This document shows positions 1 to 64,000 of a DNA stretch of 64,000 bases, one piece after another. This DNA comes from a virus: the IMG/VR virus record IMGVR_UViG_3300009164_003814; one strand, written 5' to 3'. The notes under the pieces were generated by a model. That model saw only the letters and a program-made list of their open reading frames with translations, was not told the DNA's origin and made no database searches. The position numbers were made by a program, and so were the translations under genes. Every line of letters starts with the position of its first letter. The stretch's first letter is position 1.

Positions 1-210
1 ATCGAAGAAAGACCGGTGTGGCTCGTAGAAATTACCAGGCCCAAAGCCTTGATGAGCGACATACGCACAGGCTCAGTAGAATTAGAAGATCAGGATATCG
101 ATCTAGCAGACCTAGATGATGCTTACGAACAAGGGTTAGATCAAGAAAGTTACCAAAATGATGAACAGGCACAAAATGCACAACAACAACTCCAACAGCC
201 CACTATTTGA
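1..210 (+). CDS. 5'-truncated hypothetical phage protein (acidic C-terminus)
   Basis: Frame is open from base 1 to the stop at 210. Confidence 0.6.
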   Translation: MEERPVWLVEITRPKALMSDIRTGSVELEDQDIDLADLDDAYEQGLDQESYQNDEQAQNAQQQLQQPTI

Positions 211-736
211 AAGCCTAAGTTTTAAGGACATGGAAGGCTTGTTAAAGCCCACTGTTCACGTGGACGAATTCTCTAGTAAAATGGGCGACGACGATGACGT
301 TATTGTTGTGAGTTTCTTTGTGCGTGATGCTCAAGCAGCCAAGGATCTCATGATGTGGTTTGAAAAAGGCTATGACTTTGTTCTAGATGCTGATCGTAGT
401 CCAGGCGAAATCAAGCCCAGTCGTTATTTGGTATATGTGGAAATACGTCGTCGTAGCACAGCCGGCGGGCATGTAGAAACTTTATTAAACGACCTAAATA
501 CCCTGACCGAATTTGAAGACAGCTCGGATTGGACCATGCATTATCGCGGCAAAGAAATTCCATTTAGCCGTGATGCATTTGACAGTACTGTTCCACTTAC
601 TCCTAGAGCGTATCGTGAGCGTTACGAAAAAGATCTAAACGAAATGCGCACAGCCGCAGGCATGCCAGTGGTCACTACATATGATCGAAAAGATCCAGCA
701 CTACAAGCAATTCAATCCGCAGCCGGATTAATTTAA
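158..736 (+). CDS. Hypothetical phage protein
   Basis: 192-aa ORF; true start may be ATG 176; no recognisable motif. Confidence 0.6.
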   Translation: MMNRHKMHNNNSNSPLFESLSFKDMEGLLKPTVHVDEFSSKMGDDDDVIVVSFFVRDAQAAKDLMMWFEKGYDFVLDADRSPGEIKPSRYLVYVEIRRRSTAGGHVETLLNDLNTLTEFEDSSDWTMHYRGKEIPFSRDAFDSTVPLTPRAYRERYEKDLNEMRTAAGMPVVTTYDRKDPALQAIQSAAGLI

Positions 737-767
737 TCGTATTCTAACAGTAGGTATATAATTACCT

Positions 768-1448
768 ATGAAAATAAAAAGTTTTGGTTGTAGTTTTATC
801 TACGGAAGCGACTTGGCCGATGATGGCCGAGGTTTTTTAAGTGCAAAGCCAAGTCAACTGACCTGGCCGGCATTGTTGGCAAAAGGTAAAAGTTACGATT
901 ATGAATGCTATGCCGGTGCCGGTGCCGGTAATTTACGCATACTTGAAAAAATATTAACACAAACCGCAGTAGAAGATCCTGCTATTTTTGTCATTGGGTG
1001 GACATGGTTGGACCGTTTTGACTATACTACAGTACCCACTAAACACACTGTTCCTTGCGAATACATAGAAAATGAAATATGGAAAACAGTCATGCCCATT
1101 GATACTGATTCAAGAGCACGTAATTACTATCATGATTTACACAGTCAATACCGCGACAAACTCACTAATTTAATTTATATTAAAACCGCCGTTGATGCCT
1201 TAAAACAAAAAAATATTTCATTTATTATGACTTGTATAGATAATATTCTTTTTGAAACACAATGGCAATGTACAGATGCAGTAAAACATTTACAAGAGGG
1301 TATTTTTCCTTACATAACTACATTCGATGGAAAAACGTTTTTAGAATATAGCAAAGAAAAAGGGTTTCCAATTTCAGAAACCCTGCATCCTTTAGAACCT
1401 GCCCATCAAGCAGCTTTTGAATTAATTAAATCTTATAATTTAATATAA
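768..1448 (+). CDS. SGNH/GDSL-hydrolase-like protein
   Basis: FGCSF..G, GAGN, IGWT..R and C-terminal HP blocks; paralogous to 5792 and 56158. Confidence 0.5.
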   Translation: MKIKSFGCSFIYGSDLADDGRGFLSAKPSQLTWPALLAKGKSYDYECYAGAGAGNLRILEKILTQTAVEDPAIFVIGWTWLDRFDYTTVPTKHTVPCEYIENEIWKTVMPIDTDSRARNYYHDLHSQYRDKLTNLIYIKTAVDALKQKNISFIMTCIDNILFETQWQCTDAVKHLQEGIFPYITTFDGKTFLEYSKEKGFPISETLHPLEPAHQAAFELIKSYNLI

Positions 1449-2167
1449 ACAAAGTACAAACGACCGAGCTCAGTGGGCTCTTTCTTAAATTCTAATAATT
1501 TAAGGTTGTATGTTTCGGCAAATTCATTTACAACTTTAAAAGTCCACGGAAAGATATCCACATATGGTCCAGTTTTATGTGACAGTCCTGGGTTGGCTCG
1601 CAGATAAAATTTACCACCTTTTTCAAGTAAACTAACACAATGAGCAAACCGTTGTTCAATTTCGTCTCGACTGTTAAAGTTAATTGATCCTAGAGCAATA
1701 ATATGGTCATGGCTTTCTGGTTTAACTTGATATTCTAAAATGTCAACTTCGTAGTCAGCACAATTGTTGTAAGGATCAATACCAACCAAGTTAGGAATAC
1801 GCCCTTTAAAAGGATGGTATCCGCAACCTACATCTAAAACATTCTTAGGATTTTGTTTGGCAATTTCTTCGGCCAATGCCCAACCAGAATGATCATACTC
1901 GCCTGTTCTGGGTTTCCAAATTTCCGCAAAAAATCTATGTGTGTAGGTTTCACTTAGTTCAGCCACAATAGTTTTAACTGTGCCAACATAGTCAGACGTT
2001 AATTGCAGTTCGTCCCATACCGCATCCTTAAACTTCTTGTAACGAGCCGGGGTCCATGGCAATAGATCCACTTGAGTGCTTTGATCAATAACAATGTCTT
2101 GATATTTGGGCAAATCAAAAGCTTCTGTTAAATTTTCTGTAATCAGTTTAAAAATTTTGGTATTCAT
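1433..2167 (-). CDS. Class I SAM-dependent methyltransferase
   Basis: VLDVGCG, GIDP, LEKGG motifs. Confidence 0.75.
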   Translation of the reverse strand: MNTKIFKLITENLTEAFDLPKYQDIVIDQSTQVDLLPWTPARYKKFKDAVWDELQLTSDYVGTVKTIVAELSETYTHRFFAEIWKPRTGEYDHSGWALAEEIAKQNPKNVLDVGCGYHPFKGRIPNLVGIDPYNNCADYEVDILEYQVKPESHDHIIALGSINFNSRDEIEQRFAHCVSLLEKGGKFYLRANPGLSHKTGPYVDIFPWTFKVVNEFAETYNLKLLEFKKEPTELGRLYFVYIKL

Positions 2168-3068
2168 TTTTGGCTTCCGGTTGGTAAGTAAAACTTTTTA
2201 AATCATCTGTGTTGCTTGGGAATTTGTTAAGATTATAGCAAGCAAGTTCTATTCCTTGTTTTCTTAATCTTGATTGAATAATTGCTTCTCCGACTATTGA
2301 TAATTTATCCCACATTATTGTGTGATTAGAATTAACACTATCTATTATACTATTAATTTTTTTAAATTCATTAATAATGTATTGTTGTTTATTGAACCAA
2401 ATATTGTAAAATTCTTCAATGTGTTGGGTTAAATCAACAGTCAACCCAAAATAGTCAATTATTCTTAAAATTGTATTTTTAAAATTGTATAATAAATCGT
2501 CTGGGGTAATGCACAGCCAGTTATTATCAATGACTTGGCCAATTTCCAATTTTTCAATTTCTGAATCTACATAAAAACTTAAGGCTTCTCTTTGCTCATA
2601 CAGTTGCATATCATGCCACGAACTATAACTTGTGTTCCATGCGGTTTGTTTGTCTTTTAAAATAAGGTCTAAAAATACAGGAACTTTATGATAAGCAAAT
2701 AGACAATTTTTTTCGGCCATGCACATGTCAGTTAAACAAATTAACAATACTTTTTGGGTTGGATTAATAACTTTTTTAAATTCTGTTATTGTTTCTGCAG
2801 GCGATTGATAATCTTTTCCAGGGTAAATAGGAGTAACAATTTCAAATTTGGAATCTTTAAGTTTTAAAAATTCGTTAATTGTAGTAGGATGAAACTCTTT
2901 AGTATACGAATGCATACTGCCATTGTCGAGCACATTGGCTGATATCTTTGTCAATTCATTGCTAAACTGTCTCAGACAGTATTCAACAGTACTACCAAAT
3001 CCGCCGCACGGAAATAATACTATTATCATTATATTTTTCTAATTAGTTTAAAAATTTTGGTATTCATT
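2140..3068. repeat. 29-bp direct repeat (2140-2168 and 3040-3068) flanking the 2148-3029 gene
   Basis: taat[c/t]agtttaaaaattttggtattcatt occurs twice, 900 bp apart, with one mismatch. Confidence 0.9.
2148..3029 (-). CDS. Sulfotransferase-like/P-loop-like hypothetical protein, AT-rich
   Basis: N-terminal FPCGGFGST loop; visibly low GC. Confidence 0.4.
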   Translation of the reverse strand: MIIVLFPCGGFGSTVEYCLRQFSNELTKISANVLDNGSMHSYTKEFHPTTINEFLKLKDSKFEIVTPIYPGKDYQSPAETITEFKKVINPTQKVLLICLTDMCMAEKNCLFAYHKVPVFLDLILKDKQTAWNTSYSSWHDMQLYEQREALSFYVDSEIEKLEIGQVIDNNWLCITPDDLLYNFKNTILRIIDYFGLTVDLTQHIEEFYNIWFNKQQYIINEFKKINSIIDSVNSNHTIMWDKLSIVGEAIIQSRLRKQGIELACYNLNKFPSNTDDLKSFTYQPEAKNEYQNF

Positions 3069-3163
3069 AAAAATTTCCTATTATGGTAAATAATTTTACA
3101 AAGGGATTAAAAATTTTACCTCTCTCTGTAATTTTCTATAACTATTTACACAAAGGAACTTTT

Positions 3164-4120
3164 ATGAAAAAATTATTACTGGCCATTCTCATGGCACCTC
3201 TTTTGGCATTTGCTTGGCAACCTACTAAGCCTATTACAGTTATTTTCCCAAATGGTCCTGGAGCAGGTAATGAAATTAGTTTTCGTATTGTAGCCGCGCA
3301 GGTAGAAAAGAAAACTGGGGCCAGTTTTGTTAGCGAACACCGCCCTGGAGTTGATGGTAACGTAGCTATGAACCATTTTAATACTGTGCCTGCTGATGGA
3401 TATACTGTAGCTGTGCCGGCTTGTCAAAGCAACTGGGTTACAGCGGAAATATGGTATCCTCATGCGGTAAAATACAATGCTATGGAATTTGACCCAGTGG
3501 CTAACATTGCTCGTAGTCCCTTGGCATTTTTTGCCAAACCCGCTAGTACAGTTAACAATCCTGAAGAGTTAATCAGAGACATCAAAGCTAAAAAACGCCC
3601 AATCACATTTGCTATTGGCGGTGGTGGGCACAAACTTGCAGTTGAATACTTAATAGATCGTTTAAAAATTCAAGGCAACGATGAAGTTATCACTGCTATG
3701 TATAAGGGTCCAGCACAAGCCTTGCTAGACGTCATGGGTGGGCATGCTGAATTTGCTGTTACTCCTATTGCTGTGGGCTGGCCTCATGTGCAGGCAGGTA
3801 AATTAAAATTGATCGGTATTGCCAATGAAACTGCTATTAAAGGACTTGAAAAGTATCCACTAATGAAGACCTATGTGCCCGGACTTAACATACACGGCTG
3901 TTGGAACATGGTACTGCCCAAGGGCACTCCAGCAGATGTACAAGCCTGGTATCGTGCTAATTTTATTCCAGCTATTAACAGCAAAGAATCCAATGAAAAA
4001 TTTGTAGAGAACATGATGTTTATTACTCCAGCAGAGCACACACCAGAAGGTGTTAGAGCCAGTATGGTAAGACTACGTCAAGTATGGCAACCAATTGCTA
4101 AAAAGATAAAATCTGAATGA
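3164..4120 (+). CDS. Bug/TctC-family tripartite tricarboxylate transporter substrate-binding protein
   Basis: Signal peptide; P.KPIT.I.P..PG, RPG..G, ADGYT, YKG.A.AL.DVMGG, GKLK.IG motifs; SD aagga before ATG 3164. Confidence 0.85.
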   Translation: MKKLLLAILMAPLLAFAWQPTKPITVIFPNGPGAGNEISFRIVAAQVEKKTGASFVSEHRPGVDGNVAMNHFNTVPADGYTVAVPACQSNWVTAEIWYPHAVKYNAMEFDPVANIARSPLAFFAKPASTVNNPEELIRDIKAKKRPITFAIGGGGHKLAVEYLIDRLKIQGNDEVITAMYKGPAQALLDVMGGHAEFAVTPIAVGWPHVQAGKLKLIGIANETAIKGLEKYPLMKTYVPGLNIHGCWNMVLPKGTPADVQAWYRANFIPAINSKESNEKFVENMMFITPAEHTPEGVRASMVRLRQVWQPIAKKIKSE

Positions 4121-4731
4121 AGTATATTTTTATGGCCGGAGCTCCTGGTTCAAAATGGAGCAGTGTAGCAAAAAACATTTATTATAGTCCTGACATTGAT
4201 CAAACTGATGACAATGCTGATAGAGTATACGCAAGCTCTGTGGCCTACAATGGTACGCCTATGCATCTGGGCAGTTATTATGATCCTGGTATGGAGTTTG
4301 GTTCTTGGTTTGATCGATTAAATGAATACTCTAAAGAAGATTGCGAGAAGGAATTTGACCAACCGTTTTCTGGATTAGGTGTAAGAATAATCAAAAGCCA
4401 TATGTTCATGTATCATGTAGGATTCTTAAAGCAACACTGGCCAGACTGCCCGATTGTGTTGGTACACCGTGGTGATGATGCCAGTTTAGGCTGGTGGGTG
4501 CGTTGTGGCGGTTTTAATATCAGCTATCCGGACTATACTAAATATTACAAAGATTTAGATTTTATGGCCGCAGAAATTACTAGACAAAATACAGCCATGA
4601 GACCTTATTGGGATTTAGGCAGTTTTGTATATAACAATCATGAATTATGCGATTGGTTAAAGATAGCACATCCTCCTGCAGAGTATGAACAAAACTATGC
4701 AGATCACAAAGTAAGAGTAAAAGTTTATTAA
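4117..4731 (+). CDS. P-loop/sulfotransferase-like protein
   Basis: GAPGSKWS, IIKSH, IVLVHR motifs. Confidence 0.5.
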   Translation: MKYIFMAGAPGSKWSSVAKNIYYSPDIDQTDDNADRVYASSVAYNGTPMHLGSYYDPGMEFGSWFDRLNEYSKEDCEKEFDQPFSGLGVRIIKSHMFMYHVGFLKQHWPDCPIVLVHRGDDASLGWWVRCGGFNISYPDYTKYYKDLDFMAAEITRQNTAMRPYWDLGSFVYNNHELCDWLKIAHPPAEYEQNYADHKVRVKVY

Positions 4732-4739
4732 GGAACACA

Positions 4740-5579
4740 ATGACACAACGAATTTTAATTATGGGCTTACCGGGTGCTGGCAAAACAATGTTAGCAGGCG
4801 CTCTTAAAAAGTATCTTGAAGAACACGGAGACATCAGTTATGGTCGTGCTCTTAACGAACACATTGGCAGTTTAAATGCCACGGTAAATTGGTTCAACGC
4901 CGATGACATCCGCCGCAAATACAACGACTGGGATTTTAGCCAAGACGGACGTATACGTCAAAGTATCCGCATGTTTCAGTTCAGTATGGAAGCAGGTGGC
5001 GACTATGTTATTTGCGACTTTGTTGCACCGTTGGTAGAACAGCGTAACAACTTCAAAGCAGACTGGACCATCTGGGTAGACACTATTCGCGAAGGACGTT
5101 ACGCAGATACCAACGCGGCCTTTGTTGAACCCGAACAATATGATTTCCGTATCACAGAACAAGATTGTGAAAAGTGGGCAGAATTTATTGGCTCACACAT
5201 TATTGAAAATCGTCGTCGTCCTGTATTTGATTGGAAAAAAGAAACAGGGCAGATGTTAGGACGTTGGCAACCTTGGCACGATGGTCATCGAGCCTTGTTT
5301 GAAAGACTAATAGCACGGACAGGACAGGTAGTTATCCAAATACGTGATGTGCAAGGATGGCAAGATAGCAATCCGTTTGAAGTAGAAAAAGTCAAGAGCT
5401 TTATCAAACATGACTTAGATCCCATCTACCAAGGACAATACGAAATACAAGTAGTACCTAACATTGTACACATTGGTTGGGGTCGTGGAGTAGGCTACAC
5501 CAGCGGAGAAGAGTTGTTTGACGAAGCAACTGCGGATATTAGTGCTACAAAGATTCGTAAAGAGCTGGGATTAAAGTGA
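4740..5579 (+). CDS. Adenylylsulfate kinase (CysC)-like domain fused to an HxGH nucleotidyltransferase domain
   Basis: GLPGAGKT, NADDIR, DFS..GR, FVAP, F..P; then GRWQPWHDGH and ISATKIR. Confidence 0.75.
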   Translation: MTQRILIMGLPGAGKTMLAGALKKYLEEHGDISYGRALNEHIGSLNATVNWFNADDIRRKYNDWDFSQDGRIRQSIRMFQFSMEAGGDYVICDFVAPLVEQRNNFKADWTIWVDTIREGRYADTNAAFVEPEQYDFRITEQDCEKWAEFIGSHIIENRRRPVFDWKKETGQMLGRWQPWHDGHRALFERLIARTGQVVIQIRDVQGWQDSNPFEVEKVKSFIKHDLDPIYQGQYEIQVVPNIVHIGWGRGVGYTSGEELFDEATADISATKIRKELGLK

Positions 5580-5788
5580 ACAAGTATCATATACGTTTTA
5601 ATACAGGGCATAACGGATCTGATCTAGTTTGGCGTGTGTTTGAAAACGGACAAGAACACTTGGTAAAAAGTTTTAAAATAACTGCACCCATGTTTGATGA
5701 AGTTACAGTAGAAGATGGTGTTACCAAATGGAATGTGTGTTGTTACGGTTATATGACCATTGCCAACGAAGTGGCCACAATTAGATAG
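5576..5788 (+). CDS. Hypothetical protein
   Basis: 70-aa ORF, GTG start coupled to the upstream stop. Confidence 0.55.
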   Translation: MNKYHIRFNTGHNGSDLVWRVFENGQEHLVKSFKITAPMFDEVTVEDGVTKWNVCCYGYMTIANEVATIR

Positions 5789-5791
5789 AGT

Positions 5792-6589
5792 ATGATACTT
5801 CCGGATTTTGTATTACCTGGCCGAATCAATCAACAGTGCAACTACAGTGGAATAGACTCCAAGCACAATAATTATCCACATCCAATCACCTATCAATATA
5901 ACAATCGTGGATTTCGTGATGACCCATGGCCAGACGATCTAACTGATAAAATTTGGTGTTTTGGAGATAGTTTTACTGTGGGCATAGGATGTCCACGCGA
6001 GCACACTTGGCCGTACCTGTTGGACAATACTGTTAATGTTAGTCTAGACGGCGCCAGTAATTATTGGATTGCAAGAAAAGCCATCAAAGTATTAGAAGAA
6101 ATATGCCCTAAAACAATAGTAATACAGTGGAGTTTCATTTGGCGAGGAGAAAATACTAATTGTAATTTAAGTGACGAGGCCCGTCGATTACAATATTACG
6201 ACCTTGCCCTTTCACACGCAGATTTACTGGAAAATTTTATCAAGTTAGTTGAGCAAGTTGAATCTGCTGGTCAATCAACTAGAGTCATACACTCTTTTAT
6301 ACCCGGGTGGGCAATTGGCGATAGTGTACAAGCTGAGTGGGATAAACTTTGTGGCCCAGACTGGCCTACTACACCAATGGGTACCTGGACTCCGCAAGTT
6401 GAACTAGAACTTGCAGAATTTAAATTAGATAAATTTTTTAAAGTGTATGTAGAACTATTAAATCGTATCGAACATGTGCCGGAAATAGCACGTCTTGACC
6501 GAGCCAGAGACAATTTTCACTACGATTTGTTAACTGCTCAGGCGTTTGTGTCCAGTGTACGCAAGTTGTTGGCCGACGGGAGCAGTTAG
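5792..6589 (+). CDS. SGNH-like protein
   Basis: N.RGFRD, FGDSFTVG, GASN, IQWS, RD..HY. Confidence 0.55.
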   Translation: MILPDFVLPGRINQQCNYSGIDSKHNNYPHPITYQYNNRGFRDDPWPDDLTDKIWCFGDSFTVGIGCPREHTWPYLLDNTVNVSLDGASNYWIARKAIKVLEEICPKTIVIQWSFIWRGENTNCNLSDEARRLQYYDLALSHADLLENFIKLVEQVESAGQSTRVIHSFIPGWAIGDSVQAEWDKLCGPDWPTTPMGTWTPQVELELAEFKLDKFFKVYVELLNRIEHVPEIARLDRARDNFHYDLLTAQAFVSSVRKLLADGSS

Positions 6590-7762
6590 CTTTTCTTCCT
6601 CAGCAATAGCCAGGGTGTTTAATTCATCCTGGGTATAAAGTTTACCAAAGTTATTTTTTTCTACCCACTGGTTATACCATCCAACACATTGATCAAAGTT
6701 TTTGATGATGTGTTTTTTTTCTGTCAGTGATTGCAACTTTAATGGAACCCCAGTTACTAGGTGTCCATGCTCCTTTAGTGTTTCTATTTCATTTACTGTA
6801 TTTTTGTATGTTGCTATATGTTCTGCTAAAAAATTATATTCATTTTGTGTAACAGCAATTGATACAGTATTGAACAGTTGATCAATTTCTTGTTGAATAA
6901 CTGCAGGTAAATTGGCAGTTGACAATTCGCGCCAATCTGCGGGCCAGTCTGGTCCACGCAATTCTTTCCATTTTTGATCTGTTATGTTTTGTGAAGCAAA
7001 GGTTAACGTCTTTGTATCTGACTGCGCAGGCGGGTCTCTTAGTAAAAGATTGGGCAAAAGTCTGTGACACGCATTCCAATCAGTAAACGATTGCCCAAAC
7101 ATATCCTTCCAGGTATTGGCTGTAGAATTTTGCATGAAATCTAAATTTAAAATATAATCTTCAATTGCAATTATATCGTGATCATAGTTAAAGTAAGATT
7201 GTACATTGAAATACTGTTTGACCCACTGATCGTATTTTACATAGTTATCCAGATGTTTTTCTAAACTTTGTTGAGTGGCAGTAATTCCGTCTTGATACAA
7301 ATTGGCAAAAACATCAACTTTTTCAGCAGGACTATAGACATTTAATCTTTTACTGTGCGAATTAATTAACCAACTCAGTGCATGTTCTAATAGATTTTCT
7401 CGTTGACAACTAATAATAAAAAAATTCTTATTAAGGTATTCATAAAATTTGATTTGATCGCCTATACTATCTTGACGATTAACCAAATGGTAATGTGCTA
7501 GTCTGCTGGTTTTATAATGGTCAACACTATCTAATAAGTCAACAACTTCGGGCAAAGTCTGAAAGTAACCCCAGCCAACACCTTGTGGCTTGCCCAATAC
7601 TTCCTGTTGCAACGAGCTGTTAAAGTACTTTTCTAATCCGTTTGACAGCTCGTGCAGATTGATTACAGGACGATCAAAACCTTTGCGTATCATGTAAACT
7701 GTAATTAGCCGCTGTAAAAGAGTAGAACCCACACGATCTGGGGTCAGAATAAGCACATTCAT
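6530..7762 (-). CDS. Sulfotransferase-like protein
   Basis: TPDRVGSTLL (PAPS-loop-like) and R.N...ALSW motifs. Confidence 0.5.
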   Translation of the reverse strand: MNVLILTPDRVGSTLLQRLITVYMIRKGFDRPVINLHELSNGLEKYFNSSLQQEVLGKPQGVGWGYFQTLPEVVDLLDSVDHYKTSRLAHYHLVNRQDSIGDQIKFYEYLNKNFFIISCQRENLLEHALSWLINSHSKRLNVYSPAEKVDVFANLYQDGITATQQSLEKHLDNYVKYDQWVKQYFNVQSYFNYDHDIIAIEDYILNLDFMQNSTANTWKDMFGQSFTDWNACHRLLPNLLLRDPPAQSDTKTLTFASQNITDQKWKELRGPDWPADWRELSTANLPAVIQQEIDQLFNTVSIAVTQNEYNFLAEHIATYKNTVNEIETLKEHGHLVTGVPLKLQSLTEKKHIIKNFDQCVGWYNQWVEKNNFGKLYTQDELNTLAIAEEEKLTAPVGQQLAYTGHKRLSS

Positions 7763-7816
7763 ATTCTACTACTTATTCAGCTAAATATTAGCATCACAAT
7801 ATTGCGGAGCAAAATA

Positions 7817-8443
7817 ATGGAAATTACACAACAAAAATTAGGGCAGTGTATCGGCAATAACCCATACCTAGAACATTGGGCCGAAGCCTTAAACAAAATA
7901 CTACCAGATTATGATATTAACACGCCTGAACGTGTTGCCGCTTTCATTGCTCAGTCTGCACACGAAAGTGGAAACTTCACAGCCCTACACGAAAATTTAA
8001 ACTACCGTGCAGAAACACTACGCAAGGTATTTCCTAAGTATTTTCCAGATGACGCTACTGCTCAACAGTATGCCAGTCAACCCAACAAACAAGAATTAAT
8101 TGCCAACAGAGTCTATGCCAACCGCATGGGCAACGGTGATGAAGCAAGTGGAGACGGATTCCGTTACTGTGGGCGTGGACTAATCCAGTTAACAGGCAAA
8201 CAGAACTATACCAAGTTTGCCGAAAGCATTGACACTCCAGTTGATCAAATTCCAGAATTCCTAGCAACGTTTGAGGGTGCTATACAAAGCGCCTGCTGGT
8301 TCTGGGAAACCAACAATCTCAATCAATATGCTGATTCAGGAGACATACTGACAATGACCAAACGCATCAACGGTGGAACCATTGGCCTTGAAGATCGTAA
8401 GCGACATTATGAACACGCACTTGAAGTATTTGGAACTGCCTAA
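7817..8443 (+). CDS. Endolysin, glycoside hydrolase family 19
   Basis: AFIAQSAHES, ENLNY, YCGRGLIQLTG..NY, TKRINGG..GL.DR. Confidence 0.9.
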   Translation: MEITQQKLGQCIGNNPYLEHWAEALNKILPDYDINTPERVAAFIAQSAHESGNFTALHENLNYRAETLRKVFPKYFPDDATAQQYASQPNKQELIANRVYANRMGNGDEASGDGFRYCGRGLIQLTGKQNYTKFAESIDTPVDQIPEFLATFEGAIQSACWFWETNNLNQYADSGDILTMTKRINGGTIGLEDRKRHYEHALEVFGTA

Positions 8444-8931
8444 TGTTCAGCTGGATTATACAAAATATCATTGGTAACTTGCCTGTATGGGTTTGGACGT
8501 TTGTCGCAGGTGCTGGCGTGGCCGCTTATTTTGTTAGTGGATTCATTGCTCGCTTTCCAAGTCCCCAACTTAAAATGTTGTCGGTTACTGTGAAATATTC
8601 AGGCCTGGTTGCTGTGGTGTTTGGAGTCTTTATGTGTGGTGGTGCCGGAGTCACTGCTGTATGGCAAGCTGAAATTAAACGGGCCAATGAACAAGTGGTA
8701 ATTGCAGAGAAAAAAGCCGCAGATGCCAATGCCGCAATCAAAGAAAAAGTAATAACAAAAATTGAAATAGTCAAGGAGAAGGTCAATGCCAATAATCAAG
8801 CAATTGAAGCGAGTCGTGGTGCTATCAATGCTGAGTGTAAGTTGTCTGACACTGCTTGGGTGCTCTACAACCGTGCCGTTAAAAATGAAGTGGCCGGAAG
8901 CACCAGCAGAACTACAACAACCAGCAAGTAA
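8443..8931 (+). CDS. Inner-membrane spanin (Rz-like)
   Basis: N-terminal TM segments, coiled coil and a Cys; follows the endolysin and overlaps a lipoprotein gene. Confidence 0.7.
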   Translation: MFSWIIQNIIGNLPVWVWTFVAGAGVAAYFVSGFIARFPSPQLKMLSVTVKYSGLVAVVFGVFMCGGAGVTAVWQAEIKRANEQVVIAEKKAADANAAIKEKVITKIEIVKEKVNANNQAIEASRGAINAECKLSDTAWVLYNRAVKNEVAGSTSRTTTTSK

Positions 8932-9085
8932 TCTAACACCCTTAGCCGACAACAAAAAGACCTTGACTGATCTTATTGAAAATGCCAACGAGAACAGTGG
9001 CATGTATTATCAGTTGAAGGAACGATACGAAGCTTGGCAACAATGGTATGATGCTCATAAAAAGATATACGAGAGTGTTAAATGA
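8786..9085 (+). CDS. Outer-membrane spanin lipoprotein (Rz1-like)
   Basis: Lipobox LLGC followed by a Pro-rich segment; overlaps the Rz-like gene in another frame. Confidence 0.75.
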   Translation: MPIIKQLKRVVVLSMLSVSCLTLLGCSTTVPLKMKWPEAPAELQQPASNLTPLADNKKTLTDLIENANENSGMYYQLKERYEAWQQWYDAHKKIYESVK

Positions 9086-9486
9086 AAAAACTATTTGTTA
9101 TATTAGCAACATTAACATTAAACGGCTGTGCAGTATGGGATGCCTACATGATGACCGGCTACGACCCCAACGAATATCGTATTATTACTGAGATTCGCAC
9201 AGATGCTTATAATTATAAACAACAGTGTGCCAACAAACTTATGTCTGAATCTAATGTTATTTTAATTGCAGACAAAACACAACTGTTTGAATTTTACAGC
9301 GAGCAAATTCCTAAAAATGATAACGTAATTAACTCCAGTAAAAATTTAAATGCAATAGCTCAGGGTTTAAAAACTCAATATCAACACAACACATCAGTAT
9401 CACCATTATTTTGTAAATTAAAGTTTGCAAGTATTGAAAACTCTGCCGCAGTTATACAACACGTAGTAGCCAGGAGACCAAGATGA
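9082..9486 (+). CDS. Lipoprotein
   Basis: MKK + hydrophobic stretch + LNGC lipobox. Confidence 0.7.
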   Translation: MKKLFVILATLTLNGCAVWDAYMMTGYDPNEYRIITEIRTDAYNYKQQCANKLMSESNVILIADKTQLFEFYSEQIPKNDNVINSSKNLNAIAQGLKTQYQHNTSVSPLFCKLKFASIENSAAVIQHVVARRPR

Positions 9487-9743
9487 CCTTAAACGAAATA
9501 CAACAACAATTGGCTGATATGGTTAATGTCAACGATCCTACTTTTAGTCAATTTGCACATGATATAAACATGATTGTTGAGCAGGCCAAAGTAGGACAAC
9601 TGAGCAATGCAGAAGTAAAAGAAATACTTGAGGATGCACAACGTCAATTGGTTATATTAGAAGACATGAGTCAGCTGGCGTTTAAAGAAAAGTTAAACAC
9701 AGTATTAACTGGGTTGATCACCATTGCCAGCGCAGTAGTTTAG
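9483..9743 (+). CDS. Hypothetical protein
   Basis: 86-aa coupled ORF. Confidence 0.55.
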   Translation: MTLNEIQQQLADMVNVNDPTFSQFAHDINMIVEQAKVGQLSNAEVKEILEDAQRQLVILEDMSQLAFKEKLNTVLTGLITIASAVV

Positions 9744-9784
9744 TAATAAATAGCAGTATATAAAAATAATAATAAGGAGCAGGT

Positions 9785-10240
9785 ATGTCCGAAGAAACAT
9801 GCGCAAAATCAGAAAGCGCAACAAAACAAGAAGACTGGATGAATTCAAAATGGCGTCCAGCTATGGGTTGGATGTACATGTTGGTATGTACTTCTGACTT
9901 TGTTATATTTCCTATCTTATGGAGTTTAGTCCAAGTAGTGGGTGGCGGCAAAGTGGAAACACAATGGAGTCCAATCACCCTACAAGGTGCAGGCTTGTTT
10001 CACATGGCCATGGGCGCTATTCTAGGTATTGCGGCCTACGGTCGTACACAAGAAAAGTTAGGTGATAAAGCTGGTGCAACAATGCCTGCACCTACAAGCA
10101 CACCCACACCCAACTTTGGTAGTACTCCGCTAGGCAACAACACTGCGAGTACTGCTTCAGCATTTACACCAGCACCAGCGCCGGCGTTTGGCAGTACAAA
10201 ACCCACTGGGCCAGCCGTGGCTCAGCAACCAGAACTATAA
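9785..10240 (+). CDS. Holin (3TM/GTA-type)
   Basis: WRPAMGW motif, TM segments, G.....GRT.EK; located in the lysis cassette. Confidence 0.7.
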   Translation: MSEETCAKSESATKQEDWMNSKWRPAMGWMYMLVCTSDFVIFPILWSLVQVVGGGKVETQWSPITLQGAGLFHMAMGAILGIAAYGRTQEKLGDKAGATMPAPTSTPTPNFGSTPLGNNTASTASAFTPAPAPAFGSTKPTGPAVAQQPEL

Positions 10241-10253
10241 AAGGAGACTCATC

Positions 10254-10373
10254 ATGTTAGACACATTATTTTGGATCGCAGTAGGAGCATTTGTAGGTTG
10301 GAATTTTCCACAACCATTTTGGGCTAAAATCGTTCAAGAAAAAATCCAGGCTATGATAGCCAAAGGAAAATAA
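10254..10373 (+). CDS. Small membrane protein
   Basis: SD aggag then ATG 10254; MLDTLFWIAVGAFVGW. Confidence 0.6.
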   Translation: MLDTLFWIAVGAFVGWNFPQPFWAKIVQEKIQAMIAKGK

Positions 10374-10374
10374 A

Positions 10375-10755
10375 ATGGAATTGGAACAAATAAAGGAACA
10401 GATGAGTGCTAACGCCAGCAAAGGCGCACTGATTGAAAAGGTAACATTTGCAGTGTTGCCCATCATGTTTGCCTGTGTGGTGTACTTGATGAATGCGCTG
10501 AGTAATGTTAATCATAGCTTGACCATTCTTGAAAGCAAGATGCAGTTGGTAGTGACATCAGACAACAAACAAGCACCAAACATGGGTGCTGAACTGGCTC
10601 GTGAAAAACTGCGCCAAGACTTTATGCAATCCAACACAGAAGCACTAGCAAGAAGCGGTGCCAACAAAGCAGTGCTGGACACATTGATATGGCGTGTGCA
10701 AGAGTTGGAAAAGCACAAAGAGAAACAATCCAACAATGGTAACGGGAAAAAGTAA
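10375..10755 (+). CDS. Membrane-anchored coiled-coil protein
   Basis: One TM segment followed by a coiled coil. Confidence 0.55.
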   Translation: MELEQIKEQMSANASKGALIEKVTFAVLPIMFACVVYLMNALSNVNHSLTILESKMQLVVTSDNKQAPNMGAELAREKLRQDFMQSNTEALARSGANKAVLDTLIWRVQELEKHKEKQSNNGNGKK

Positions 10756-10795
10756 TCATGGCAACATTAACTGTATGAAAAAAGGAAAGATAAAA

Positions 10796-10963
10796 ATGAA
10801 AAAGTTTTTAATTGCCGCAAACATTGTAATTTGGTCATTTGTAGGTTACCAAACCACTGCCTATGCCGAACCTGCTAAAAAACCTGCGGCACAGAAAAAA
10901 GAAGTCAAAAAGCACAAAAAAGTTGAAGGAATCAAAGTTCCAGAAAAAGCAACCAAGAAGTAA
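10796..10963 (+). CDS. Small secreted Lys-rich protein
   Basis: Signal peptide ending AYA, then a K-rich tail. Confidence 0.5.
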   Translation: MKKFLIAANIVIWSFVGYQTTAYAEPAKKPAAQKKEVKKHKKVEGIKVPEKATKK

Positions 10964-10992
10964 TTGACATCACCCCAAGTAGACAGTATAAT
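10964..10992 (+). promoter_or_regulatory. Sigma70-type promoter
   Basis: TTGACA-17 bp-TATAAT, perfect consensus upstream of dnaJ. Confidence 0.85.
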
Positions 10993-11018
10993 TACTATGC
11001 TGTCTACTTTTCATTACT

Positions 11019-11798
11019 ATGTCAAATCACTACCAAACTCTAGGCGTTGATCGCAACGCAACTCCAGACGAAATTAAACGGGCTTATCGTAAGTTGGCCA
11101 GCCAGCATCATCCCGACAAAGGCGGGGACAAAACCAAGTTTCAAGAAATACAAAGTGCCTATGACACCTTGAGTAATCCACAAAAACGATCCATGCATGA
11201 CAGTCCACAAAGCCCGTTTGGTAATATGGGCGGACAAGGATTTAATTTTGAATCTATCTTTGATGTTTTTGGTACCAGATTTCAACACCCTCAACAACAA
11301 CGTCAGCATCAACGAGCCATGATGACCTTGTGGATCACCTTGCCGGATGTGGCTCGCGGTGGTCCAAAAACCATCAGTGTAGGCACACATCAAGGCACAA
11401 TAACCGTGGAAATAGAAATTCCGCCTGGCATTGACGATGGAGCCAGTGTACAGTATCCAGGTATTGGACCCGGAGGCATGGATCTAGTGATTACATTTAG
11501 AATACATCCTAATCCGCGTTGGGAACGGCAAGGACCAAACTTGATAACAGATCACCCAATTGATGTTTGGGACCTAATCACCGGCACAGAAATTACTGTA
11601 CAAGACATCTTAGGCGCCACACTCAGTTTAACTGTTCCTGCTAGAACACAACCCGGTACCACATTTAGATTGCGTGAACGTGGTCTAGCCCAAAGATCCG
11701 GCGCCGCAGGTGATTTATTGGTGCGTGTACAAGCCCGTATTCCAGACAATATTCCCCAACCTATTTTAGACGCTATTACTCAAACCCGCAACCAATAA
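11019..11798 (+). CDS. dnaJ: DnaJ/CbpA-like co-chaperone (no Zn finger)
   Basis: J-domain with HPD; C-terminal domain with GDLLV. Confidence 0.9.
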   Translation: MSNHYQTLGVDRNATPDEIKRAYRKLASQHHPDKGGDKTKFQEIQSAYDTLSNPQKRSMHDSPQSPFGNMGGQGFNFESIFDVFGTRFQHPQQQRQHQRAMMTLWITLPDVARGGPKTISVGTHQGTITVEIEIPPGIDDGASVQYPGIGPGGMDLVITFRIHPNPRWERQGPNLITDHPIDVWDLITGTEITVQDILGATLSLTVPARTQPGTTFRLRERGLAQRSGAAGDLLVRVQARIPDNIPQPILDAITQTRNQ

Positions 11799-11811
11799 AT
11801 AACCATATAGA

Positions 11812-11840
11812 TTGCATTTTTATTCAAGTTATAGTATAAT
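11812..11840 (+). promoter_or_regulatory. Sigma70-type promoter
   Basis: TTGCAT-17-TATAAT upstream of clpA. Confidence 0.65.
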
Positions 11841-11872
11841 GAAACATACGGATATATATTTAAAAGGAATCC

Positions 11873-14140
11873 ATGCAAAACAATCCTGAAATTGAACAGA
11901 TAGTTGACGCCGCAGTCAAGATAGCACGTGATTGTAAACATGAATATGTGCTAACCGAACATATGCTGGTGGCTTTGCTACGTCACGCACCATTCCGCCA
12001 GGTACTAGAAAAATTTGGTACTGATGTTGTCCGCATGGAACAAGAGATTGAAGCTTACTTGGCTAGTCTAGCCAATCTGGTCACTACTAAAGATGTGCAA
12101 CCCAAAAAAACCAATGCCTTAGAGCGTGTGTTTAACCGTGCCCTGACACAGGTTCTGTTTACTGGCCGTAGAACTATTAGTACATTAGATCTGTACCTGG
12201 CCATGATGAGTGAGAACAACAGCCATGCTCATTACTTTTTACTCAAGTACGGAATCAAAAAAGCCGAGTTTGCCGAGTTCTATCAGGCCAACTACAAGCA
12301 AAGCGATGTTAAACTTACAAATCAACAAGCCACAGAAATACTCACAGAACACTGTACTGATTTAACAGCCTTAGCGCAACAAAATAGATTAGAGCCCATG
12401 ATTGGTCGTGCAGAAGAACTGGACGAAATGATCACAGTGTTGGCTCGCAAGTTCAAAGCCAATGTGCTCATGGTCGGAGATCCTGGAGTAGGAAAAACTG
12501 CCATTGTAGAAGGCTTGGCTCAAGAAATTACAGCCGGTCGTGTGCCTGAATTTCTTAAAGGACATGAACTATGGGGCCTAGAAGTAGGAAGTCTATTAGC
12601 TGGCAGTAAGTATCGTGGTGAATTTGAAGAAAAGTTCAAGGCAGTTATTACCGCACTGGAAACTAAGAAAAATTGCATCTTGTTTGTGGACGAAGCTCAC
12701 ACCATGAAGGGTGCTGGTGCAAGTAGTCAAAGCAGTTTAGACATGGCCAATATGTTGAAGCCCAGCATAACCAAGGGCAGTTTAAAAGTAATAGCATCAA
12801 CCACCTGGGAAGAATACTACGAAAGTTTTGAAAAGGATCGCGCACTCATGCGTCGTTTCCATAGAGTAGGGATTGATGAACCAGATGCTGGCACCACAGA
12901 ACAGATCCTGATTGGGCTCAGTCCTAGACTTGAATCCTTCCATAACGTGTTGATCGACACAGATGCAATCACATCTGCAGTGGAACTAAGCGGTCGCTAC
13001 ATACACGATCGTAAGAACCCCGACAAATCAATTGACTTGCTAGATGGTGCTTGTGCCAAGGAACGTGTAAAAGATGCAGGTAATGTGACCATTACCAAGG
13101 ACATGATCATGGCTCAACTAAGCCGTGTTACAGATGTTCCTATGGATCGATTAGAAAATGAAAGCAGTGCCAAGATTATAGAACTGGAAAGCAACATTAA
13201 ACAGAAGTTGTATGGACAAGATGCCGCCGTGGATCGCGTATTGGAGAGAGTGTACATCAACTTCTCGGGTATTGGCAATGCTAAACGTCCTATTGCTAGC
13301 TTTTTGTTCCTAGGACCTACGGGCACAGGCAAAACAGAGTTGGCCAAATTGCTCAGCGAGCACCTGGATATGAAACTGCTCAAGTATGATATGAGTGAGT
13401 ATCAAGAGCGTCATACAGTGTCAGGCTTGATTGGTGCGCCTCCAGGCTATGTTGGATTCGAAGATGGCAATCTTGGTGGCGGCAAGTTAATTAGCGATGT
13501 CAGCAAACATCCATTTAGTATCTTGTTGTTTGATGAAATTGAAAAGGCTCATCCCGATGTAATCAACATCATGTTACAGATGTTAGATGAAGCCCGCATT
13601 ACATCAAGCAATGGTAAAACAGTAGATCTCAAGAACTGCATCATTATCATGACTAGTAACTTGGGTGCTAGAGACAACGAAAACAACAACATTGGCTTTG
13701 GACAGAGTTTAGAAAAAACTGGTAGCGAAGATAAGGCCATGAAAGAGTTTTTTAAACCTGAACTACGCAATCGTATTGACTGTGTGTGCAAGTTCAACAA
13801 GTTAGATACCCTAGCCATCAAGAAAGTGGTGCTGAAATTTGTAGATGAACTCAAGGTCAGTCTTATGAATAAGCATATTCAATTAACATTATCAGAACCA
13901 GTGATTGACATGCTGGCCGACAAGGGCTACGATTCAAAGATGGGTGCTAGACCCCTAGGACGCAAGATTGATGAACTAATTCGTGTGCCATTGAGTAAGC
14001 GTATTTTGTTTGATCGTTTGGAGAATTGTACAATGCATGCTGTAATGAAAGATGATGCAGTTGAGTTTGTAACAGAACTTTCAACCAGTACAGCCGTGGT
14101 GACTGAAGATGGATACATAGTCCTTGACCCTGAAGTTTAA
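11873..14140 (+). CDS. clpA: ATP-dependent Clp protease ATPase subunit ClpA
   Basis: Clp N-domain; two AAA+ modules (GDPGVGKT, GPTGTGKT); IGF ClpP-docking loop; no ClpB middle domain. Confidence 0.9.
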   Translation: MQNNPEIEQIVDAAVKIARDCKHEYVLTEHMLVALLRHAPFRQVLEKFGTDVVRMEQEIEAYLASLANLVTTKDVQPKKTNALERVFNRALTQVLFTGRRTISTLDLYLAMMSENNSHAHYFLLKYGIKKAEFAEFYQANYKQSDVKLTNQQATEILTEHCTDLTALAQQNRLEPMIGRAEELDEMITVLARKFKANVLMVGDPGVGKTAIVEGLAQEITAGRVPEFLKGHELWGLEVGSLLAGSKYRGEFEEKFKAVITALETKKNCILFVDEAHTMKGAGASSQSSLDMANMLKPSITKGSLKVIASTTWEEYYESFEKDRALMRRFHRVGIDEPDAGTTEQILIGLSPRLESFHNVLIDTDAITSAVELSGRYIHDRKNPDKSIDLLDGACAKERVKDAGNVTITKDMIMAQLSRVTDVPMDRLENESSAKIIELESNIKQKLYGQDAAVDRVLERVYINFSGIGNAKRPIASFLFLGPTGTGKTELAKLLSEHLDMKLLKYDMSEYQERHTVSGLIGAPPGYVGFEDGNLGGGKLISDVSKHPFSILLFDEIEKAHPDVINIMLQMLDEARITSSNGKTVDLKNCIIIMTSNLGARDNENNNIGFGQSLEKTGSEDKAMKEFFKPELRNRIDCVCKFNKLDTLAIKKVVLKFVDELKVSLMNKHIQLTLSEPVIDMLADKGYDSKMGARPLGRKIDELIRVPLSKRILFDRLENCTMHAVMKDDAVEFVTELSTSTAVVTEDGYIVLDPEV

Positions 14141-14828
14141 ATCCGTTGTAAAGGATCGGTTGTTTTACGATCGTTTTCAATACTGTATCAGTTTTGGCTT
14201 GGCAGAAATCAGTTGTCTGCGAGAACAAGAACTTGATTGCACCCGTATCAGCCACATGCTTGAGCGTCGAAAACAGTGGCGCGAAGTTGCACACCAACGA
14301 TGGAACACCCTTGGTCAGAAACCCAATGCCCAACAATCACGTCTGTGGAATGAAATCACCGAAGAAGTTGAGCAAAACTTGTATGATTTTGCTGCCGTTC
14401 TACGCAACAGCGGAGTGGATTTAAAATTAGTAGTCAGTTCCAACTGTGGATGGGTGTATACCAATAGCTTAGAGTTGATCAGTCAATTAAAACCCATGCC
14501 TATGTTGACAGGAAAAAAATACTCCAAGGCTGTGATCGATCGTCCTAAAAATACTATTTTATTAAAGAATCCCCGGCATCAATTCCGCAGTTATTTTAAA
14601 ATAACCAAAATTACCAATCAGCAAAAAAACACGTTGATTAATTTTTTAAACAATCAACAATCCAGTATTAGAATTAGCCCAGCACTAGCAACCTGGATTA
14701 CTAGTACATTCTATCGCACACAAGACTATTTTTTTGTAGATCACGATGAAATGTCGTGGTTGACTATGCTGGCACTGGTACATCCTGGAATAATAAGAAA
14801 AACTCAGCAGATAATCCAGGCTAAATAG
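14124..14828 (+). CDS. Hypothetical protein
   Basis: 234-aa ORF, TTG start. Confidence 0.55.
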   Translation: MTLKFKSVVKDRLFYDRFQYCISFGLAEISCLREQELDCTRISHMLERRKQWREVAHQRWNTLGQKPNAQQSRLWNEITEEVEQNLYDFAAVLRNSGVDLKLVVSSNCGWVYTNSLELISQLKPMPMLTGKKYSKAVIDRPKNTILLKNPRHQFRSYFKITKITNQQKNTLINFLNNQQSSIRISPALATWITSTFYRTQDYFFVDHDEMSWLTMLALVHPGIIRKTQQIIQAK

Positions 14829-14834
14829 TACACT

Positions 14835-14999
14835 ATGGCAAAAATTAACGAACAAACCCTTGTAATCACTGTCAGCCAATTGGTCAAAGACGACACTCCT
14901 GCCCACGTTTTATTAGATGCCGATGTTGTGGCTCAATTAGAAGCAGTGGTAACTGAATTGGCTGGTGCTGGCACTCTAGTAGAAATTAAACAGGCATGA
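14835..14999 (+). CDS. Small hypothetical protein (54 aa, not in ORF track)
   Basis: MAKINEQTLVITVSQLVKDD...EIKQA*; preceded by CTAAATA and coupled to the next gene by ATGA. Confidence 0.65.
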   Translation: MAKINEQTLVITVSQLVKDDTPAHVLLDADVVAQLEAVVTELAGAGTLVEIKQA

Positions 15000-15361
15000 C
15001 CATTTACACCACACAAACTCTAGTAGATGATGTGACTTATGGCAGTGCATCAGGTAACTACGATGGTAGCAGCCAAGATTGGTACAGCAATGCTGTACCC
15101 GCGGCCAACTACTATGGTGGGCAAGGCGCACTACAAACCATCACATATCGTTTGCAAGATTTTGTGGGTGTTATAAGCATCCAAGCGACTTTGAACGATC
15201 TTAAAGAATCTGCTCCTTGGTTTGAAGTGGCCACATATGGTGATGGTAGTACCGTTGATACCGGAACTATTCCTGTAAATGTTGTAGGTAACTTTACTTG
15301 GCTTAGAGCAGAAATTACTGAATTTTCAAGTGGAACTATAACCATTACTGCAGCATACTAA
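14996..15361 (+). CDS. Hypothetical beta-rich protein, possibly virion-associated
   Basis: G/S/T-rich; GNFTWLRA. Confidence 0.5.
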   Translation: MTIYTTQTLVDDVTYGSASGNYDGSSQDWYSNAVPAANYYGGQGALQTITYRLQDFVGVISIQATLNDLKESAPWFEVATYGDGSTVDTGTIPVNVVGNFTWLRAEITEFSSGTITITAAY

Positions 15362-15362
15362 A

Positions 15363-15800
15363 ATGTCTAACACTGTAACAATTTCTTGTACCCTAGATAC
15401 AACTAACACAGAAGCTACACTGGGATTTGAGGCCTGGGTTGACAATCAAAAGTTTTTTGACACCGATCATGTACAAACTCAACAACAGATTGTTTTAGAA
15501 ATTACCGATGACGATGGTGAACACGAGCTTAGATTTGTATTAAAAAACAAAACCTCTGACCACACTCGGGTGGATGAGGCTGGTAGTATTGTTACCGATG
15601 CTAGGCTAATTATCACAGACCTGGCATTTGATGAAATCAAACTTGGACATATGGTCACAGAACAAGCAGTATATACACACGATTTTAATGGAACCAGCGT
15701 TGTTGCCCATGATAAGTTTTACAGTGAAATGGGGTGCAACGGCACTGTGAGTCTTAAATTCTCTACACCTATATACCTGTGGCTCCTAGAGCACATGTAA
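15363..15800 (+). CDS. Hypothetical protein
   Basis: 145-aa ORF; weak resemblance to 26153-26446. Confidence 0.55.
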   Translation: MSNTVTISCTLDTTNTEATLGFEAWVDNQKFFDTDHVQTQQQIVLEITDDDGEHELRFVLKNKTSDHTRVDEAGSIVTDARLIITDLAFDEIKLGHMVTEQAVYTHDFNGTSVVAHDKFYSEMGCNGTVSLKFSTPIYLWLLEHM

Positions 15801-15816
15801 CCATAAATATATTACA

Positions 15817-16626
15817 ATGAACTATCTTGTAATATATCCCGGCAGATTCCATCCCTTCCATCTAGGACACAAAGCCAGCTATGATTGGTTGGCCAATCAA
15901 TTTGGTGAAAACAACGTGTATATTGCTAGTAGCAATGTTCAAGATCCTGTGACCAGTCCCTTTGAGTTCAGCGACAAAGTAAAAATGGCTACTAAATTAG
16001 GTGTTCCTGCCGGCCATGTTGTTAATGTAAAAAATCCTTATCAGGCAACAGAAATTACATCAACTTTGTCAGACGAAGAAAAAGCCAACACAGTCTTGGT
16101 ATTTGCTGTTAGTGCCAAGGATGCTGAAAGATTTAATTTTGCTCCAAAGAAAGATGGATCACCTGGTTATTTACAACCTGTGCCAGAGAACAAAAAAGGC
16201 ATGAAGCCAATGACCAAACATGGCTACGTTGCTATAACTCCGACTGTAAAATTTCGAGTCAAAGGTGCAGATGCCAACAGTGCCAGTGACATCCGTAAAC
16301 TGTATCGCGATGGCAATGATAATGATCGTCTGGCAATTATCACAGACTTATATGGCACACCGGACCCAGAGTTAAAGGCTGTATTTGACCAACGCTTAGG
16401 TGTAAATGATCCTGCAGAAGGCATCATTTACGGGCAAGAAGCAGTATTTGCTGGTGATAATCCTGTGAACGTGATGCGTGAACGCAAGGAACACTTGCTG
16501 GCAAAAATCACATATCTACGCGAACAACTGGCACAAGTACGCCAGGCCGTTCCAAACTTGCAAGATCCTGTTGTTGTTGATTATCTTGACGAAAAAAGAC
16601 TAGGAAAAAATAAGCCAGTGTGTTAA
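15817..16626 (+). CDS. Cytidylyltransferase-like (HxGH) nucleotidyltransferase
   Basis: YPGRFHPFHLGH, SASDIR. Confidence 0.75.
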   Translation: MNYLVIYPGRFHPFHLGHKASYDWLANQFGENNVYIASSNVQDPVTSPFEFSDKVKMATKLGVPAGHVVNVKNPYQATEITSTLSDEEKANTVLVFAVSAKDAERFNFAPKKDGSPGYLQPVPENKKGMKPMTKHGYVAITPTVKFRVKGADANSASDIRKLYRDGNDNDRLAIITDLYGTPDPELKAVFDQRLGVNDPAEGIIYGQEAVFAGDNPVNVMRERKEHLLAKITYLREQLAQVRQAVPNLQDPVVVDYLDEKRLGKNKPVC

Positions 16627-16663
16627 ACTCTATTAAATATCAGACACTTTAATAGAGGAATCC

Positions 16664-17572
16664 ATGGCTGAAAACCAAGCAACACCCACAACACAAACAC
16701 CTGGTGCAAAGGTAAACGACGTTACTGAGCAACCACAGCCAGGACAACAACAAATCCAAGTAAACATTGACTTTTTGAAGACCACTCGTGTGCATATTTG
16801 TATGCCATGCTACGGTGGTATGCTTACAGAGTCATGCTTTATGAGCTATATCAAATGGGCCAACACCTGCCGCCAGTTGGGCATTGATTGGACCATGGAA
16901 ACCATGACCAATGAAAGTCTTATTAGCAGAGCTAGAAACACGCTCACTGCCAAATTCCTTAACAATAAAGAATCAACTCATTTGATGTTTATTGATGCTG
17001 ACATTGGTTGGGAACCTTGGCATTTATTGGTCATGTTGAATCGTGACGTGGACGTTATTGGTGGATTATACCCAATGAAAAGTCTGCCAGTCAAATGGTG
17101 TGTAAACGGCTTTGATGGTGCTGAAGAAGGCCCAGATGGCCTACAGGAAGTATCAAAAACCGGCACAGGTTTTATGTTGATCAAACGTGCGGTATTTGAA
17201 AAGCTCAACGCACATCCTGCTACAAAACCATTTGCAAACGACATTGGTCTACCGCCAGAATTAAACCCTTACATGAAAACTTATTTTGACACAGCAGTGC
17301 GTGAAAATCGTTACTATTCAGAGGACTGGACATTCTGCGAAAATTACAGAGACTTAGGCGGCAAGATTTGGGTAGACAAGCGTGTGCTACTCAAGCACAC
17401 CGGCACTTATGTGTTTGACTATCAGACTCAAGATCAACTGTACAAAGATCTGCATTCACTAGCCCTAACCAATAATGTGGCTTTGGGTGGTCCAACAGGA
17501 GTGGCTGCACCGGTTGATGCTAAACCAGCAGAAGCTACAGTATTGGCCAGTAGTAAAAAGAAAAAGAAGTAA
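16664..17572 (+). CDS. GT-A fold glycosyltransferase-like protein
   Basis: SLISRARN, MFIDADIGW, GTGFMLIKR, SEDWTFC. Confidence 0.7.
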   Translation: MAENQATPTTQTPGAKVNDVTEQPQPGQQQIQVNIDFLKTTRVHICMPCYGGMLTESCFMSYIKWANTCRQLGIDWTMETMTNESLISRARNTLTAKFLNNKESTHLMFIDADIGWEPWHLLVMLNRDVDVIGGLYPMKSLPVKWCVNGFDGAEEGPDGLQEVSKTGTGFMLIKRAVFEKLNAHPATKPFANDIGLPPELNPYMKTYFDTAVRENRYYSEDWTFCENYRDLGGKIWVDKRVLLKHTGTYVFDYQTQDQLYKDLHSLALTNNVALGGPTGVAAPVDAKPAEATVLASSKKKKK

Positions 17573-17591
17573 CATAATAACCCAACATAAC

Positions 17592-17617
17592 AAGAGCCGC
17601 TTTGACAGCGGCTTTTT
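17592..17617 (+). terminator. Rho-independent terminator
   Basis: agagccgc-tttgaca-gcggctttt hairpin with T tract. Confidence 0.75.
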
Positions 17618-17639
17618 GTTGTGCGCTAAATATTACACA

Positions 17640-20600
17640 ATGAATATTTTAGAACTAGATTCCTACAACCTTGACGACGCAGTCAAGTTCAATGATCGCT
17701 TGAATCCTAGACTGTGGGACTCTACTGAGCATTTAAAGCCGGAAGTCAAGGCCCAGCTACTTTTAATAGCTGAAGATTTTCGCGAGTTTCTAGGCGTGAT
17801 AGATCTTGACTTGCAAGACATAACCATCAGTGGGTCAAATGCAGCCTACACATATACTCCCAACTCAGATATTGATCTACACCTAGTGGTCAAAATGCCC
17901 ACGGATGAAGTATATCGCGAGTTATTTGATGCTAAGAAGTTTCAGTATAACGAACAACACAATATTAAAATTGGCGGTTACGATGTTGAACTATATGTTC
18001 AATCTGCAGATCAACCACACATTAGTCAAGGTATCTACAGCGTATTAACCGATGATTGGATTCAAGTTCCGCGTCGTGTTAAGTCAGTGGTGGATGATAC
18101 TAGCACTGAGAATAAATTTAAAACTGTAGGGCATCAAATTGAAAAGGCCATTGCGTCGGGCAGTTTAACTCGCATGACCCGTATGGCTGAAAAGATTAAA
18201 CGGATGCGACAGACTGGACTTGAACAGCACGGCGAATTTGGTCCTGAAAACCTAGCATTTAAAATGTTACGCAGTCAAGGCAAGATTAAAGAACTATATG
18301 ATGCTCGTAATGCAGCCAAAGATCAAGAACTGAGTTTACGTGAACGTCGGCAACCGCATAGTGTGTTTACATATGGATTCAAACACGAAGAAGCCAACTC
18401 GGTGGTTGAACAAACAACCGAAGTTGACACCCCGTCGTTATCAGATGAACAAATACTAAAAGACTTTATCAAATTTTGTGTAGCAGAATTAAAAATCAAA
18501 TCAATGCCCACAGTCAAGTTGCGTCGTGACCCACAGTGGTCAGTGGTGAATAAGACTTTTGGTCGTTATATCAATGATGCACATTTGCTGGAGGTAGCAT
18601 TTGGCCAACGTCATATTATGGATGTGCTCCGTACTGTGGCACATGAACTCACACACAAACATCAACACGAGCGTGAAACAGTGCCTGGTGATGCTGGAGA
18701 AACTGGATCACCATATGAAAACGAAGCTAATGCCCGTGCTGGCATACTCATGCGTGACTATGGTCGCTTGCACCCAGAATTGTTTGATGCCAGTCAAACT
18801 GAACTAGAGGAAGGCGCAAGTGGATATATCCCCACAAAGAAGCAGGCTCGAGATCCGCGATTCAGCATGGCACTCACACAAGACATTCGCCCCGGACAAC
18901 TGGGCAAAGAAGCCAACAAGTTAAATTTAAAAACCAACCGGCAAGGCGTTCCACAGGTTGCCCGAGCAAATGGTCTGTTTGAGAAATTAAATTTAGAATT
19001 GGCCCGATTTAAAAAAGGTATAGCCGACGAGGATTACAGCCCAGATAATCCGCCAGGCCCAGAAACTAAACCTACCATGCCTAAAGGTACTATACGTGTA
19101 GATGTCAGCGACATGTATGACTGGTACAAGTTAGGCAAGAACATTAGTAATCTAAAAGCAGCAGACAAAAGCCAATTTGGCAAAGGTCCTCCTAGTACTA
19201 TTATATCATTTGGCGACGAAGATACAGAACACCAGTATATCAACGATTTAGAAAACTTAGGACTCACTACTACCGATATTGACCCTGTTGATCCTAATCA
19301 GCCCAAGAGTATGAAACGTCAAAAGACAGATCCTACCTACAATGTAGCCGAGTCTACGCAACTAGACGAAGTTAAAATGAGCCCGTCGGCCTTGCAAAAG
19401 TGGGCCCAGAGTCCAGAAGCACAGGGCATACGTGCCGGCTTTGAAGCAGAGATGATCTTCCGTGACACCAACAGCGGTGACGACAGTGACTACGACATGG
19501 AACCTGACTATGACATGGACGAACGTTGCCGTAGCATCCAACAAATCATAGACTTTTTCCAAGGTGGTGACTATGGTGGCTTGAGCCCACGTCAAGAACG
19601 TGCCTTGCAAGAAGGCCTAGACGAACAATATTACGAGTGGTACGATGAGCAAATGATCAAAGACTTTAGCAACGAAGCTGAAGATTTAATCCGTAAAGTT
19701 ATGGTTGACGAAGGTGATTGGGATCTTGACAATGAAATACAAAAACAGTTGGCATTATTGGATTTAACCGACGATAAAATAAATGCAATTATCAATGCCG
19801 GTGAGCGGGCTCCTAAATTTACGTCAAGTAAAGAACAACAAACATACGCAGAAGCCAATCCACAGTATCAACAGTATTTAGATGCACAAGAGGAAGCTGA
19901 AGGCCTGCTAGACGAGCTAATAGAAGATGAAGTTCGTAAACAAGGTGCAAACTGGGATGCCGCTCTAGATGACTTCCGAGATAATTATCAGATAGATGAC
20001 GATTCAGGATTTTTTGATGATGCAGGCCTACGCTGGATGAGTGATATCGCTAGCAATTATGATCTAGACTGGCCCTACATGACTGGCAGTGGTAGTAACG
20101 GCGGAAGTCGTGAATGGGATGAAATTGGCGACAGTTTACAAAGTGCTGTAGACATGCCGGTTAAAGTAAGTAGCAACTATCACAGTGCCACACGCAAGGA
20201 AGGCGTGTGGATTTTAGAGCCTGATTCTAGTTTACAACCCGACGACAGTGAAGACTTTGGCTTGGAAATTGTAAGTCCGCCTTTACCACTAGAACAAGCA
20301 TTAGAAAAACTAGAAGCGGTATGTGACTGGGCCAATTCAGACGAGGGCAACTGTTATACCAACAACTCAACCGGTCTACACATGGGCGTTAGTGTGCCGT
20401 TCAAAGGTGGTGACGTTGACTACTTGAAACTGATCCTGTTCCTGGGTGACGAATACGTGTTACAATCGTTTGGTCGTGAGGCCAACACCTACACCAAGTC
20501 AGCCATGAGCAAGTTCCGTGAAAACATCAAAGGTGGCCGTGCTGATCCTATGGGTGCAATCAAATTGATGCAAAGTGGCCTGCTCGAACTGGCACATAGA

Positions 20601-21863
20601 GAGATACAAAAAGGTGTAGGCGAAGGCAAGTACACATCAGCACATATACAAAATGGCTACATTGAATTCCGTAGTGCTGGCGGTGACTGGTTGGCTGAGG
20701 AAAATGCTGACCCTGAAAAACTATCCAGCACCATGTTGCGTTATGCTAGAGCCATGAGTCTTGCGGCCAACCCCAATGAAGAACGCAGAGAGTATGCTAA
20801 GAAACTGTACAAGTTGGTAGCGCCCGAAGGTGACAGTCAGTTGGCCCTGTTCAGTCAGTTTGCCGCAGGTGAGCTCACAGCAGAACAACTCAAGAAAAAG
20901 TGGGCTGAAAAGACCATTGGCACAGAAAAGAAAATGAATCAACGTTTTAGACTATATCAAAATGTCGACGGTGTATGGGAACCAGTTCCTGGAGCAGAAT
21001 GGAATGGCTATCCAGAAAGTGAAGTTAAAATGCGAGTATGGGCCAAGTACGGTCGTGAAGCATTAGACACAGGCGAATATCAGTTGGTCAATATGGGTGA
21101 ACAAGACTGGGAAGTGTATGATGTTAAAACCGGTGCTACACTTGAAATAGTCAAAGGCAAGAGCAAAGGCGAAGTGGCTGATGCTGTGTATGACAAGTAT
21201 GTGGATCAAGGCATTGGATTCCAGGTTCGTCCTTACGAAGATCCAGCTACAATGACTCCAAGAGCCAAGTTGGCCAAGCGTATCACAACCAAGAAAATAG
21301 ACTACAACTATGACATAGTGAGCCGTACCACCTACAAGGTCGTAGACCGATTCTATGCACAGACTCCGCAGGAAGCCGATCAGGTTTACGGAAGTTGGTT
21401 GAAACAAAATAACTTGCCTAACGAAACTGAAGACTATGGCTACCGCGCATCGGGCCATGCCCCAGGTGTGCAGGATGTGGAAACGGATGTTGCTCAAAAC
21501 TTTGACACACCACAAGATGCTACAGACATTCCGCGTGATTGGGAATTTGTAAATCGTATAACTGGTCAGGTTATTCATAGAATGACACATGCCAGTTACA
21601 ACCAAGCCAATGTAGTGCAAGATAATCTTGAAACTAGATATCCAGATGCAGACATATATTTGCGTAGCGTATCCAGTTTAGAAGAAAACTTTGCTGACGG
21701 CAAAGGGCCAGGACGTCCGGGCGATAGTCAGCGTCACGGAATACCCAAAGGTGCCACAATGGCAGAATTAGAAAAGGCATCACACAGTAAAGGTCGTAAA
21801 GGACAACTGGCACGTTGGCAGTTAAATATGCGTAGAGGACAGAAAAGGAAACACAAAGAATGA
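17640..21863 (+). CDS. Multidomain protein: Pol-beta-type nucleotidyltransferase, HEXXH metallopeptidase-like domain and putative amidoligase
   Basis: ISGSN...DIDLH; VAHELTH...E.EAN; GFEAE, EPDSSL, LEIVSPP, STGLH, IEFRS; ATG 17640 follows a terminator and CTAAATA. Confidence 0.75.
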   Translation: MNILELDSYNLDDAVKFNDRLNPRLWDSTEHLKPEVKAQLLLIAEDFREFLGVIDLDLQDITISGSNAAYTYTPNSDIDLHLVVKMPTDEVYRELFDAKKFQYNEQHNIKIGGYDVELYVQSADQPHISQGIYSVLTDDWIQVPRRVKSVVDDTSTENKFKTVGHQIEKAIASGSLTRMTRMAEKIKRMRQTGLEQHGEFGPENLAFKMLRSQGKIKELYDARNAAKDQELSLRERRQPHSVFTYGFKHEEANSVVEQTTEVDTPSLSDEQILKDFIKFCVAELKIKSMPTVKLRRDPQWSVVNKTFGRYINDAHLLEVAFGQRHIMDVLRTVAHELTHKHQHERETVPGDAGETGSPYENEANARAGILMRDYGRLHPELFDASQTELEEGASGYIPTKKQARDPRFSMALTQDIRPGQLGKEANKLNLKTNRQGVPQVARANGLFEKLNLELARFKKGIADEDYSPDNPPGPETKPTMPKGTIRVDVSDMYDWYKLGKNISNLKAADKSQFGKGPPSTIISFGDEDTEHQYINDLENLGLTTTDIDPVDPNQPKSMKRQKTDPTYNVAESTQLDEVKMSPSALQKWAQSPEAQGIRAGFEAEMIFRDTNSGDDSDYDMEPDYDMDERCRSIQQIIDFFQGGDYGGLSPRQERALQEGLDEQYYEWYDEQMIKDFSNEAEDLIRKVMVDEGDWDLDNEIQKQLALLDLTDDKINAIINAGERAPKFTSSKEQQTYAEANPQYQQYLDAQEEAEGLLDELIEDEVRKQGANWDAALDDFRDNYQIDDDSGFFDDAGLRWMSDIASNYDLDWPYMTGSGSNGGSREWDEIGDSLQSAVDMPVKVSSNYHSATRKEGVWILEPDSSLQPDDSEDFGLEIVSPPLPLEQALEKLEAVCDWANSDEGNCYTNNSTGLHMGVSVPFKGGDVDYLKLILFLGDEYVLQSFGREANTYTKSAMSKFRENIKGGRADPMGAIKLMQSGLLELAHREIQKGVGEGKYTSAHIQNGYIEFRSAGGDWLAEENADPEKLSSTMLRYARAMSLAANPNEERREYAKKLYKLVAPEGDSQLALFSQFAAGELTAEQLKKKWAEKTIGTEKKMNQRFRLYQNVDGVWEPVPGAEWNGYPESEVKMRVWAKYGREALDTGEYQLVNMGEQDWEVYDVKTGATLEIVKGKSKGEVADAVYDKYVDQGIGFQVRPYEDPATMTPRAKLAKRITTKKIDYNYDIVSRTTYKVVDRFYAQTPQEADQVYGSWLKQNNLPNETEDYGYRASGHAPGVQDVETDVAQNFDTPQDATDIPRDWEFVNRITGQVIHRMTHASYNQANVVQDNLETRYPDADIYLRSVSSLEENFADGKGPGRPGDSQRHGIPKGATMAELEKASHSKGRKGQLARWQLNMRRGQKRKHKE

Positions 21864-23308
21864 AAGCCTATGAATTTATCACTGAAAAGTGGAGTCAAAA
21901 ATACAAGAGCAGTATCAACTGTAGCCATCCTAAAGGGTTTAGTCAACGGGCTCATTGTGCTGGTAGGAAAAAGCACAATGAAAGTACAGAGATGGAAATG
22001 GTGTGTGAAGACTGCGGCATGTGCAAAACACACGGCAATATCAATGAAATCAAAAAGGGTCAAAAAGACTCAAACGGTTATACTCGTTGCTGGCCAGGCA
22101 AACATGCAGAAGGCACTAAAAAAGGCAAGAATGGTGGACAGGTGCGTAACTGTGTGCCTAATGAAAGTGTGGCGGAAAGTTTTATCCGTGACGGAGCTGA
22201 CTGGGAAAATGCCTTGCGTGAGTTAAATGTGTTTAACGATGTATTTCTAAGCCCTGATATCCAAGACACTCATGAATACACCAGAGATCCAGAGTGGCAA
22301 GATCTTTCTAAAATGATTAGAAATTCTGCAAGGGTCCAAGAAATATATGGCCAACTTAAAAAGTTTGCTAATCTAGGAGTAAAGTTAACTTCGTTTGAAG
22401 TCAACCTCTTGGACCCATTGGTATGGGACGGCGGCGGTGACATGGATATTGATCGTCTTGGCGACCTATATGCACACCAACTTGGTGCTGTAGAAGCATT
22501 GCTAAAAACAAAAAATCGAGGACAGGGACCAAACAAAACTAAGTCTGGGCAAACTATACATGAACAAGGTGATGGCAATGATGTTGAAGTAACTTCCGAT
22601 GATCAGACTGAAACTTATCGTTACAAAGGATGGCAATTTATCGAAACTGCCAACGACTACTACTCAGGCGAAGCCTGGTTGGTTGATCCTAATGGCAACG
22701 AAGAATGGTTTGGTTATCAAACAGATGACAATCGTGGCATACGCAAATACTACAACGACCAAGATCAGCTTGCATTTAGTTTAAGTGCTCGCGATGAAGG
22801 CCAAAGCACTGAAAAATGGTTAAAAGCTCAAGCCAGTAATTGGGCCGACACTTGGAATGCACAACCTAATGCTCCTGCAGTTCACGAATCCAACGAACTA
22901 GCCGAAGAGTTTGATCTTATTGAATCAATCATTGATCAAATTGCTGCTCAAAATGGTGTAGATTCCGAAGTAGTGTGGGATGATTTAGAATCATTAACAG
23001 AAGACGAGCTGTATGCATTTGCGGTAACTTCGCAACTGAACGAAGATTGGCAAAAGGTCAACAAGAAAGATCGTACTGCTGGCATGAGTCAGAAAGCTGT
23101 GAACGCTTATCGTAGAGAGAATCCAGGTTCAAAGTTAAAGACTGCTGTAACTACCAAGCCTAGCAAGTTAAAGAAGGGTAGTAAGGCCAGCAAGCGTCGC
23201 AAGAGCTATTGCTCACGATCACGTGGACAAATGAAAATGCACAACATTTCATGTGCTAAAACTCCAGACAAGGCTATTTGCAAGGCACGCCGTCGTTGGA
23301 ACTGCTAA
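21860..23308 (+). CDS. Modular protein of small Cys/basic modules (putative internal head protein)
   Basis: MKAYEFITE N-terminus; modules separated by x-x-E linkers. Confidence 0.55.
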   Translation: MKAYEFITEKWSQKYKSSINCSHPKGFSQRAHCAGRKKHNESTEMEMVCEDCGMCKTHGNINEIKKGQKDSNGYTRCWPGKHAEGTKKGKNGGQVRNCVPNESVAESFIRDGADWENALRELNVFNDVFLSPDIQDTHEYTRDPEWQDLSKMIRNSARVQEIYGQLKKFANLGVKLTSFEVNLLDPLVWDGGGDMDIDRLGDLYAHQLGAVEALLKTKNRGQGPNKTKSGQTIHEQGDGNDVEVTSDDQTETYRYKGWQFIETANDYYSGEAWLVDPNGNEEWFGYQTDDNRGIRKYYNDQDQLAFSLSARDEGQSTEKWLKAQASNWADTWNAQPNAPAVHESNELAEEFDLIESIIDQIAAQNGVDSEVVWDDLESLTEDELYAFAVTSQLNEDWQKVNKKDRTAGMSQKAVNAYRRENPGSKLKTAVTTKPSKLKKGSKASKRRKSYCSRSRGQMKMHNISCAKTPDKAICKARRRWNC

Positions 23309-24019
23309 ATGAGAGCTGAAGAATTCCTTATTGAACGCTGGACCAAAGCAACAGTAAAGAGTTACTTTGATAATAAAAAACAGCCTCAATTTACTAGTCG
23401 TGACATAAAGGTCAGTCGGCCTGTTGACGGCTGTGTCTTACTACAATATAAAACTATTCCAAATCTGGCTCGCAGTTTCTTTCGCGTGGCCGAATACTAT
23501 GACGGCAATCACTACAGTGGTAAAAGCGGACAAGTCACACTGGTTGATTTTTTAGACCAGTGGATGAATCAAAATGGTGACGTAGACTATTTTAAGTTCT
23601 GGGATGGATTTAATATTCCCGATCGTGCTTTTCGTTCTTGGCTAAAGTCTGCTGGCAAATTATCTACAGCCGAACAAGTCATGGTTACAGCAGTAGAAAA
23701 AGCTACTAAAGGTATGAAGAAGTTTTGTATCATTGGTGTCGGCAGCAAAGATGCAGACACAGTAAAGCACGAAATGTTTCATGCTAAGTATTACTTAGAC
23801 AGCAAATTTAAAACAAACGCAGATCAACTGCTAACGGATCATGCACAAGATCCTGCGGTTAAAACTATTAAAAAGATTTTGACTACCAAACTAGATTATA
23901 CTGACCACGTTGAAGAAGAAGTTGGAGCATATTTGTATGCTGGCTCTCAATTAAAGTTGGTATTTGGTGTAGAAGCTCAAGATCTTGTCAAACTATTTCA
24001 GGCCTTGGACAACAAATGA
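23309..24019 (+). CDS. HEXXH zinc-metallopeptidase-like protein
   Basis: KHEMFHA...EEE; N-terminus MRAEEFLIE. Confidence 0.5.
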   Translation: MRAEEFLIERWTKATVKSYFDNKKQPQFTSRDIKVSRPVDGCVLLQYKTIPNLARSFFRVAEYYDGNHYSGKSGQVTLVDFLDQWMNQNGDVDYFKFWDGFNIPDRAFRSWLKSAGKLSTAEQVMVTAVEKATKGMKKFCIIGVGSKDADTVKHEMFHAKYYLDSKFKTNADQLLTDHAQDPAVKTIKKILTTKLDYTDHVEEEVGAYLYAGSQLKLVFGVEAQDLVKLFQALDNK

Positions 24020-24495
24020 AAATTAAAGAATTACTAGTTGAGTATCAAGGTGGTGCATGGCGACTAATAAGAAGCATGGTGCCAAAACACTGGCCTGACT
24101 ATGTGGTCAAAGACGCTCTCTACAGTAAAATTCCTGATAACATGGAGCTTGAAGATAAAAAAGCTCACGTACAGCATATTTTACAAGAATACCCAATCCG
24201 GCAATGGCGGTTAGAACGCTTGCCTATTACCATAGACGTCTTTACTCCTCGCACACAGGAACAGATTCGTAAAAGAGAAGGCGGCTCTAAAAATCCTAAT
24301 CAGGTGCCTAGGGATGCCGAACGACATGCCACACAGGCTGCCAAGATACAACAACAAGGTGTTAGTGGAGAGCCTATTATTGTTGTGAAAAAACCCGATG
24401 GCTATGAGTTATGGGAAGGTGGGCATAGAACCACGCAAGCACTAAAGGCATTCCCACAAGGATATACAGGGCCGGCTTGGGTAGGATACCTATGA
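24016..24495 (+). CDS. ParB/Srx-like domain protein
   Basis: EPIIVV...YELWEGGHR motif. Confidence 0.65.
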   Translation: MKIKELLVEYQGGAWRLIRSMVPKHWPDYVVKDALYSKIPDNMELEDKKAHVQHILQEYPIRQWRLERLPITIDVFTPRTQEQIRKREGGSKNPNQVPRDAERHATQAAKIQQQGVSGEPIIVVKKPDGYELWEGGHRTTQALKAFPQGYTGPAWVGYL

Positions 24496-25949
24496 GATTA
24501 CGAGAATTTGCTCCTAGTCCGGATCGTGACGACAACGATGATGTTCCAGATCAGTTAGTAGTTCTGGCCAATCGCTGGTGGAACGCCACGGATCGACAGC
24601 CACAAATTGAGCATGTGTTAAACAGCCTTGGGTGGAGTATTGCTCAAGTTGAAAGCGAAGATGATGCTGTGCAACTACAGCACCGCGATGGCACTACATA
24701 TTTTATCAGTGCTGATGATTTTGATCCAGACCTGTTTGAATACCAAAATCCTAGAATTCATCGGGCCAACCGCGATGGTATAGATTTATCTTTTGAAAAA
24801 GTAAAAGATGATGAGTATGTTGACGACAATGACGACGAAAATACAGTAGCACAGGTTACGGCTACTAGCAACGGTAAAGAATTAGGGCATGTGTTGTTTT
24901 CAATTGATGGCGATACATTGTTGCCACAAGATTTAGAAGTAGATGAACGTTATCGTGGGCAAGGTATTGCTGCCATCATGTATGACTATGTAAAAAGTCT
25001 AGGATATCAAATACGGCGTAGTGGTCAACAAACTGATGCCGGTGCTGGGTTTTGGAGTAAGCATCGTCCTAGTCAAAATGTATGGGAAACAGAGCTGGAC
25101 GAAAGTCAGCGACGCCAACACTTAGATTTTGATTCTTTATATGGTAAAGCATTCAAAATTACAGACCACAGTGGCAACCCAAATACTCCAGGATTTAGCA
25201 TTGTCACTCCACTAAACGGTGACTCGTGGAATTGGCGTGAGCGTCCTGAGTTTAAGGCTATTGTAAAACGCAAATTAAATCAACCTGGATGGCTCGGTGA
25301 TCACAAGTATCAACAGATTATTGATTACATGGCAGGTAATAAGTTTGATCCTGCAAAACATTTAGTAAAAGAAATAGCCCGCATACCACAAGGTGATTTT
25401 GGCGATGCCGATACTCTTGTTCCACCCAAGTATGCGGTAAAGAAAAAAGAGTTGCCCGGAGGTGCAGGGTTTACCTATGCTGTAGGCAAGACAGGCCCAG
25501 AAGAGTTGGAAATCATGATCTTTGATGGCGATACCTTAGCCGCAGAACTTGATTTATTTTATACCCGCGATAAGACTGATGCCTGGAGAATTAGTACCGT
25601 GGCTGTCAATCCTCAATACCGCAGTCGTGGATTGGGCAAAGCCCTGTATGGCATTGCCCTGAGCATATTGAAACTTACTATAGAAGCTGGTGATACCCAG
25701 ACCCGGCACGGACAACGCATGTGGTTGATGTTGAACAGTATCCCTGGTGTCGAAGTTAAAGGTTACAACATGGAACGTACCTCTCAATATCAACCTAGGC
25801 CGACGGATGAAATTATAGATCAAGACAAAGACTGGACAAGATACACATTTCCTGTGAAACCCGGTGTTCACAGTATGCGCAGTGGCCGCCGTGGTACCGG
25901 CATGTATACCAGTATGGCCAGTATGCTTGCTAAATGGACAGGTCAATGA
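24492..25949 (+). CDS. Multidomain protein with two GNAT acetyltransferase domains
   Basis: VDERYRGQGIA...QTDAGAGFW and VNPQYRSRGLGKALY...QTRHGQRMW. Confidence 0.75.
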   Translation: MRLREFAPSPDRDDNDDVPDQLVVLANRWWNATDRQPQIEHVLNSLGWSIAQVESEDDAVQLQHRDGTTYFISADDFDPDLFEYQNPRIHRANRDGIDLSFEKVKDDEYVDDNDDENTVAQVTATSNGKELGHVLFSIDGDTLLPQDLEVDERYRGQGIAAIMYDYVKSLGYQIRRSGQQTDAGAGFWSKHRPSQNVWETELDESQRRQHLDFDSLYGKAFKITDHSGNPNTPGFSIVTPLNGDSWNWRERPEFKAIVKRKLNQPGWLGDHKYQQIIDYMAGNKFDPAKHLVKEIARIPQGDFGDADTLVPPKYAVKKKELPGGAGFTYAVGKTGPEELEIMIFDGDTLAAELDLFYTRDKTDAWRISTVAVNPQYRSRGLGKALYGIALSILKLTIEAGDTQTRHGQRMWLMLNSIPGVEVKGYNMERTSQYQPRPTDEIIDQDKDWTRYTFPVKPGVHSMRSGRRGTGMYTSMASMLAKWTGQ

Positions 25950-26134
25950 GAGCTCGAGACATATACCCAAAATATAAACTCTGGACTGCACCTGTGCGTA
26001 TCCAACAACCCAACTATGTGGGCTATATCGATGTTACAGTAACAGCGGCCAACATGCAAGATGCTCGCAGACTAATGAAAGCCCAATACGGAGTAGAAGA
26101 TTGGCACATTGGATCAACCAAAGAACTCAAATAA
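25946..26134 (+). CDS. Small hypothetical protein
   Basis: ATGA coupling; MRARDIYP. Confidence 0.55.
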   Translation: MRARDIYPKYKLWTAPVRIQQPNYVGYIDVTVTAANMQDARRLMKAQYGVEDWHIGSTKELK

Positions 26135-26152
26135 TTAACCGCTAAATACAGT

Positions 26153-26446
26153 ATGACTAAACAGTTCGTACGAGTACTAGCAGATGTTGATTGCGAGTGG
26201 GAAGGATTAGCCCCTACGTATCGCTTGTATCTCGATGACGAACTGTTTGCTGAACGCACCTGGAGATGGACTGATTCACGTCTTGAAGAAATGATGCAGG
26301 TCGAAGCTGAACCAGGCGAATACCGTATTCGTTTTGAGTTGGTTCCACCCCATTTGGCACAGTTGCAAGTGACAAACATCAGAGTTGATTATGGCCCTGG
26401 AACAGTAAAAGATAACGTACTAAGGATTCGCAATGAGACTGCATGA
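26153..26446 (+). CDS. Hypothetical protein
   Basis: 97-aa ORF after CTAAATA. Confidence 0.55.
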   Translation: MTKQFVRVLADVDCEWEGLAPTYRLYLDDELFAERTWRWTDSRLEEMMQVEAEPGEYRIRFELVPPHLAQLQVTNIRVDYGPGTVKDNVLRIRNETA

Positions 26447-26642
26447 ATTTGTTAATTTAACGGAAGATGGTGGCGCTAGCAGTGGCACTACTTGTAGCGG
26501 TAGTATAGCGCCTGTTAGTATGCCCTTGGGCGGCATGATTAGCAGAAATGGCGGAAGTTTCTTTAGTGGCACTAAATACACTACGGACGACGCAACGCCT
26601 AACACGCCTGCAGAGTACAAAAAATATAAACGGAAGAAATAA
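26433..26642 (+). CDS. Small hypothetical protein (putative internal protein)
   Basis: MRLHEFVNLTE N-terminus. Confidence 0.55.
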   Translation: MRLHEFVNLTEDGGASSGTTCSGSIAPVSMPLGGMISRNGGSFFSGTKYTTDDATPNTPAEYKKYKRKK

Positions 26643-27082
26643 TGTTAGCTGATTTGTTAAAAACTTACCTTGCAAGTACATTTGCCTATTACTTAAAAGC
26701 CCACTATTTTCATTGGGACGTAGAGGGTCCAGACTTTGGACAGTTGCACAAATTTTTTCAAAAAATCTACGAAGATGCATATTCAGCTGTAGATCCCATT
26801 GCTGAATATATCCGTACTACAGAAGAATATGCTCCAGGAAGCCTAAGTCGCTTCCAAGAATTATCACAAATACAGGACCAAATCAAGGTTCCTCGTGCCC
26901 GATTGATGTTACAAGAATTACTCGCAGATACACAGACCATGATTGACATGAGCAAGCAAGTATTTGATGCTGCCACTGCTGAAGGTCGTGAAGACATTGC
27001 AAATTTTGCCGCGGAACGCCAAAGCAGTCATGGCAAATATTCATGGCAATTGAAGAGTTATTTGAAAGACGCAAGGGCATGA
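26642..27082 (+). CDS. dps: Dps/ferritin-like DNA protection protein
   Basis: HYFHWDVEGPDF..LH, D..AE, H.K..W.L. Confidence 0.85.
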   Translation: MLADLLKTYLASTFAYYLKAHYFHWDVEGPDFGQLHKFFQKIYEDAYSAVDPIAEYIRTTEEYAPGSLSRFQELSQIQDQIKVPRARLMLQELLADTQTMIDMSKQVFDAATAEGREDIANFAAERQSSHGKYSWQLKSYLKDARA

Positions 27083-27085
27083 TCA

Positions 27086-27754
27086 ATGGCGCACGACCAT
27101 AACGACATTTATTCGATCGTAGAACGACTACGAATCCTTGAAGAAGGACTCGACAAAAACCAACGCAGTGTCAATCAACTGGGTGCTACTTTTAAACCCA
27201 AAACAGTAGCAGTGCTCACAGCCAAAACTGATCCTAAGAATCCAATGGCCGGCAAACTAGTTGGTGGGTGCGAAGAGTCAGAAGAGCTGGATGAAACTGC
27301 TGTAGCCGAAGATGTTCTAGACAAGGTTAAAAAATCATTTGCTGATTATCTAAGCAACATAGCAGATGAAATCAAAACTGATACAGATCTCAAAGACAAG
27401 AAGCACGACGATACTGATATCAAGGCCAAAGATAAACAAGATAGAACTCTCGTTGCCAAACAAAATGAAGACACCGAAATTGGCGCAGCTCTAAGTGGTG
27501 AGATTCCTTCAGAGCAACCTGCGGGTGAACCTGGTGTAAGCATGAAAGAAAATACAACAGTTAAAACTGTTGCCAATGAATGTGGCTTATGGGAAGTACA
27601 CGGCAATGAACCAGATGGCTTTGAAATACATCGTAAAGGCCGTTGTTTGCCCACAAAATTTAAAACACTAGATGAGGCTGAGATGGCCTTGGAAATGTTT
27701 AACGCTCGTCAACGTAGGCGTGATGAAGCAGCGGATTACATAGACGAAGCTTAA
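27086..27754 (+). CDS. Acidic modular hypothetical protein
   Basis: 222 aa with several x-x-E linkers. Confidence 0.55.
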   Translation: MAHDHNDIYSIVERLRILEEGLDKNQRSVNQLGATFKPKTVAVLTAKTDPKNPMAGKLVGGCEESEELDETAVAEDVLDKVKKSFADYLSNIADEIKTDTDLKDKKHDDTDIKAKDKQDRTLVAKQNEDTEIGAALSGEIPSEQPAGEPGVSMKENTTVKTVANECGLWEVHGNEPDGFEIHRKGRCLPTKFKTLDEAEMALEMFNARQRRRDEAADYIDEA

Positions 27755-27767
27755 GGAAAATAAAAAA

Positions 27768-29774
27768 ATGTTTGCACTAGACTTATTCAACACGGACCAC
27801 GAACGCAGAATTGCAGAAGGCGCAGTAGATCAATTAGAACAACGACGTATTGATGACTTGGCTATGCGGATGGATGACTTGGTTGCTCGTGCCAAGAAAG
27901 CTGATACACCAGAAGCCAAGCAAGCACTAATGAAAGAATTTCAAAAGTGCAAGGCCGAGCGTGACAGCTATCATATGGTACGCAACGAGACCATGGGCTA
28001 TGGTGCACTAACTGGCGAAGGTCAAGTGACTCCTACTGCTACAGGTATTAAACATCATGCCAAACCTGGAGTGTATGGTGGGTTTGAAAAAGAAAAAGAT
28101 CCACTGGCTAAATTAGACAAAGGCACAACTAATAGTCTTGAAAAAGCTATGGGTATCAAATTTGATCGTCAAAAGAAATACCAAGGCGGATTAGATGTTG
28201 ACGAAGGCGGCATTCCCGGCAATGTTCCTGTAGAAAAGATTCCTGGCAAGGAAGATCTGCTCAAAGGCCGAGGCCGCAACTACTACGAAGCTGATCAAAA
28301 AAAAAATGCTGATAATGAAAATAATGACGACTGGTACGATGAAGATGTAGAAGAAGGTTATGCTGCTAGTATTGGTCCAGACGTTGCTCCGTTACCACCA
28401 GAAAAACAGTGGAGAATACAAGTTAGACAGCTGATTGCTGACTACATTAAAAATCCACAAGGTCTATATAACATTGCCAAGCAAAAAGGCGCCAACAGTG
28501 CCGAAGCCGCAGCTTACAAATATATCATGCACCCAACAAGCAAGATTGCGTTGCCGGCCAATACAGTCACATTTGAAGGTTATCAAGACTTCGACAAAGT
28601 AGAACCATATGAGGTTTGCTTGGCCGGCAAGTGTGTTAAAACATTTGACTACTATGAAGATGCCCGTCGCTTCCATGACAACTGGAAGAAAAAGTTGTAT
28701 CGCGAAGGCGACAAGGCTAAGGCAGATAAGATTACACTAAATCCTGTAATGAAAGAGGAAGAACAAAAACACGGACTAGATATAAAAGAAACCAAGGCAG
28801 ATCCTACCGGTTCATGGGTAGTATATAACGGTAACAAGGTTGTAAAGTTTAAGACACATCCAGGTGCCAAGGTCTATGCTGAGAAGAATGGCGGCAAGGT
28901 TGCAAGTAGCGAGTTCTATGCTGATAAGATTCAAAAGTCAGGTGTAACCGAAGGTGACACGGGCAACCTGCATGCCGACTTGGCCGATGTGTACAGTCGC
29001 ATGGCTCCTGGTATTGAACGCCACAGAGACAGTTTCAAAGCCGGTCAACTGTACGACGCACTGGAAGCTGTTGCAGAACAACACAATGCACATAGAGAAT
29101 TTACTCGTATGATGTCCGGGGCCCGTAACCGTGCGCACATGGACTACGATACCAACCCAGGTGGATTTCAAAACTGGTTCTGGTACTTGCCATTTGCTAA
29201 GGAAGAATTAGAAGAGGGGCTCGATTTAATCAACATGTCAGATTTACAGTTCTATAAAGAATTGTTAGGTGTTATGATAATTCCTGTTGCGGCATTTGGT
29301 GCAATGGCCTGGCATAAAGCTATGAATGCTATTAAATTATATCGTGCAGAGGATGTAATTACAGCCCTACAGAAAAAAGGTGTTACTGTTGACCGTAGTA
29401 CACTTGAACAGATTAAGCCACTGTTACTAAAACTTGAACGGGCTATTGATGTTGACAAAGATGGTGACGTGGCCAAAGAGTTGGCCAAGCGTATTCAACA
29501 AACTGTAACCTGGGGCAAACTAAAACAGGTCAATCCAGACACAACGGTGAATCGTAAATCCGAAATAGTTGAAGAGCAAGACACTAGCGGTGTAGAACGT
29601 GCTATCCTTAATCGTATCATGACTGCCCACACAGACCTGTTGATGAAGTTTGGTCCAGACAAAGTCATGCAGGCCGCAGAAGAAGTTGCTTACAATGTAG
29701 GTGACGTAGACGAAATTGGCACCAGCGATGTCAGTGCTTATGTTAATCAAGTTCGACAAATTCTTGGTGCTTGA
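27768..29774 (+). CDS. Large modular hypothetical protein
   Basis: 668 aa; recurring IAEG/VDEG/VEEG/TFEG/VTEG/LEEG linkers. Confidence 0.6.
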   Translation: MFALDLFNTDHERRIAEGAVDQLEQRRIDDLAMRMDDLVARAKKADTPEAKQALMKEFQKCKAERDSYHMVRNETMGYGALTGEGQVTPTATGIKHHAKPGVYGGFEKEKDPLAKLDKGTTNSLEKAMGIKFDRQKKYQGGLDVDEGGIPGNVPVEKIPGKEDLLKGRGRNYYEADQKKNADNENNDDWYDEDVEEGYAASIGPDVAPLPPEKQWRIQVRQLIADYIKNPQGLYNIAKQKGANSAEAAAYKYIMHPTSKIALPANTVTFEGYQDFDKVEPYEVCLAGKCVKTFDYYEDARRFHDNWKKKLYREGDKAKADKITLNPVMKEEEQKHGLDIKETKADPTGSWVVYNGNKVVKFKTHPGAKVYAEKNGGKVASSEFYADKIQKSGVTEGDTGNLHADLADVYSRMAPGIERHRDSFKAGQLYDALEAVAEQHNAHREFTRMMSGARNRAHMDYDTNPGGFQNWFWYLPFAKEELEEGLDLINMSDLQFYKELLGVMIIPVAAFGAMAWHKAMNAIKLYRAEDVITALQKKGVTVDRSTLEQIKPLLLKLERAIDVDKDGDVAKELAKRIQQTVTWGKLKQVNPDTTVNRKSEIVEEQDTSGVERAILNRIMTAHTDLLMKFGPDKVMQAAEEVAYNVGDVDEIGTSDVSAYVNQVRQILGA

Positions 29775-30169
29775 TGAGAGCTACAGAAATTCTAAATGAA
29801 GCTCATGCTGCAACACAGTTGCCTGGATATGATTCAAAAAATTCAATGCACGGTCCATGGGCAGCTGCTTTTCGTAGAAGAAAACACTCAGCACCAAAAT
29901 CTGGCACAGAGTTTAATATTACCCAAGAGCAGGCATGGGAGATTATTAATAAACAAGGTTGGAAATGTGCATTAACTGGAGTTCCATTTAGTCGTAGTGG
30001 CTCGGCTAAAGATCTAAATAGTCCAAGTGCAGATCGAATTGATTCAAGCAAAGGTTATATTCCAGGCAATGTTCAATATGTTAGATTAGTAGTAAACTTA
30101 GCAAAACGAGATTTAAGTGATGCTGACTTTATTACACTATGTAAACAAGTAGCAACATATAACAAATGA
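29774..30169 (+). CDS. HNH-like endonuclease
   Basis: Q...CALTG, S.DRIDSSKGY..GNVQ.V...VN..K. Confidence 0.7.
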   Translation: MRATEILNEAHAATQLPGYDSKNSMHGPWAAAFRRRKHSAPKSGTEFNITQEQAWEIINKQGWKCALTGVPFSRSGSAKDLNSPSADRIDSSKGYIPGNVQYVRLVVNLAKRDLSDADFITLCKQVATYNK

Positions 30170-30798
30170 GAGCCACAGACTTTGAAATCCGCAATCATGA
30201 CAAGTTAGATCGTATTCTAGCTGAGTTATGTTCTCTAGTCATTCAAGGTCAACAAAAAGATCAAGGCCTAGGCATGGTAGCAGCCGCTGTGCTCGATCCC
30301 GATAACAATTGTGTAGTAGGTATCAATTACCCCACTCGAGACGGCCATCGTGTTCACGGTGAACGTGCCGCTATTGACAGTTACTATGCTCGCTTTGGTC
30401 CTATTCCTGATGGTAGCATTATTATTACAACTTGTAGTCCATGCACTCAATACATGGCTGAACGTGAAGGAGTTAACTGTTCTGATCTCATTGACGAAGT
30501 TGGTGTTCATAAAGTCTATGCTGGCTATCAAGATCCTAGCCAGGGACGGATACGTAAAAAGTATCACATAGAAATCACACGTAATCTCAAACTAGAAAAA
30601 CTATGCAAGGCATTTGCTGATACATTTTTAAAAGATGACTTGAATGAACTTGAATTCTTAGGATCACCATGTACCAAAGACTGTTCAGGTCATCGTGCTG
30701 GCTATGCTTGGAGTCAAAGCAAAGGTGGCCGTGTAGCACAAAGTCCATTTAGCCCCAGTTTTAATAATGGCAGTCAACTGCATGTGGATGGTAAGTAG
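30166..30798 (+). CDS. Zn-dependent cytidine/nucleotide deaminase-fold protein with C-terminal Cys module
   Basis: HGERAAI, TTCSPC...C; tail CTKDCSGHRAGY.W. Confidence 0.7.
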   Translation: MRATDFEIRNHDKLDRILAELCSLVIQGQQKDQGLGMVAAAVLDPDNNCVVGINYPTRDGHRVHGERAAIDSYYARFGPIPDGSIIITTCSPCTQYMAEREGVNCSDLIDEVGVHKVYAGYQDPSQGRIRKKYHIEITRNLKLEKLCKAFADTFLKDDLNELEFLGSPCTKDCSGHRAGYAWSQSKGGRVAQSPFSPSFNNGSQLHVDGK

Positions 30799-30802
30799 AC
30801 AT

Positions 30803-30883
30803 ATGAACAAACCCCAATACCCAGTATATCCAGAACAAAACGGTGAAGAGGATCGACCAGTACTTCCCTACTCACCTGTATAG
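30803..30883 (+). CDS. Possible 26-aa Pro-rich peptide
   Basis: MNKPQYPVYPEQNGEEDRPVLPYSPV*. Confidence 0.35.
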   Translation: MNKPQYPVYPEQNGEEDRPVLPYSPV

Positions 30884-30884
30884 A

Positions 30885-30982
30885 ACACCCCTTAGGACCG
30901 TTTAGTTACGGTTTGGTGTAGGCGGCTGCTGCCTGCAAAACATTTCGGAGTCGTGCCCGATCGCGTGTTTGGCTAAGTGAGC
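30885..30982 (+). ncRNA. Candidate structured ncRNA
   Basis: GC-rich intergenic island with several stems (acacc/ggtgt, accgt/acggt, taggc/gcctg, aaacat/gtgttt, tcgg/ccga). Confidence 0.5.
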
Positions 30983-30997
30983 TTTACCAAAATACTC

Positions 30998-31025
30998 TTG
31001 CTTTTTTTAAATAACCCTGTATAAT
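30998..31025 (+). promoter_or_regulatory. Sigma70-type promoter
   Basis: TTGCTT-16-TATAAT. Confidence 0.55.
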
Positions 31026-31050
31026 AGTAAAACTTACTCAGGAGAAACAA

Positions 31051-31311
31051 ATGTCAGATCGCGTATTCACAGCAGACCAAACAAACAAACTTACACAAAT
31101 CATCAATGAAGGCATGTCAGTAATGTCTGAAATTGAAACCCTAACCGGTGGACTCAATGACACAGTCAAGGCCATTGCAGAAGAATTAGATATCAAACCA
31201 AACATTCTCAAGAAAGCTATCAAGTTAGCACACAAATCTGAATTTGGTCGTGAACAACAAGACCACGAATTGCTAGAACAAATTTTAGTTCAAGTTGGCA
31301 AAACATTATAA
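31051..31311 (+). CDS. T4 DsbA/GapR-like dsDNA-binding protein
   Basis: 86-aa helical protein, ...VKAIAEELDIKP..LKKAIKLAHK; upstream of the polymerase. Confidence 0.6.
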   Translation: MSDRVFTADQTNKLTQIINEGMSVMSEIETLTGGLNDTVKAIAEELDIKPNILKKAIKLAHKSEFGREQQDHELLEQILVQVGKTL

Positions 31312-31387
31312 GTACTGTTTTAACAACAGCGAGTCGTTCCCGTAAGGAACATGAATCATGGCTAACCGGCCATAAACGGAGAAAAAT

Positions 31388-34045
31388 TTGAGTTATATTG
31401 ACGCTTTATTTGATAGAGAACACGATCGTATTCACATAGTTGAACGGCGTGATGGCAAGAGATGCTATCAAGAATATTCAGCCAACTATGTGCTATACTA
31501 TGATGATGCCCGTGGCAAGTTTCAAAGTATTTTTGGTACACCTGTCAGCAGATTCAGCACTAGAAACAGCAAAGAATTTCGCAAGGAAGTTCGCATACAG
31601 TCAAACAAACAACTGTATGAATCAGACATTAATCCCATCTTCCGTTGCCTTGAAGAAAACTACAAAGGTCAAGACGGCCCAAAACTTAATGTAGCGTTCT
31701 TTGACATTGAGGTCGACTTCGACCCCGAGCGTGGATTTAGTCCTCCTGCAGATCCATTCAACGCCATTACCGCCATATCAGTGTACTTGCAATGGCTCAA
31801 TCAAATGGTCACACTGGTGATGCCGCCCAAGCACATGAGCCCGGCTACTGCCCGCGACATTGCTGGTGATTTTGAAAATACCATTGTATTTGAAACTGAA
31901 GAAGACCTACTCAACACATTCTTGGATCTGATTGAAGATGCTGATGCCTTGTCTGGGTGGAACAGCGAAGGCTTTGATATTCCATACACTGTGAATCGTG
32001 TGACCCGTGTACTCAGCAAAGATGATACCCGTAGATTTTGCTTGTGGAACCAATATCCTAAGAAACGTACATTTGAACGCTTTGGTGCAGAAAATGAAAC
32101 TTATGACTTGATTGGTCGTGTGCATATGGACTATATGCAATTGTATCGCAAGTACACATACGAAGAGCGCCACAGTTACAGTTTGGATGCCATTGCCGAA
32201 TATGAACTTGGTGAAACTAAAACAGTGTTTGAAGGCACATTGGATCAACTGTACAATCAAAACTTTAAAACATTCATTGAGTACAACCGACAAGACACAA
32301 TGATTCTGGCCAAGCTAGACAAGAAATTAAAATTTCTTGATCTTGCTAATACATTAGCACATGAAAATACTGTGCTACTACAAACCACCATGGGTGCTGT
32401 GGCTGTTACAGAACAAGCAATCATCAACGAAGCTCACGAGCGTGGCATGGTAGTTCCTAATCGTAAGGAACGTTACTCAGATGAGGATACACAAGCCGCC
32501 GGTGCTTATGTAGCATATCCCAAAAAAGGAATTCACGAATACATTGGATCAATTGATATTAACTCTCTATATCCAAGTGCAATTCGTGCGTTGAATATGG
32601 GTCCAGAAACTATTGTAGGACAACTGCGCCCCACTATGACTAACCGGTATATTCGAGATAAAATGAATTCTGGCTCCAGCTTTGCTGCAGCCTGGGAAGG
32701 CGTGTTTGCCTCATTGGAATATACCGCAGTAATGAATTTAGAAAAAGGCACAGAGATCACCATTGACTGGCAAGGTGGTGAAGAGTCAGTACATAGTGCC
32801 GCAGAAGTATGGCGCATGATCTTTGACAGCAATCAACCTTGGATGATCAGTGCCAATGGTACTATCTTTACCTATGAAAAAGAGGGTGTTATTCCTGGCT
32901 TGTTAAAACGCTGGTATGCCGAACGTAAAGACATGCAGTCCAAATTGAAAGAATGTAAAAATGCAGAAGATGAAGAATACTGGGACAAGCGTCAGCTTGT
33001 TAAAAAGATTAACCTTAACAGTCTCTATGGTGCTATTCTTAATCCTGGTTGCCGTTTCTTTGATAAGCGTATTGGTCAGTCTACAACCCTTACTGGTCGT
33101 GCCATTGCCAAGCACATGGATGCTTATGTAAACGAATGTATCACTGGCAAGTATGATCATGTGGGTGAAACTATTATCTACGGTGACACAGACTCGTGTT
33201 ATTTTAGTGCGTGGCCAGTGCTGAAAAAAGAAGTCGAAGAAGGACGTATGACTTGGTCAAAAGACATGGCTATACAACTGTATGATTCAATTGCGGATCA
33301 AGTCAACATCAGCTTTCCAGGTTTTATGGAAACTGCATTCCATGTGCCTAGAGAGATGGGCGAAGTGATTAAAGGTGGGCGAGAGGTAGTAGCCAGCAAG
33401 GGCTTGTTTATTACCAAAAAGCGTTATGCAGTGATGATCATTGACAAGGAAGGCAAACGCTTAGACGTTGCTGGACAGCCTGGTAAGGTCAAGGCCATGG
33501 GCTTAGATTTAAAACGCAGTGACACGCCCAAAGTTATTCAAGAGTTCTTAAGTGAGATTCTCAATGATGTGTTAACTGGTGCCACCCGTGATGAGATTAT
33601 TGCTAAGATTCGCGAGTTCAAATACGTTTTTAAAGAACGTCCAGGTTGGGAAAAAGGCAGTCCAAAACGTGTAAACAACTTGACCAAGTACGGCAAAGAA
33701 GAAGAACGCCTGGGCAAAGCCAACATGCCCGGGCATGTTCGTGCGGCACTTAATTGGAATAACTTGCGTAGGATGAATGGTGACAAGTATAGTTTGCAAA
33801 TTGTTGATGGTATGAAAACTATTGTGTGCAAACTCAAAAGCAATCCTCTAGGATGGACCAGTATTGGATATCCTACAGATGAACAACAATTACCTGCATG
33901 GTTCAAAGAACTACCGTTTGATGACAGCGAGATGGAAGCCACAGTAGTTGATCAAAAGATCGACAACTTGTTAAGTGTGTTGGAGTGGGACCTAGCTAGT
34001 TCTACCAACACAGAAAATACTTTTGAAACTTTGTTTGAGTGGTAA
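31388..34045 (+). CDS. DNA polymerase family B (T4 gp43-like)
   Basis: Exonuclease FFDIEV, GWNSEGFDIPY, YN..D; polymerase DINSLYPS, K...NSLYG, YGDTDS, KKRY; TTG start with ggag SD. Confidence 0.95.
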   Translation: MSYIDALFDREHDRIHIVERRDGKRCYQEYSANYVLYYDDARGKFQSIFGTPVSRFSTRNSKEFRKEVRIQSNKQLYESDINPIFRCLEENYKGQDGPKLNVAFFDIEVDFDPERGFSPPADPFNAITAISVYLQWLNQMVTLVMPPKHMSPATARDIAGDFENTIVFETEEDLLNTFLDLIEDADALSGWNSEGFDIPYTVNRVTRVLSKDDTRRFCLWNQYPKKRTFERFGAENETYDLIGRVHMDYMQLYRKYTYEERHSYSLDAIAEYELGETKTVFEGTLDQLYNQNFKTFIEYNRQDTMILAKLDKKLKFLDLANTLAHENTVLLQTTMGAVAVTEQAIINEAHERGMVVPNRKERYSDEDTQAAGAYVAYPKKGIHEYIGSIDINSLYPSAIRALNMGPETIVGQLRPTMTNRYIRDKMNSGSSFAAAWEGVFASLEYTAVMNLEKGTEITIDWQGGEESVHSAAEVWRMIFDSNQPWMISANGTIFTYEKEGVIPGLLKRWYAERKDMQSKLKECKNAEDEEYWDKRQLVKKINLNSLYGAILNPGCRFFDKRIGQSTTLTGRAIAKHMDAYVNECITGKYDHVGETIIYGDTDSCYFSAWPVLKKEVEEGRMTWSKDMAIQLYDSIADQVNISFPGFMETAFHVPREMGEVIKGGREVVASKGLFITKKRYAVMIIDKEGKRLDVAGQPGKVKAMGLDLKRSDTPKVIQEFLSEILNDVLTGATRDEIIAKIREFKYVFKERPGWEKGSPKRVNNLTKYGKEEERLGKANMPGHVRAALNWNNLRRMNGDKYSLQIVDGMKTIVCKLKSNPLGWTSIGYPTDEQQLPAWFKELPFDDSEMEATVVDQKIDNLLSVLEWDLASSTNTENTFETLFEW

Positions 34046-34046
34046 T

Positions 34047-34979
34047 ATGAAACTTAGCGAACTTGTTGCATATCGTAATCAGCTAGATGCATTGTCAAGT
34101 GTGCCTGCGTTGCAAACTGCCAATCTTGAGTTGGATAAGATCTTACATCTAGTAGGCACACAACCAGAGTTGATGACATCATTTACTCACGATCTTGACA
34201 GTCAATATGCTGACATACAAAAAGTATTTGCTAAATTTGAAGATGATTTAAATAATTTAAAATTGCAATTAAATCAAAAAATTGAAGCAGCAGAACGACC
34301 ATGGTTTCAAGAAAGTTATACCTTGTATGAAGGTGAGCTAATTCGGTCTGCTGAGTTTGTACTTGAGTTAAGAAAACCCAATACCCTCGATACTGCTCCA
34401 TTCCAAATTAGATTAAGTCAATATGCTAATTGGAAATATCCAGCGTTGATCATTCGTCCTGGGTTAGAAACATTTATTGAAAACATGGTAGCATATGATC
34501 CTCTCTACTTGGTAGATTTAAGTCATGATTATTTAACCCCGGCTATGAATCGATTTAATGAACAGTATCAAACTCGTCTAAGACCATATGTTGTCAGTGA
34601 AGAGTTAGATCAAAACATTTTAACAAAAATCCCCAATGATCAATTTGGCATGTGTTTAGCCTACAATTACTTTAATTTTAGACCATTTGAAATTCTTAAA
34701 AAATATCTAGCAGAAATATATCAAAAACTTAAACCTGGTGGTATACTAGCATTTACATTCAACGACTGTGATAGACCCAGTGCTATCAGATTGGTTGAAA
34801 ATTACTATTGTTGTTATACTCCAGGATACTTGGTTCGAGAATTAGCTGTCTCTATGGGCTACGAAATTGTGTACTCTTGGAATGATCCAGGCCCAACCAC
34901 TTGGTTAGAATTAAAAAAACCCGGAGAACTAACTAGTCTCAAGGGTGGGCAAACTTTGGCAAAAATAGTTCCAAAATAA
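34047..34979 (+). CDS. Coiled-coil plus methyltransferase-like protein
   Basis: YL.EIY..LKPGG.L.F; SAM-binding motif I is degenerate. Confidence 0.5.
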   Translation: MKLSELVAYRNQLDALSSVPALQTANLELDKILHLVGTQPELMTSFTHDLDSQYADIQKVFAKFEDDLNNLKLQLNQKIEAAERPWFQESYTLYEGELIRSAEFVLELRKPNTLDTAPFQIRLSQYANWKYPALIIRPGLETFIENMVAYDPLYLVDLSHDYLTPAMNRFNEQYQTRLRPYVVSEELDQNILTKIPNDQFGMCLAYNYFNFRPFEILKKYLAEIYQKLKPGGILAFTFNDCDRPSAIRLVENYYCCYTPGYLVRELAVSMGYEIVYSWNDPGPTTWLELKKPGELTSLKGGQTLAKIVPK

Positions 34980-34990
34980 ATCAAAACCTG

Positions 34991-35019
34991 TTGCAAAATC
35001 TAAATAAACACTGTACAAT
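34991..35019 (+). promoter_or_regulatory. Sigma70-type promoter with nested late-type motif
   Basis: TTGCAA-17-TACAAT with CTAAATA in the spacer. Confidence 0.6.
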
Positions 35020-35039
35020 AAACAAACGAGGAGAATTAA

Positions 35040-35762
35040 ATGAAAGATCACTTACTAGACTTAGTAGAACACACTTATGACCTGGGTTGCATTGACCTAG
35101 TTAAGATCACCGGCGACACCAAAGCTACAGCCATTAATGGCTTAGCCGAAGACCGTAGCGTTATTGTTGACGGCACTTTTGCCAATCCGGTAGCAGATTT
35201 TATTGGTACATTTGGCATGCCAAATCTAAGCAAGCTCAAGGTATTGTTAAATTTACAACCCTACAAAGAAAACGCCAAACTTGCTATCACACGCAAAGAC
35301 ACAGGTGCATTGGATCAACTCACATTTGAAAATGCCGAAGGCGACTTTAAAAATAGCTATCGATTTATGGCTACTGAGATCATTAACGAGAAATTGAAAA
35401 ACGTTAAAATGAAACCAGTTACATGGCACATTGAATTTGAACCTTCTGTGGCTTCTATTCAACGATTAAAAATGCAAGCTGCTGCTAATGCCGAAGAAGT
35501 TAACTTTAAAGCAAGAACAGACGGCAAAGATTTAAAGTTTTTCTTTGGTGATCATTCAACCCATGCCGGTAACTTTGTATTCCAGCACGATGTAGGTGGC
35601 ACACTTAAACGTGAATGGTCTTGGCCAGTTAAGACTGTGATTAGTATTTTAGATCTAACCGGGGACAAAGTCATGCGTATTAGTGATGATGGGATTGCTG
35701 AGATTACTGTAGATTCGGGATTGGCTACTTATAGCTTTAAACTTCCAGCACAAAGCAAGTGA
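35040..35762 (+). CDS. Sliding clamp (gp45-like)
   Basis: 240-aa alpha/beta protein close to the polymerase; ends ISDDG...ITVDSG...YSF.LPA. Confidence 0.6.
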   Translation: MKDHLLDLVEHTYDLGCIDLVKITGDTKATAINGLAEDRSVIVDGTFANPVADFIGTFGMPNLSKLKVLLNLQPYKENAKLAITRKDTGALDQLTFENAEGDFKNSYRFMATEIINEKLKNVKMKPVTWHIEFEPSVASIQRLKMQAAANAEEVNFKARTDGKDLKFFFGDHSTHAGNFVFQHDVGGTLKREWSWPVKTVISILDLTGDKVMRISDDGIAEITVDSGLATYSFKLPAQSK

Positions 35763-37387
35763 TCGAACAAGATAACCTAACAGCCAAACAAAAAGATTAC
35801 GCTGTATTCTTACCAGCTATTAGTGGCTTCTACGCTACTTTTATAGGCAAACAAAGAGACCTAGTTAATGGTCCTTATGTAGACCCGGCTCGTATGCCAG
35901 CAGGCATTCCAGATATGGAAATGATGAATTGGCTTAATGATCAAAAAGGCCTATTTCCTTACAAGTGGAGCCTGTACTCTGGTGGGCATGCTAACTTGGA
36001 TCTCAACAAGCAGGACTGGTCCGAAGATATGGTTCGTAATAGGGATCCTAATACTCTCATGTTAGGCGACTCCGGTGGATTCCAGATTGCCAAAGGCTTA
36101 TGGGAAGGCGATTGGAAAGCTGGTTCAGGTTGTCCTAAAGCACAAAAGAAACGTGATGCTGTGTTAAAGTGGTTGGATGGTGTTGCCGACTACGGCATGA
36201 TTCTTGATATCCCGACCTGGGTTATTCATGATAAGAAAGCCAGTGCAGCTTGCCAGATTACCACACTACAAGAAGCAGTAGACGCTACCAAGTACAACAA
36301 CGACTACTTCATGAAGCACCGCAAGGGTGTTAAGAACGGTGGTGCCAAGTTCCTTAATGTTTTACAAGGTGCCAATCATGCCGACGCAGACCGTTGGTAT
36401 GAACTAATGAAGGACTATTGCGATCCTGCGGTGTATCCAGATACACACTTCAATGGTTGGTCAATGGGTGGACAAAACATGTGTGACGTGCATCTTGTGT
36501 TGCGTCGGTTGGTAGCACTACGTCACGATGGTTTGCTCAAAGAAGGCATACACGATTGGATGCACTTCCTGGGCACAAGTAAACTAGAGTGGGCAGTGTT
36601 GCTAACCGACATTCAACGTGCTGTACGCAAGTATGTAAATCCAGCATTTACCATCAGTTTTGATTGTGCAAGTCCGTTCCTAGCCACAGCCAACGGACAG
36701 GTATATCATCACATAGATCTGCCACACAATGAAAAGTGGTGTTATCGTATGAGTCCTATTGTGGATGATAAAAAGTTCAGTACCGATACACGAACATATC
36801 GTGATGGTGTATTAGCCGAAGGATTTGTCAAACATTTTGATGAAAGTCCCATTAGCAAACATTTAAAGATGAAGGACATCTGCATCTACAAACCAGGTGT
36901 GCGTAAAACCGATGCTGAATTAAATGGTGAAATATTCGATCCTAACAACATGGCACACTTTCATACCGCTCCAGATCTAAACAAGATTGGAAAGAACGGC
37001 AAAACATCCTGGGACAGTTTTAGTTACGCATTACTAATGGGGCATAATGTTTGGATGCATTTAGAAGCAGTACAACGTGCCAATCGTGAATACGACAACG
37101 GAAGTTGGCCTGCTATGATGTGGAATCAAAATGGCGATCATGCTCGATTCAAAGACATTGTTGATGCTATTTTTGCCACTCCCGACCGTGCAGAAGCTGA
37201 AGCTATTATCGAGCACTATGACCGTTACTGGATGGACATTGTGGGCACACGTGGATTCAAAGGCAAAAAAGCCAAAAATGCCATGAGCATGTTTAATAAC
37301 CTGTTTGATGTAGAAGAGGACGATAGCGTTGATAGTGACGATATCGAGTTGGATGAAAATAAACTAAACGAGTTGGAGGCTCAATGA
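35759..37387 (+). CDS. tRNA-guanine transglycosylase-fold protein (DpdA-like)
   Basis: GDSGGFQI, ILDIP, VLQG, SMGG, HFLG, SFDCASP. Confidence 0.75.
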   Translation: MIEQDNLTAKQKDYAVFLPAISGFYATFIGKQRDLVNGPYVDPARMPAGIPDMEMMNWLNDQKGLFPYKWSLYSGGHANLDLNKQDWSEDMVRNRDPNTLMLGDSGGFQIAKGLWEGDWKAGSGCPKAQKKRDAVLKWLDGVADYGMILDIPTWVIHDKKASAACQITTLQEAVDATKYNNDYFMKHRKGVKNGGAKFLNVLQGANHADADRWYELMKDYCDPAVYPDTHFNGWSMGGQNMCDVHLVLRRLVALRHDGLLKEGIHDWMHFLGTSKLEWAVLLTDIQRAVRKYVNPAFTISFDCASPFLATANGQVYHHIDLPHNEKWCYRMSPIVDDKKFSTDTRTYRDGVLAEGFVKHFDESPISKHLKMKDICIYKPGVRKTDAELNGEIFDPNNMAHFHTAPDLNKIGKNGKTSWDSFSYALLMGHNVWMHLEAVQRANREYDNGSWPAMMWNQNGDHARFKDIVDAIFATPDRAEAEAIIEHYDRYWMDIVGTRGFKGKKAKNAMSMFNNLFDVEEDDSVDSDDIELDENKLNELEAQ

Positions 37388-37590
37388 TTGACCATTTACA
37401 AAGTCGAGTACGACATTTGGAAGAAGAACATGCTCAATTGGATAAACGTATTGATGGTATGGAAAGTACCGGAGTGTTTGAAGATGCTACTTTAGAAGTT
37501 TTGAAGAAGCAAAGGTTGCATATCAAAGACGAACTTGTTAAACTTAGACTTAATATTGCATATGAATTAGGCGCAAAAGAAAATGATTAG
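37384..37590 (+). CDS. DUF465/YdcH-like coiled-coil protein
   Basis: L.EEH..LD..I...LKKQRL.IKDEL. Confidence 0.65.
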   Translation: MIDHLQSRVRHLEEEHAQLDKRIDGMESTGVFEDATLEVLKKQRLHIKDELVKLRLNIAYELGAKEND

Positions 37591-38101
37591 AGCTGGACAC
37601 AATGAAGTAAGTTTCTTTATAGGAACCGAAGTGGAACACACGCCGGCATTTGGTCTTAAGACGTTGTTTGTAGTGGGTGTGCAGGATCCGCGAATTGTTT
37701 TACAAGAATTTGATAACAACGATTGCGAACACATTTATTTTGGTGCCAATCAAAGTTTTCCAGCCTTAGATAAAAACGATGGTGAAGGTTGGCGTGATTG
37801 GGAATACATGGTTCGTAGTTGTTTAGAACAACGCTCTACCTATTGTACCCTTGACCTAGATCATGCACAAGCAGAAGGACTATTAGAATCCAGCTTAGTT
37901 GAGTTTCACAACTTTATTCCAATGATTAGTGTTAAACTTCCTTACATTCAACAATTTGGATACAATGCCACTATTAAAATTGATGACCGAGACTTTGCAG
38001 CAACAAACCCGGGCGTCTGGTGTCACAGCCTACACGACTTACAAAAACGCCAGGTGTTCACTGACTGGTCTAAATATACCAAGGACGAAGTAATAAAATG
38101 A
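37583..38101 (+). CDS. Hypothetical protein
   Basis: G.EVE.T...G..TLFV, HIYFGANQSF, NPGVW. Confidence 0.6.
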   Translation: MIRAGHNEVSFFIGTEVEHTPAFGLKTLFVVGVQDPRIVLQEFDNNDCEHIYFGANQSFPALDKNDGEGWRDWEYMVRSCLEQRSTYCTLDLDHAQAEGLLESSLVEFHNFIPMISVKLPYIQQFGYNATIKIDDRDFAATNPGVWCHSLHDLQKRQVFTDWSKYTKDEVIK

Positions 38102-38415
38102 GAAACTGGCTAAGACAACGACTGCTTCACTTTTTAATAGATGCTGAAGATAGCAGGCCTGCTAGGATAGGTCGCGGAAACATCAGTGTTTCCTTAATGG
38201 ATAACGAAATATGCGATGACAGCCCAAGTAACATTGACCTTCCAGATCCTATTAACTTTAAGGTACAAGCAGTAAGCGGCGGCACAATAGTAGAGTCCAG
38301 GTGGTATGACCACAAGAAGGACGAAAATCGTATTAAACTGCATATTATTACACAAAAAGAAAACTTATCTGAATCAATTGGTAAAATTGTAACCATGGAG
38401 TTATTACAGAAATGA
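38098..38415 (+). CDS. Hypothetical protein
   Basis: 105-aa coupled ORF. Confidence 0.55.
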   Translation: MRNWLRQRLLHFLIDAEDSRPARIGRGNISVSLMDNEICDDSPSNIDLPDPINFKVQAVSGGTIVESRWYDHKKDENRIKLHIITQKENLSESIGKIVTMELLQK

Positions 38416-38861
38416 TACAAGAACAACGTGAAACTATTGAACGTATTAAAACATCCGCACAACGGCAGATTTGGGTAACATTCCAAAAAGAAGGAATTCA
38501 TTGCTACCCAGCGGCTGCCACGGATCCCAAGTTAAATACAGCAGGAGAATATGATGTATCGTTCCTTGCTAATCCTCATCGCCATATATTTCATTTCCGG
38601 GTGTCAATTGATGTGTTCTCAAACGACCGAGACATTGAGTTCATACAGTTTAAACGATGGCTCGAGTCGTTGTATAACGGTGCGAATACCGTTTTAGAAT
38701 TAGATTTTAAATCCTGTGAGATGATGGCGGATGACCTATATATACAGATAGCTGACCGCTATCCCAATCGTGCTGTAGTAATTGAAGTATCCGAAGACGG
38801 CGAGAACGGATGCTGCATTAGTTATAACCTTACTCGTCCAACGCAATCAATTGTAATTTAA
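38412..38861 (+). CDS. QueD-like/T-fold protein
   Basis: H.Y, HRHIFHF, IEF...K, SCE..A, V.EDGENG pattern. Confidence 0.55.
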   Translation: MIQEQRETIERIKTSAQRQIWVTFQKEGIHCYPAAATDPKLNTAGEYDVSFLANPHRHIFHFRVSIDVFSNDRDIEFIQFKRWLESLYNGANTVLELDFKSCEMMADDLYIQIADRYPNRAVVIEVSEDGENGCCISYNLTRPTQSIVI

Positions 38862-38871
38862 AGGAACTATC

Positions 38872-39099
38872 ATGGGCAAGCCCCAACATCGTGTAAACCC
38901 TAGAGCCATTCAGGCATTTGAAGATTTATCACTCTATTTGGAATTCTGTGTTGATTATGGCTACAGATACAGAGAAGAAGATTTATACAACTTCAAGAGC
39001 TATGCTTGGCAACAATACAACAAGTTTACTCAAGGCAAAAACGCCAAGAACATGTGGGACGAAGACGGCCGCAGATTCTCAGGATATCGCCGTGCGTAA
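38872..39099 (+). CDS. Hypothetical protein
   Basis: SD aagga; 75 aa. Confidence 0.6.
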   Translation: MGKPQHRVNPRAIQAFEDLSLYLEFCVDYGYRYREEDLYNFKSYAWQQYNKFTQGKNAKNMWDEDGRRFSGYRRA

Positions 39100-40297
39100 A
39101 TTATTCTATATGGGCCTAGAAAGTTATGAGGCCCGCTACACTCTACAACTCACAGAATGGAATCGTCGTGTATTTGATCACCGCGGCTTAGATGTAGTTT
39201 ATGTTCCAGGTACTACTATTGACAACACACAAAGTATCAGTGTAGGTCAAGTATTGGACGCACATGGGCGTAGTTTTTTTAGTATGAGCCAGATGATGAA
39301 CCTAGTTCAAATGATGCGAAATGGAGAAGTCACAAATGAAGATGTTATCTACTTTGAAGACATGTTTCAACCCGGTATTGAGAGCTTACCTTACATTCTC
39401 GATCAAGTTGATCCTGCTCAGCGTCCTCGCATTTATGTTCGTTGTCTTGCTCAAGCCATTGATCCTGACGACTTCGTTCATGTTTGGGGTATGGCGGAGT
39501 GGATGTCAACGTATGAAAAGATGGTTAACCAATTTGTAACAGGTGTACTAGCTACTAATGAAGAAATGGTTGCCCATATGCGTATTGCAGGTTGGACTGC
39601 TCCTATCTACAATATTAGTGGACTAGCGTTTGGCAAACAGGAAGTTCTAGAACGAATAGGTGGGGCGGCAAATATCAAACCGTTTGACCAGCGTAAGATG
39701 CGTGTAGGATTTGCGGCCAGATTTGATCAAGAGAAGCAACCGGACTTCTACATGGATTTGATTGAAATGTATCACAATCAAGGACGTCACAAAGATATTG
39801 AGTTTGCCATATTCCAAGGCGGCCCATTACGTAGTAATAATGAAAAATATATCAACCGTGCTCGCCAGTTAGAAGCAGAAGGTAAACTTACCATTTATGA
39901 AAACTTAAAGAAAAATGATTACTATACTCTTGTTAACGATACTCGTGTATTGTTTAATTGCGCATTACAAGACTGGGTTTCTAACACCGTCTCAGAAGCT
40001 GATACTCTGGGTTGTAATGTTCTTTATCCTGCTTACAGAAGTTTTCCCGAGACTTTTGCTGATGATCCTAATCGTTTATATGTACCTTGGAGTATCGACG
40101 ATGCATATCACAAGTTAGAAAACTTGCTACAAGCACCACATCACAACATGGGTTTAATTAGTGATTGGACCGACGGTACTATTGATCGTGTTGTGGACAT
40201 ATTAGAAGGCAACGGCGAACAATGGAATCGTGCAGGTAATCGGTATCGTGATCATGTAAGCCAAGCCAAGTATCACGTAAGAAAGATCGAAGAATGA
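39092..40297 (+). CDS. GT-B glycosyltransferase
   Basis: FAARFDQEKQP, EA..LGC..L.P..RSFPE; probable GTG start at 39092. Confidence 0.75.
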   Translation: MRKLFYMGLESYEARYTLQLTEWNRRVFDHRGLDVVYVPGTTIDNTQSISVGQVLDAHGRSFFSMSQMMNLVQMMRNGEVTNEDVIYFEDMFQPGIESLPYILDQVDPAQRPRIYVRCLAQAIDPDDFVHVWGMAEWMSTYEKMVNQFVTGVLATNEEMVAHMRIAGWTAPIYNISGLAFGKQEVLERIGGAANIKPFDQRKMRVGFAARFDQEKQPDFYMDLIEMYHNQGRHKDIEFAIFQGGPLRSNNEKYINRARQLEAEGKLTIYENLKKNDYYTLVNDTRVLFNCALQDWVSNTVSEADTLGCNVLYPAYRSFPETFADDPNRLYVPWSIDDAYHKLENLLQAPHHNMGLISDWTDGTIDRVVDILEGNGEQWNRAGNRYRDHVSQAKYHVRKIEE

Positions 40298-41244
40298 AAG
40301 TAACAGTAACCGGAGCCGCTGGATATATCGGTGGTGAAACACTACTAAAGTTAGTAGATGCCGGGCACGACGTTTTAGCTATTGATCGAGAAATGCCACC
40401 AGGCCATTTGATTCCTGTTCCGTGCCAGTGGCACACCGGTGATTTTTCTGGTGAGCTAGGCTTAGATGCCATTAAAAGATTTTGCCCAGATGCTATTATT
40501 CATTGTGCTGGTACTAGCCTTGTTGGTCCTAGTATATTAAATCCAGAAGAATACTACGACAATAATTTTGTCAAGACCAAAATTTTGCTGGATTACCTGG
40601 TCAAAAATCACGATAAACGACCTAGATTTATTTTTAGTTCCAGTGCCGCAACCTACGGTAATCCCATTATGACTCCAGTACAAGAAATTGATCCAGCTGA
40701 GCCCATTAGTCCATATGGTCAAAGCAAACTGATGATTGACTGGATGTTACAAAGCTATCAAACAGCCTACGGATTAGACTTTGTATCATTCCGTTACTTT
40801 AATGCCTGTGGTGCTGATAGCCAAGCTCGACATGGCCAGTCTCCGGGTGCTACTCATATTATTGCCCGTGTATTAGAAAGCGTTAAAAATAATACTGACT
40901 TTACCTTGTATGGTGCCAATTATCCTACCGATGACGGAACCTGTATTCGAGATTATATCCATGTAGAGGATCTTGCCGAAGCACATATTTTAGCTATTGA
41001 TTCTTCCATACCAAGTGACGTTTACAATCTTGGCACTAACGCTGGTAACAGTAATCTTGCAGTTGTACAATTGGCTTCACAGATAGTTGGCCAAGATATT
41101 CCAGTAGCACACGGACCTCAACGTAACGGTGATCCTGCTATACTTACTGCTGATGCTGGAAAATTTATGGGTACAAGTACATGGAAACCACAGTTTAATT
41201 TAGAAGACATGATCACCCACGCCTGGACCTGGTATAATAGATGA
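40294..41244 (+). CDS. galE: UDP-glucose 4-epimerase
   Basis: GAAGYIG, FSSSAATYG, YGQSK, RYFNACGA, DGTCIRDYIHV. Confidence 0.9.
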   Translation: MKVTVTGAAGYIGGETLLKLVDAGHDVLAIDREMPPGHLIPVPCQWHTGDFSGELGLDAIKRFCPDAIIHCAGTSLVGPSILNPEEYYDNNFVKTKILLDYLVKNHDKRPRFIFSSSAATYGNPIMTPVQEIDPAEPISPYGQSKLMIDWMLQSYQTAYGLDFVSFRYFNACGADSQARHGQSPGATHIIARVLESVKNNTDFTLYGANYPTDDGTCIRDYIHVEDLAEAHILAIDSSIPSDVYNLGTNAGNSNLAVVQLASQIVGQDIPVAHGPQRNGDPAILTADAGKFMGTSTWKPQFNLEDMITHAWTWYNR

Positions 41245-41831
41245 GCTTTGATAGCATATTAAAATTTGAAAAAGAATTAGCAGAATACACTGGCGCACCA
41301 TACGCTGTCATGACCGATTGTTGCACTCATGCTATTGAGTTGTGTATGCGGTATGATCAGGTAAAAGAAACTTGTTTTACACCATTTACCTATTTGTCGG
41401 TACCGATGACCATGCACAAATTAGGCATTGATTACAATTACACAGACGAAGAATACCAGACTTGGGTAGGAGAATATCCATTCTTTGGCACACGTATTTG
41501 GGATAGTGCTCGTAGATTAGAACGTGGTATGTATCGCACAGGTACATTAACTTGCGTAAGTTTTGGTCGTAGTAAACCTTTAGAAATTGGTCGTGGTGGC
41601 GCTATTCTATTGGATGATGCACAGGCATACAAAACAATGTTGGCCCAACGCTACGATGGTAGAGATCTTGGCATTCGGCCTTGGCAGGCACAAGAAGTAT
41701 TTCATGTAGGTTACCATTACAAGCCCACAACCGAAGAAGCAGAATTAGGAAGCCATTTGTTACAAATGGTTAATGAGGCTCCTAAATATGTAGAATATCC
41801 TGATTGCCGAAAGATTAAAATAATTGATTAA
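41241..41831 (+). CDS. Short DegT/DnrJ-like PLP-dependent aminotransferase
   Basis: FE..LA.Y.G, CT.A, DSA, SF...K....GG; lacks the C-terminal domain. Confidence 0.65.
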   Translation: MSFDSILKFEKELAEYTGAPYAVMTDCCTHAIELCMRYDQVKETCFTPFTYLSVPMTMHKLGIDYNYTDEEYQTWVGEYPFFGTRIWDSARRLERGMYRTGTLTCVSFGRSKPLEIGRGGAILLDDAQAYKTMLAQRYDGRDLGIRPWQAQEVFHVGYHYKPTTEEAELGSHLLQMVNEAPKYVEYPDCRKIKIID

Positions 41832-41835
41832 GCCG

Positions 41836-41864
41836 TAGACAAAAATCTAAATATCCCTTATAAT
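41836..41864 (+). promoter_or_regulatory. Sigma70-type promoter with nested late-type motif
   Basis: TAGACA-17-TATAAT; CTAAATA in the spacer. Confidence 0.7.
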
Positions 41865-41910
41865 AGTAACAAGACTGGTCATCCACGACCTTAATAACTC
41901 GGAGAAAAAA

Positions 41911-42717
41911 TTGACAACATTTACGTCAGAAGATTTAAAAAACGCAATAACTAATTCTAAATTAGTGGAAGACGCACCATACCATCCTGGATATGAAGAT
42001 GCGGTTATCGGTAATAAAGACTACAAAGAAGCTAACCTAGCGGATGCTATTCGATTTAATATGAAACGTGAAGGTAAACGCTTTTGGGCTGGCGATAACA
42101 TCAGTGACTACTTGCACGAAGGTGACAAGGAAATTCTAATCAACGAAGCAACAGAAGCTTTTGAAAAAGTATTAGATACCTTATTAATTGATCGTGAGAA
42201 CGATCCTAACTCAAAAGGCACGGCACGTCGTCTTGCTAAAATGTATTACAACGAAATTATGGGAGGTCGATATGATCCAGCACCAGATGCAACAGCTTTT
42301 CCAAATGATTCAGCGGATAGATATGAAGGTATGCTTATTGTTCGTAGCGAATTGCGTTCTATGTGCAGTCATCATCATCAACCTGTGTCTGGTGTCGCTT
42401 ACATCGGAATCATCGCTGCCAACAAACTTATTGGCTTGTCTAAATATACTAGGATCGCTCAGTGGTGTGCTCGTCGTGGCACACTTCAAGAAGAACTATG
42501 TAACGACATCGCAAGAGAAATAATGCGAGCGACCGAAAGTGAAAATGTAGGTGTGTATATCCAAGCCACACATGGTTGTTGTGAGAATCGTGGCATTATG
42601 GCACACTCAAGCCTAACACAGACCACAGTATTAAAAGGAGCTTTCAACGCAGACCCGGGAACAAAGAAAGAGTTCATGGACAATATCAAACTACAACAGG
42701 ACTTTGCACCAAGATGA
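41911..42717 (+). CDS. folE: GTP cyclohydrolase I
   Basis: T..R.AKMY, SMCSHH, IGLSK..R, QE, H.C...RG. Confidence 0.92.
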   Translation: MTTFTSEDLKNAITNSKLVEDAPYHPGYEDAVIGNKDYKEANLADAIRFNMKREGKRFWAGDNISDYLHEGDKEILINEATEAFEKVLDTLLIDRENDPNSKGTARRLAKMYYNEIMGGRYDPAPDATAFPNDSADRYEGMLIVRSELRSMCSHHHQPVSGVAYIGIIAANKLIGLSKYTRIAQWCARRGTLQEELCNDIAREIMRATESENVGVYIQATHGCCENRGIMAHSSLTQTTVLKGAFNADPGTKKEFMDNIKLQQDFAPR

Positions 42718-43142
42718 TCCAGCCCTTGAAAGATGATCTCATGGTGCAACAGCAGTTGCCGGCAGGATTAGACAATCTCCGTGGTGCTTGGCAACACATG
42801 GTGGCTGTGATCATGCTGAATCAGACCGGGCGTAAGCCTGTAAAAACCGTATTTCCTGTATTCATGGATCGCTGGTCGCATCCGCTTGAGTTACTGAAAG
42901 CCACCGAACAAGAAGTAAAAGATGTGATTTGGCCTCTGGGCATGGTCAATGTACGTTATAAAAGACTACGCAAGATGACAGAGGACTTTGTGACTTGGAA
43001 CTGTGATGATGCCACCGAATTATATGGTATTGGCAAGTACGGTTCAGACAGCTATGAAATATTTTTCAAGAACAATTATGCCGTAGAGCCTACCGACAAA
43101 GAACTAAGACGCTATTTAGAAGAAGAAGTTTTTGTATCATAA
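42714..43142 (+). CDS. MBD4-like HhH-GPD DNA glycosylase
   Basis: W..VA.IMLNQT, PLG...R, LYGIGKYGSDSY.IF, P.DKEL..Y. Confidence 0.8.
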   Translation: MIQPLKDDLMVQQQLPAGLDNLRGAWQHMVAVIMLNQTGRKPVKTVFPVFMDRWSHPLELLKATEQEVKDVIWPLGMVNVRYKRLRKMTEDFVTWNCDDATELYGIGKYGSDSYEIFFKNNYAVEPTDKELRRYLEEEVFVS

Positions 43143-43154
43143 AGGAGAAACACA

Positions 43155-43379
43155 ATGAATAATGTAAGCATATTGGCCGCAGAGGCTATTGAACGGGCAA
43201 AAAATTTACAAGAATTTGCTGTATTCCGCGACATGGAAGATATTGTGTTTTGCGGTACACCAATCCCTTATACGCTTAATCATGTTATGGGTGAACAGGT
43301 AGAAATTACAGTGCCGGCAATCAGCCAGGACGAAGCTGAACAGCGTGTAAATGATTGGTTGCGTGGGCAAAGAGCTTAA
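43155..43379 (+). CDS. Hypothetical protein
   Basis: SD aggag; 74 aa. Confidence 0.6.
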   Translation: MNNVSILAAEAIERAKNLQEFAVFRDMEDIVFCGTPIPYTLNHVMGEQVEITVPAISQDEAEQRVNDWLRGQRA

Positions 43380-43400
43380 AATTTTTTGTAAAAATCACCT

Positions 43401-43769
43401 ATGACAACATTACTAGAAGCACAGCAGGCAGGTATAGCACCTTGGAACAATCAGATAAAAGACCGTCCGCTGGTTGCAGTATATTTGGACAAGTATCCGT
43501 GTACTCCAGGACATAGATTATATGTGCCCAAGAATGATCATCCCAACTGGATTGTGCAGGCCATGGAAGAAGCCCTATCTGACGGCAATCAAATGATCAA
43601 GTCGGGCGAGTGTAACGGATTTAACATTGGATTTAATTCAGGTGTAGCAGCCGGACAAACTGTAATGTATCCACATGTTCATCTTATTCCACGCAGAACA
43701 GGCGATGTAGAAGATCCTGTGGGCGGAGTACGCAATACTATACCCGGCAAAGGTAACTATCAAAAATGA
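43401..43769 (+). CDS. HIT family hydrolase
   Basis: YP.TPGH.L.VP, N.G..AGQTV..PHVHLIPR. Confidence 0.88.
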   Translation: MTTLLEAQQAGIAPWNNQIKDRPLVAVYLDKYPCTPGHRLYVPKNDHPNWIVQAMEEALSDGNQMIKSGECNGFNIGFNSGVAAGQTVMYPHVHLIPRRTGDVEDPVGGVRNTIPGKGNYQK

Positions 43770-43924
43770 TCATTGAACTTATTGGAACATGGATAGTTAT
43801 TGGATTTTTTAGTGCAATCGGTTGGGGCACTGCTCAAAAAACCGTGGTTGAACCCTATCTCAATCCAGCAATAGATCAAGTTATGCCTCCGACAAAACCT
43901 CAATCGCCTGCTGAACAAAAATAA
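43766..43924 (+). CDS. Small membrane protein (52 aa, not in ORF track)
   Basis: MIIELIGTWIVIGFFSAIGWG...; ATGA-coupled. Confidence 0.55.
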   Translation: MIIELIGTWIVIGFFSAIGWGTAQKTVVEPYLNPAIDQVMPPTKPQSPAEQK

Positions 43925-43949
43925 ATAATTTTATTAAGAAAGAGATATT

Positions 43950-44174
43950 ATGAGCCAAAAACGCACATTTGTATTACAATTAAAAAACGATCAAGCTATT
44001 ACACTTGAATTTTCATCAATAGAAGCTACTGGTGATCGACTATGGCAGATGTTTGCTACAACCGAAGCACTTGATACTGTGCAACAGTTAATCAACACAG
44101 GTGATGTCACTCAAACCAAGTCAGCTAGAAAAACAACACCAGAAAATTCTGTAGTCGCCAAAAAGAAAAAATAA
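43950..44174 (+). CDS. Hypothetical protein
   Basis: 74 aa after ATAAATA. Confidence 0.5.
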   Translation: MSQKRTFVLQLKNDQAITLEFSSIEATGDRLWQMFATTEALDTVQQLINTGDVTQTKSARKTTPENSVVAKKKK

Positions 44175-44253
44175 TATTCATTACCGGCCTTTCGGTGTCA
44201 TCCCGGTTTATAAACTCTGCCATCTATGCTATAATCTAACATAGGAGAATACA

Positions 44254-44703
44254 ATGGCAAAATATTATTCAACAAAACATTACGGACACAACATTGGACT
44301 GAGTGCGGTATTCCGTCAACCCAATGCTGATCATAGCCACTGTCATTTGTTGCATGGTTACAGTCTAGCGTTTACATTTACATTTGGCTGTGACACATTA
44401 GACGACAAAAACTGGGCGGTAGACTTTGGCGGACTCAAACCGCTCAAGGCCTGGTTAGAAGATAGTTTTGATCACAAGCTGGCTCTGGATCAACAAGATC
44501 CACACTTGGCCAAGTTCCAAGAACTGGCGGCATTGGACCTGGCAGAGATACGTATCTTTGATGGTGTGGGTGCAGAGAAGTTTGCCGAACATGCTTTCAA
44601 CTTTGCTGATGCCCTGATTAGAGAAAAAACTAATAATCGTTGCTATTGCGTTAGGGTAGAATGTGCAGAACACGGTGCCAATAGTGCCATATATGAAGGT
44701 TAA
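44254..44703 (+). CDS. queD: 6-carboxy-5,6,7,8-tetrahydropterin synthase
   Basis: C..LHGY, VDFG.LK, FDH, E..A, V...E...NSA.Y. Confidence 0.85.
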   Translation: MAKYYSTKHYGHNIGLSAVFRQPNADHSHCHLLHGYSLAFTFTFGCDTLDDKNWAVDFGGLKPLKAWLEDSFDHKLALDQQDPHLAKFQELAALDLAEIRIFDGVGAEKFAEHAFNFADALIREKTNNRCYCVRVECAEHGANSAIYEG

Positions 44704-44729
44704 CTTTTATACACGCAATAAAGTACGCA

Positions 44730-44737
44730 TATAAATA
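44730..44737 (+). promoter_or_regulatory. T4-type late promoter TATAAATA
   Basis: Exact T4 late consensus before 44746; also at 53852 and 63928; (C/A/T)TAAATA variants at 7781, 9746, 14821, 15803, 16633, 17626, 26142, 43921, 60221, 61433. Confidence 0.65.
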
Positions 44738-44745
44738 TTTCTACA

Positions 44746-45582
44746 ATGACAAACGAATACCGAATAGCCATATTATTACCCACACGAGGTCGCACAGCAG
44801 CATTATCTCGTAGTATCCAGAGCCTAGTCACTTTAGCAGAAGATGTTGACAGTATACAAATTATGCTAGGATTTGATAATGACGATGCCGTAGGCGTTGA
44901 ATATTTTCAATCAGAACTACAACCGTGGCTAGATCAGCATCGTGTTAATTACACTGCTATGACATTTGAACCTATGGGGTATATACGTCTTAACGAATAC
45001 GTTAACACCCTAGCAAAAAATTCATCTGCAGACTGGTTGGTCTTTTGGAATGATGATGCTTTGATGGAAACTCAAGATTGGGATCGTGAGATTGCTAGCT
45101 ACACTGGAGAGTTTAAAATTTTAGCATTTAGGACCCACAACGATCATCCTTACAGCATTTTTCCTATAGTGCCGTGCGATTGGCTGACTGTGTTAGGGCA
45201 TCTCAGTCCACACCAAATATCAGACGGCTGGATCAGCCAAGTTGCCTATTGTATAGATATCATGCAACGTATACCGGTACAGGTCAAACATGACCGTGCT
45301 GATCTTACTGGAAATAATCTAGATCAAACTTATAAAAATAGACCCATGCTTGAAGGCAATCCTAGCAGTCCACATGACTTTCATCATTACACATGGGCTG
45401 CTAAAAGGGCAAAAGACTGCGACACATTAACTGCCTACATGAAATCCAAAGGTCTAGATACTGATTGGTGGGAAAACATCAAGCAAAATAAACAAGACCC
45501 TTGGGAAAAATTACGCATTAATGATGTAAACGATCAAATGCGCCAATTTAGTATCGGTCGAGATGGCAGGTTAAAAGCATGA
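44746..45582 (+). CDS. GT-A (GT2-like) glycosyltransferase
   Basis: LLPTRGR, D.DD, WNDDA. Confidence 0.7.
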   Translation: MTNEYRIAILLPTRGRTAALSRSIQSLVTLAEDVDSIQIMLGFDNDDAVGVEYFQSELQPWLDQHRVNYTAMTFEPMGYIRLNEYVNTLAKNSSADWLVFWNDDALMETQDWDREIASYTGEFKILAFRTHNDHPYSIFPIVPCDWLTVLGHLSPHQISDGWISQVAYCIDIMQRIPVQVKHDRADLTGNNLDQTYKNRPMLEGNPSSPHDFHHYTWAAKRAKDCDTLTAYMKSKGLDTDWWENIKQNKQDPWEKLRINDVNDQMRQFSIGRDGRLKA

Positions 45583-46358
45583 CAAAATCTCTAGAACAAC
45601 GTATTCGAGATTACTGGAACAACCAACCTTGCAATGTTCGCCACAGTAAAAATGCCCCGGGAAGTTTAGAATTTTTTCAAGACGTATCTGCTCGTCGATA
45701 TCGCGTTGAGCCACATATTCCAGAATTTGCTGGCTTTTATCTTTGGCAAGGTCGACAAGTATTAGAAATTGGGCCTGGCATTGGATCAGATGCAGCTGAG
45801 TTTGCTCGCAATGGCGCGGATTACTATGGTATAGACTATTCAGATGAAAGTGTTAAATTAGCACAACAAAGATTCAAAGTTGAAGAACTCGAAGGTACAT
45901 TTGTATGTGGTGACTCTAGTGATATCGAATCATACAGCACATTACCCAAGATGGACTTGGTGTATAGTTACGGAGTGATACATCATTTTCCAGCCATAGA
46001 TCGTATTATTGATAATGTGTACAATATTCTCAAGCCCGGTGGTGAATTCCGTTTTATGGTCTATGCTAAAAATTCCTGGAAACAGGCCATGATTAACAAA
46101 GGGCTAGATCAGTTTGAAGCACAAGCCGGTTGTCCCTATGCTAAAAGTTATACCAAGGATGACATCACTGACTTGCTAGGGTCAAAATTTCAACTAGAAA
46201 GACTACGGCAAGATCATTGTTTCATGTACAATGTGGACGCATACAAGCAAGGTCGTTACGAATTGGAGCCATGGTTCGAAGCCATGCCCGAGGCCATGCG
46301 CGAAGCAGTCAAAGAATATCTTGGTTGGCACCTATTAGTTAAAGCTCGACGACTGTGA
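45579..46358 (+). CDS. Class I SAM methyltransferase
   Basis: VLEIGPGIG, DLVYSYGVIHH, LKPGG. Confidence 0.85.
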   Translation: MTKSLEQRIRDYWNNQPCNVRHSKNAPGSLEFFQDVSARRYRVEPHIPEFAGFYLWQGRQVLEIGPGIGSDAAEFARNGADYYGIDYSDESVKLAQQRFKVEELEGTFVCGDSSDIESYSTLPKMDLVYSYGVIHHFPAIDRIIDNVYNILKPGGEFRFMVYAKNSWKQAMINKGLDQFEAQAGCPYAKSYTKDDITDLLGSKFQLERLRQDHCFMYNVDAYKQGRYELEPWFEAMPEAMREAVKEYLGWHLLVKARRL

Positions 46359-47305
46359 AAAAAATTGTATATGTAACTGGATGTTTAGGATTTATAGGAG
46401 TTCATGTTACCCAACAATGTTTAGAACGTGGATGGTATGTGCTTGGCATAGACAAAGGTACTTACGCCAGTAATTGGAATTTTTTAGAACAATTTAATAA
46501 AAATCCCAATTTCAAATTTATTAACTCAGACATCAATGACATTGATCGGTTGGTCGATTGCGACTATGTAATCAACACCGCTGCAGAAACACACGTGGAT
46601 AATTCAATCATGAGTTCTGACGTGTTTATTCGTAGCAACATCAACGGTGTACATCATTTATTAGAGTTGATCAAACAACAACCTTTGTACAAGGCTCCAA
46701 TATTTTTACATTTTAGCACCGACGAAGTCTACGGAGATATTGAAGCCGGAACTCATACCGAAACGGATTTACTCAAACCCAGTAATCCGTATTCGGCCTC
46801 AAAAGCGGCAGCCGATATGCTGATACTGGCCTGGGCTAGAACCTATGGTATCAAGTACGTCATAATTCGTCCAACCAACAATTACGGAATCGGACAGTAC
46901 GTAGAAAAACTCATACCCAAAAGTATTAAATATCTTGAGCTAGGCAAGCCAATCGACTTACACAACCGAGGTAACCCTATACGCACTTGGCTACACGCCG
47001 GCGATACAGCCGCAGCAGTGCTGACTATCATTGATTCAGGTTGTAAAAACGAAATATTCAACATTAGTGGTAACACTGAGTTGCCCAACTGTGAAGTAAT
47101 TAAAAAAATATTAAAATTGTATTACGGTGTCGACCATAACAGCGACTGGGAATCATTTACTATTCCTAGTGCAAGGCAAGGTCAGGATGTACGCTATGCC
47201 ATTAATGATAACAAATTAAAACTATTAGGATGGCAACCACAGGCTCAGTTTGATCAGGAACTGGCAAATGTAGTTGAATACTATCGGAATAATTTTGTAT
47301 GGTAA
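46355..47305 (+). CDS. rfbB: NDP-glucose 4,6-dehydratase (RfbB/RmlB-like)
   Basis: GCLGFIG, AAETHVD, STDEVYG, YSASK, NNYG..Q..EKLIP. Confidence 0.85.
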   Translation: MKKIVYVTGCLGFIGVHVTQQCLERGWYVLGIDKGTYASNWNFLEQFNKNPNFKFINSDINDIDRLVDCDYVINTAAETHVDNSIMSSDVFIRSNINGVHHLLELIKQQPLYKAPIFLHFSTDEVYGDIEAGTHTETDLLKPSNPYSASKAAADMLILAWARTYGIKYVIIRPTNNYGIGQYVEKLIPKSIKYLELGKPIDLHNRGNPIRTWLHAGDTAAAVLTIIDSGCKNEIFNISGNTELPNCEVIKKILKLYYGVDHNSDWESFTIPSARQGQDVRYAINDNKLKLLGWQPQAQFDQELANVVEYYRNNFVW

Positions 47306-48024
47306 AAAACTATCTTATAGGTGCAGTTAGACCGGTAACTGATAATTGGATGGATCAAGCCAGTGCTAATTTATATTCTGATTATTCAGAAATGTATCAA
47401 ATAAGTTTAGCTAGTTTTCAACACTTTGTTCAGGAACCATTTGAAACAATACTGTGGACTGACCCGGTGGCCAACAATGAAGAATATGCTCTAGCCAATT
47501 GGAAAGCCACTGTGGAACTTCGCAACAGCGGCCCGTGTAATATATTTTGGGCCGGTGCTGATACTATGATGGTACAACCTACTAGTCTTTTTTCAGATCG
47601 ATTTTCAGAATACAGATTGTTTAACTTCACTGATCCTAAAAATCATAATGAATTTCCACGCTATTTTAACGACGACCTAATGTATTACCCACACACCACC
47701 AGCGATAACGTTTGGGACCTTGGTGAACAATGGTGGAACAACATAGAGAATCATCCAAACCGCAGTTGGGGTTTTGATCAGTTAAGACACAATGCCATGT
47801 TTTGGAGCCAAGACATTCCAGAATCGGACAGACTACATCCAGAAATGGCTTATCAGGCTATAAAGTTTCGCAGTTTAGATGCTAGTGTTTTAAGGCAACA
47901 TGATCAATGGAATGGTATAAGCATCAATTCCGCACACATACTACATTTTCATGGCAGCCGAGGCAGCCAGGCAGTAATTGAAATTATGAAACAACTATCT
48001 AACCACCTTGGAATTAAAATATGA
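47299..48024 (+). CDS. Glycosyltransferase-like hypothetical protein
   Basis: GAD, FN...M, DQ, ILHFHG (GT8/nucleotide-diphospho-sugar transferase-like). Confidence 0.45.
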   Translation: MVKNYLIGAVRPVTDNWMDQASANLYSDYSEMYQISLASFQHFVQEPFETILWTDPVANNEEYALANWKATVELRNSGPCNIFWAGADTMMVQPTSLFSDRFSEYRLFNFTDPKNHNEFPRYFNDDLMYYPHTTSDNVWDLGEQWWNNIENHPNRSWGFDQLRHNAMFWSQDIPESDRLHPEMAYQAIKFRSLDASVLRQHDQWNGISINSAHILHFHGSRGSQAVIEIMKQLSNHLGIKI

Positions 48025-49340
48025 AACAAATATTGGAAGACATTAAAAAATACATTGACACTAAACACGCAGACAAGACCTGGGTAGCCGGTAAGGACTT
48101 TGTCAACTACGCAGGTCCGCATTTTGACTCGGACGAGTATGTGGCGGCTGCAGAAGCCTTGCTGAATGGCTGGCTAGTTATGGGCAACAAGAGCCTGCGT
48201 TTTGAACAAAAATTCCCCAAAGAATTTGGCAAGACTCGCGGAGTGCTAACTAACTCAGGTAGTAGTGCTAACCTGCTGATGATGACAGCAATGAAGTCCA
48301 AGCGTGGCTATAACTTTCCATCAGGCACTAAAGTATTGATGCCCATTGCAGGATTTCCAACCACACTTAATCCAACCTTACAAAATGGATTTGTGCCAGT
48401 GTTCTGCGATATTGAAATTGATACTTTAAACATTGATCTGGATCAGGCAGAACAGATATTGGCTAACGATCCTGACATTAAAATTATTACCTTTGCACAT
48501 GTGTTGGGTAACCCACCTAACATGGACAAAATAATGGAACTGGTCAATCGACACAATTTAATCTTATTAGAAGATTGTTGTGACGGGCTGGGTACTAATT
48601 ATGATGGAAAGCCATTGGGCAGTTTTGGTCTAATGGCCAGTTGCAGTTTTTATCCAGCACACCACATGACCATGGGTGAAGGTGGTTTTGTAGCCATGAA
48701 TGATCCACAGCAAGAAATCATTGTGCGTAGTCTACGTGAATGGGGACGTGGCTGTTATTGTGTGGGGCCCGAGGCCAACAAGTTAAAATGTGGTACTTGT
48801 GGCAAGCGATTCAATGAGTGGATTCCCGAAATGCCAGATCAGATTTTTGATCACAAGTATGTGTATGACGAAATTGGGTATAACTTAAAACCCATCGAAC
48901 TACAAGCGGCCATGGGACTTGAGCAACTTAAAAAATTGCCAGAAATACATGCTTTGCGCCAACGCAATTACAATCTATTGTTTGCTATCTACGAAAAGTA
49001 CGAAGAGTTTTTCCACTTGCCACGTGCTAGAGACAAAGCCGATGTTAGTTGGTTTGCGTTTCCATTGACCATACGTGCGGATGCTCCGTTCTCCCGAATG
49101 GACATTGTTGACTATCTTGAAGAGAACTTGATACAGACACGCCCGTACTTTGCTGGTAATATCATGTTGCAACCTGCATATAGTCATTTAATGAATCCTG
49201 AAGATGCACGTGACAACTATCCAGTGGCCACATTTACAATGAAGAACACTTACTTCCATGGCTGTAGCCCAGTTATCACGCCTGAACAGATTGCCTACAT
49301 CGGAGAGAAGGTTGATGGATTTATGAGTTTATATCTATGA
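48021..49340 (+). CDS. rfbH: NDP-4-keto-6-deoxyglucose 3-dehydratase (RfbH/DdhC)
   Basis: NSGSSANL, EDCCD.LG, SFYPAHH.TMGEGG (His replaces Lys), WGRGCYC...C.C, DHKY. Confidence 0.9.
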   Translation: MKQILEDIKKYIDTKHADKTWVAGKDFVNYAGPHFDSDEYVAAAEALLNGWLVMGNKSLRFEQKFPKEFGKTRGVLTNSGSSANLLMMTAMKSKRGYNFPSGTKVLMPIAGFPTTLNPTLQNGFVPVFCDIEIDTLNIDLDQAEQILANDPDIKIITFAHVLGNPPNMDKIMELVNRHNLILLEDCCDGLGTNYDGKPLGSFGLMASCSFYPAHHMTMGEGGFVAMNDPQQEIIVRSLREWGRGCYCVGPEANKLKCGTCGKRFNEWIPEMPDQIFDHKYVYDEIGYNLKPIELQAAMGLEQLKKLPEIHALRQRNYNLLFAIYEKYEEFFHLPRARDKADVSWFAFPLTIRADAPFSRMDIVDYLEENLIQTRPYFAGNIMLQPAYSHLMNPEDARDNYPVATFTMKNTYFHGCSPVITPEQIAYIGEKVDGFMSLYL

Positions 49341-49957
49341 ACAAACAAGATCTAATTGACTTTGAAACAGATATAGGTGAAACATTTAATCGTGGAGAAA
49401 TTCGTGCTCCTATACATCTATATGCTGGCAGTGAAGATCAGATCATGCAAGTGTTTGAACACATTGACGTCAAGAAAGATTGGATCTGTTGTACCTGGCG
49501 TAATCATTATCAAGCACTGTTAAAAGGTATTCCACCTGAAGTAATTAAAGAACGCATCATGGCTGGTAAAAGCATGGTTATGAATCTTCCAGAATACAAA
49601 TTTATATGTTCAAGTATTGTAGGAGGCATTCCGAGCATTGCCACAGGACTGGCACTTGCTGCAAAACTTCGTGACACAGATGAACATGTATGGTGTTGGT
49701 CCGGAGATATGAGTGCCGAAACAGGTGCCTGGGCCGAAGCCTACAAATATTCTCGAGCACAAGACTTACCAATTACATTTATTGTTGAAGACAATGAACT
49801 AAGCGTATTGACTCCTACGCACGAAATGTGGGGCCCTGATAAGTGGTATCTTCCTGTACAAAACAAAGTTTGGTATGAAGATAAACATTTAATCTATTAC
49901 AAATATAAAAATACAAAATATCCACATGCTGGCGCCGGAATAAGGGTGCAATTTTAA
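49337..49957 (+). CDS. TPP-dependent dehydrogenase E1 alpha-like subunit
   Basis: HL..G.E, WRNH, SSIVGG, GD.....G...E, EDN. Confidence 0.8.
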   Translation: MNKQDLIDFETDIGETFNRGEIRAPIHLYAGSEDQIMQVFEHIDVKKDWICCTWRNHYQALLKGIPPEVIKERIMAGKSMVMNLPEYKFICSSIVGGIPSIATGLALAAKLRDTDEHVWCWSGDMSAETGAWAEAYKYSRAQDLPITFIVEDNELSVLTPTHEMWGPDKWYLPVQNKVWYEDKHLIYYKYKNTKYPHAGAGIRVQF

Positions 49958-50490
49958 TGACCACACAACTGTATAATCAACAACTCAAAGCGGCAATGAA
50001 TTGGATCGGTGCACAAGATCGTGTTATGATCCTCGGTCAAGCTGTTTGCTATGCTGGTACCGGCTGTTATGAAAGCATTACAGAAGTGTCTGATGATAAA
50101 AAAATGGAATTTCCTGTAGCAGAGAACTTTCAAATTGGTGTAAGCACAGGAATGGCAATCAATGGCATGGTGCCTGTTAGTGTTGTCCCAAGATGGAATT
50201 TTTTATTAAATGCTACAGATCAAATTGTTAATCATCTTGATAAAATGGAATCAATGAGTGACGGACGTTGTAGACCCAAAGTCATTATTCGTGTGGCCAA
50301 GGGCAGTGAAAATCCCGTTGACCCTCAAGATCAACACAAAGGCAATTTTGCAGACGCATTTAGATTAATGTGTAAAAATATTGACATTGTAGAGTTATAC
50401 CAACCAGAAGATATTCTTCCAGCATATCAATCAGCCTACACTAGTAACCGTAGTACAATTTTAGTTGAATTTCCAGATTACGGTAAATGA
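49957..50490 (+). CDS. TPP-dependent E1 beta/transketolase pyrimidine-binding subunit
   Basis: E.PVAEN...G...G.A, DQIVN, QH. Confidence 0.8.
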   Translation: MTTQLYNQQLKAAMNWIGAQDRVMILGQAVCYAGTGCYESITEVSDDKKMEFPVAENFQIGVSTGMAINGMVPVSVVPRWNFLLNATDQIVNHLDKMESMSDGRCRPKVIIRVAKGSENPVDPQDQHKGNFADAFRLMCKNIDIVELYQPEDILPAYQSAYTSNRSTILVEFPDYGK

Positions 50491-51296
50491 GAATATTATT
50501 AACGGGTGGCACTGGATTTATTGGAGGCTACCTTAAACAACATCTCAAACACGATGTTATTGCACCCGCTTCAAAAGAAATTAATCTTTTAGATTTAAAT
50601 TCAGTAACCAAGTTTTTAAAATCACAACAATTTGATGCTGTGGTACATTGTGCTGTGGTAGGCAGAGAAAGTGTGTATGCTATAGATCCCAAGATCGAAG
50701 AAAATAATCTGAGGATGTTTTATAATTTAGCTGTCAATAAAACATATTACGATAAGTTTATTAATTTTGGCAGTGGTGCAGAGTTTGATATTGACACTGA
50801 TATTTGTGAAGCGTCCGAGGAAGAAATTTGGACCAGGAATCCCAATCATAGCTATGGGCGTAGTAAAAACGTCATAGCCAAGTTTGCACAAACCATGCCA
50901 AATTTTTACAATCTACGAATCTTTGGTTGTTTTGATAGCAGTGAAGGCAACACCCGCCTGTTACAATTGTTTACTAAAAAATGCCAACTCAACGAATCAT
51001 TGTTGATTTCTAAAGACCGTTTGTTTGATATGATCAGTGCTCAGGACCTATTAACTGTGGTCGAAGCCGTTTTGGCTAAACAAATACATGACAACGACCT
51101 AAATATAGTGTATAATAAAAAATATTATCTTAGTGAGATCGTAAAAATGTATGCACAGTTACACCATCTAGACAGCAAGTTGATTCAAGTGTCTGGGCAC
51201 GACACAAACTCATACACCGGTAACGGAACCCGACTGAATCAGTATCAACTACCGTTATTGGGTTTAGAACAATCTCTTAAAATTTACAACACATGA
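50487..51296 (+). CDS. NAD-dependent epimerase/reductase
   Basis: TGGTGFIG, GSGAE, YGRSK. Confidence 0.8.
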   Translation: MRILLTGGTGFIGGYLKQHLKHDVIAPASKEINLLDLNSVTKFLKSQQFDAVVHCAVVGRESVYAIDPKIEENNLRMFYNLAVNKTYYDKFINFGSGAEFDIDTDICEASEEEIWTRNPNHSYGRSKNVIAKFAQTMPNFYNLRIFGCFDSSEGNTRLLQLFTKKCQLNESLLISKDRLFDMISAQDLLTVVEAVLAKQIHDNDLNIVYNKKYYLSEIVKMYAQLHHLDSKLIQVSGHDTNSYTGNGTRLNQYQLPLLGLEQSLKIYNT

Positions 51297-51790
51297 AAAA
51301 AATCTACTATTCCTGGCAAGATGTTGAATGTCAAACACAAGAAATCCTACGTCAACTACAACGTGATGCATGGATACCCGATTATGTAGTAGGTCTTACC
51401 CGTGGCGGATTGGTTCCAGCTAACCTTATTAGTCAATATCTAGCAGTTCCAATGGAAACGCTCAAAGTAAGCCTGCGTGATGATAACAGTCAGCCCGAAA
51501 GCAACTTGTGGATGGCCGAGGATGCTTACAATGGTAAAAAGATCCTTATTGTAGACGACATTAACGATTCAGGTGCTACTTTAAACTGGATCAAACAAGA
51601 TTGGCAAGATAACTGTTTGCCCGAAGCCGACCGCTGGTTTAAGTTATGGGGCGACCATGTACGTGTTGCTGTGTTGGTAGATAACGAAGCAAGCGCCAGC
51701 GAATTAAATATCAATTACAATGCTGTTGACCTAAATAAAGCTGAGGAGGATTGCTGGGTTGTGTTTCCTTGGGAGGATTGGTGGAAATGA
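51293..51790 (+). CDS. Purine phosphoribosyltransferase (Gpt-like)
   Basis: GLTRGGL.PA, LIVDDINDSGAT, W.VFPWE. Confidence 0.85.
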   Translation: MKKIYYSWQDVECQTQEILRQLQRDAWIPDYVVGLTRGGLVPANLISQYLAVPMETLKVSLRDDNSQPESNLWMAEDAYNGKKILIVDDINDSGATLNWIKQDWQDNCLPEADRWFKLWGDHVRVAVLVDNEASASELNINYNAVDLNKAEEDCWVVFPWEDWWK

Positions 51791-51996
51791 AAATACATTA
51801 TAGAGAACCTACTGTAGTAGAACAGATGAATAATGCCATTAAGGTCAGCGACGAAGCTAATAGAAAACCCATTGATTATTTTGAATTAACCAGCCAGGAG
51901 CTGAATTCTAACTACAGCAATTTTGATAAAACTACGGGCAAGGACAATACAACTGCCTATTCATACAAGGGCGTTGCAATAAAGGTTAAAGAATGA
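51787..51996 (+). CDS. Hypothetical protein
   Basis: ATGA-coupled on both sides. Confidence 0.55.
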   Translation: MKIHYREPTVVEQMNNAIKVSDEANRKPIDYFELTSQELNSNYSNFDKTTGKDNTTAYSYKGVAIKVKE

Positions 51997-52856
51997 AAAT
52001 TAAAGTCAGCGAATTATTTTATAGTCTTCAAGGAGAAGGTCGATTTGTTGGGGTACCCAGCGTGTTCTTAAGAACATATGGTTGCAATTTTACGTGTAGT
52101 TCGTTTGGGTGCAAGCCAGGCGAAAAGTCAACAGGTGCAGATGAGGTGGCAGAAGTAGTTCACTTGTATGATAAGTTTACAGATTTGCCATTGGTGGAAA
52201 CCGGATGCGATAGTTATGCAAGTTGGCATCCAGCATTCAAGCATCTAAGTCCTAACATGCCAACAGAAGATCTAGTTGCCAACATGTTGTTGTTGACTCC
52301 CAACAACCATTGGATGCAAAACAACGGTAATGATGTACACTTGGTTATTACAGGTGGTGAGCCTTTGCTGGGCTGGCAACGTGCTTACGAAGAATTGCTA
52401 AGTCATCCTGACATGGCCGACCTCAAGAACATCACATTTGAAACGAACGGCACTCAAGCACTACAAGACGGTTTCAAACATTATGCTTATAACAGACATT
52501 TGCTTAACGGCACAGAGTTTACATTCAGTGTGAGTGCTAAATTAAGTGCGTCTGGCGAGAAAGCCGAAGATGCTATTTGCCCTGACATTGTCAAAAGCTA
52601 CCAAGATTTAAATGTTGGGCCTGTGTATCTTAAGTTTGTAGTTGAAACTGAAGAACACGTCAACGAAGCGGTGCAAGCTGTAGATCAGTATCGTGCGGCA
52701 GGATTTACAGGGCTAGTCTATCTAATGCCACAAGGCGGTGTTGTTGATCCATATGAATCAAACAAGTTAAACATTGCCAACATCTGCTGTGAACGTGGAT
52801 TTAACTATAGCCCACGCTTGCATGTGGACTTGTGGGGCAACGGCTGGGGCAAATGA
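51993..52856 (+). CDS. queE: 7-carboxy-7-deazaguanine synthase (radical SAM)
   Basis: ELFYSLQGEG...G.PSVFLR..GCNFTC, CDS, TGGEP, ETNG, PRLH..LW. Confidence 0.9.
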   Translation: MKIKVSELFYSLQGEGRFVGVPSVFLRTYGCNFTCSSFGCKPGEKSTGADEVAEVVHLYDKFTDLPLVETGCDSYASWHPAFKHLSPNMPTEDLVANMLLLTPNNHWMQNNGNDVHLVITGGEPLLGWQRAYEELLSHPDMADLKNITFETNGTQALQDGFKHYAYNRHLLNGTEFTFSVSAKLSASGEKAEDAICPDIVKSYQDLNVGPVYLKFVVETEEHVNEAVQAVDQYRAAGFTGLVYLMPQGGVVDPYESNKLNIANICCERGFNYSPRLHVDLWGNGWGK

Positions 52857-53089
52857 TGGGTGCCGGTTACTATTCTCCTGGTGTAGATGCTTACGATCAC
52901 TTTTATCATAAAGCATTTTGGCGACTAAGATTTTTATGGTGGCCTAAACGTAGTGACATAACAGGACATTGGTTATGGTTACGCCAAGCGTACGAAGGTA
53001 CGGCAATGTATCATGGGCCAGGCGAAGCTGTGTTTGAGTTTAGATATCACGAGCCCAAAGAACATTTAATATGGAATTTAAAGAAATGA
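52853..53089 (+). CDS. Hypothetical protein
   Basis: Trp-rich coupled ORF. Confidence 0.5.
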   Translation: MMGAGYYSPGVDAYDHFYHKAFWRLRFLWWPKRSDITGHWLWLRQAYEGTAMYHGPGEAVFEFRYHEPKEHLIWNLKK

Positions 53090-53832
53090 AATTACAAGAT
53101 CGTATCACCGCCTGGATTCGAGACTATGCCGCCACAGCTGGTATGCGCAGTTTAGTAGTTGGTATCAGCGGTGGTATTGATAGTGCTGTAGTCAGCGCAC
53201 TCTGCGCTAGAACTGGCTTGCACACAGTAGCAGTAACTATGCCTATTCGTCAACGTCCAGACTTACACGATCTCAGTATGCAACAAGGTGTTTGGCTGAC
53301 ACAAAACTTTGACAATGTGCGCCACGACATCATTGATTTAACTTCAACATTTGATGAGTTTGAAGGCCGATTGGCTACCTACAACAGTTTGTTGGGGTTT
53401 GCCAACAGTCGTAGTCGACTACGCATGGTTACCCTGTATCAAATTGCTCAAACAGTTGGTGGTCTTGTGGTAGGCACTGGCAACAAGGTAGAAGACTTTG
53501 GTGTGGGATTTTATACCAAGTACGGTGATGGTGGGGTGGACATCAGTCCCATTGCTGACTGTTACAAAACAGAAGTATGGCAAATGGGCCGTGAACTAGG
53601 TGTGTTACAAGATATTATCAATGCGGCACCCACAGATGGCTTATGGGATGATGGGCGTACCGATGAAGATCAACTGGGTATGAGCTATGCTGATTTAGAA
53701 GTTGCTATGCGTATGGATCTAGGTGAAATTAAATCCGCTGTGCCAGAACTTGTGGCTAACTTGGAAAAATTTCGTACTATACAAGCCCGTAGTTTGCACA
53801 AAATGAATCCTATTCCTGTATTTAAAAAATAA
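53086..53832 (+). CDS. nadE: NH3-dependent NAD+ synthetase
   Basis: GISGGIDSAV, N.RSRLRM, GTGNK.E..GFYTKYGDG, PTDGLW..TDE.QLG. Confidence 0.9.
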   Translation: MKLQDRITAWIRDYAATAGMRSLVVGISGGIDSAVVSALCARTGLHTVAVTMPIRQRPDLHDLSMQQGVWLTQNFDNVRHDIIDLTSTFDEFEGRLATYNSLLGFANSRSRLRMVTLYQIAQTVGGLVVGTGNKVEDFGVGFYTKYGDGGVDISPIADCYKTEVWQMGRELGVLQDIINAAPTDGLWDDGRTDEDQLGMSYADLEVAMRMDLGEIKSAVPELVANLEKFRTIQARSLHKMNPIPVFKK

Positions 53833-53864
53833 TAGGATTTGTTGGTATTGGTATAAATATATGT

Positions 53865-54533
53865 ATGAATACCACATACCAACCTTACACTTATTTGATC
53901 GGATGGCAAGAACAACAAAAATACTACTATGGCGTAAGATACGCTAAAAATTGTTCTCCTGGAGATTTCTGGACCAAATATTTTACCTCATCTCCTGCTG
54001 TTTTGGCTATGCGGTTAAAGCACGGAGACCCAGATATTATACAAATTAGAAAAACTTTCTCAACTAAAGAACAAGCAAGGCAGTGGGAAACACGAGTATT
54101 AACCAAAATGAAAGTTGTTGTTCGTGAAGATTTTCTTAACAAAAACGATGCTCCTGCACCTCCAATTAATGATCGAGTTATGTCATCTGAAACCAAGGCA
54201 AAAATTAGTTCGGTTCATAAAGGAAAACCAAAATCAGAAGCACATAAACAAAAAATTAGAGAGGCCAGAGCACAGCAAGTAAATACTAGGAAGGGTATTC
54301 CAACATCTAAAGAAACAAAGCAAAAACTTAGAGAAGCAAACTTAGGAAAAACATATTCAGAAGATGTTAATTCTAAAAAAGGTCAAAAAAAGGAATTGCA
54401 TTGGACTTACGGAAAACCAAGAGCAGAAGAAACAAAGCAAAAACTTAGAGAAGCAAATTTAGGAAAAGTTTTGTCAGAAGAAACAAAACAAAAAATGCGT
54501 GGGCCAAGATTAAAATTAAAGGATATTGAATGA
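53865..54533 (+). mobile_element. Free-standing GIY-YIG (Seg-like) homing endonuclease with NUMOD3 repeats
   Basis: YTY...YYG, Y.TSS, E, FLN; repeated SETKAKIS/ETKQKLREANLGK; own TATAAATA at 53852. Confidence 0.75.
54310..54467 (+). repeat. 41-bp direct repeat inside the endonuclease (54310-54350, 54427-54467)
   Basis: aagaaacaaagcaaaaacttagagaagcaaa[c/t]ttaggaaaa. Confidence 0.9.
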
Positions 54534-55771
54534 AAAAATGTAAGGTGGGATTCATCGGAATTGGAAAATTAGGATTAGACTGTGCCGAAGTATTTGCTGA
54601 AAAGCACGAAGTACGCGGTTACGACATTTACCCACGCACTAGCGATTCAGTAAAAGTATGCAGTATCAAAGAGCTTGTTGAAGAAAGCGAATGGATTTTT
54701 ATTGCTGTTCCCACTCCACACGCCGAAGGTTACGATGGAAGTGTTCCGTCAAGTCATATGACTCCCCGAGACTTTGGGCATGATGCTGTTATTGATGCTA
54801 TTACTAAAGTGAATCAATATGCTACTAGCCCCAAAAAAGTAGTATTGATTAGTACAGTACTACCTGGAACAACTCGCAACAAGTTTGTTCCACTACTAGA
54901 TACTAAACACCAATTTGTTTACAATCCTTATTTAATTGCTATGGGTTCAGTTAAGTGGGACATGGTCAACCCTGAGATGATTATGTTGGGCACAGTGGAT
55001 GGTAGTTTAACTGGCGTAGCTGGTGAACTTAAAGACTTGTACAAAACTATCATGCAAAACAATCCACGCTACGAAGTCGGCACATGGGATGAGTGCGAAG
55101 CTATTAAGATTTTCTACAACACATTTATCAGTGCCAAGGTCGGCCTAGTTAACATGGTACAAGACTTTGCTATGAAGATTGGCAACATCAACGTTGACGT
55201 TGTTACAGATGCCCTGGCCAAGAGCACAATGCGTATCATGGGTCCCAAATACATGACAGCAGGCATGGGTGATGCAGGTGCTTGCCATCCTAGAGATAAC
55301 ATTGCCTTGCGTTGGTTAGCTGAAGAGTATGATATTGGTTACGACTTGTTTGACACTGTCATGCATGCTAGAGAAATTCAAGCAAAGAACTTGGCCTTGT
55401 TCCTAGTTGAGCAGGCCAAGAAACACAACTTGCCTGTGGTCATTCACGGTAAAGCCTACAAGCCAGATGTTGAATACTGCATCGGTAGTTATAGCACATT
55501 GGTTGGATTCTATGTAGCCGAGGCTGGGCATAGTGTCAGCTATGTTGATCCACTTGCTGATAATTGCGACGATGTAGTTGTTACTGTAGATCACCCAGCA
55601 GTGTTTTTATGGGCACACAATCGTAAGATCACATACGAGTATACCGGTGACCAACTAGATACACAACCGTATTGTACAATCTTACCAGGAAGTGTTATTG
55701 TTGACCCATGGCGCAAATTACCCGTTGACATGCAGGATATAACTGTAGTACACTATGGTAATACTCGATAG
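54530..55771 (+). CDS. UDP-glucose/GDP-mannose 6-dehydrogenase family protein
   Basis: GIGKLG, AVPTP, STVLPGT, K...N, G.G..G.C.PRD, AYKP. Confidence 0.85.
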   Translation: MKKCKVGFIGIGKLGLDCAEVFAEKHEVRGYDIYPRTSDSVKVCSIKELVEESEWIFIAVPTPHAEGYDGSVPSSHMTPRDFGHDAVIDAITKVNQYATSPKKVVLISTVLPGTTRNKFVPLLDTKHQFVYNPYLIAMGSVKWDMVNPEMIMLGTVDGSLTGVAGELKDLYKTIMQNNPRYEVGTWDECEAIKIFYNTFISAKVGLVNMVQDFAMKIGNINVDVVTDALAKSTMRIMGPKYMTAGMGDAGACHPRDNIALRWLAEEYDIGYDLFDTVMHAREIQAKNLALFLVEQAKKHNLPVVIHGKAYKPDVEYCIGSYSTLVGFYVAEAGHSVSYVDPLADNCDDVVVTVDHPAVFLWAHNRKITYEYTGDQLDTQPYCTILPGSVIVDPWRKLPVDMQDITVVHYGNTR

Positions 55772-55777
55772 GAAACC

Positions 55778-56161
55778 ATGCTAAAAATATTTGACATCTT
55801 TAAAAAGAAAAAGGCCATTGCCGCCGAGCAACCAACGGCTCCACAAAAAACGGAGAAAGAGATTGCTAACGAAAAAGGCGAGCCTTATGTCAATATTGTT
55901 AGCATGGAGATTGACCCCGAAAACATACAAGCTGGCGCATTTGAACTAGACTGGAACGATAAGTTTGTAGCTAATCTAGTTCGTGCTGGCTACCAAATGG
56001 ATTCTAAAGACACAGATGCTGATATTGTAGACCGTTGGTTTACAGCAGTATGTCGCAATGTGGTTTTGGAAACTTACGAGCAGTACGAAGCTATGAATCC
56101 CGAACGTGACCGTGTGGTAAAAACTCGCAACATTGGTGATGGCAGATCTGAAGTATCATGA
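55778..56161 (+). CDS. Hypothetical protein
   Basis: 127 aa; FELDWN..F. Confidence 0.6.
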   Translation: MLKIFDIFKKKKAIAAEQPTAPQKTEKEIANEKGEPYVNIVSMEIDPENIQAGAFELDWNDKFVANLVRAGYQMDSKDTDADIVDRWFTAVCRNVVLETYEQYEAMNPERDRVVKTRNIGDGRSEVS

Positions 56162-56862
56162 TGCTATATGTCAACGGTGACAGTCACACTGCTGGTGCCG
56201 AGGCTGTAAATCCTCATGCATTTGCCGAAGACGATCCTGCCTTATTTTATCTAGGTCGTGCGCCGCACCCGGACAATCTTGCAGTCAGTTGGGGCAAGAT
56301 ATTAAGTTTGGCACTTAGATCGGGTCTTCGATGTGATGCTGAGAGTGCTAGTAGTAACGCTCGTATCATAAGAACTACACGTAACTGGTTAGCCGGCGGC
56401 GGCAATGCCCATCCAGATCAGTTGGTCATCATACAATGGTCAACTTGGGAACGAGAAGAATGGTTGCATAACGAAACTTATTACCAAGTTGGTGCCAGCG
56501 GAATTGATCATGTTCCACAGGATTTGCAAGAAACGTATAGAAACTACGTGCTTGGTACTGATTGGAAAATCAAAACTGAACAGGCACATGAAGAAATTTG
56601 GCAGTTTCATGCCGAATTGAAAAACCAAGATATTAAACATATTTTTTTCAATGGCAATAATGATTTTAGTAACATCACCGATCAAAAAAATTGGGGAGTT
56701 AATTACATTGGCCCGTATAATCCCGCTCAAACGTATGATGCTATTATCCGATCAACCGGCATAGAAACAGTCATGCCCAACTCATGGCATTTTGGACGAG
56801 ATGGCCACTCAAGTTTTGCTCGTTTTATTCTCAATTACATCATGTCCAATAAGTTTGTCTAA
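56158..56862 (+). CDS. SGNH-like protein
   Basis: NGDSHTAG, SSN, IQWS..R, HF...GH. Confidence 0.55.
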   Translation: MMLYVNGDSHTAGAEAVNPHAFAEDDPALFYLGRAPHPDNLAVSWGKILSLALRSGLRCDAESASSNARIIRTTRNWLAGGGNAHPDQLVIIQWSTWEREEWLHNETYYQVGASGIDHVPQDLQETYRNYVLGTDWKIKTEQAHEEIWQFHAELKNQDIKHIFFNGNNDFSNITDQKNWGVNYIGPYNPAQTYDAIIRSTGIETVMPNSWHFGRDGHSSFARFILNYIMSNKFV

Positions 56863-57950
56863 TGAATCTTAATACTTATTGTTCATTACCGTTTTCAGGT
56901 TTTGATAACAGAACCTCATCCGCATGTTGTTGGTTGAAATTAGATGAGAAAGTAAATTCATTTGCAGAAATGCAACAATCTACAGAAATACATGAATTAC
57001 AACAAACATTATTGTCAGGAGTTAGACACTCTAAATGTGGTGCATGCTGGGAAAGTGAAGATTTCAATATTATAAGTATGCGTCAAACAGTTTTATTAAA
57101 CAAAAATGAAGACGAAATTATTAAAGAAATCACGCATAAGAAATTAAAATATCTAGTTATTGATAGCGGAAATGTTTGTAATCTTGCATGCCGTACGTGC
57201 GGGCCATCGGCAAGTTCAGGCCTTATAAAAGAATTTAGAGTAAGGTATGGGCAAGATTATTACCGTATAAAAAAAACAAAAATTGATTCTCTGCTAGAAG
57301 AGGATTACAGTGACTTAATTCGCATAGATATTCTAGGGGGTGAACCTTTTCAAAATTTAGATCATTTAATGGTGCTTGAAAAAATTATTACTAATGGTAA
57401 TAGTAAAAATATTACGCTTAGTTATACTACTAATGCTACTACAAAATTATCACCGCAGATTTACAATTTATTCTCCAACTTTAAAAAAGTAAATTTAATA
57501 GTATCAATTGATGCTACTCATATGCAATTTGAATATATTCGAACCAATGGTATATGGAATGATGTTGTTAGTAATATTAATGAATGGCGTTCTAAGTTTT
57601 ACAATATTAGATTGTCCGGTCACCCAACTATTAGTGCATTGAATGTTTTGTATCTTGATGAATTGTATACATGGTACCAAGCTAACAATATAGATTATAA
57701 TTTTGTTATGGGTGCTAACATTCCTGAATATTCGTTTTCTTTATTCACAGACAACCAAAAAAGTCTAATTATCAGTAAATTATCTAACTCAATGTTTAAC
57801 ATGGCTCAGATTAAAGATCATGTACGCTCATCAAACTATGATTCTAGCCTACTAAGTAAATTTTATGAATCTACTAATTTTACCAAATCTTTTAAAGGTC
57901 TTGATATTGAGGAGTATCTTCCACGGTTAACTGAATTATTAAAAAAATAG
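56862..57950 (+). CDS. Radical SAM protein (AT-rich)
   Basis: CNLACRTC, GGEP, TN; N-terminal Cys cluster. Confidence 0.8.
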   Translation: MNLNTYCSLPFSGFDNRTSSACCWLKLDEKVNSFAEMQQSTEIHELQQTLLSGVRHSKCGACWESEDFNIISMRQTVLLNKNEDEIIKEITHKKLKYLVIDSGNVCNLACRTCGPSASSGLIKEFRVRYGQDYYRIKKTKIDSLLEEDYSDLIRIDILGGEPFQNLDHLMVLEKIITNGNSKNITLSYTTNATTKLSPQIYNLFSNFKKVNLIVSIDATHMQFEYIRTNGIWNDVVSNINEWRSKFYNIRLSGHPTISALNVLYLDELYTWYQANNIDYNFVMGANIPEYSFSLFTDNQKSLIISKLSNSMFNMAQIKDHVRSSNYDSSLLSKFYESTNFTKSFKGLDIEEYLPRLTELLKK

Positions 57951-57979
57951 TTGACTAAAAAATTTATTTTTGCTATACT
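57951..57979 (+). promoter_or_regulatory. Sigma70-type promoter
   Basis: TTGACT-17-TATACT with extended -10 TG. Confidence 0.75.
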
Positions 57980-57985
57980 TATAGC

Positions 57986-58987
57986 ATGAAATATGTACTT
58001 ATAGATACTGCCAATTTATTCTTTCGTGCCAGACATGGTGCTTTTCGTGCCTCAGATACTTGGGAAAAAGTTGGCTTTGCACTACACGTTACCCTGATGG
58101 CTGCCAACAAAATGGCCCGTAGATTTGAAGCGGATCATGTGGTTTTTGCCTTAGAAGGGCGCAGTTGGCGCAAGGATCACTATAAGCCTTATAAAGCTAA
58201 TCGCGCTGTAGCTAGACAAGCCCTAACAGAGGCAGAGCAAGAAGAAGATAAAATGTTCTGGGAAACCTATGACAATTTGACTAAATACTTGAGTGAGAGG
58301 ACCAACTGTAGTGTACTACGTTGTCCAACCGCAGAAGGTGACGATATCATAGCTCGCTGGATTGCTTTACATCCCCAAGACCAACATGTGGTAATTTCAA
58401 GCGACACCGACTTTGTACAATTGCTTGCTCCCAATGTAACACAATACAATGGCATTACAGATGAATTACACACCATAGAAGGGATCTTTGATGCCAAAGG
58501 TAAACCAGTTATTGACAAGAAAACAAAAGAGCCTAAGACAATTCCTGATCCGCAGTGGCTTCTCTTCGAGAAGTGTATGCGCGGTGACAGCTCAGATAAT
58601 GTGTTCTCGGCATTCCCTGGCGTTCGGACGAAAGGCACTAAAAACAAAGTTGGCCTTCAGGAAGCGTATTCAGACAAGAATCGAAAAGGCTATAACTGGA
58701 ACAACATGATGTTGCAACGATGGACTGATCCAGATGGTGCGGAGCATAGAGTATTGGATGACTACGAACGCAACAGAACGCTGATTGATTTAACAGCACA
58801 GCCTGAAGAAATTAAGGCAACAGTAGATGCCGCCATACGCGAGCAGATTAGTCACAAAGACATAGGACAAGTGGGTGTACGATTTATGCAATTCTGTGGC
58901 AAGTATGAATTGAACAAGTGTAGTGAAAGTGCAGACAGTTTTGGACGTTGGTTAAACGAAACCTATAAAGGTGTATTGAATGGCTAA
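57986..58987 (+). CDS. 5'-3' exonuclease/RNase H (T4 rnh-like)
   Basis: LID..N, SWRK..Y..YKANR, EGDD.I, ISSD.DF.QL, GD.SDN. Confidence 0.88.
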   Translation: MKYVLIDTANLFFRARHGAFRASDTWEKVGFALHVTLMAANKMARRFEADHVVFALEGRSWRKDHYKPYKANRAVARQALTEAEQEEDKMFWETYDNLTKYLSERTNCSVLRCPTAEGDDIIARWIALHPQDQHVVISSDTDFVQLLAPNVTQYNGITDELHTIEGIFDAKGKPVIDKKTKEPKTIPDPQWLLFEKCMRGDSSDNVFSAFPGVRTKGTKNKVGLQEAYSDKNRKGYNWNNMMLQRWTDPDGAEHRVLDDYERNRTLIDLTAQPEEIKATVDAAIREQISHKDIGQVGVRFMQFCGKYELNKCSESADSFGRWLNETYKGVLNG

Positions 58988-59180
58988 AGATTTATTTTGG
59001 ATTACAGTAGCATCTAGTAGTGTTATTGTACTTGCGTTATTGGTATCAGCGTTCTGGCCTGGTAGTAAAGGCAATGTAGTTGTTGTAAAATACGATTGCA
59101 GTCAACTCATAGGTGGCTGGCATCCTGATATACCTCTTAGAGTTCAGGAACAATGTAGAAAAAGGGAGTTAGACAAATGA
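58980..59180 (+). CDS. Small membrane protein
   Basis: N-terminal TM segment, two Cys. Confidence 0.5.
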   Translation: MAKDLFWITVASSSVIVLALLVSAFWPGSKGNVVVVKYDCSQLIGGWHPDIPLRVQEQCRKRELDK

Positions 59181-59629
59181 GCTTAATAGCACTGCCGGTG
59201 GTAGATAAACAGTATTGGATTTTGAAAGAAAACGATCGCAAGGTCGGCAATGTGGAAGCCTGTGCTGGCGGATACCAAGTCAAGATCAATGATCAGATTG
59301 TACAATTTAAAACAATCAAATTAGCAGCTCGAACTGCAAATATTGAATTTGAACCGGCGACTAAAATTGTCAAGCCCAAAACAAACATAGATCAGATCTA
59401 CGGCTACGCTGTCACAGGTCGAGTGTACAATCCCATGTGGAATGTTGCACAACAATTGCCTGTGTATACCAAAACTAGCAAAAGCAAAAGTTGGTTTGCC
59501 GCTGGTTGGTATAATGTCAAAAAGGGTCGCAAATGGAAAGAGATACTTGCACCCAAGTTAATTACACTACAGAGATATCCTTATCAAGGGCCATTTTATA
59601 CTCAAGAGGAAGCTGATACTAATGACTGA
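59177..59629 (+). CDS. Hypothetical protein
   Basis: 150-aa coupled ORF. Confidence 0.6.
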   Translation: MSLIALPVVDKQYWILKENDRKVGNVEACAGGYQVKINDQIVQFKTIKLAARTANIEFEPATKIVKPKTNIDQIYGYAVTGRVYNPMWNVAQQLPVYTKTSKSKSWFAAGWYNVKKGRKWKEILAPKLITLQRYPYQGPFYTQEEADTND

Positions 59630-59996
59630 AATGACAAATCCATTTTTAGACCAAGCACGATTTATGCAACTATGCGGACAATCTGTAGCTACTGAAAACG
59701 TTGATCAATACGCACTATACTTAAATTTAATTAAAGAAGAAGTTCAAGAGTTAGAAGACTCAAAAACCCGCACAGACGATCTTGATGCCTTGATTGATAT
59801 TCTTGTGGTTACAATTGGAGCCATCCACAGCGCCGGCTTCGATGGAGAAGCTGCATGGAAGGAAGTAATGCGTACTAACTTTGCCAAGATTGATCCTGTC
59901 ACTGGCAAGATTCGCAAGCGTGGCGATGGAAAAATTCTTAAACCCGAGGGGTGGACTCCTCCCAATCTAGAACCATTTGCACGACTTCCCGAATGA
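59622..59996 (+). CDS. MazG-like all-alpha NTP pyrophosphatase
   Basis: LIKEE..EL, DALID..VV, V...N..K, DGKILKP. Confidence 0.75.
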   Translation: MTEMTNPFLDQARFMQLCGQSVATENVDQYALYLNLIKEEVQELEDSKTRTDDLDALIDILVVTIGAIHSAGFDGEAAWKEVMRTNFAKIDPVTGKIRKRGDGKILKPEGWTPPNLEPFARLPE

Positions 59997-60202
59997 GCCT
60001 ACACTTACAAAAGTTTGTTGATCGAGTGCGTGGACACGAAGCTCGTGGGTCAAAGGACTTTATTATGACTCTAGCTGAGGCCAAAGATATGCATGCTGAT
60101 ATCACTAGACTACTGTTAGAACTGCACGATCTACGTGAACAGGTTAGTAAACCACAAACAGAAGAAGTAATAACAGTGCAAGTAGGTGGCGGCTCATTCT
60201 AA
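59993..60202 (+). CDS. Hypothetical protein
   Basis: ATGA-coupled. Confidence 0.55.
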   Translation: MSLHLQKFVDRVRGHEARGSKDFIMTLAEAKDMHADITRLLLELHDLREQVSKPQTEEVITVQVGGGSF

Positions 60203-60247
60203 ATATACCTATATTTCTAGATAAATAAAACATAGGAATATAATGCT

Positions 60248-60535
60248 ATGAGCCGACCAAAACCCAGCGTATTAATCGAACACACTAACAAATCTACCTA
60301 CAAGACCGAACAAGTTTTGGCCAGCGAAGGTGTATGGGCTGTGTTTTTTGAATCCAAACCTATCAATTTAAAAACATCAAACATGTTGGTGCAATATCCT
60401 GGCCCCAAGTATAAAAAAGTTTCATTCAGTAATCCTGGGCATGCTAAAAACTTAGCCCGTAAGCTCAACACACAATTTAAAACTGACAAGTTCACAGTAG
60501 TGTTACTACGTGCTGGTGATCAGATATATCCATAA
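60248..60535 (+). CDS. Hypothetical basic protein
   Basis: MSRPKP...; after ATAAATA and SD. Confidence 0.6.
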   Translation: MSRPKPSVLIEHTNKSTYKTEQVLASEGVWAVFFESKPINLKTSNMLVQYPGPKYKKVSFSNPGHAKNLARKLNTQFKTDKFTVVLLRAGDQIYP

Positions 60536-60536
60536 T

Positions 60537-60908
60537 GTGCGCGATAAAAAGAAACTTACTCAAGAACTTGTAGGCCTATTACCCGAGGCTCAACGCATGA
60601 GCCCGGCCTCAGCATTCAGCGCATGGTGGTACAACTTACGCAGTACCGGAGGTCTTAGATTGACCACTCTAGGGTACATAATCTTTGTTGACTATCTTGA
60701 TCTTGCACAATACGAATTCCGTATCGAAGATGCACACGAATTTAATCTACGCACTGTAATTGCCTTAGATCGACAACTGGAATTGCCTTACTATATTGTG
60801 ATTAAAAAAGGTGTACCGGTTAGTGTGATATTTTTTGGCAGTAAAGAAGCCATGTTGGTTAACTTGTACGGCAATTTACAAAAGTTTCTTGACAACTATC
60901 AAACATAG
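60537..60908 (+). CDS. Hypothetical protein
   Basis: Probable GTG start; GGLRLT..G. Confidence 0.55.
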   Translation: MRDKKKLTQELVGLLPEAQRMSPASAFSAWWYNLRSTGGLRLTTLGYIIFVDYLDLAQYEFRIEDAHEFNLRTVIALDRQLELPYYIVIKKGVPVSVIFFGSKEAMLVNLYGNLQKFLDNYQT

Positions 60909-60922
60909 TGTTATACTAAATA
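60889..60922 (+). promoter_or_regulatory. Promoter for the tmRNA precursor
   Basis: TTGACA-17-TATACT with overlapping CTAAATA. Confidence 0.75.
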
Positions 60923-60924
60923 CT

Positions 60925-61340
60925 CAATATGGGCGTGATCGTAATAAGTTTCAAGATGTTCACGCAAAAGGTAATCCTAAGATTGACGGTAAGAATGTTA
61001 AAGGGTATAATTAAAGAATTCGTTGAAGGTAGAAGTATGGCGATCAAGACTCGGGTGCAACTCCCGACATCTCCACCGGAGAGTATTAGATAGTATTCTG
61101 CGGTGGGGATGAATTAGAATCGATTGGCGCTAAAGGGCTACTGGAGGATCGGCAATGTAGAAGCCGTTAGGATTGGGACTACTCAGTCGAAGACACAAAA
61201 ACTTTAAATGCAAACGCATCTAAAGGCGAAGTAACTGTAACTGGTAAGAATGTTAAATTCTCTGCTCGCACAGCACAACGCCAACCATTAGCAGTTTAAT
61301 CACTGCTTAGGGGAATTATCCCTCGTAACAGAAAATAGTA
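60925..61340 (+). ncRNA. ssrA: Circularly permuted (two-piece) tmRNA; outer ends approximate
   Basis: The 3' part (T-arm TCGGG-TGCAACT-CCCGA, CATCTCC-A-CC at 61051-61077) precedes the 5' part (GGGGATG at 61105) and pairs with it, including G3.U; tag frame 61210-61299 ANASKGEVTVTGKNVKFSARTAQRQPLAV*. Confidence 0.88.
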
Positions 61341-61366
61341 GAACCCGCTTCGGCGGGTTTCTTTTT
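61341..61366 (+). terminator. Rho-independent terminator
   Basis: aacccgc-ttcg-gcgggtt followed by T tract. Confidence 0.9.
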
Positions 61367-61490
61367 ATGCGTTGCTAACTCCTAAAAGTACCAAGAAAGT
61401 CTGCAAAAATTGCTAACCACTAGTAGTAACCACTAAATATTTGTCTAGGTTCACAGATCAGTGAACTTTCTTTTAAAAGGAAATATTAGA

Positions 61491-61943
61491 ATGAAAAAAG
61501 TAATCTTAACAGTAGCATTAACTGTAGCCGCCGGGGTTGCAAGCGCCGCTGATGTTGGTGTGTATGGTGGTCGCAATATGGGTTCCGAAAACAATCTGGT
61601 TGGTATTTCAGTTGGACCGTCTTTTGGAAAAATTGGTGTTCAAGCCACAGCCGATCGTAGCACAACTCAGCGTACCGATGTAAATCGTTACACTGCTAGT
61701 GCCAGCTATGATGTAATTAAATTAGGTCCAGTACAAACTAATGTTCGTGCAGGCGTTGCTTTTGTCGATCCACAAAGTGCAAAAGCATCCAATGGCGGTG
61801 CTGGTTTTATAGGTGCCGGTATTGCATACCCAGTTACATCTAAAGTTAATTTAGTTGCTGATTATGCATATCAAAAAGGTAACAACATTACTAAAGCATA
61901 CGATGGTAACATTGTAACTGCCGGTGTCAAGTACTCATTCTAA
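61491..61943 (+). CDS. Outer-membrane beta-barrel protein (OmpA-TM/Ail/Lom-like)
   Basis: Signal peptide ending ASA, amphipathic strands, C-terminal GVKYSF. Confidence 0.8.
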   Translation: MKKVILTVALTVAAGVASAADVGVYGGRNMGSENNLVGISVGPSFGKIGVQATADRSTTQRTDVNRYTASASYDVIKLGPVQTNVRAGVAFVDPQSAKASNGGAGFIGAGIAYPVTSKVNLVADYAYQKGNNITKAYDGNIVTAGVKYSF

Positions 61944-61961
61944 TAGTTAATTAGAGTTCAC

Positions 61962-61989
61962 AAAAAAGCCTCCTAAGGAGGCTTTTTTT
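61962..61989. terminator. Bidirectional terminator
   Basis: aaaaaagcctcc-taa-ggaggctttttt between convergent genes. Confidence 0.88.
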
Positions 61990-61994
61990 ATTGA

Positions 61995-62873
61995 TTAAAC
62001 CTTGTTAGGTTTTAGATTTGAAAATTGTATTTTTTTGTATTCGTATGACTCGGGGCAAAATTTACATTGCGGAATAGGGTCATCTAGTGTACGGAAAAAT
62101 TCTTCACCGCGTTCATCAAATTCATCTATACTCAACCCACGATAACTATGTATCAGTGCTCTGTCTTCATCCGATACATCAAATGGATACTGTTGATCAA
62201 ACTGTTGCATTAACGGTGCCGGTCCACATTTATGAATTTTTCCATCAATGAAATGATAATTTTTCCACTGTACAAACCCACAATTGCTGTGTGCTTTTAA
62301 TGGATCACTATTATATAATTTAAATTCACCGTTAGGACCTTCTATAATGTTGCTTTGATTAAAGTGATCACTAATCCATACATGAACTTCAACTCTATTA
62401 GCATCAATAAATTGAAATGTAGACCCAATGGGTGAATTTAAATCGTTAGTTTCTTTTATAGGATGCACCAGATAATTTCTAATACGAGTAAAAATTGCAT
62501 CTCGATCATCAAGCGAATGTAAACTAATTCCTATCCAAGCCCCGATTGCCTTGCACGAGTCGTACAATCCTGGAACTAAATCAATCCTGGTACCGTTTGA
62601 TTGTATTTGTGGTGCATAGTGATCTGGCCACAAGAGACGTATTCCTTCAATCCATTTAGTGATTGAAGGATTGAGTAGTGGTTCTCCGCCAAGAACCACT
62701 GGCTTAATAATATCAATTTTTTCCGCCCACTTTTTAAAAATTGGTTCGTAATCTTCCCATTTTTCCCATCCAGCAAATTTATAATTATTGTATCTATTGC
62801 AACCGGAGCAGGTTAAATTACATACATTTGTGATATAAAATTCTAGTTTATTAATGATTATTCGTTGTGTCAT
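61995..62873 (-). CDS. Radical SAM protein
   Basis: CNLTCSGC, GGEP, SNG, C-terminal CKFC; likely start MTQRII. Confidence 0.8.
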   Translation of the reverse strand: MTQRIIINKLEFYITNVCNLTCSGCNRYNNYKFAGWEKWEDYEPIFKKWAEKIDIIKPVVLGGEPLLNPSITKWIEGIRLLWPDHYAPQIQSNGTRIDLVPGLYDSCKAIGAWIGISLHSLDDRDAIFTRIRNYLVHPIKETNDLNSPIGSTFQFIDANRVEVHVWISDHFNQSNIIEGPNGEFKLYNSDPLKAHSNCGFVQWKNYHFIDGKIHKCGPAPLMQQFDQQYPFDVSDEDRALIHSYRGLSIDEFDERGEEFFRTLDDPIPQCKFCPESYEYKKIQFSNLKPNKV

Positions 62874-63895
62874 AGTGTTTGTTTGTTTACAGGAGGTTTC
62901 CACGATCCGCAAGTATTTACACAAGTATACAATCTGCCTTCTGCAATGCTTGGCATATCCCATGTGTGTTCAACACTATCAAACCATTTAATACAATCTT
63001 CCAATGACGATTCCAAGGCATTATTTCCTTGCACTAAAAGTTTTAATTGTTCATTGCCTGCGTGGTGCATGGTCTTTGGATAATAGCCAAGATAACAACA
63101 TGGATATATTTCTCCATTTGCAGCAATATATAATTCTTGATTTCGTTTATGATTACACCCAATATTCAGTGGAGTGATGTCTTTTGATGATTTAAATGTT
63201 TTTGCATCAAACCAAGTGATATGACTTTGTATCATGGAGATAATATCAGGCTCTATAGCAGTGTTGGGCCATGGTTCACCAAGCCAATGACTAAAATCCC
63301 CAGTACGACTATAAACTGGTCCATTGTTTCTTCCATCACTAATGTTATCAAAATATTTAAATCCTAATTCTTTGGCCAATTCTCTACACTCTTTTTCTTG
63401 ATGTTGATTATGGGTAAATGGAATAAATCTCCAAATTGCAGTGCCGCCGGCGGCAATAAATGCTGTAGCATTTTTAATTACCGTATTCCAATCCGTATCC
63501 TGACGATAGAGAGAGTGCGTGTCTGCTAAGCCATCCAATGCAAATCCCACTTTGACTCCTGGCAGTGCTAACCGTGCCCACCAATCTGGAGTTCTCATGC
63601 TACCATTGGTGTAAATATTAACATTACAGTTATTATCAACTAGGTACCGAACAATCTCAATTCCGTCTTTGGCCAGTCCAAAATCTCCCAAATTACCATT
63701 AAACAACACATGGTCGATTTGCTTTAAAAAATCTGGTTTCAATATTTTTTTAATATCTTCTAAAGACAACTCAGTTATTGGATATCCGCTATTGTACTCA
63801 AGCCCCCGATAATTACGCATGCACATGGGGCATCGAGAGTTACAACGAGTAGTAAGTTCAATTTGAAGTCGAGTAATTTCGTGGAGTTTAAGCAT
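62870..63895 (-). CDS. Radical SAM/SPASM-like protein
   Basis: CNSRCPMC, TNG, G..YPCC, C...C; likely start MLKLHE. Confidence 0.8.
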   Translation of the reverse strand: MLKLHEITRLQIELTTRCNSRCPMCMRNYRGLEYNSGYPITELSLEDIKKILKPDFLKQIDHVLFNGNLGDFGLAKDGIEIVRYLVDNNCNVNIYTNGSMRTPDWWARLALPGVKVGFALDGLADTHSLYRQDTDWNTVIKNATAFIAAGGTAIWRFIPFTHNQHQEKECRELAKELGFKYFDNISDGRNNGPVYSRTGDFSHWLGEPWPNTAIEPDIISMIQSHITWFDAKTFKSSKDITPLNIGCNHKRNQELYIAANGEIYPCCYLGYYPKTMHHAGNEQLKLLVQGNNALESSLEDCIKWFDSVEHTWDMPSIAEGRLYTCVNTCGSWKPPVNKQTL

Positions 63896-63918
63896 GGAAT
63901 ATTTATGTACTATACTGG

Positions 63919-63947
63919 TTGACAAAGTATAAATACCCTTGTATAAT
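63919..63947 (+). promoter_or_regulatory. Sigma70-type promoter with nested TATAAATA
   Basis: TTGACA-17-TATAAT; TATAAATA at 63928-63935. Confidence 0.8.
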
Positions 63948-64000
63948 ACTTGCTATGATGAATAATAACTTGCATCTTTCTTTGTCAACCCTACTCATTA

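What the first reader, a model, noticed from the sequence alone, without database searches (positions are those of the whole stretch)
17640..30798. Array of putative capsid-packaged, protease-processed effector polyproteins
Seen: about ten otherwise unrelated ORFs share an N-terminal M-[KR]-x-x-[ED]-[FIL] leader, often closing with h-x-E: MKAYEFITE, MRAEEFLIE, MKIKELLVE, MRLREFAP, MRARDIY, MRLHEFVNLTE, MRATEILNE, MRATDFEI, and more loosely MNILELD and MFALDLF. Domain junctions repeatedly carry h-x-E linkers (LEEG, VAES, LDE, INE, IHE, LNE, LFE, VTEG, VKE). Late-type TAAATA motifs precede 17640 and 26153. Known: the T4 internal-protein capsid-targeting sequence is MKTYQEFIAE, and prohead protease gp21 cuts after L/I-x-E. 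Inference: a 13-kb interchangeable payload of enzymes (nucleotidyltransferase, peptidases, amidoligase, ParB, GNATs, HNH, deaminase) that is packaged, cut into single domains and injected with the DNA, probably for host takeover or anti-defence.
Basis: partly seen in the sequence, partly recalled or inferred. Interest (0 to 1): 0.85.

Follow-up and report, generated by a model that had tools for sequence, protein, structure and literature searches.

The report
Capsid-loading tags on phage cargo array
An uncultured giant phage puts a short tag, very like the phage T4 peptide that loads proteins into the virus head, on a fast-changing 13-kb block of enzyme genes whose modules are joined at head-protease cutting motifs; this is probably cargo loaded into the head, but no packaging or cutting has been measured.

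Summary
Eight of 13 ORFs at 17640-30798 start M-[KR]-x-x-[ED]-[FIL], against 1 of 72 elsewhere (p=2e-7). Related uncultured jumbo phages sharpen it to M-R-A-x-E-F-[LIV]-x-E, on at least 46 unrelated cargo families. It keeps the residues needed for targeting (Phe) and cutting (h-x-Glu) in T4's capsid targeting sequence MKTYQEFIAE.

All five large leader-bearing genomes tested encode a T4 gp21-type head protease; the catalytic His/Ser were checked in G002 only. These include G002, a 345-kb relative collinear with the window (PolB 83% identical). In relatives, leader genes also sit in the structural block, once inside the head-core cluster.

Internal h-x-E is not enriched overall. However, three mobile modules are bounded by h-x-E in 23 of 24 contexts, N-terminal or deep inside long ORFs, which supports the "polyprotein" idea at those joints. 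A rival tag-for-an-enzyme reading failed: no neighbour family occurs in more than 13 of 86 loci.

Packaging, cleavage, injection and any anti-defence role remain untested, and no cultured relative carries these genes.

Verdict: a new variant of the T4 internal-protein system. This scan has noted similar tags on other uncultured T4-type phages, including this same motif.

The parts
17627..17632 (+). TAAATA promoter-like box 7 nt upstream of the first array gene
   Evidence: The box is enriched upstream of starts (15 observed, 1.7 expected). In G002 the same box form precedes the portal, sheath, tube and the array's first gene.
17640..21863 (+). 1407-aa mosaic ORF (MNILELD...). NTase at residues 1-240, then modules that are separate leader genes in relatives, an amidoligase module at about 558-1085, and a basic ~60-aa C-terminal module from residue 1350.
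   Evidence: Pfam NTP_transf_2 and Amidoligase_2; phrog_36119 covers residues 9-232. The NTase is a standalone 231-252-aa protein in L101, L114, L144 and L151. The amidoligase module is standalone behind MRAQEF / MRARNFIAE leaders in L099 and L144.
19311..19355 (+). Internal decayed leader relic (Met558 MKRQKTDP..NVAE|S) at the start of the amidoligase module
   Evidence: It aligns to the N-terminal leader MRAQEFEP of the standalone homologue L099_7152.
21678..21701 (+). Junction ..SLEE|NFADG.. before the basic C-terminal module
   Evidence: It aligns to the leader MKVSEILE|NFADG of the 64-aa standalone protein in L129. The module is preceded by Glu in 13/13 contexts and by h-x-E in 12/13.
21860..23308 (+). 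482-aa ORF: leader MKAYEFITE, Cys module (WSQKYK..PKGFSQRAHC), acidic middle, DUF6321 module from residue 396 behind QLNE|DW
   Evidence: Pfam DUF6321. Residues 1-38 are 71% identical to cyanophage SynMITS9220M01 ORF096, which lies just upstream of the terminase. The DUF6321 module is standalone behind MRAYEFINE in L129.
23309..24019 (+). 236-aa ORF: leader MRAEEFLIE, cargo of unknown fold with an HEMFH motif
   Evidence: Homologues at 60-67% identity in six IMG/VR loci all keep M1 R2 A3 E5 F6 L7 E9. In the AF2 model, residues 1-12 have pLDDT about 30. No PDB fold match.
24016..24495 (+). 159-aa ORF: leader MKIKELLVE, ParB_N-like lead
   Evidence: No Pfam hit. Atlas feature score 0.94 to a viral cluster in which 63% of members carry ParB_N.
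24492..25949 (+). 485-aa ORF: MRLREFAP (no closing h-x-E), two GNAT domains, with a decayed leader relic at Met280 (nt 25329)
   Evidence: Pfam Acetyltransf_1/7. Residues 280-296 align to the leader MRAIEFLQE of the standalone homologue L104_4974.
25946..26134 (+). 62-aa basic ORF, MRARDIY
   Evidence: ORF and motif. 35% identical homologue starting MRYKEIKP in the G002 array.
26143..26148 (+). Second TAAATA box, 4 nt upstream of ORF26153
26153..26446 (+). 97-aa ORF without a leader; conserved array member
   Evidence: Homologue in L005; no family.
26433..26642 (+). 69-aa basic ORF MRLHEFVNLTE|DGGASSG..SGSIAPV. Member of a small-protein family whose leader plus following stretch resembles the capsid protein's maturation site.
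   Evidence: Family members align to MCP residues about 37-64 with z = 5.2-9.3 (0/300 shuffles). The window copy is marginal at z = 2.6.
26642..27082 (+). Dps/ferritin-like protein, no leader
   Evidence: Pfam Ferritin 1.6e-20. Next to leader genes in 12 of 86 loci. 57% identical to the G002 copy.
27086..27754 (+). 222-aa acidic ORF, no strict leader; conserved array member
   Evidence: Homologues in L005, L006 and G002.
27768..29774 (+). 668-aa mosaic ORF with a second type of N-terminus (MFALDLFNT; relatives MNLNDLFTE, MILNDLFES). The module at residues 604-667 is shared with structural-block proteins.
29774..30169 (+). 131-aa ORF: leader MRATEILNE, HNH/EndoVII-like lead
   Evidence: Atlas score 0.92. 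Structural matches begin at residues 17-23, that is after the leader. No Pfam hit.
30166..30798 (+). 210-aa cytidine/dCMP deaminase-like ORF, MRATDFEI (no closing h-x-E)
   Evidence: Pfam dCMP_cyt_deam_1 9.7e-9. The L005 orthologue starts MILADFQI.

Best explanation
The region is a hypervariable cargo locus of an uncultured jumbo phage that builds its head the T4 way. Two tightly coupled transcription units, each behind a TAAATA box, encode proteins whose first nine residues (M-R/K-A-x-E-F-h-x-E) act as a capsid-targeting propeptide.

Proposed mechanism: the Phe-centred N-terminus binds the scaffolding core as the prohead forms. The gp21-type (Peptidase_S77) prohead protease then cuts after the Glu of h-x-E, leaving the cargo inside the head. 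Long ORFs are chains of modules that relatives encode as separate tagged genes. One N-terminal tag would carry the whole chain in, and joints that kept h-x-E would be cut to release single modules.

Shown:
- the tag, its enrichment, and its conservation at the peptide level;
- modular cargo and rapid turnover;
- the matching protease and T4-type head module in five leader-bearing relatives;
- placement of some tagged genes among head and tail genes;
- h-x-E at mobile-module boundaries.

Inferred: binding to the core, cleavage, retention in the head, ejection into the host, and what the enzymes do there.
For: 1. Enrichment: 8/13 against 1/72 in the window. In the collinear relative G002 (PolB 83% identical), 14/473 ORFs carry the tag: six in the syntenic array and four in two adjacent pairs.

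2. A stricter pattern that includes the closing h-x-E hits 0 of more than 7000 internal Met positions. In T4 it finds only IPII, IPIII and gp61.1; in GAP32 it finds nothing.

3. T4 mutagenesis places targeting at CTS residues 4 and 7 and processing at residues 8 and 10 (PMC9026906). gp21 cuts after I/L-x-E (PMC12991175). The new tag keeps F, h and E at the matching places.

4. An IMG/VR scan gave at least 120 stretches. In 80 loci, 151 of 1099 ORFs are tagged, falling into 46 unrelated cargo clusters, often in tandem.

5. All five large tagged contigs have one S77 protease and one gp23-type capsid gene. The G002 protease keeps the catalytic His and Ser.

6. Context: in G002 and L007 tagged genes lie between the head-completion gene and the terminase, beside proteins starting MKTFAQYLIE and MKTLKDYLTE. 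In G003 a tagged gene lies inside the head-core cluster. Terminase, head-completion, sheath and neck genes are recurrent neighbours.

7. The capsid protein has L-A/K-E at the place of T4's LTE65 cut. Small tagged proteins copy that site together with the stretch that follows it.

8. Module boundaries are h-x-E in 23/24 contexts. Taking P3 alone, p=2e-12 overall and 1e-8 for internal contexts only.

9. The leader is the least confident, unpacked part of the AF2 model, and lies outside the fold match of ORF29774.
Against: - There are no proteomic, N-terminal or expression data for any member, and no cultured phage carries these cargo families.
- The head genes are not in the 64-kb window; they are inferred from G002.
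- Three of the eight window tags (24492, 25946, 30166) lack h-x-E, and the deaminase orthologue in L005 starts MILADFQI.
- The T4 residue-4 aromatic is usually absent from the 9-residue form.
- T4 gp61.1 and a cyanophage cytidylyltransferase carry CTS-like starts with no known packaging.
- Internal h-x-E is not enriched overall.
- The TAAATA box also drives metabolic operons.
- The window's own small protein resembles the capsid cut site only weakly (z = 2.6).
Confidence: 0.6

Rival explanations
1. The tag is a recognition peptide for some other partner: a modifying enzyme, a chaperone, or the phage's ClpA/ClpP system. It would mark proteins for modification, folding or timed degradation in the infected cell, not for the capsid.
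For: An earlier case in this scan (e1-127136) reinterpreted a shared phage N-terminal tag as a radical-SAM enzyme's recognition site. The window encodes ClpA and DnaJ (notes; ORFs), and G002 has ClpP next to the array. T4 gp61.1 and a cyanophage cytidylyltransferase have CTS-like starts with no known packaging. After a cut, the new N-termini would often be Arg or Lys followed by Trp.
Against: No family co-occurs with the tag: the best neighbours are in at most 13 of 86 loci, and the radical-SAM-like protein in 10. GAP32 encodes ClpA but has no tags. The tag ends in the S77 protease's motif and copies the capsid protein's cut site. Tagged genes sit in the head, tail and terminase blocks.
Confidence: 0.15
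2. The shared gene starts are a by-product of how genes are shuffled and translated. In this reading, a common 5' cassette (ATGA stop-start overlap plus a favoured first few codons) serves recombination and translational coupling, and the peptide itself has no function.
For: Most array genes overlap the upstream stop by ATGA or by one base and lack a Shine-Dalgarno sequence. The ATGA overlap forces codon 2 to begin with A, which fits AGA and AAA. Mobile regulatory cassettes are known to drive shuffling in T4-type genomes (PMC2839356, listed).
Against: Glu, Phe and Ala codons in the tag vary as in the background, so the conservation is in the peptide. Other ATGA-coupled genes in the window start MT, MI or MS. 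The same h-x-E recurs at internal module joints far from any start codon. The similarity to the T4 CTS includes its functionally mapped residues.
Confidence: 0.08
3. The tag does target proteins to the prohead, but the cargo works inside the particle (DNA condensation, scaffolding, head stability) or is degraded there. It would not be injected as enzymes against the host.
For: A Dps-like DNA-binding protein and several small basic proteins belong to the array. In T4, gp22, gp67 and gp68 are tagged for the core and then destroyed (PMC9958956). No defence-related family was found.
Against: Most cargo are enzyme-like domains (NTase, amidoligase, GNAT, deaminase) with no obvious role in a closed capsid. 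The cargo set turns over rapidly between close relatives, as expected for host-directed functions such as T4 Ip1-3 (PMC12373910).
Confidence: 0.15

Closest known systems
T4 internal proteins IPI, IPII, IPIII and Alt, with the capsid targeting sequence (MKTYQEFIAE) removed by prohead protease gp21 (Mullaney & Black 1996; PMC9026906, PMC9958956, PMC12373910)
   Same: A short N-terminal tag on otherwise unrelated proteins. It has Phe at the targeting position and ends in hydrophobic-x-Glu. The loci are polymorphic between related phages. The genome type has the gp20-gp21-gp22-gp23 head module and an S77 protease.
   Different: The tag is one residue shorter and usually lacks the position-4 aromatic. 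Cargo is far more numerous and larger, and mostly enzyme-like (NTase, amidoligase, GNAT, deaminase), whereas the T4 IPs are small basic inhibitors. Some cargo is strung into chains of up to 1407 aa. The host phage is an uncultured jumbo phage about 50% identical in PolB to Phosso and Atu_ph07. Nothing has been shown experimentally.
Polymorphic IP loci of T-even phages (Repoila et al. 1994, as cited in PMC9026906 and PMC12373910)
   Same: Cassette-like replacement of tagged genes between conserved flanks. Here the flanks are 66-82% identical between the window and G002, while most cargo has no counterpart.
   Different: About 13 kb and 13 genes here, against one to a few small genes. Modules also move within ORFs.
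Head and 'ejection' proteins of phiKZ-like giant phages (SPN3US, phiKZ), processed by a gp21-related protease (PMC5694885, PMC10052503)
   Same: Many head-internal proteins are cut after Glu by a T4-related protease. The propeptides are thought to target proteins into the prohead.
   Different: Those propeptides are 80-130 residues long and are not a short shared tag. The phage lineage and the cleavage context differ.
CTS-like tags noted by this scan on other uncultured T4-type phages (e1-5765646, same MRAxE(F/I)xxE motif; e1-5826867, e1-5756021, e1-5702602, e1-5841484, e1-3862018, e1-1066390)
   Same: The same logic: a shared N-terminal tag ending in h-x-E, and in several cases modular chains joined at protease motifs.
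   Different: These are unpublished AI notes on other DNA. Most of their tags differ in sequence.

Membership tests
T4-type capsid targeting sequence (CTS) propeptide | About 10 N-terminal residues shared by otherwise unrelated proteins of one phage | tested here: met
   8/13 array ORFs against 1/72 elsewhere. 46 unrelated cargo clusters among 151 tagged ORFs in relatives.
T4-type capsid targeting sequence (CTS) propeptide | Targeting residues: aromatic or hydrophobic residues at T4 positions 4 and 7 | tested here: inconclusive
   The equivalent of position 7 (F/I/L at position 6) is defined by the pattern, with F in 21/37. The position-4 aromatic is mostly absent from the 9-residue form. It is present in MKAYEFITE and in the 10-residue forms MKTFAQYLIE and MKTLKDYLTE.
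T4-type capsid targeting sequence (CTS) propeptide | Ends in the gp21 cleavage motif I/L-x-E | tested here: met
   h-x-E at positions 7-9 in 18/37 unbiased leaders, against 1.5% expected. Five of the eight window leaders have it; three do not.
T4-type capsid targeting sequence (CTS) propeptide | The phage has a gp21-type (Peptidase_S77) prohead protease and a T4-type scaffolding core | tested here: met
   These genes are not in the 64-kb window. They are present in the collinear relative G002 and in four other tagged genomes. The catalytic His and Ser are conserved in G002.
T4-type capsid targeting sequence (CTS) propeptide | The tagged protein is found in proheads and virions, with the tag removed | not testable with these tools
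   No cultured relative carries the cargo families, and no proteomics exists.
T4-type capsid targeting sequence (CTS) propeptide | The tag is sufficient to package a foreign protein | not testable with these tools
   Needs a fusion experiment.
T-even polymorphic internal-protein locus | Variable tagged genes between conserved flanking genes | tested here: met
   The window and G002 are collinear with flanks 66-82% identical, and most cargo is unshared. Arrays in L004-L006 differ again.
Protease-jointed cargo polyprotein (proposed kind, not an established family) | The modules of a long ORF occur elsewhere as separate tagged genes, and the joints carry the protease motif | tested here: met
   ORF17640, ORF21860 and ORF24492 are mosaics. 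Joints align to leaders. 23/24 module boundaries are h-x-E. Two joints have decayed and lack the motif.
Protease-jointed cargo polyprotein (proposed kind, not an established family) | General excess of h-x-E in the long ORFs | tested here: not met
   1.21 against 1.18 per 100 aa.
Leader peptide recognised by a dedicated modifying enzyme (RiPP-like / radical SAM) | Consistent genomic linkage of tagged genes to one enzyme family | tested here: not met
   The top neighbour families occur in at most 13/86 loci, and the radical-SAM-like protein in 10/86.

The most novel reading that the evidence does not exclude
A lineage-wide 'plug-in' loading system. Any module that follows hydrophobic-x-Glu could be moved between genes or strung into chains behind a single nine-residue head-targeting tag. 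The head protease would then double as the releasing enzyme, delivering a changeable cocktail of enzymes (nucleotidyltransferase, amidoligase, acetyltransferases, deaminase, nuclease-like proteins) into the host together with the DNA. Small tagged proteins that copy the capsid protein's own maturation site may tune or time the protease.
Probability: 0.35. Interest if true: 0.8.

Novelty: new variant of a known kind. Interest (0 to 1): 0.62.

Why it matters
If the tag works as in T4, it is a simple sequence handle for finding proteins carried in the head, and perhaps injected, in uncultured giant phages. Such proteins are where first-minute counter-defence and host-takeover functions are expected, and they are otherwise invisible to homology searches. 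It would extend the T4 internal-protein idea from a few small inhibitors to large sets of enzymes, and to chains cut apart by the head protease. The tag and its joints could also be tested as a way to load foreign proteins into phage heads, as the T4 CTS already does.

Tried and rejected
- Near-identity DNA search of the array against cultured phages: no match.
- Protein searches of three cargo families against cultured phages: no match, or only 27% identity to jumbo Xanthomonas phages. No virion proteomics can therefore be borrowed.
- My first gapped DNA pattern was mis-specified, allowed out-of-frame spacing and missed T4's own IPs, so I discarded it.
- Phosso, Atu_ph07 and GAP32 (the nearest cultured relatives by PolB) have no tag arrays. 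The tag is therefore not a feature of the whole supergroup.
- The general h-x-E enrichment test was negative.
- Pfam at E<=1 gave nothing for ORF23309, 24016, 29774, 27086 or 27768. PADLOC gave nothing useful.
- The AF2 model of ORF23309 had no significant PDB fold match.
- The radical-SAM/partner-enzyme rival was tested by neighbour clustering and not supported.
- No whole genome is held for the window. G002 was used as a proxy.
Full report
**What the window is.** The 64-kb window is a fragment of an uncultured jumbo phage. Its family-B DNA polymerase (31388-34045) is 50% identical to that of Sinorhizobium phage Phosso, 47% to Atu_ph07 and 43% to GAP32 and CBB. The array has no DNA match among cultured phages, and no whole genome is held. 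An IMG/VR contig of 345 kb, estimated 99% complete and here called G002, has a PolB 83% identical and is collinear with the window. I used it as a proxy for the missing genome.

**The observation.** Thirteen co-directional ORFs fill 17640-30798. Eight start M-[KR]-x-x-[ED]-[FIL], against one of 72 elsewhere in the window (Fisher p=2e-7). Nearly all starts overlap or abut the upstream stop codon and lack a Shine-Dalgarno sequence. There are two tightly coupled units, each behind a TAAATA box (17627 and 26143). That box is a genuine upstream element: 15 of 38 copies lie within 35 nt of a start, where 1.7 are expected. However, it also precedes metabolic operons and the tmRNA gene. In G002 the same box precedes the portal, sheath, tube and a core gene, as well as the array's first gene.

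Pfam confirms the NTase, amidoligase, two GNATs, deaminase, DUF6321 and a Dps/ferritin. ParB and HNH are only language-model leads.

**The tag in relatives.** Homologues of ORF23309 in six IMG/VR loci keep M1 R2 A3 E5 F6 L7 E9 exactly. They sit in arrays of different composition.
- In 37 leaders that were not selected by my pattern, Ala3 occurs in 20, and hydrophobic-7 plus Glu-9 in 18 (expected 1.5%, p=3e-23).
- Codons for Glu, Phe and Ala vary as in the background, so the peptide is what is conserved.
In the 80 loci returned, 151 of 1099 ORFs are tagged, often in tandem. They fall into 46 unrelated cargo clusters, on contigs of up to 525 kb.
- In G002, 14 of 473 ORFs are tagged: six in the syntenic array and four in two adjacent pairs.
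- A stricter pattern that includes the closing h-x-E finds nothing at more than 7000 internal Met positions. It finds nothing in GAP32, and in T4 only IPII, IPIII and gp61.1.

**Link to head assembly.** In T4 the first ten residues of IPIII are sufficient for packaging. Residues 4 and 7 matter for targeting and residues 8 and 10 for processing, and Asp at position 10 blocks cutting but not targeting (PMC9026906). gp21 cuts after I/L-x-E (PMC12991175). Aligned from its C-terminal end, the new tag keeps Phe, the hydrophobic residue and Glu.

- All five large tagged contigs encode one Peptidase_S77 and one gp23-type capsid protein, in a T4-like head module. The G002 protease keeps the catalytic His and Ser.
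- In G002 and L007, tagged genes lie between the head-completion gene and the large terminase. Their neighbours there start MKTFAQYLIE and MKTLKDYLTE, which is the 10-residue T4-length form.
- In G003 a tagged gene sits inside the head-core cluster.
- A T4-like cyanophage has the same tag and Cys module just upstream of its terminase.
- The lineage's capsid protein has L-A/K-E where T4 gp23 is cut (LTE65). Small tagged proteins of the ORF26433 family copy that site together with the Ser/Gly/Ala-rich stretch after it (z = 5-9 for three members; only 2.6 for the window's copy).

**The 'polyprotein' claim.** As a general statement it fails: [LI]xE is no more frequent in the array than elsewhere. 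Comparison gives a sharper answer. ORF17640, ORF21860 and ORF24492 are mosaics of modules that relatives encode as separate tagged genes.
- The basic 60-aa module is standalone in L129 as MKVSEILE|NFADG, and internal in the window as ..SLEE|NFADG.
- The DUF6321 module is standalone as MRAYEFINE|DWNKVN, and internal as ..QLNE|DWQKVN.
- Two other joints keep decayed leader relics at internal Met residues.
- Across all loci, three mobile modules are bounded by h-x-E in 23 of 24 distinct contexts. Taking the P3 residue alone, p=2e-12 overall and 1e-8 for internal contexts only.

This is what one expects if a single N-terminal tag suffices for a chain and the joints serve as release sites.

**Rivals.**
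No neighbour family is present in more than 13 of 86 loci. GAP32 has ClpA but no tags.
- A purely nucleotide-level start cassette is contradicted by the codon variation and by the internal joints.
- Whether the cargo is injected and acts on the host, or works or is destroyed inside the head, cannot be decided here.

**Limits.**
- There is no experimental evidence for any member.
- The head genes are inferred from relatives.
- Three window tags lack the cleavage motif.
- T4 gp61.1 shows that a CTS-like start does not by itself prove packaging.
- 'Anti-defence' has no direct support.

**Verdict.** This is a new variant of the T4 internal-protein/CTS system, in an uncultured jumbo lineage, with enzyme cargo and module joints at protease motifs. 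The scan has noted similar tags on other DNA, including this same motif.

Noticed in passing
T4 NC_000866 18966-19130 (-), locus L240: The uncharacterised T4 protein gp61.1 (54 aa), next to the primase gene, starts MKTFKEFIKE. This is a near-perfect capsid targeting sequence, and I found no role reported for it.
   Followed up: partly
L002 4001-6114; MT408532.1 40815-41420 and 130252-131478: T4-like cyanophage SynMITS9220M01 has CTS-like starts on a 39-aa ORF plus a 665-aa neighbour just upstream of the terminase (MKTFKQFQEG), on ORF053 (MKTFAQFVNE), and on an annotated cytidylyltransferase (MKNFFQFLSE).
   Followed up: partly
G002 193248-194465 (locus L211): The major capsid gene of the close relative G002 is interrupted by an in-frame TAA, giving pieces of 301 and 89 aa. 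This may be a sequencing error, readthrough or an insertion; not resolved.
   Followed up: no
G001 (524-kb IMG/VR contig), 18719-21427 (+) and 508485-511193 (-): Two inverted copies of the DNA polymerase gene lie near the two contig ends. This suggests an assembly artefact or an inverted duplication, so the 524-kb size may be overstated.
   Followed up: no
G002 335901-336494 and contig ends: G002 has a ClpP-like gene between the array and PolB that the window lacks at that position. The G002 contig breaks inside the array, which may reflect strain-level variation there.
   Followed up: no
window 27768-27800; L006 7182; L132 5268-6008; G002 338683-340341: A second recurrent N-terminus (MFALDLFNT, MNLNDLFTE, MNLNTLFEN, MILNDLFES) heads long mosaic proteins of the arrays. 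It may be another tag class.
   Followed up: partly
window 29577-29768 (ORF27768 residues 604-667): This ~60-aa module is shared with proteins of the structural block next to the terminase in G002 and in several other loci, including one starting MKTLKDYLTE.
   Followed up: partly
L206-L210 (head modules of five jumbo contigs): The S77 protease starts MALYL[RK]E, with an h-x-E at residues 5-7, much like the LIE-9 self-cleavage site of T4 gp21. The small core protein starts MRLLEMF in one genome.
   Followed up: partly
window 7782, 9747, 14822, 15804, 16634, 35001, 38071, 43922, 44732, 53854, 60222, 60917: TAAATA boxes lie shortly upstream of many other genes, including the sugar operons and the tmRNA gene. 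This is probably the phage's late-type (T4 TATAAATA-like) promoter class.
   Followed up: partly
window 34047-34979: The methyltransferase-like ORF after PolB starts MKLSEL (MKLSDI in relatives). It is conserved, but it has no closing h-x-E and lies outside any array, so it is probably not a tag.
   Followed up: partly

Follow-up and report, generated by a model that had tools for sequence, protein, structure and literature searches.

The window, the whole 64,000-nucleotide stretch of DNA analysed here, very probably carries a functional two-piece tmRNA gene at 61018-61366 (+), belonging to an uncultured jumbo myophage and to a lineage found so far only in phage contigs. A typical tmRNA tag is short and ends in Ala-Ala, since ClpXP reads this ending. 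A subclade of giant phages keeps a tag about three times longer, with a different C-terminus and with selection acting at the level of the peptide, and its sister group keeps the ordinary tag. The long and ordinary tags offer a natural contrast for asking what a virus gains from a rescue RNA of its own and whether the fate of rescued proteins is redirected.

Two-piece tmRNAs have been documented in phages before: they make up 53 of 133 distinct phage tmRNAs in a study that also describes that of Melnitz (PMC9004378), 79 phage tmRNAs have been counted (PMC11915505), and both tmRNA and SmpB have been reported in huge phages (PMC7162821). What stands out here is a conserved long-tag variant present in many uncultured giant phages. 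A limited literature search found no description of this tag, and it does not appear in the text supplements of the tmRNA database paper (PMC11915505), a database that covers roughly 12,000 permuted tmRNAs. The closest described cases are the Methylophilales phage Melnitz and the Pelagibacter phage Mosig with its relatives (PMC9004378), which resemble the window phage in having a permuted ssrA with an early-type promoter in a large T4-like or jumbo myophage, and in lacking SmpB, so that host factors are needed. In contrast to that group, no glutamine riboswitch was detected at the window gene, which represents another sequence lineage with its own 3' tail motif and encodes a tag of 29 residues ending in LAV (theirs are short and end in AA).

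Detection and boundaries of the gene

Rfam's merged permuted-tmRNA model (RF04321, tmRNA_permuted; described in PMC11915505) matches the window at 61018-61299 (+) over model positions 1-213, with a score of 75.7 bits (E 9.9e-13 over the 64-kb window) against a gathering score of 47 bits; the sub-region alone scores 76.2 bits. Together with an acceptor stem paired at seven of seven positions and pieces in the permuted order, this match bears out the claim of a preliminary description that the phage DNA encodes a permuted two-piece tmRNA. Of the two programs proposed there as checks, the Rfam permuted model recognizes the gene, and ARAGORN, run over the 64-kb window, does not call it. ARAGORN does call a permuted tmRNA with the identical tag frame in 48 of 83 unique relatives, and it leaves uncalled all of the closest window-type genes (L032, L034, L036, L015, and L016). 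Since this tmRNA sub-type is missed by ARAGORN and detected by RF04321, such genes are under-annotated. A scan of 60800-61480 against Rfam returned no riboswitch and no further family.

The preliminary description placed the start of the gene at 60925, which is about 93 nt too far upstream: 60925-61017 lies outside the tmRNA, and most of it (60931-61014) is the remnant of a small neighboring gene (Table 1). The promoter and terminator that it reported both exist, but its promoter (60889-60917) is that of the small gene, and a second lies at 60983-61011. Because the RF04321 match and the conserved block both begin at about 61015-61018, the proximal promoter, which ends 7 nt 5' of the conserved 5' end of the RNA, is likely the tmRNA promoter, with a start near 61018. 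Its TTGACG-17-TATAAT elements are formed by the 3' end of the small-gene remnant. Read-through from the upstream promoter into the tmRNA gene may also occur.

Table 1. Features of the tmRNA gene and its upstream flank (window coordinates)
Feature	Position	Strand	Description
Upstream sigma-70-like promoter	60889-60917	+	TTGACA-17-TATACT with TG; 11 of 12 matches; precedes the intact small gene in L004, L005, and L008
Small-gene 3' remnant	60931-61014	+	27 codons and stop; no start codon; N-terminal half lost
Proximal sigma-70-like promoter	60983-61011	+	TTGACG-17-TATAAT; 11 of 12 matches
Acceptor piece	61018-61077	+	P2 3'-side strands, T arm, acceptor 3' strand, A61075, CC 61076-77
P2 3'-side strands	61018-21, 61028-32, 61039-47	+	Pair with 61146-49, 61138-42, and 61124-31, respectively
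T arm	61051-67	+	Stem 61051-55/61063-67; loop 61056-62, UGCAACU
Acceptor 3' strand CAUCUCC	61068-74	+	7 of 7 paired with GGGGAUG 61105-11, including G3.U
Discriminator A61075, CC 61076-77, G61078	61075-61078	+	ACCG, not ACCA; terminal A not encoded
Intervening segment, 27 nt	61078-61104	+	7-bp hairpin 61080-86/61093-99, 97.6% paired in alignment
Coding piece	61105-61366	+	Acceptor 5' strand, P2 5'-side strands, hairpins, tag, stop-codon hairpin, 3' hairpin, terminator
Acceptor 5' strand GGGGAUG	61105-11	+	
P2 5'-side strands	61124-31, 61138-42, 61146-49	+	
Two hairpins 5' of tag	61150-66 and 61171-88	+	
Tag frame	61210-61299	+	Resume GCA 61210-12, 29 sense codons, stop UAA 61297-99
Stop-codon hairpin, 5 bp	61291-95/61302-06	+	UAA 61297-99 in loop
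Conserved 3' hairpin	61310-61323	+	One compensatory pair
Phage-lineage tail motif CCUCGUAACAGAAAA	61320-61334	+	Follows 3' hairpin
Intrinsic terminator	61341-61366	+	Stem-loop 61341-60: 8-bp GC-rich stem, loop UUCG; then T run

Structure of the two-piece RNA

Laid out base by base, every helix is intact in the window copy. In six sequences with the module of the window, aligned unguided with MAFFT, the structure of 65 pairs is 97.9% paired, and slid controls on the same window-type sequences are 34-45% paired. Twelve pairs have changed on both sides in these six sequences, compared with 3.6 in shuffles, and none of 500 shuffles reaches twelve. The P2 helices, which join the two pieces, are among those with compensatory changes; one P2a position is U.G in the window and a mismatch in three of the six relatives.

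The tRNA-like domain has a 7-bp acceptor with G3.U70, A73, a CC(A) end, and a 5-bp T stem closed by a 7-nt loop. Across 71 unique family genes, G1-C72 and G2-C71 (39 of 40 short-tag and 31 of 31 long-tag genes) and G3.U70 are kept, and acceptor positions 4-7 and the T stem are each represented by two to four different Watson-Crick pair types; this set was chosen by a parser that requires pairing, so that the diversity of pair types is informative and the percentage paired is not. The unusual details listed in the preliminary description (the G3.U acceptor pair, the CCG ending in an ACCG context, the UGCAACU T-loop, and the self-pairing 27-nt spacer) are all present in the sequence. The nucleotide after ACC may be A, G, U, or C across the family, with the terminal A unencoded in about one-third of relatives, and T-loops fall into the classes UUCGAnU, GGCrGnG, and UGCAAnU. 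The incomplete CCA and odd T-loop thus read as ordinary variation within the phage tmRNA family.

The hairpin spacer between ACC and G1 suggests that the precursor is cut into two RNAs and that the 27-nt intervening segment is removed during processing. Among relatives, spacer length ranges from 24 to 257 nt. In one of these (L084, Ga0164295_10309123), the spacer between ACCA and G1 is 136 nt long and holds an open reading frame of about 40 codons with a hydrophobic N-terminal half; spacers of variable length were also noted for L207, L208, and L133.

The long tag

The reading frame entered at GCA 61210, after UUUAAAU, runs for 29 codons to UAA 61297-99 in the loop of the stop-codon hairpin, so the resume context (TTAAAT-GCA) and tag length given in the preliminary description hold. 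This frame is conserved in more than 80 unique relatives, and the context UAAAU-GCA is kept in all family members. The window tag begins with ANASKGE, has the core GEVTVTGKNVKF, and ends in PLAV. A canonical ssrA degron ends in Leu or Val followed by Ala-Ala and is recognized by ClpX; the window tag ends instead in Leu-Ala-Val. Two substitutions are private to the window, Thr for Ser at codon 11 and Pro for Ser at codon 26, although Pro at codon 26 is also found in one relative (L050).

Codon variation in the long-class core, GEVTVSGKNVKF, is mostly synonymous and includes a TCN/AGT serine switch. The final Ala-Val codons are invariant in 28 of 28 unique 29-codon tags, and the flanks vary in amino acid. 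The nearly synonymous variation of the core and the invariant end indicate that the long tag is a translated peptide under selection. The long tag differs from the ordinary one by about 57 nt of additional coding sequence, located after codon 3 and before the last four codons, and by a terminal Val in place of Ala. It appears to have replaced the ordinary ANDxxFALAA tag in one phage subclade. The altered C-terminus probably changes or weakens the handling of tagged proteins by ClpXP, and the long tag would most likely act as a degron that is weakened or redirected.

Distribution among phages

Relatives were retrieved in two ways. A pattern from the tag coding sequence, in which part of the tag is fixed, found 47 viral and 65 metagenome contigs that yield 83 unique segments, all 83 with a tag of 28-29 codons ending in Leu or Phe and then Ala-Val. 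The second search used the 3' tail motif CCUCGUAACAGAAAA, which does not depend on the tag, and found it in more than 118 viral contigs; as an exact pattern, which diverged versions would escape, the motif had no match among 185,579 species genomes of bacteria and archaea. The tag has 10 residues (ANDxxFALAA type) in 40 of the 71 fully parsed unique genes and 27-29 residues in the other 31, and a wider tag listing has a single intermediate, one parse of 13 codons. An exact T-arm/acceptor 28-mer also has no match in the 185,579 species genomes, so that neither host nor donor can be named from it. Viral sequences scanned with the 5' end of the coding piece of the window gene gave no match, and blastn and tblastn searches of 50,697 deposited phage genomes with the gene and tag gave no real match, only chance hits resembling terminators. 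On these searches, the tmRNA lineage appears so far to be known solely from phage contigs.

The window is a fragment of a jumbo myophage. Its family-B DNA polymerase shares about 50% identity with those of the jumbo phages Phosso (Sinorhizobium) and Atu_ph07 (Agrobacterium) and about 43% with those of GAP32-like jumbo phages. Relatives of the neighboring gene and tmRNA occur on IMG/VR contigs that reach 344-524 kb, including a 344-kb contig with direct terminal repeats that is rated complete, and each of five related phage contigs has exactly one such tmRNA gene. The gene is common at this location and is not universal: two relatives (L006 and L007, with 86-88% identity in the neighboring gene) have no tmRNA in the 3.5-4 kb downstream. 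In several others (L016, L032, and L211), the tmRNA adjoins arrays of 5-12 tRNA genes; an ARAGORN tRNA search of the 64-kb window found no tRNA gene.

Origin of the permuted arrangement

The two clade-specific Rfam models have thresholds of 84 bits (RF01850, betaproteobacterial two-piece tmRNA) and 50 bits (RF01849, alphaproteobacterial). The window gene scores 50.1 bits on the former, over model positions 74-172 only, and 51.1 bits on the latter, over positions 80-179 of 355 only, which are the tRNA-like core. It is filed under RF04321 alone because its RF01850 match is below threshold and not full-length, and its low RF01850 score is due to a divergent P2 and pseudoknot-region module. RF01850 matches over the full model in the long-tag genes L004, L009, and L084 at 93-128 bits, and at 93-155 bits when the short-tag L001 and L010 are included. 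On RF04321, the window scores about 76 bits versus 115-135 in L004-type relatives. The divergent P2/hairpin module is shared by the window and its nearest relatives (L032, L034, L038, L211, L215, and L016); window-type members score 64-76 bits on RF04321. Their alpha and beta scores are only 34-55 bits and come mostly from the tRNA-like core, and the better-fitting of these two models differs between members; on RF01849, window-type relatives reach 46 bits or have a better match to the beta model. We infer that the window gene descends from a beta-like phage lineage.

The combination of T-arm, P2, and hairpin modules differs between family members, which suggests frequent recombination within the tmRNA gene. 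The region from P2 to the resume codon takes two forms, a short stem-loop or the two hairpins of the window; both tag classes use both forms, and these combine with at least three P2 designs and several types of T arm. The sister phage tmRNAs with ANDxxFALAA tags (e.g., L001, L138, and L186) have the same stop-codon hairpin, 3' hairpin, tail motif, and terminator as the window gene, share with it a pool of T-arm, P2, and hairpin modules, and lie in similar jumbo phages with a ClpA-like gene. The betaproteobacterial two-piece tmRNA, said to have been described by Sharkady and Williams in 2004, has the same gene order and tRNA-like core, and five phage genes (L004, L009, L010, L084, and L001) match its whole model. 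The window gene differs from it in a tag about three times longer and in a tail motif absent from the bacterial genomes searched.

The preliminary description had suggested that the phage gene may represent an independent permutation, and such a phage-specific event now seems extremely improbable. The window-type module is convincing on neither clade model (alpha 51.1 and beta 50.1 bits, tRNA-like core only), and the tail motif occurs in none of the 185,579 species genomes. Yet gene order, tag, stop hairpin, and tail are common to relatives that match the full-length beta model at 93-155 bits; the syntenic L004, L009, and L084, which pass RF01850, have a tag, stop hairpin, and tail almost the same as those in the window gene, and the tail is also common to phage tmRNAs with ordinary ANDxxFALAA tags. 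The exchange of P2/hairpin modules among family genes likewise points to one lineage diverging or recombining. The arrangement therefore reads as divergence and recombination inside one phage lineage, rather than a fresh permutation.

Proposed processing and tagging

The pathway proposed here for processing, charging, tagging, and the fate of tagged proteins is read from the sequence features described above. Host RNA polymerase would transcribe a precursor of about 350 nt from TTGACG-17-TATAAT, with upstream read-through possible. Host tRNA-processing enzymes would excise the 27-nt hairpin spacer, with RNase P cutting 5' of G61105, the 3' end would be trimmed to ACC61077, and the missing A would be supplied by the host CCA-adding enzyme. 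The products would be an acceptor RNA of about 61 nt and a coding RNA of about 262 nt, joined by base pairing in the 7-bp acceptor stem and in P2 helices that total about 17 bp. G3.U70 and A73 would make the acceptor a substrate for alanyl-tRNA synthetase, and the charged RNA would enter stalled ribosomes with host SmpB and EF-Tu. Translation would then resume at GCA 61210, add Ala and 29 residues, and stop at UAA 61297. In the complete 344-kb relative, neither an SmpB gene nor a PF01743 CCA-adding enzyme was found; the RNA would therefore depend on host proteins to be charged, delivered, and given its complete CCA end.

Alternative readings of the gene and its tag

That the tmRNA works and its long tag is a specialized signal rather than a ClpXP degron, serving another protease or slower degradation, is possible but doubtful. 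Tagged proteins may be routed to ClpP through the phage's own ClpA-like unfoldase, or to host Lon, as happens in Mycoplasma. Val rather than Ala is the last residue of all 28 unique 29-codon tags, their core is constrained at the peptide level, and tag lengths cluster at 10 or 27-29 codons, with the one 13-codon parse between. Val-ending ssrA variants (AAV and ASV) were reportedly found by Andersen et al. in 1998 to be degraded more slowly in E. coli, and Gur and Sauer are said to have shown in 2008 that the tmRNA tag of Mycoplasma, about 27 residues long, serves as a degron for Lon. Among the proteins encoded in the window are a double AAA+ protein of ClpA type at 11873-14140 (Clp_N, AAA, AAA_2, and ClpB_D2-small domains) and DnaJ at 11019-11798, and a true ClpP (270 bits) is encoded in the complete relative, G001. 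However, the ClpA-like gene is also present in the short-tag phages G007 and G009 (73% identity) and G011-G013 and G015 (47-64%), and of five contigs, most of them incomplete, a single one proved to encode ClpP. A tie between the long tag and the phage ClpA-like gene was tested and is not supported, as short-tag phages have that gene too. Identity of the ClpA-like protein to that of the window is 80-88% in long-tag phages and 47-73% in short-tag phages, a gradient that suggests a single origin of the long tag, in the subclade closest to the window. It is unlikely that the long tag is a signal evolved by the phage itself, in which a freshwater-type subclade expanded the tag, changed the degron, and replaced host ClpXP with a route of its own choosing; if so, proteins rescued from stalled host ribosomes would be passed to phage ClpA-like/ClpP or shielded from degradation. 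A weaker corollary would be that this phage-only tmRNA lineage, with modules that score as alpha-like or beta-like depending on the member, has moved two-piece modules between bacterial classes. The Mycoplasma tmRNA, with its Lon-specific tag of about 27 residues (cf. PMC8403727), resembles the phage gene in having a long tag that does not end in LAA, but it is a one-piece RNA of a cellular organism with no sequence similarity to the phage gene. It illustrates that tag expansion can accompany a change of protease.

The remaining readings question whether the window copy tags proteins at all. Decay or inactivation after local deletions is quite improbable. It would account for the missing ARAGORN call, an RF04321 score below those of L004-type relatives, the adjoining deletion that truncated the small gene and removed a spacer of about 190 nt, and the two private substitutions at codons 11 and 26. 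Against it, all helices are intact, as are the tag frame, stop codon, promoter, and terminator; at least six independent contigs, all scoring 64-71 bits, carry the same divergent P2/hairpin module with compensatory changes; and one of the two substitutions, Pro at codon 26, recurs in L050. A decoy that occupies host SmpB or alanyl-tRNA synthetase and blocks host trans-translation without tagging has a precedent in the CDS-less tmRNA-like RNA of mycobacteriophage DS6A, which works in this way (PMC11915505), and a phage clade without its own SmpB implies an RNA that must compete for the host protein. This role is very improbable for the window gene, as the open tag frame is conserved at constant length, variation in its core is synonymous, and UAAAU-GCA is kept in all members. 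A use of the tmRNA against RNA-cleaving defences, as proposed in the preliminary description, is conjectural, and no feature of the sequence speaks for or against it. A functional tagging tmRNA, probably with a weakened or redirected degron, remains the preferred reading.

Neighboring genes and local deletions

In relatives, an intact small gene encoding about 55 amino acids lies upstream of the tmRNA (L004, 4320/4419-4583, and 14 other loci), with the motifs GCGPLP and KGNPKIDGKxVKGYN-stop. About 190 nt present in relatives between the small gene and the tmRNA has been lost from the window; in relatives (L004, 4591-4704, and L008), one to three tiny membrane-peptide open reading frames lie between the two genes. 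The possibility that 60931-61014 is a second tag or the relic of a permuting duplication was ruled out, as it is the 3' end of the gene for the conserved protein of about 55 amino acids. The C-terminus of this protein and the tag have a G-x5-GKxVK pattern in common. In relatives the similarity is marginal, being matched by 45-82 of 2000 shuffles; in the window none of 2000 shuffles matches it, and it is strong there only because of a single identical run of 15 nt, GGTAAGAATGTTAAA, at about 60989 and 61245.

In the window, the DnaJ gene, which encodes a J domain and a C-terminal domain, adjoins the gene of the ClpA-type unfoldase, and an unfoldase of this type (47-88% identity) is encoded in all sufficiently complete related jumbo-phage contigs. 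Downstream of the tmRNA, 61492-61943 (+) encodes a small outer-membrane beta-barrel-like protein with a signal peptide, followed at 61995-63925 (-) by two radical SAM proteins, one of which has a SPASM domain.
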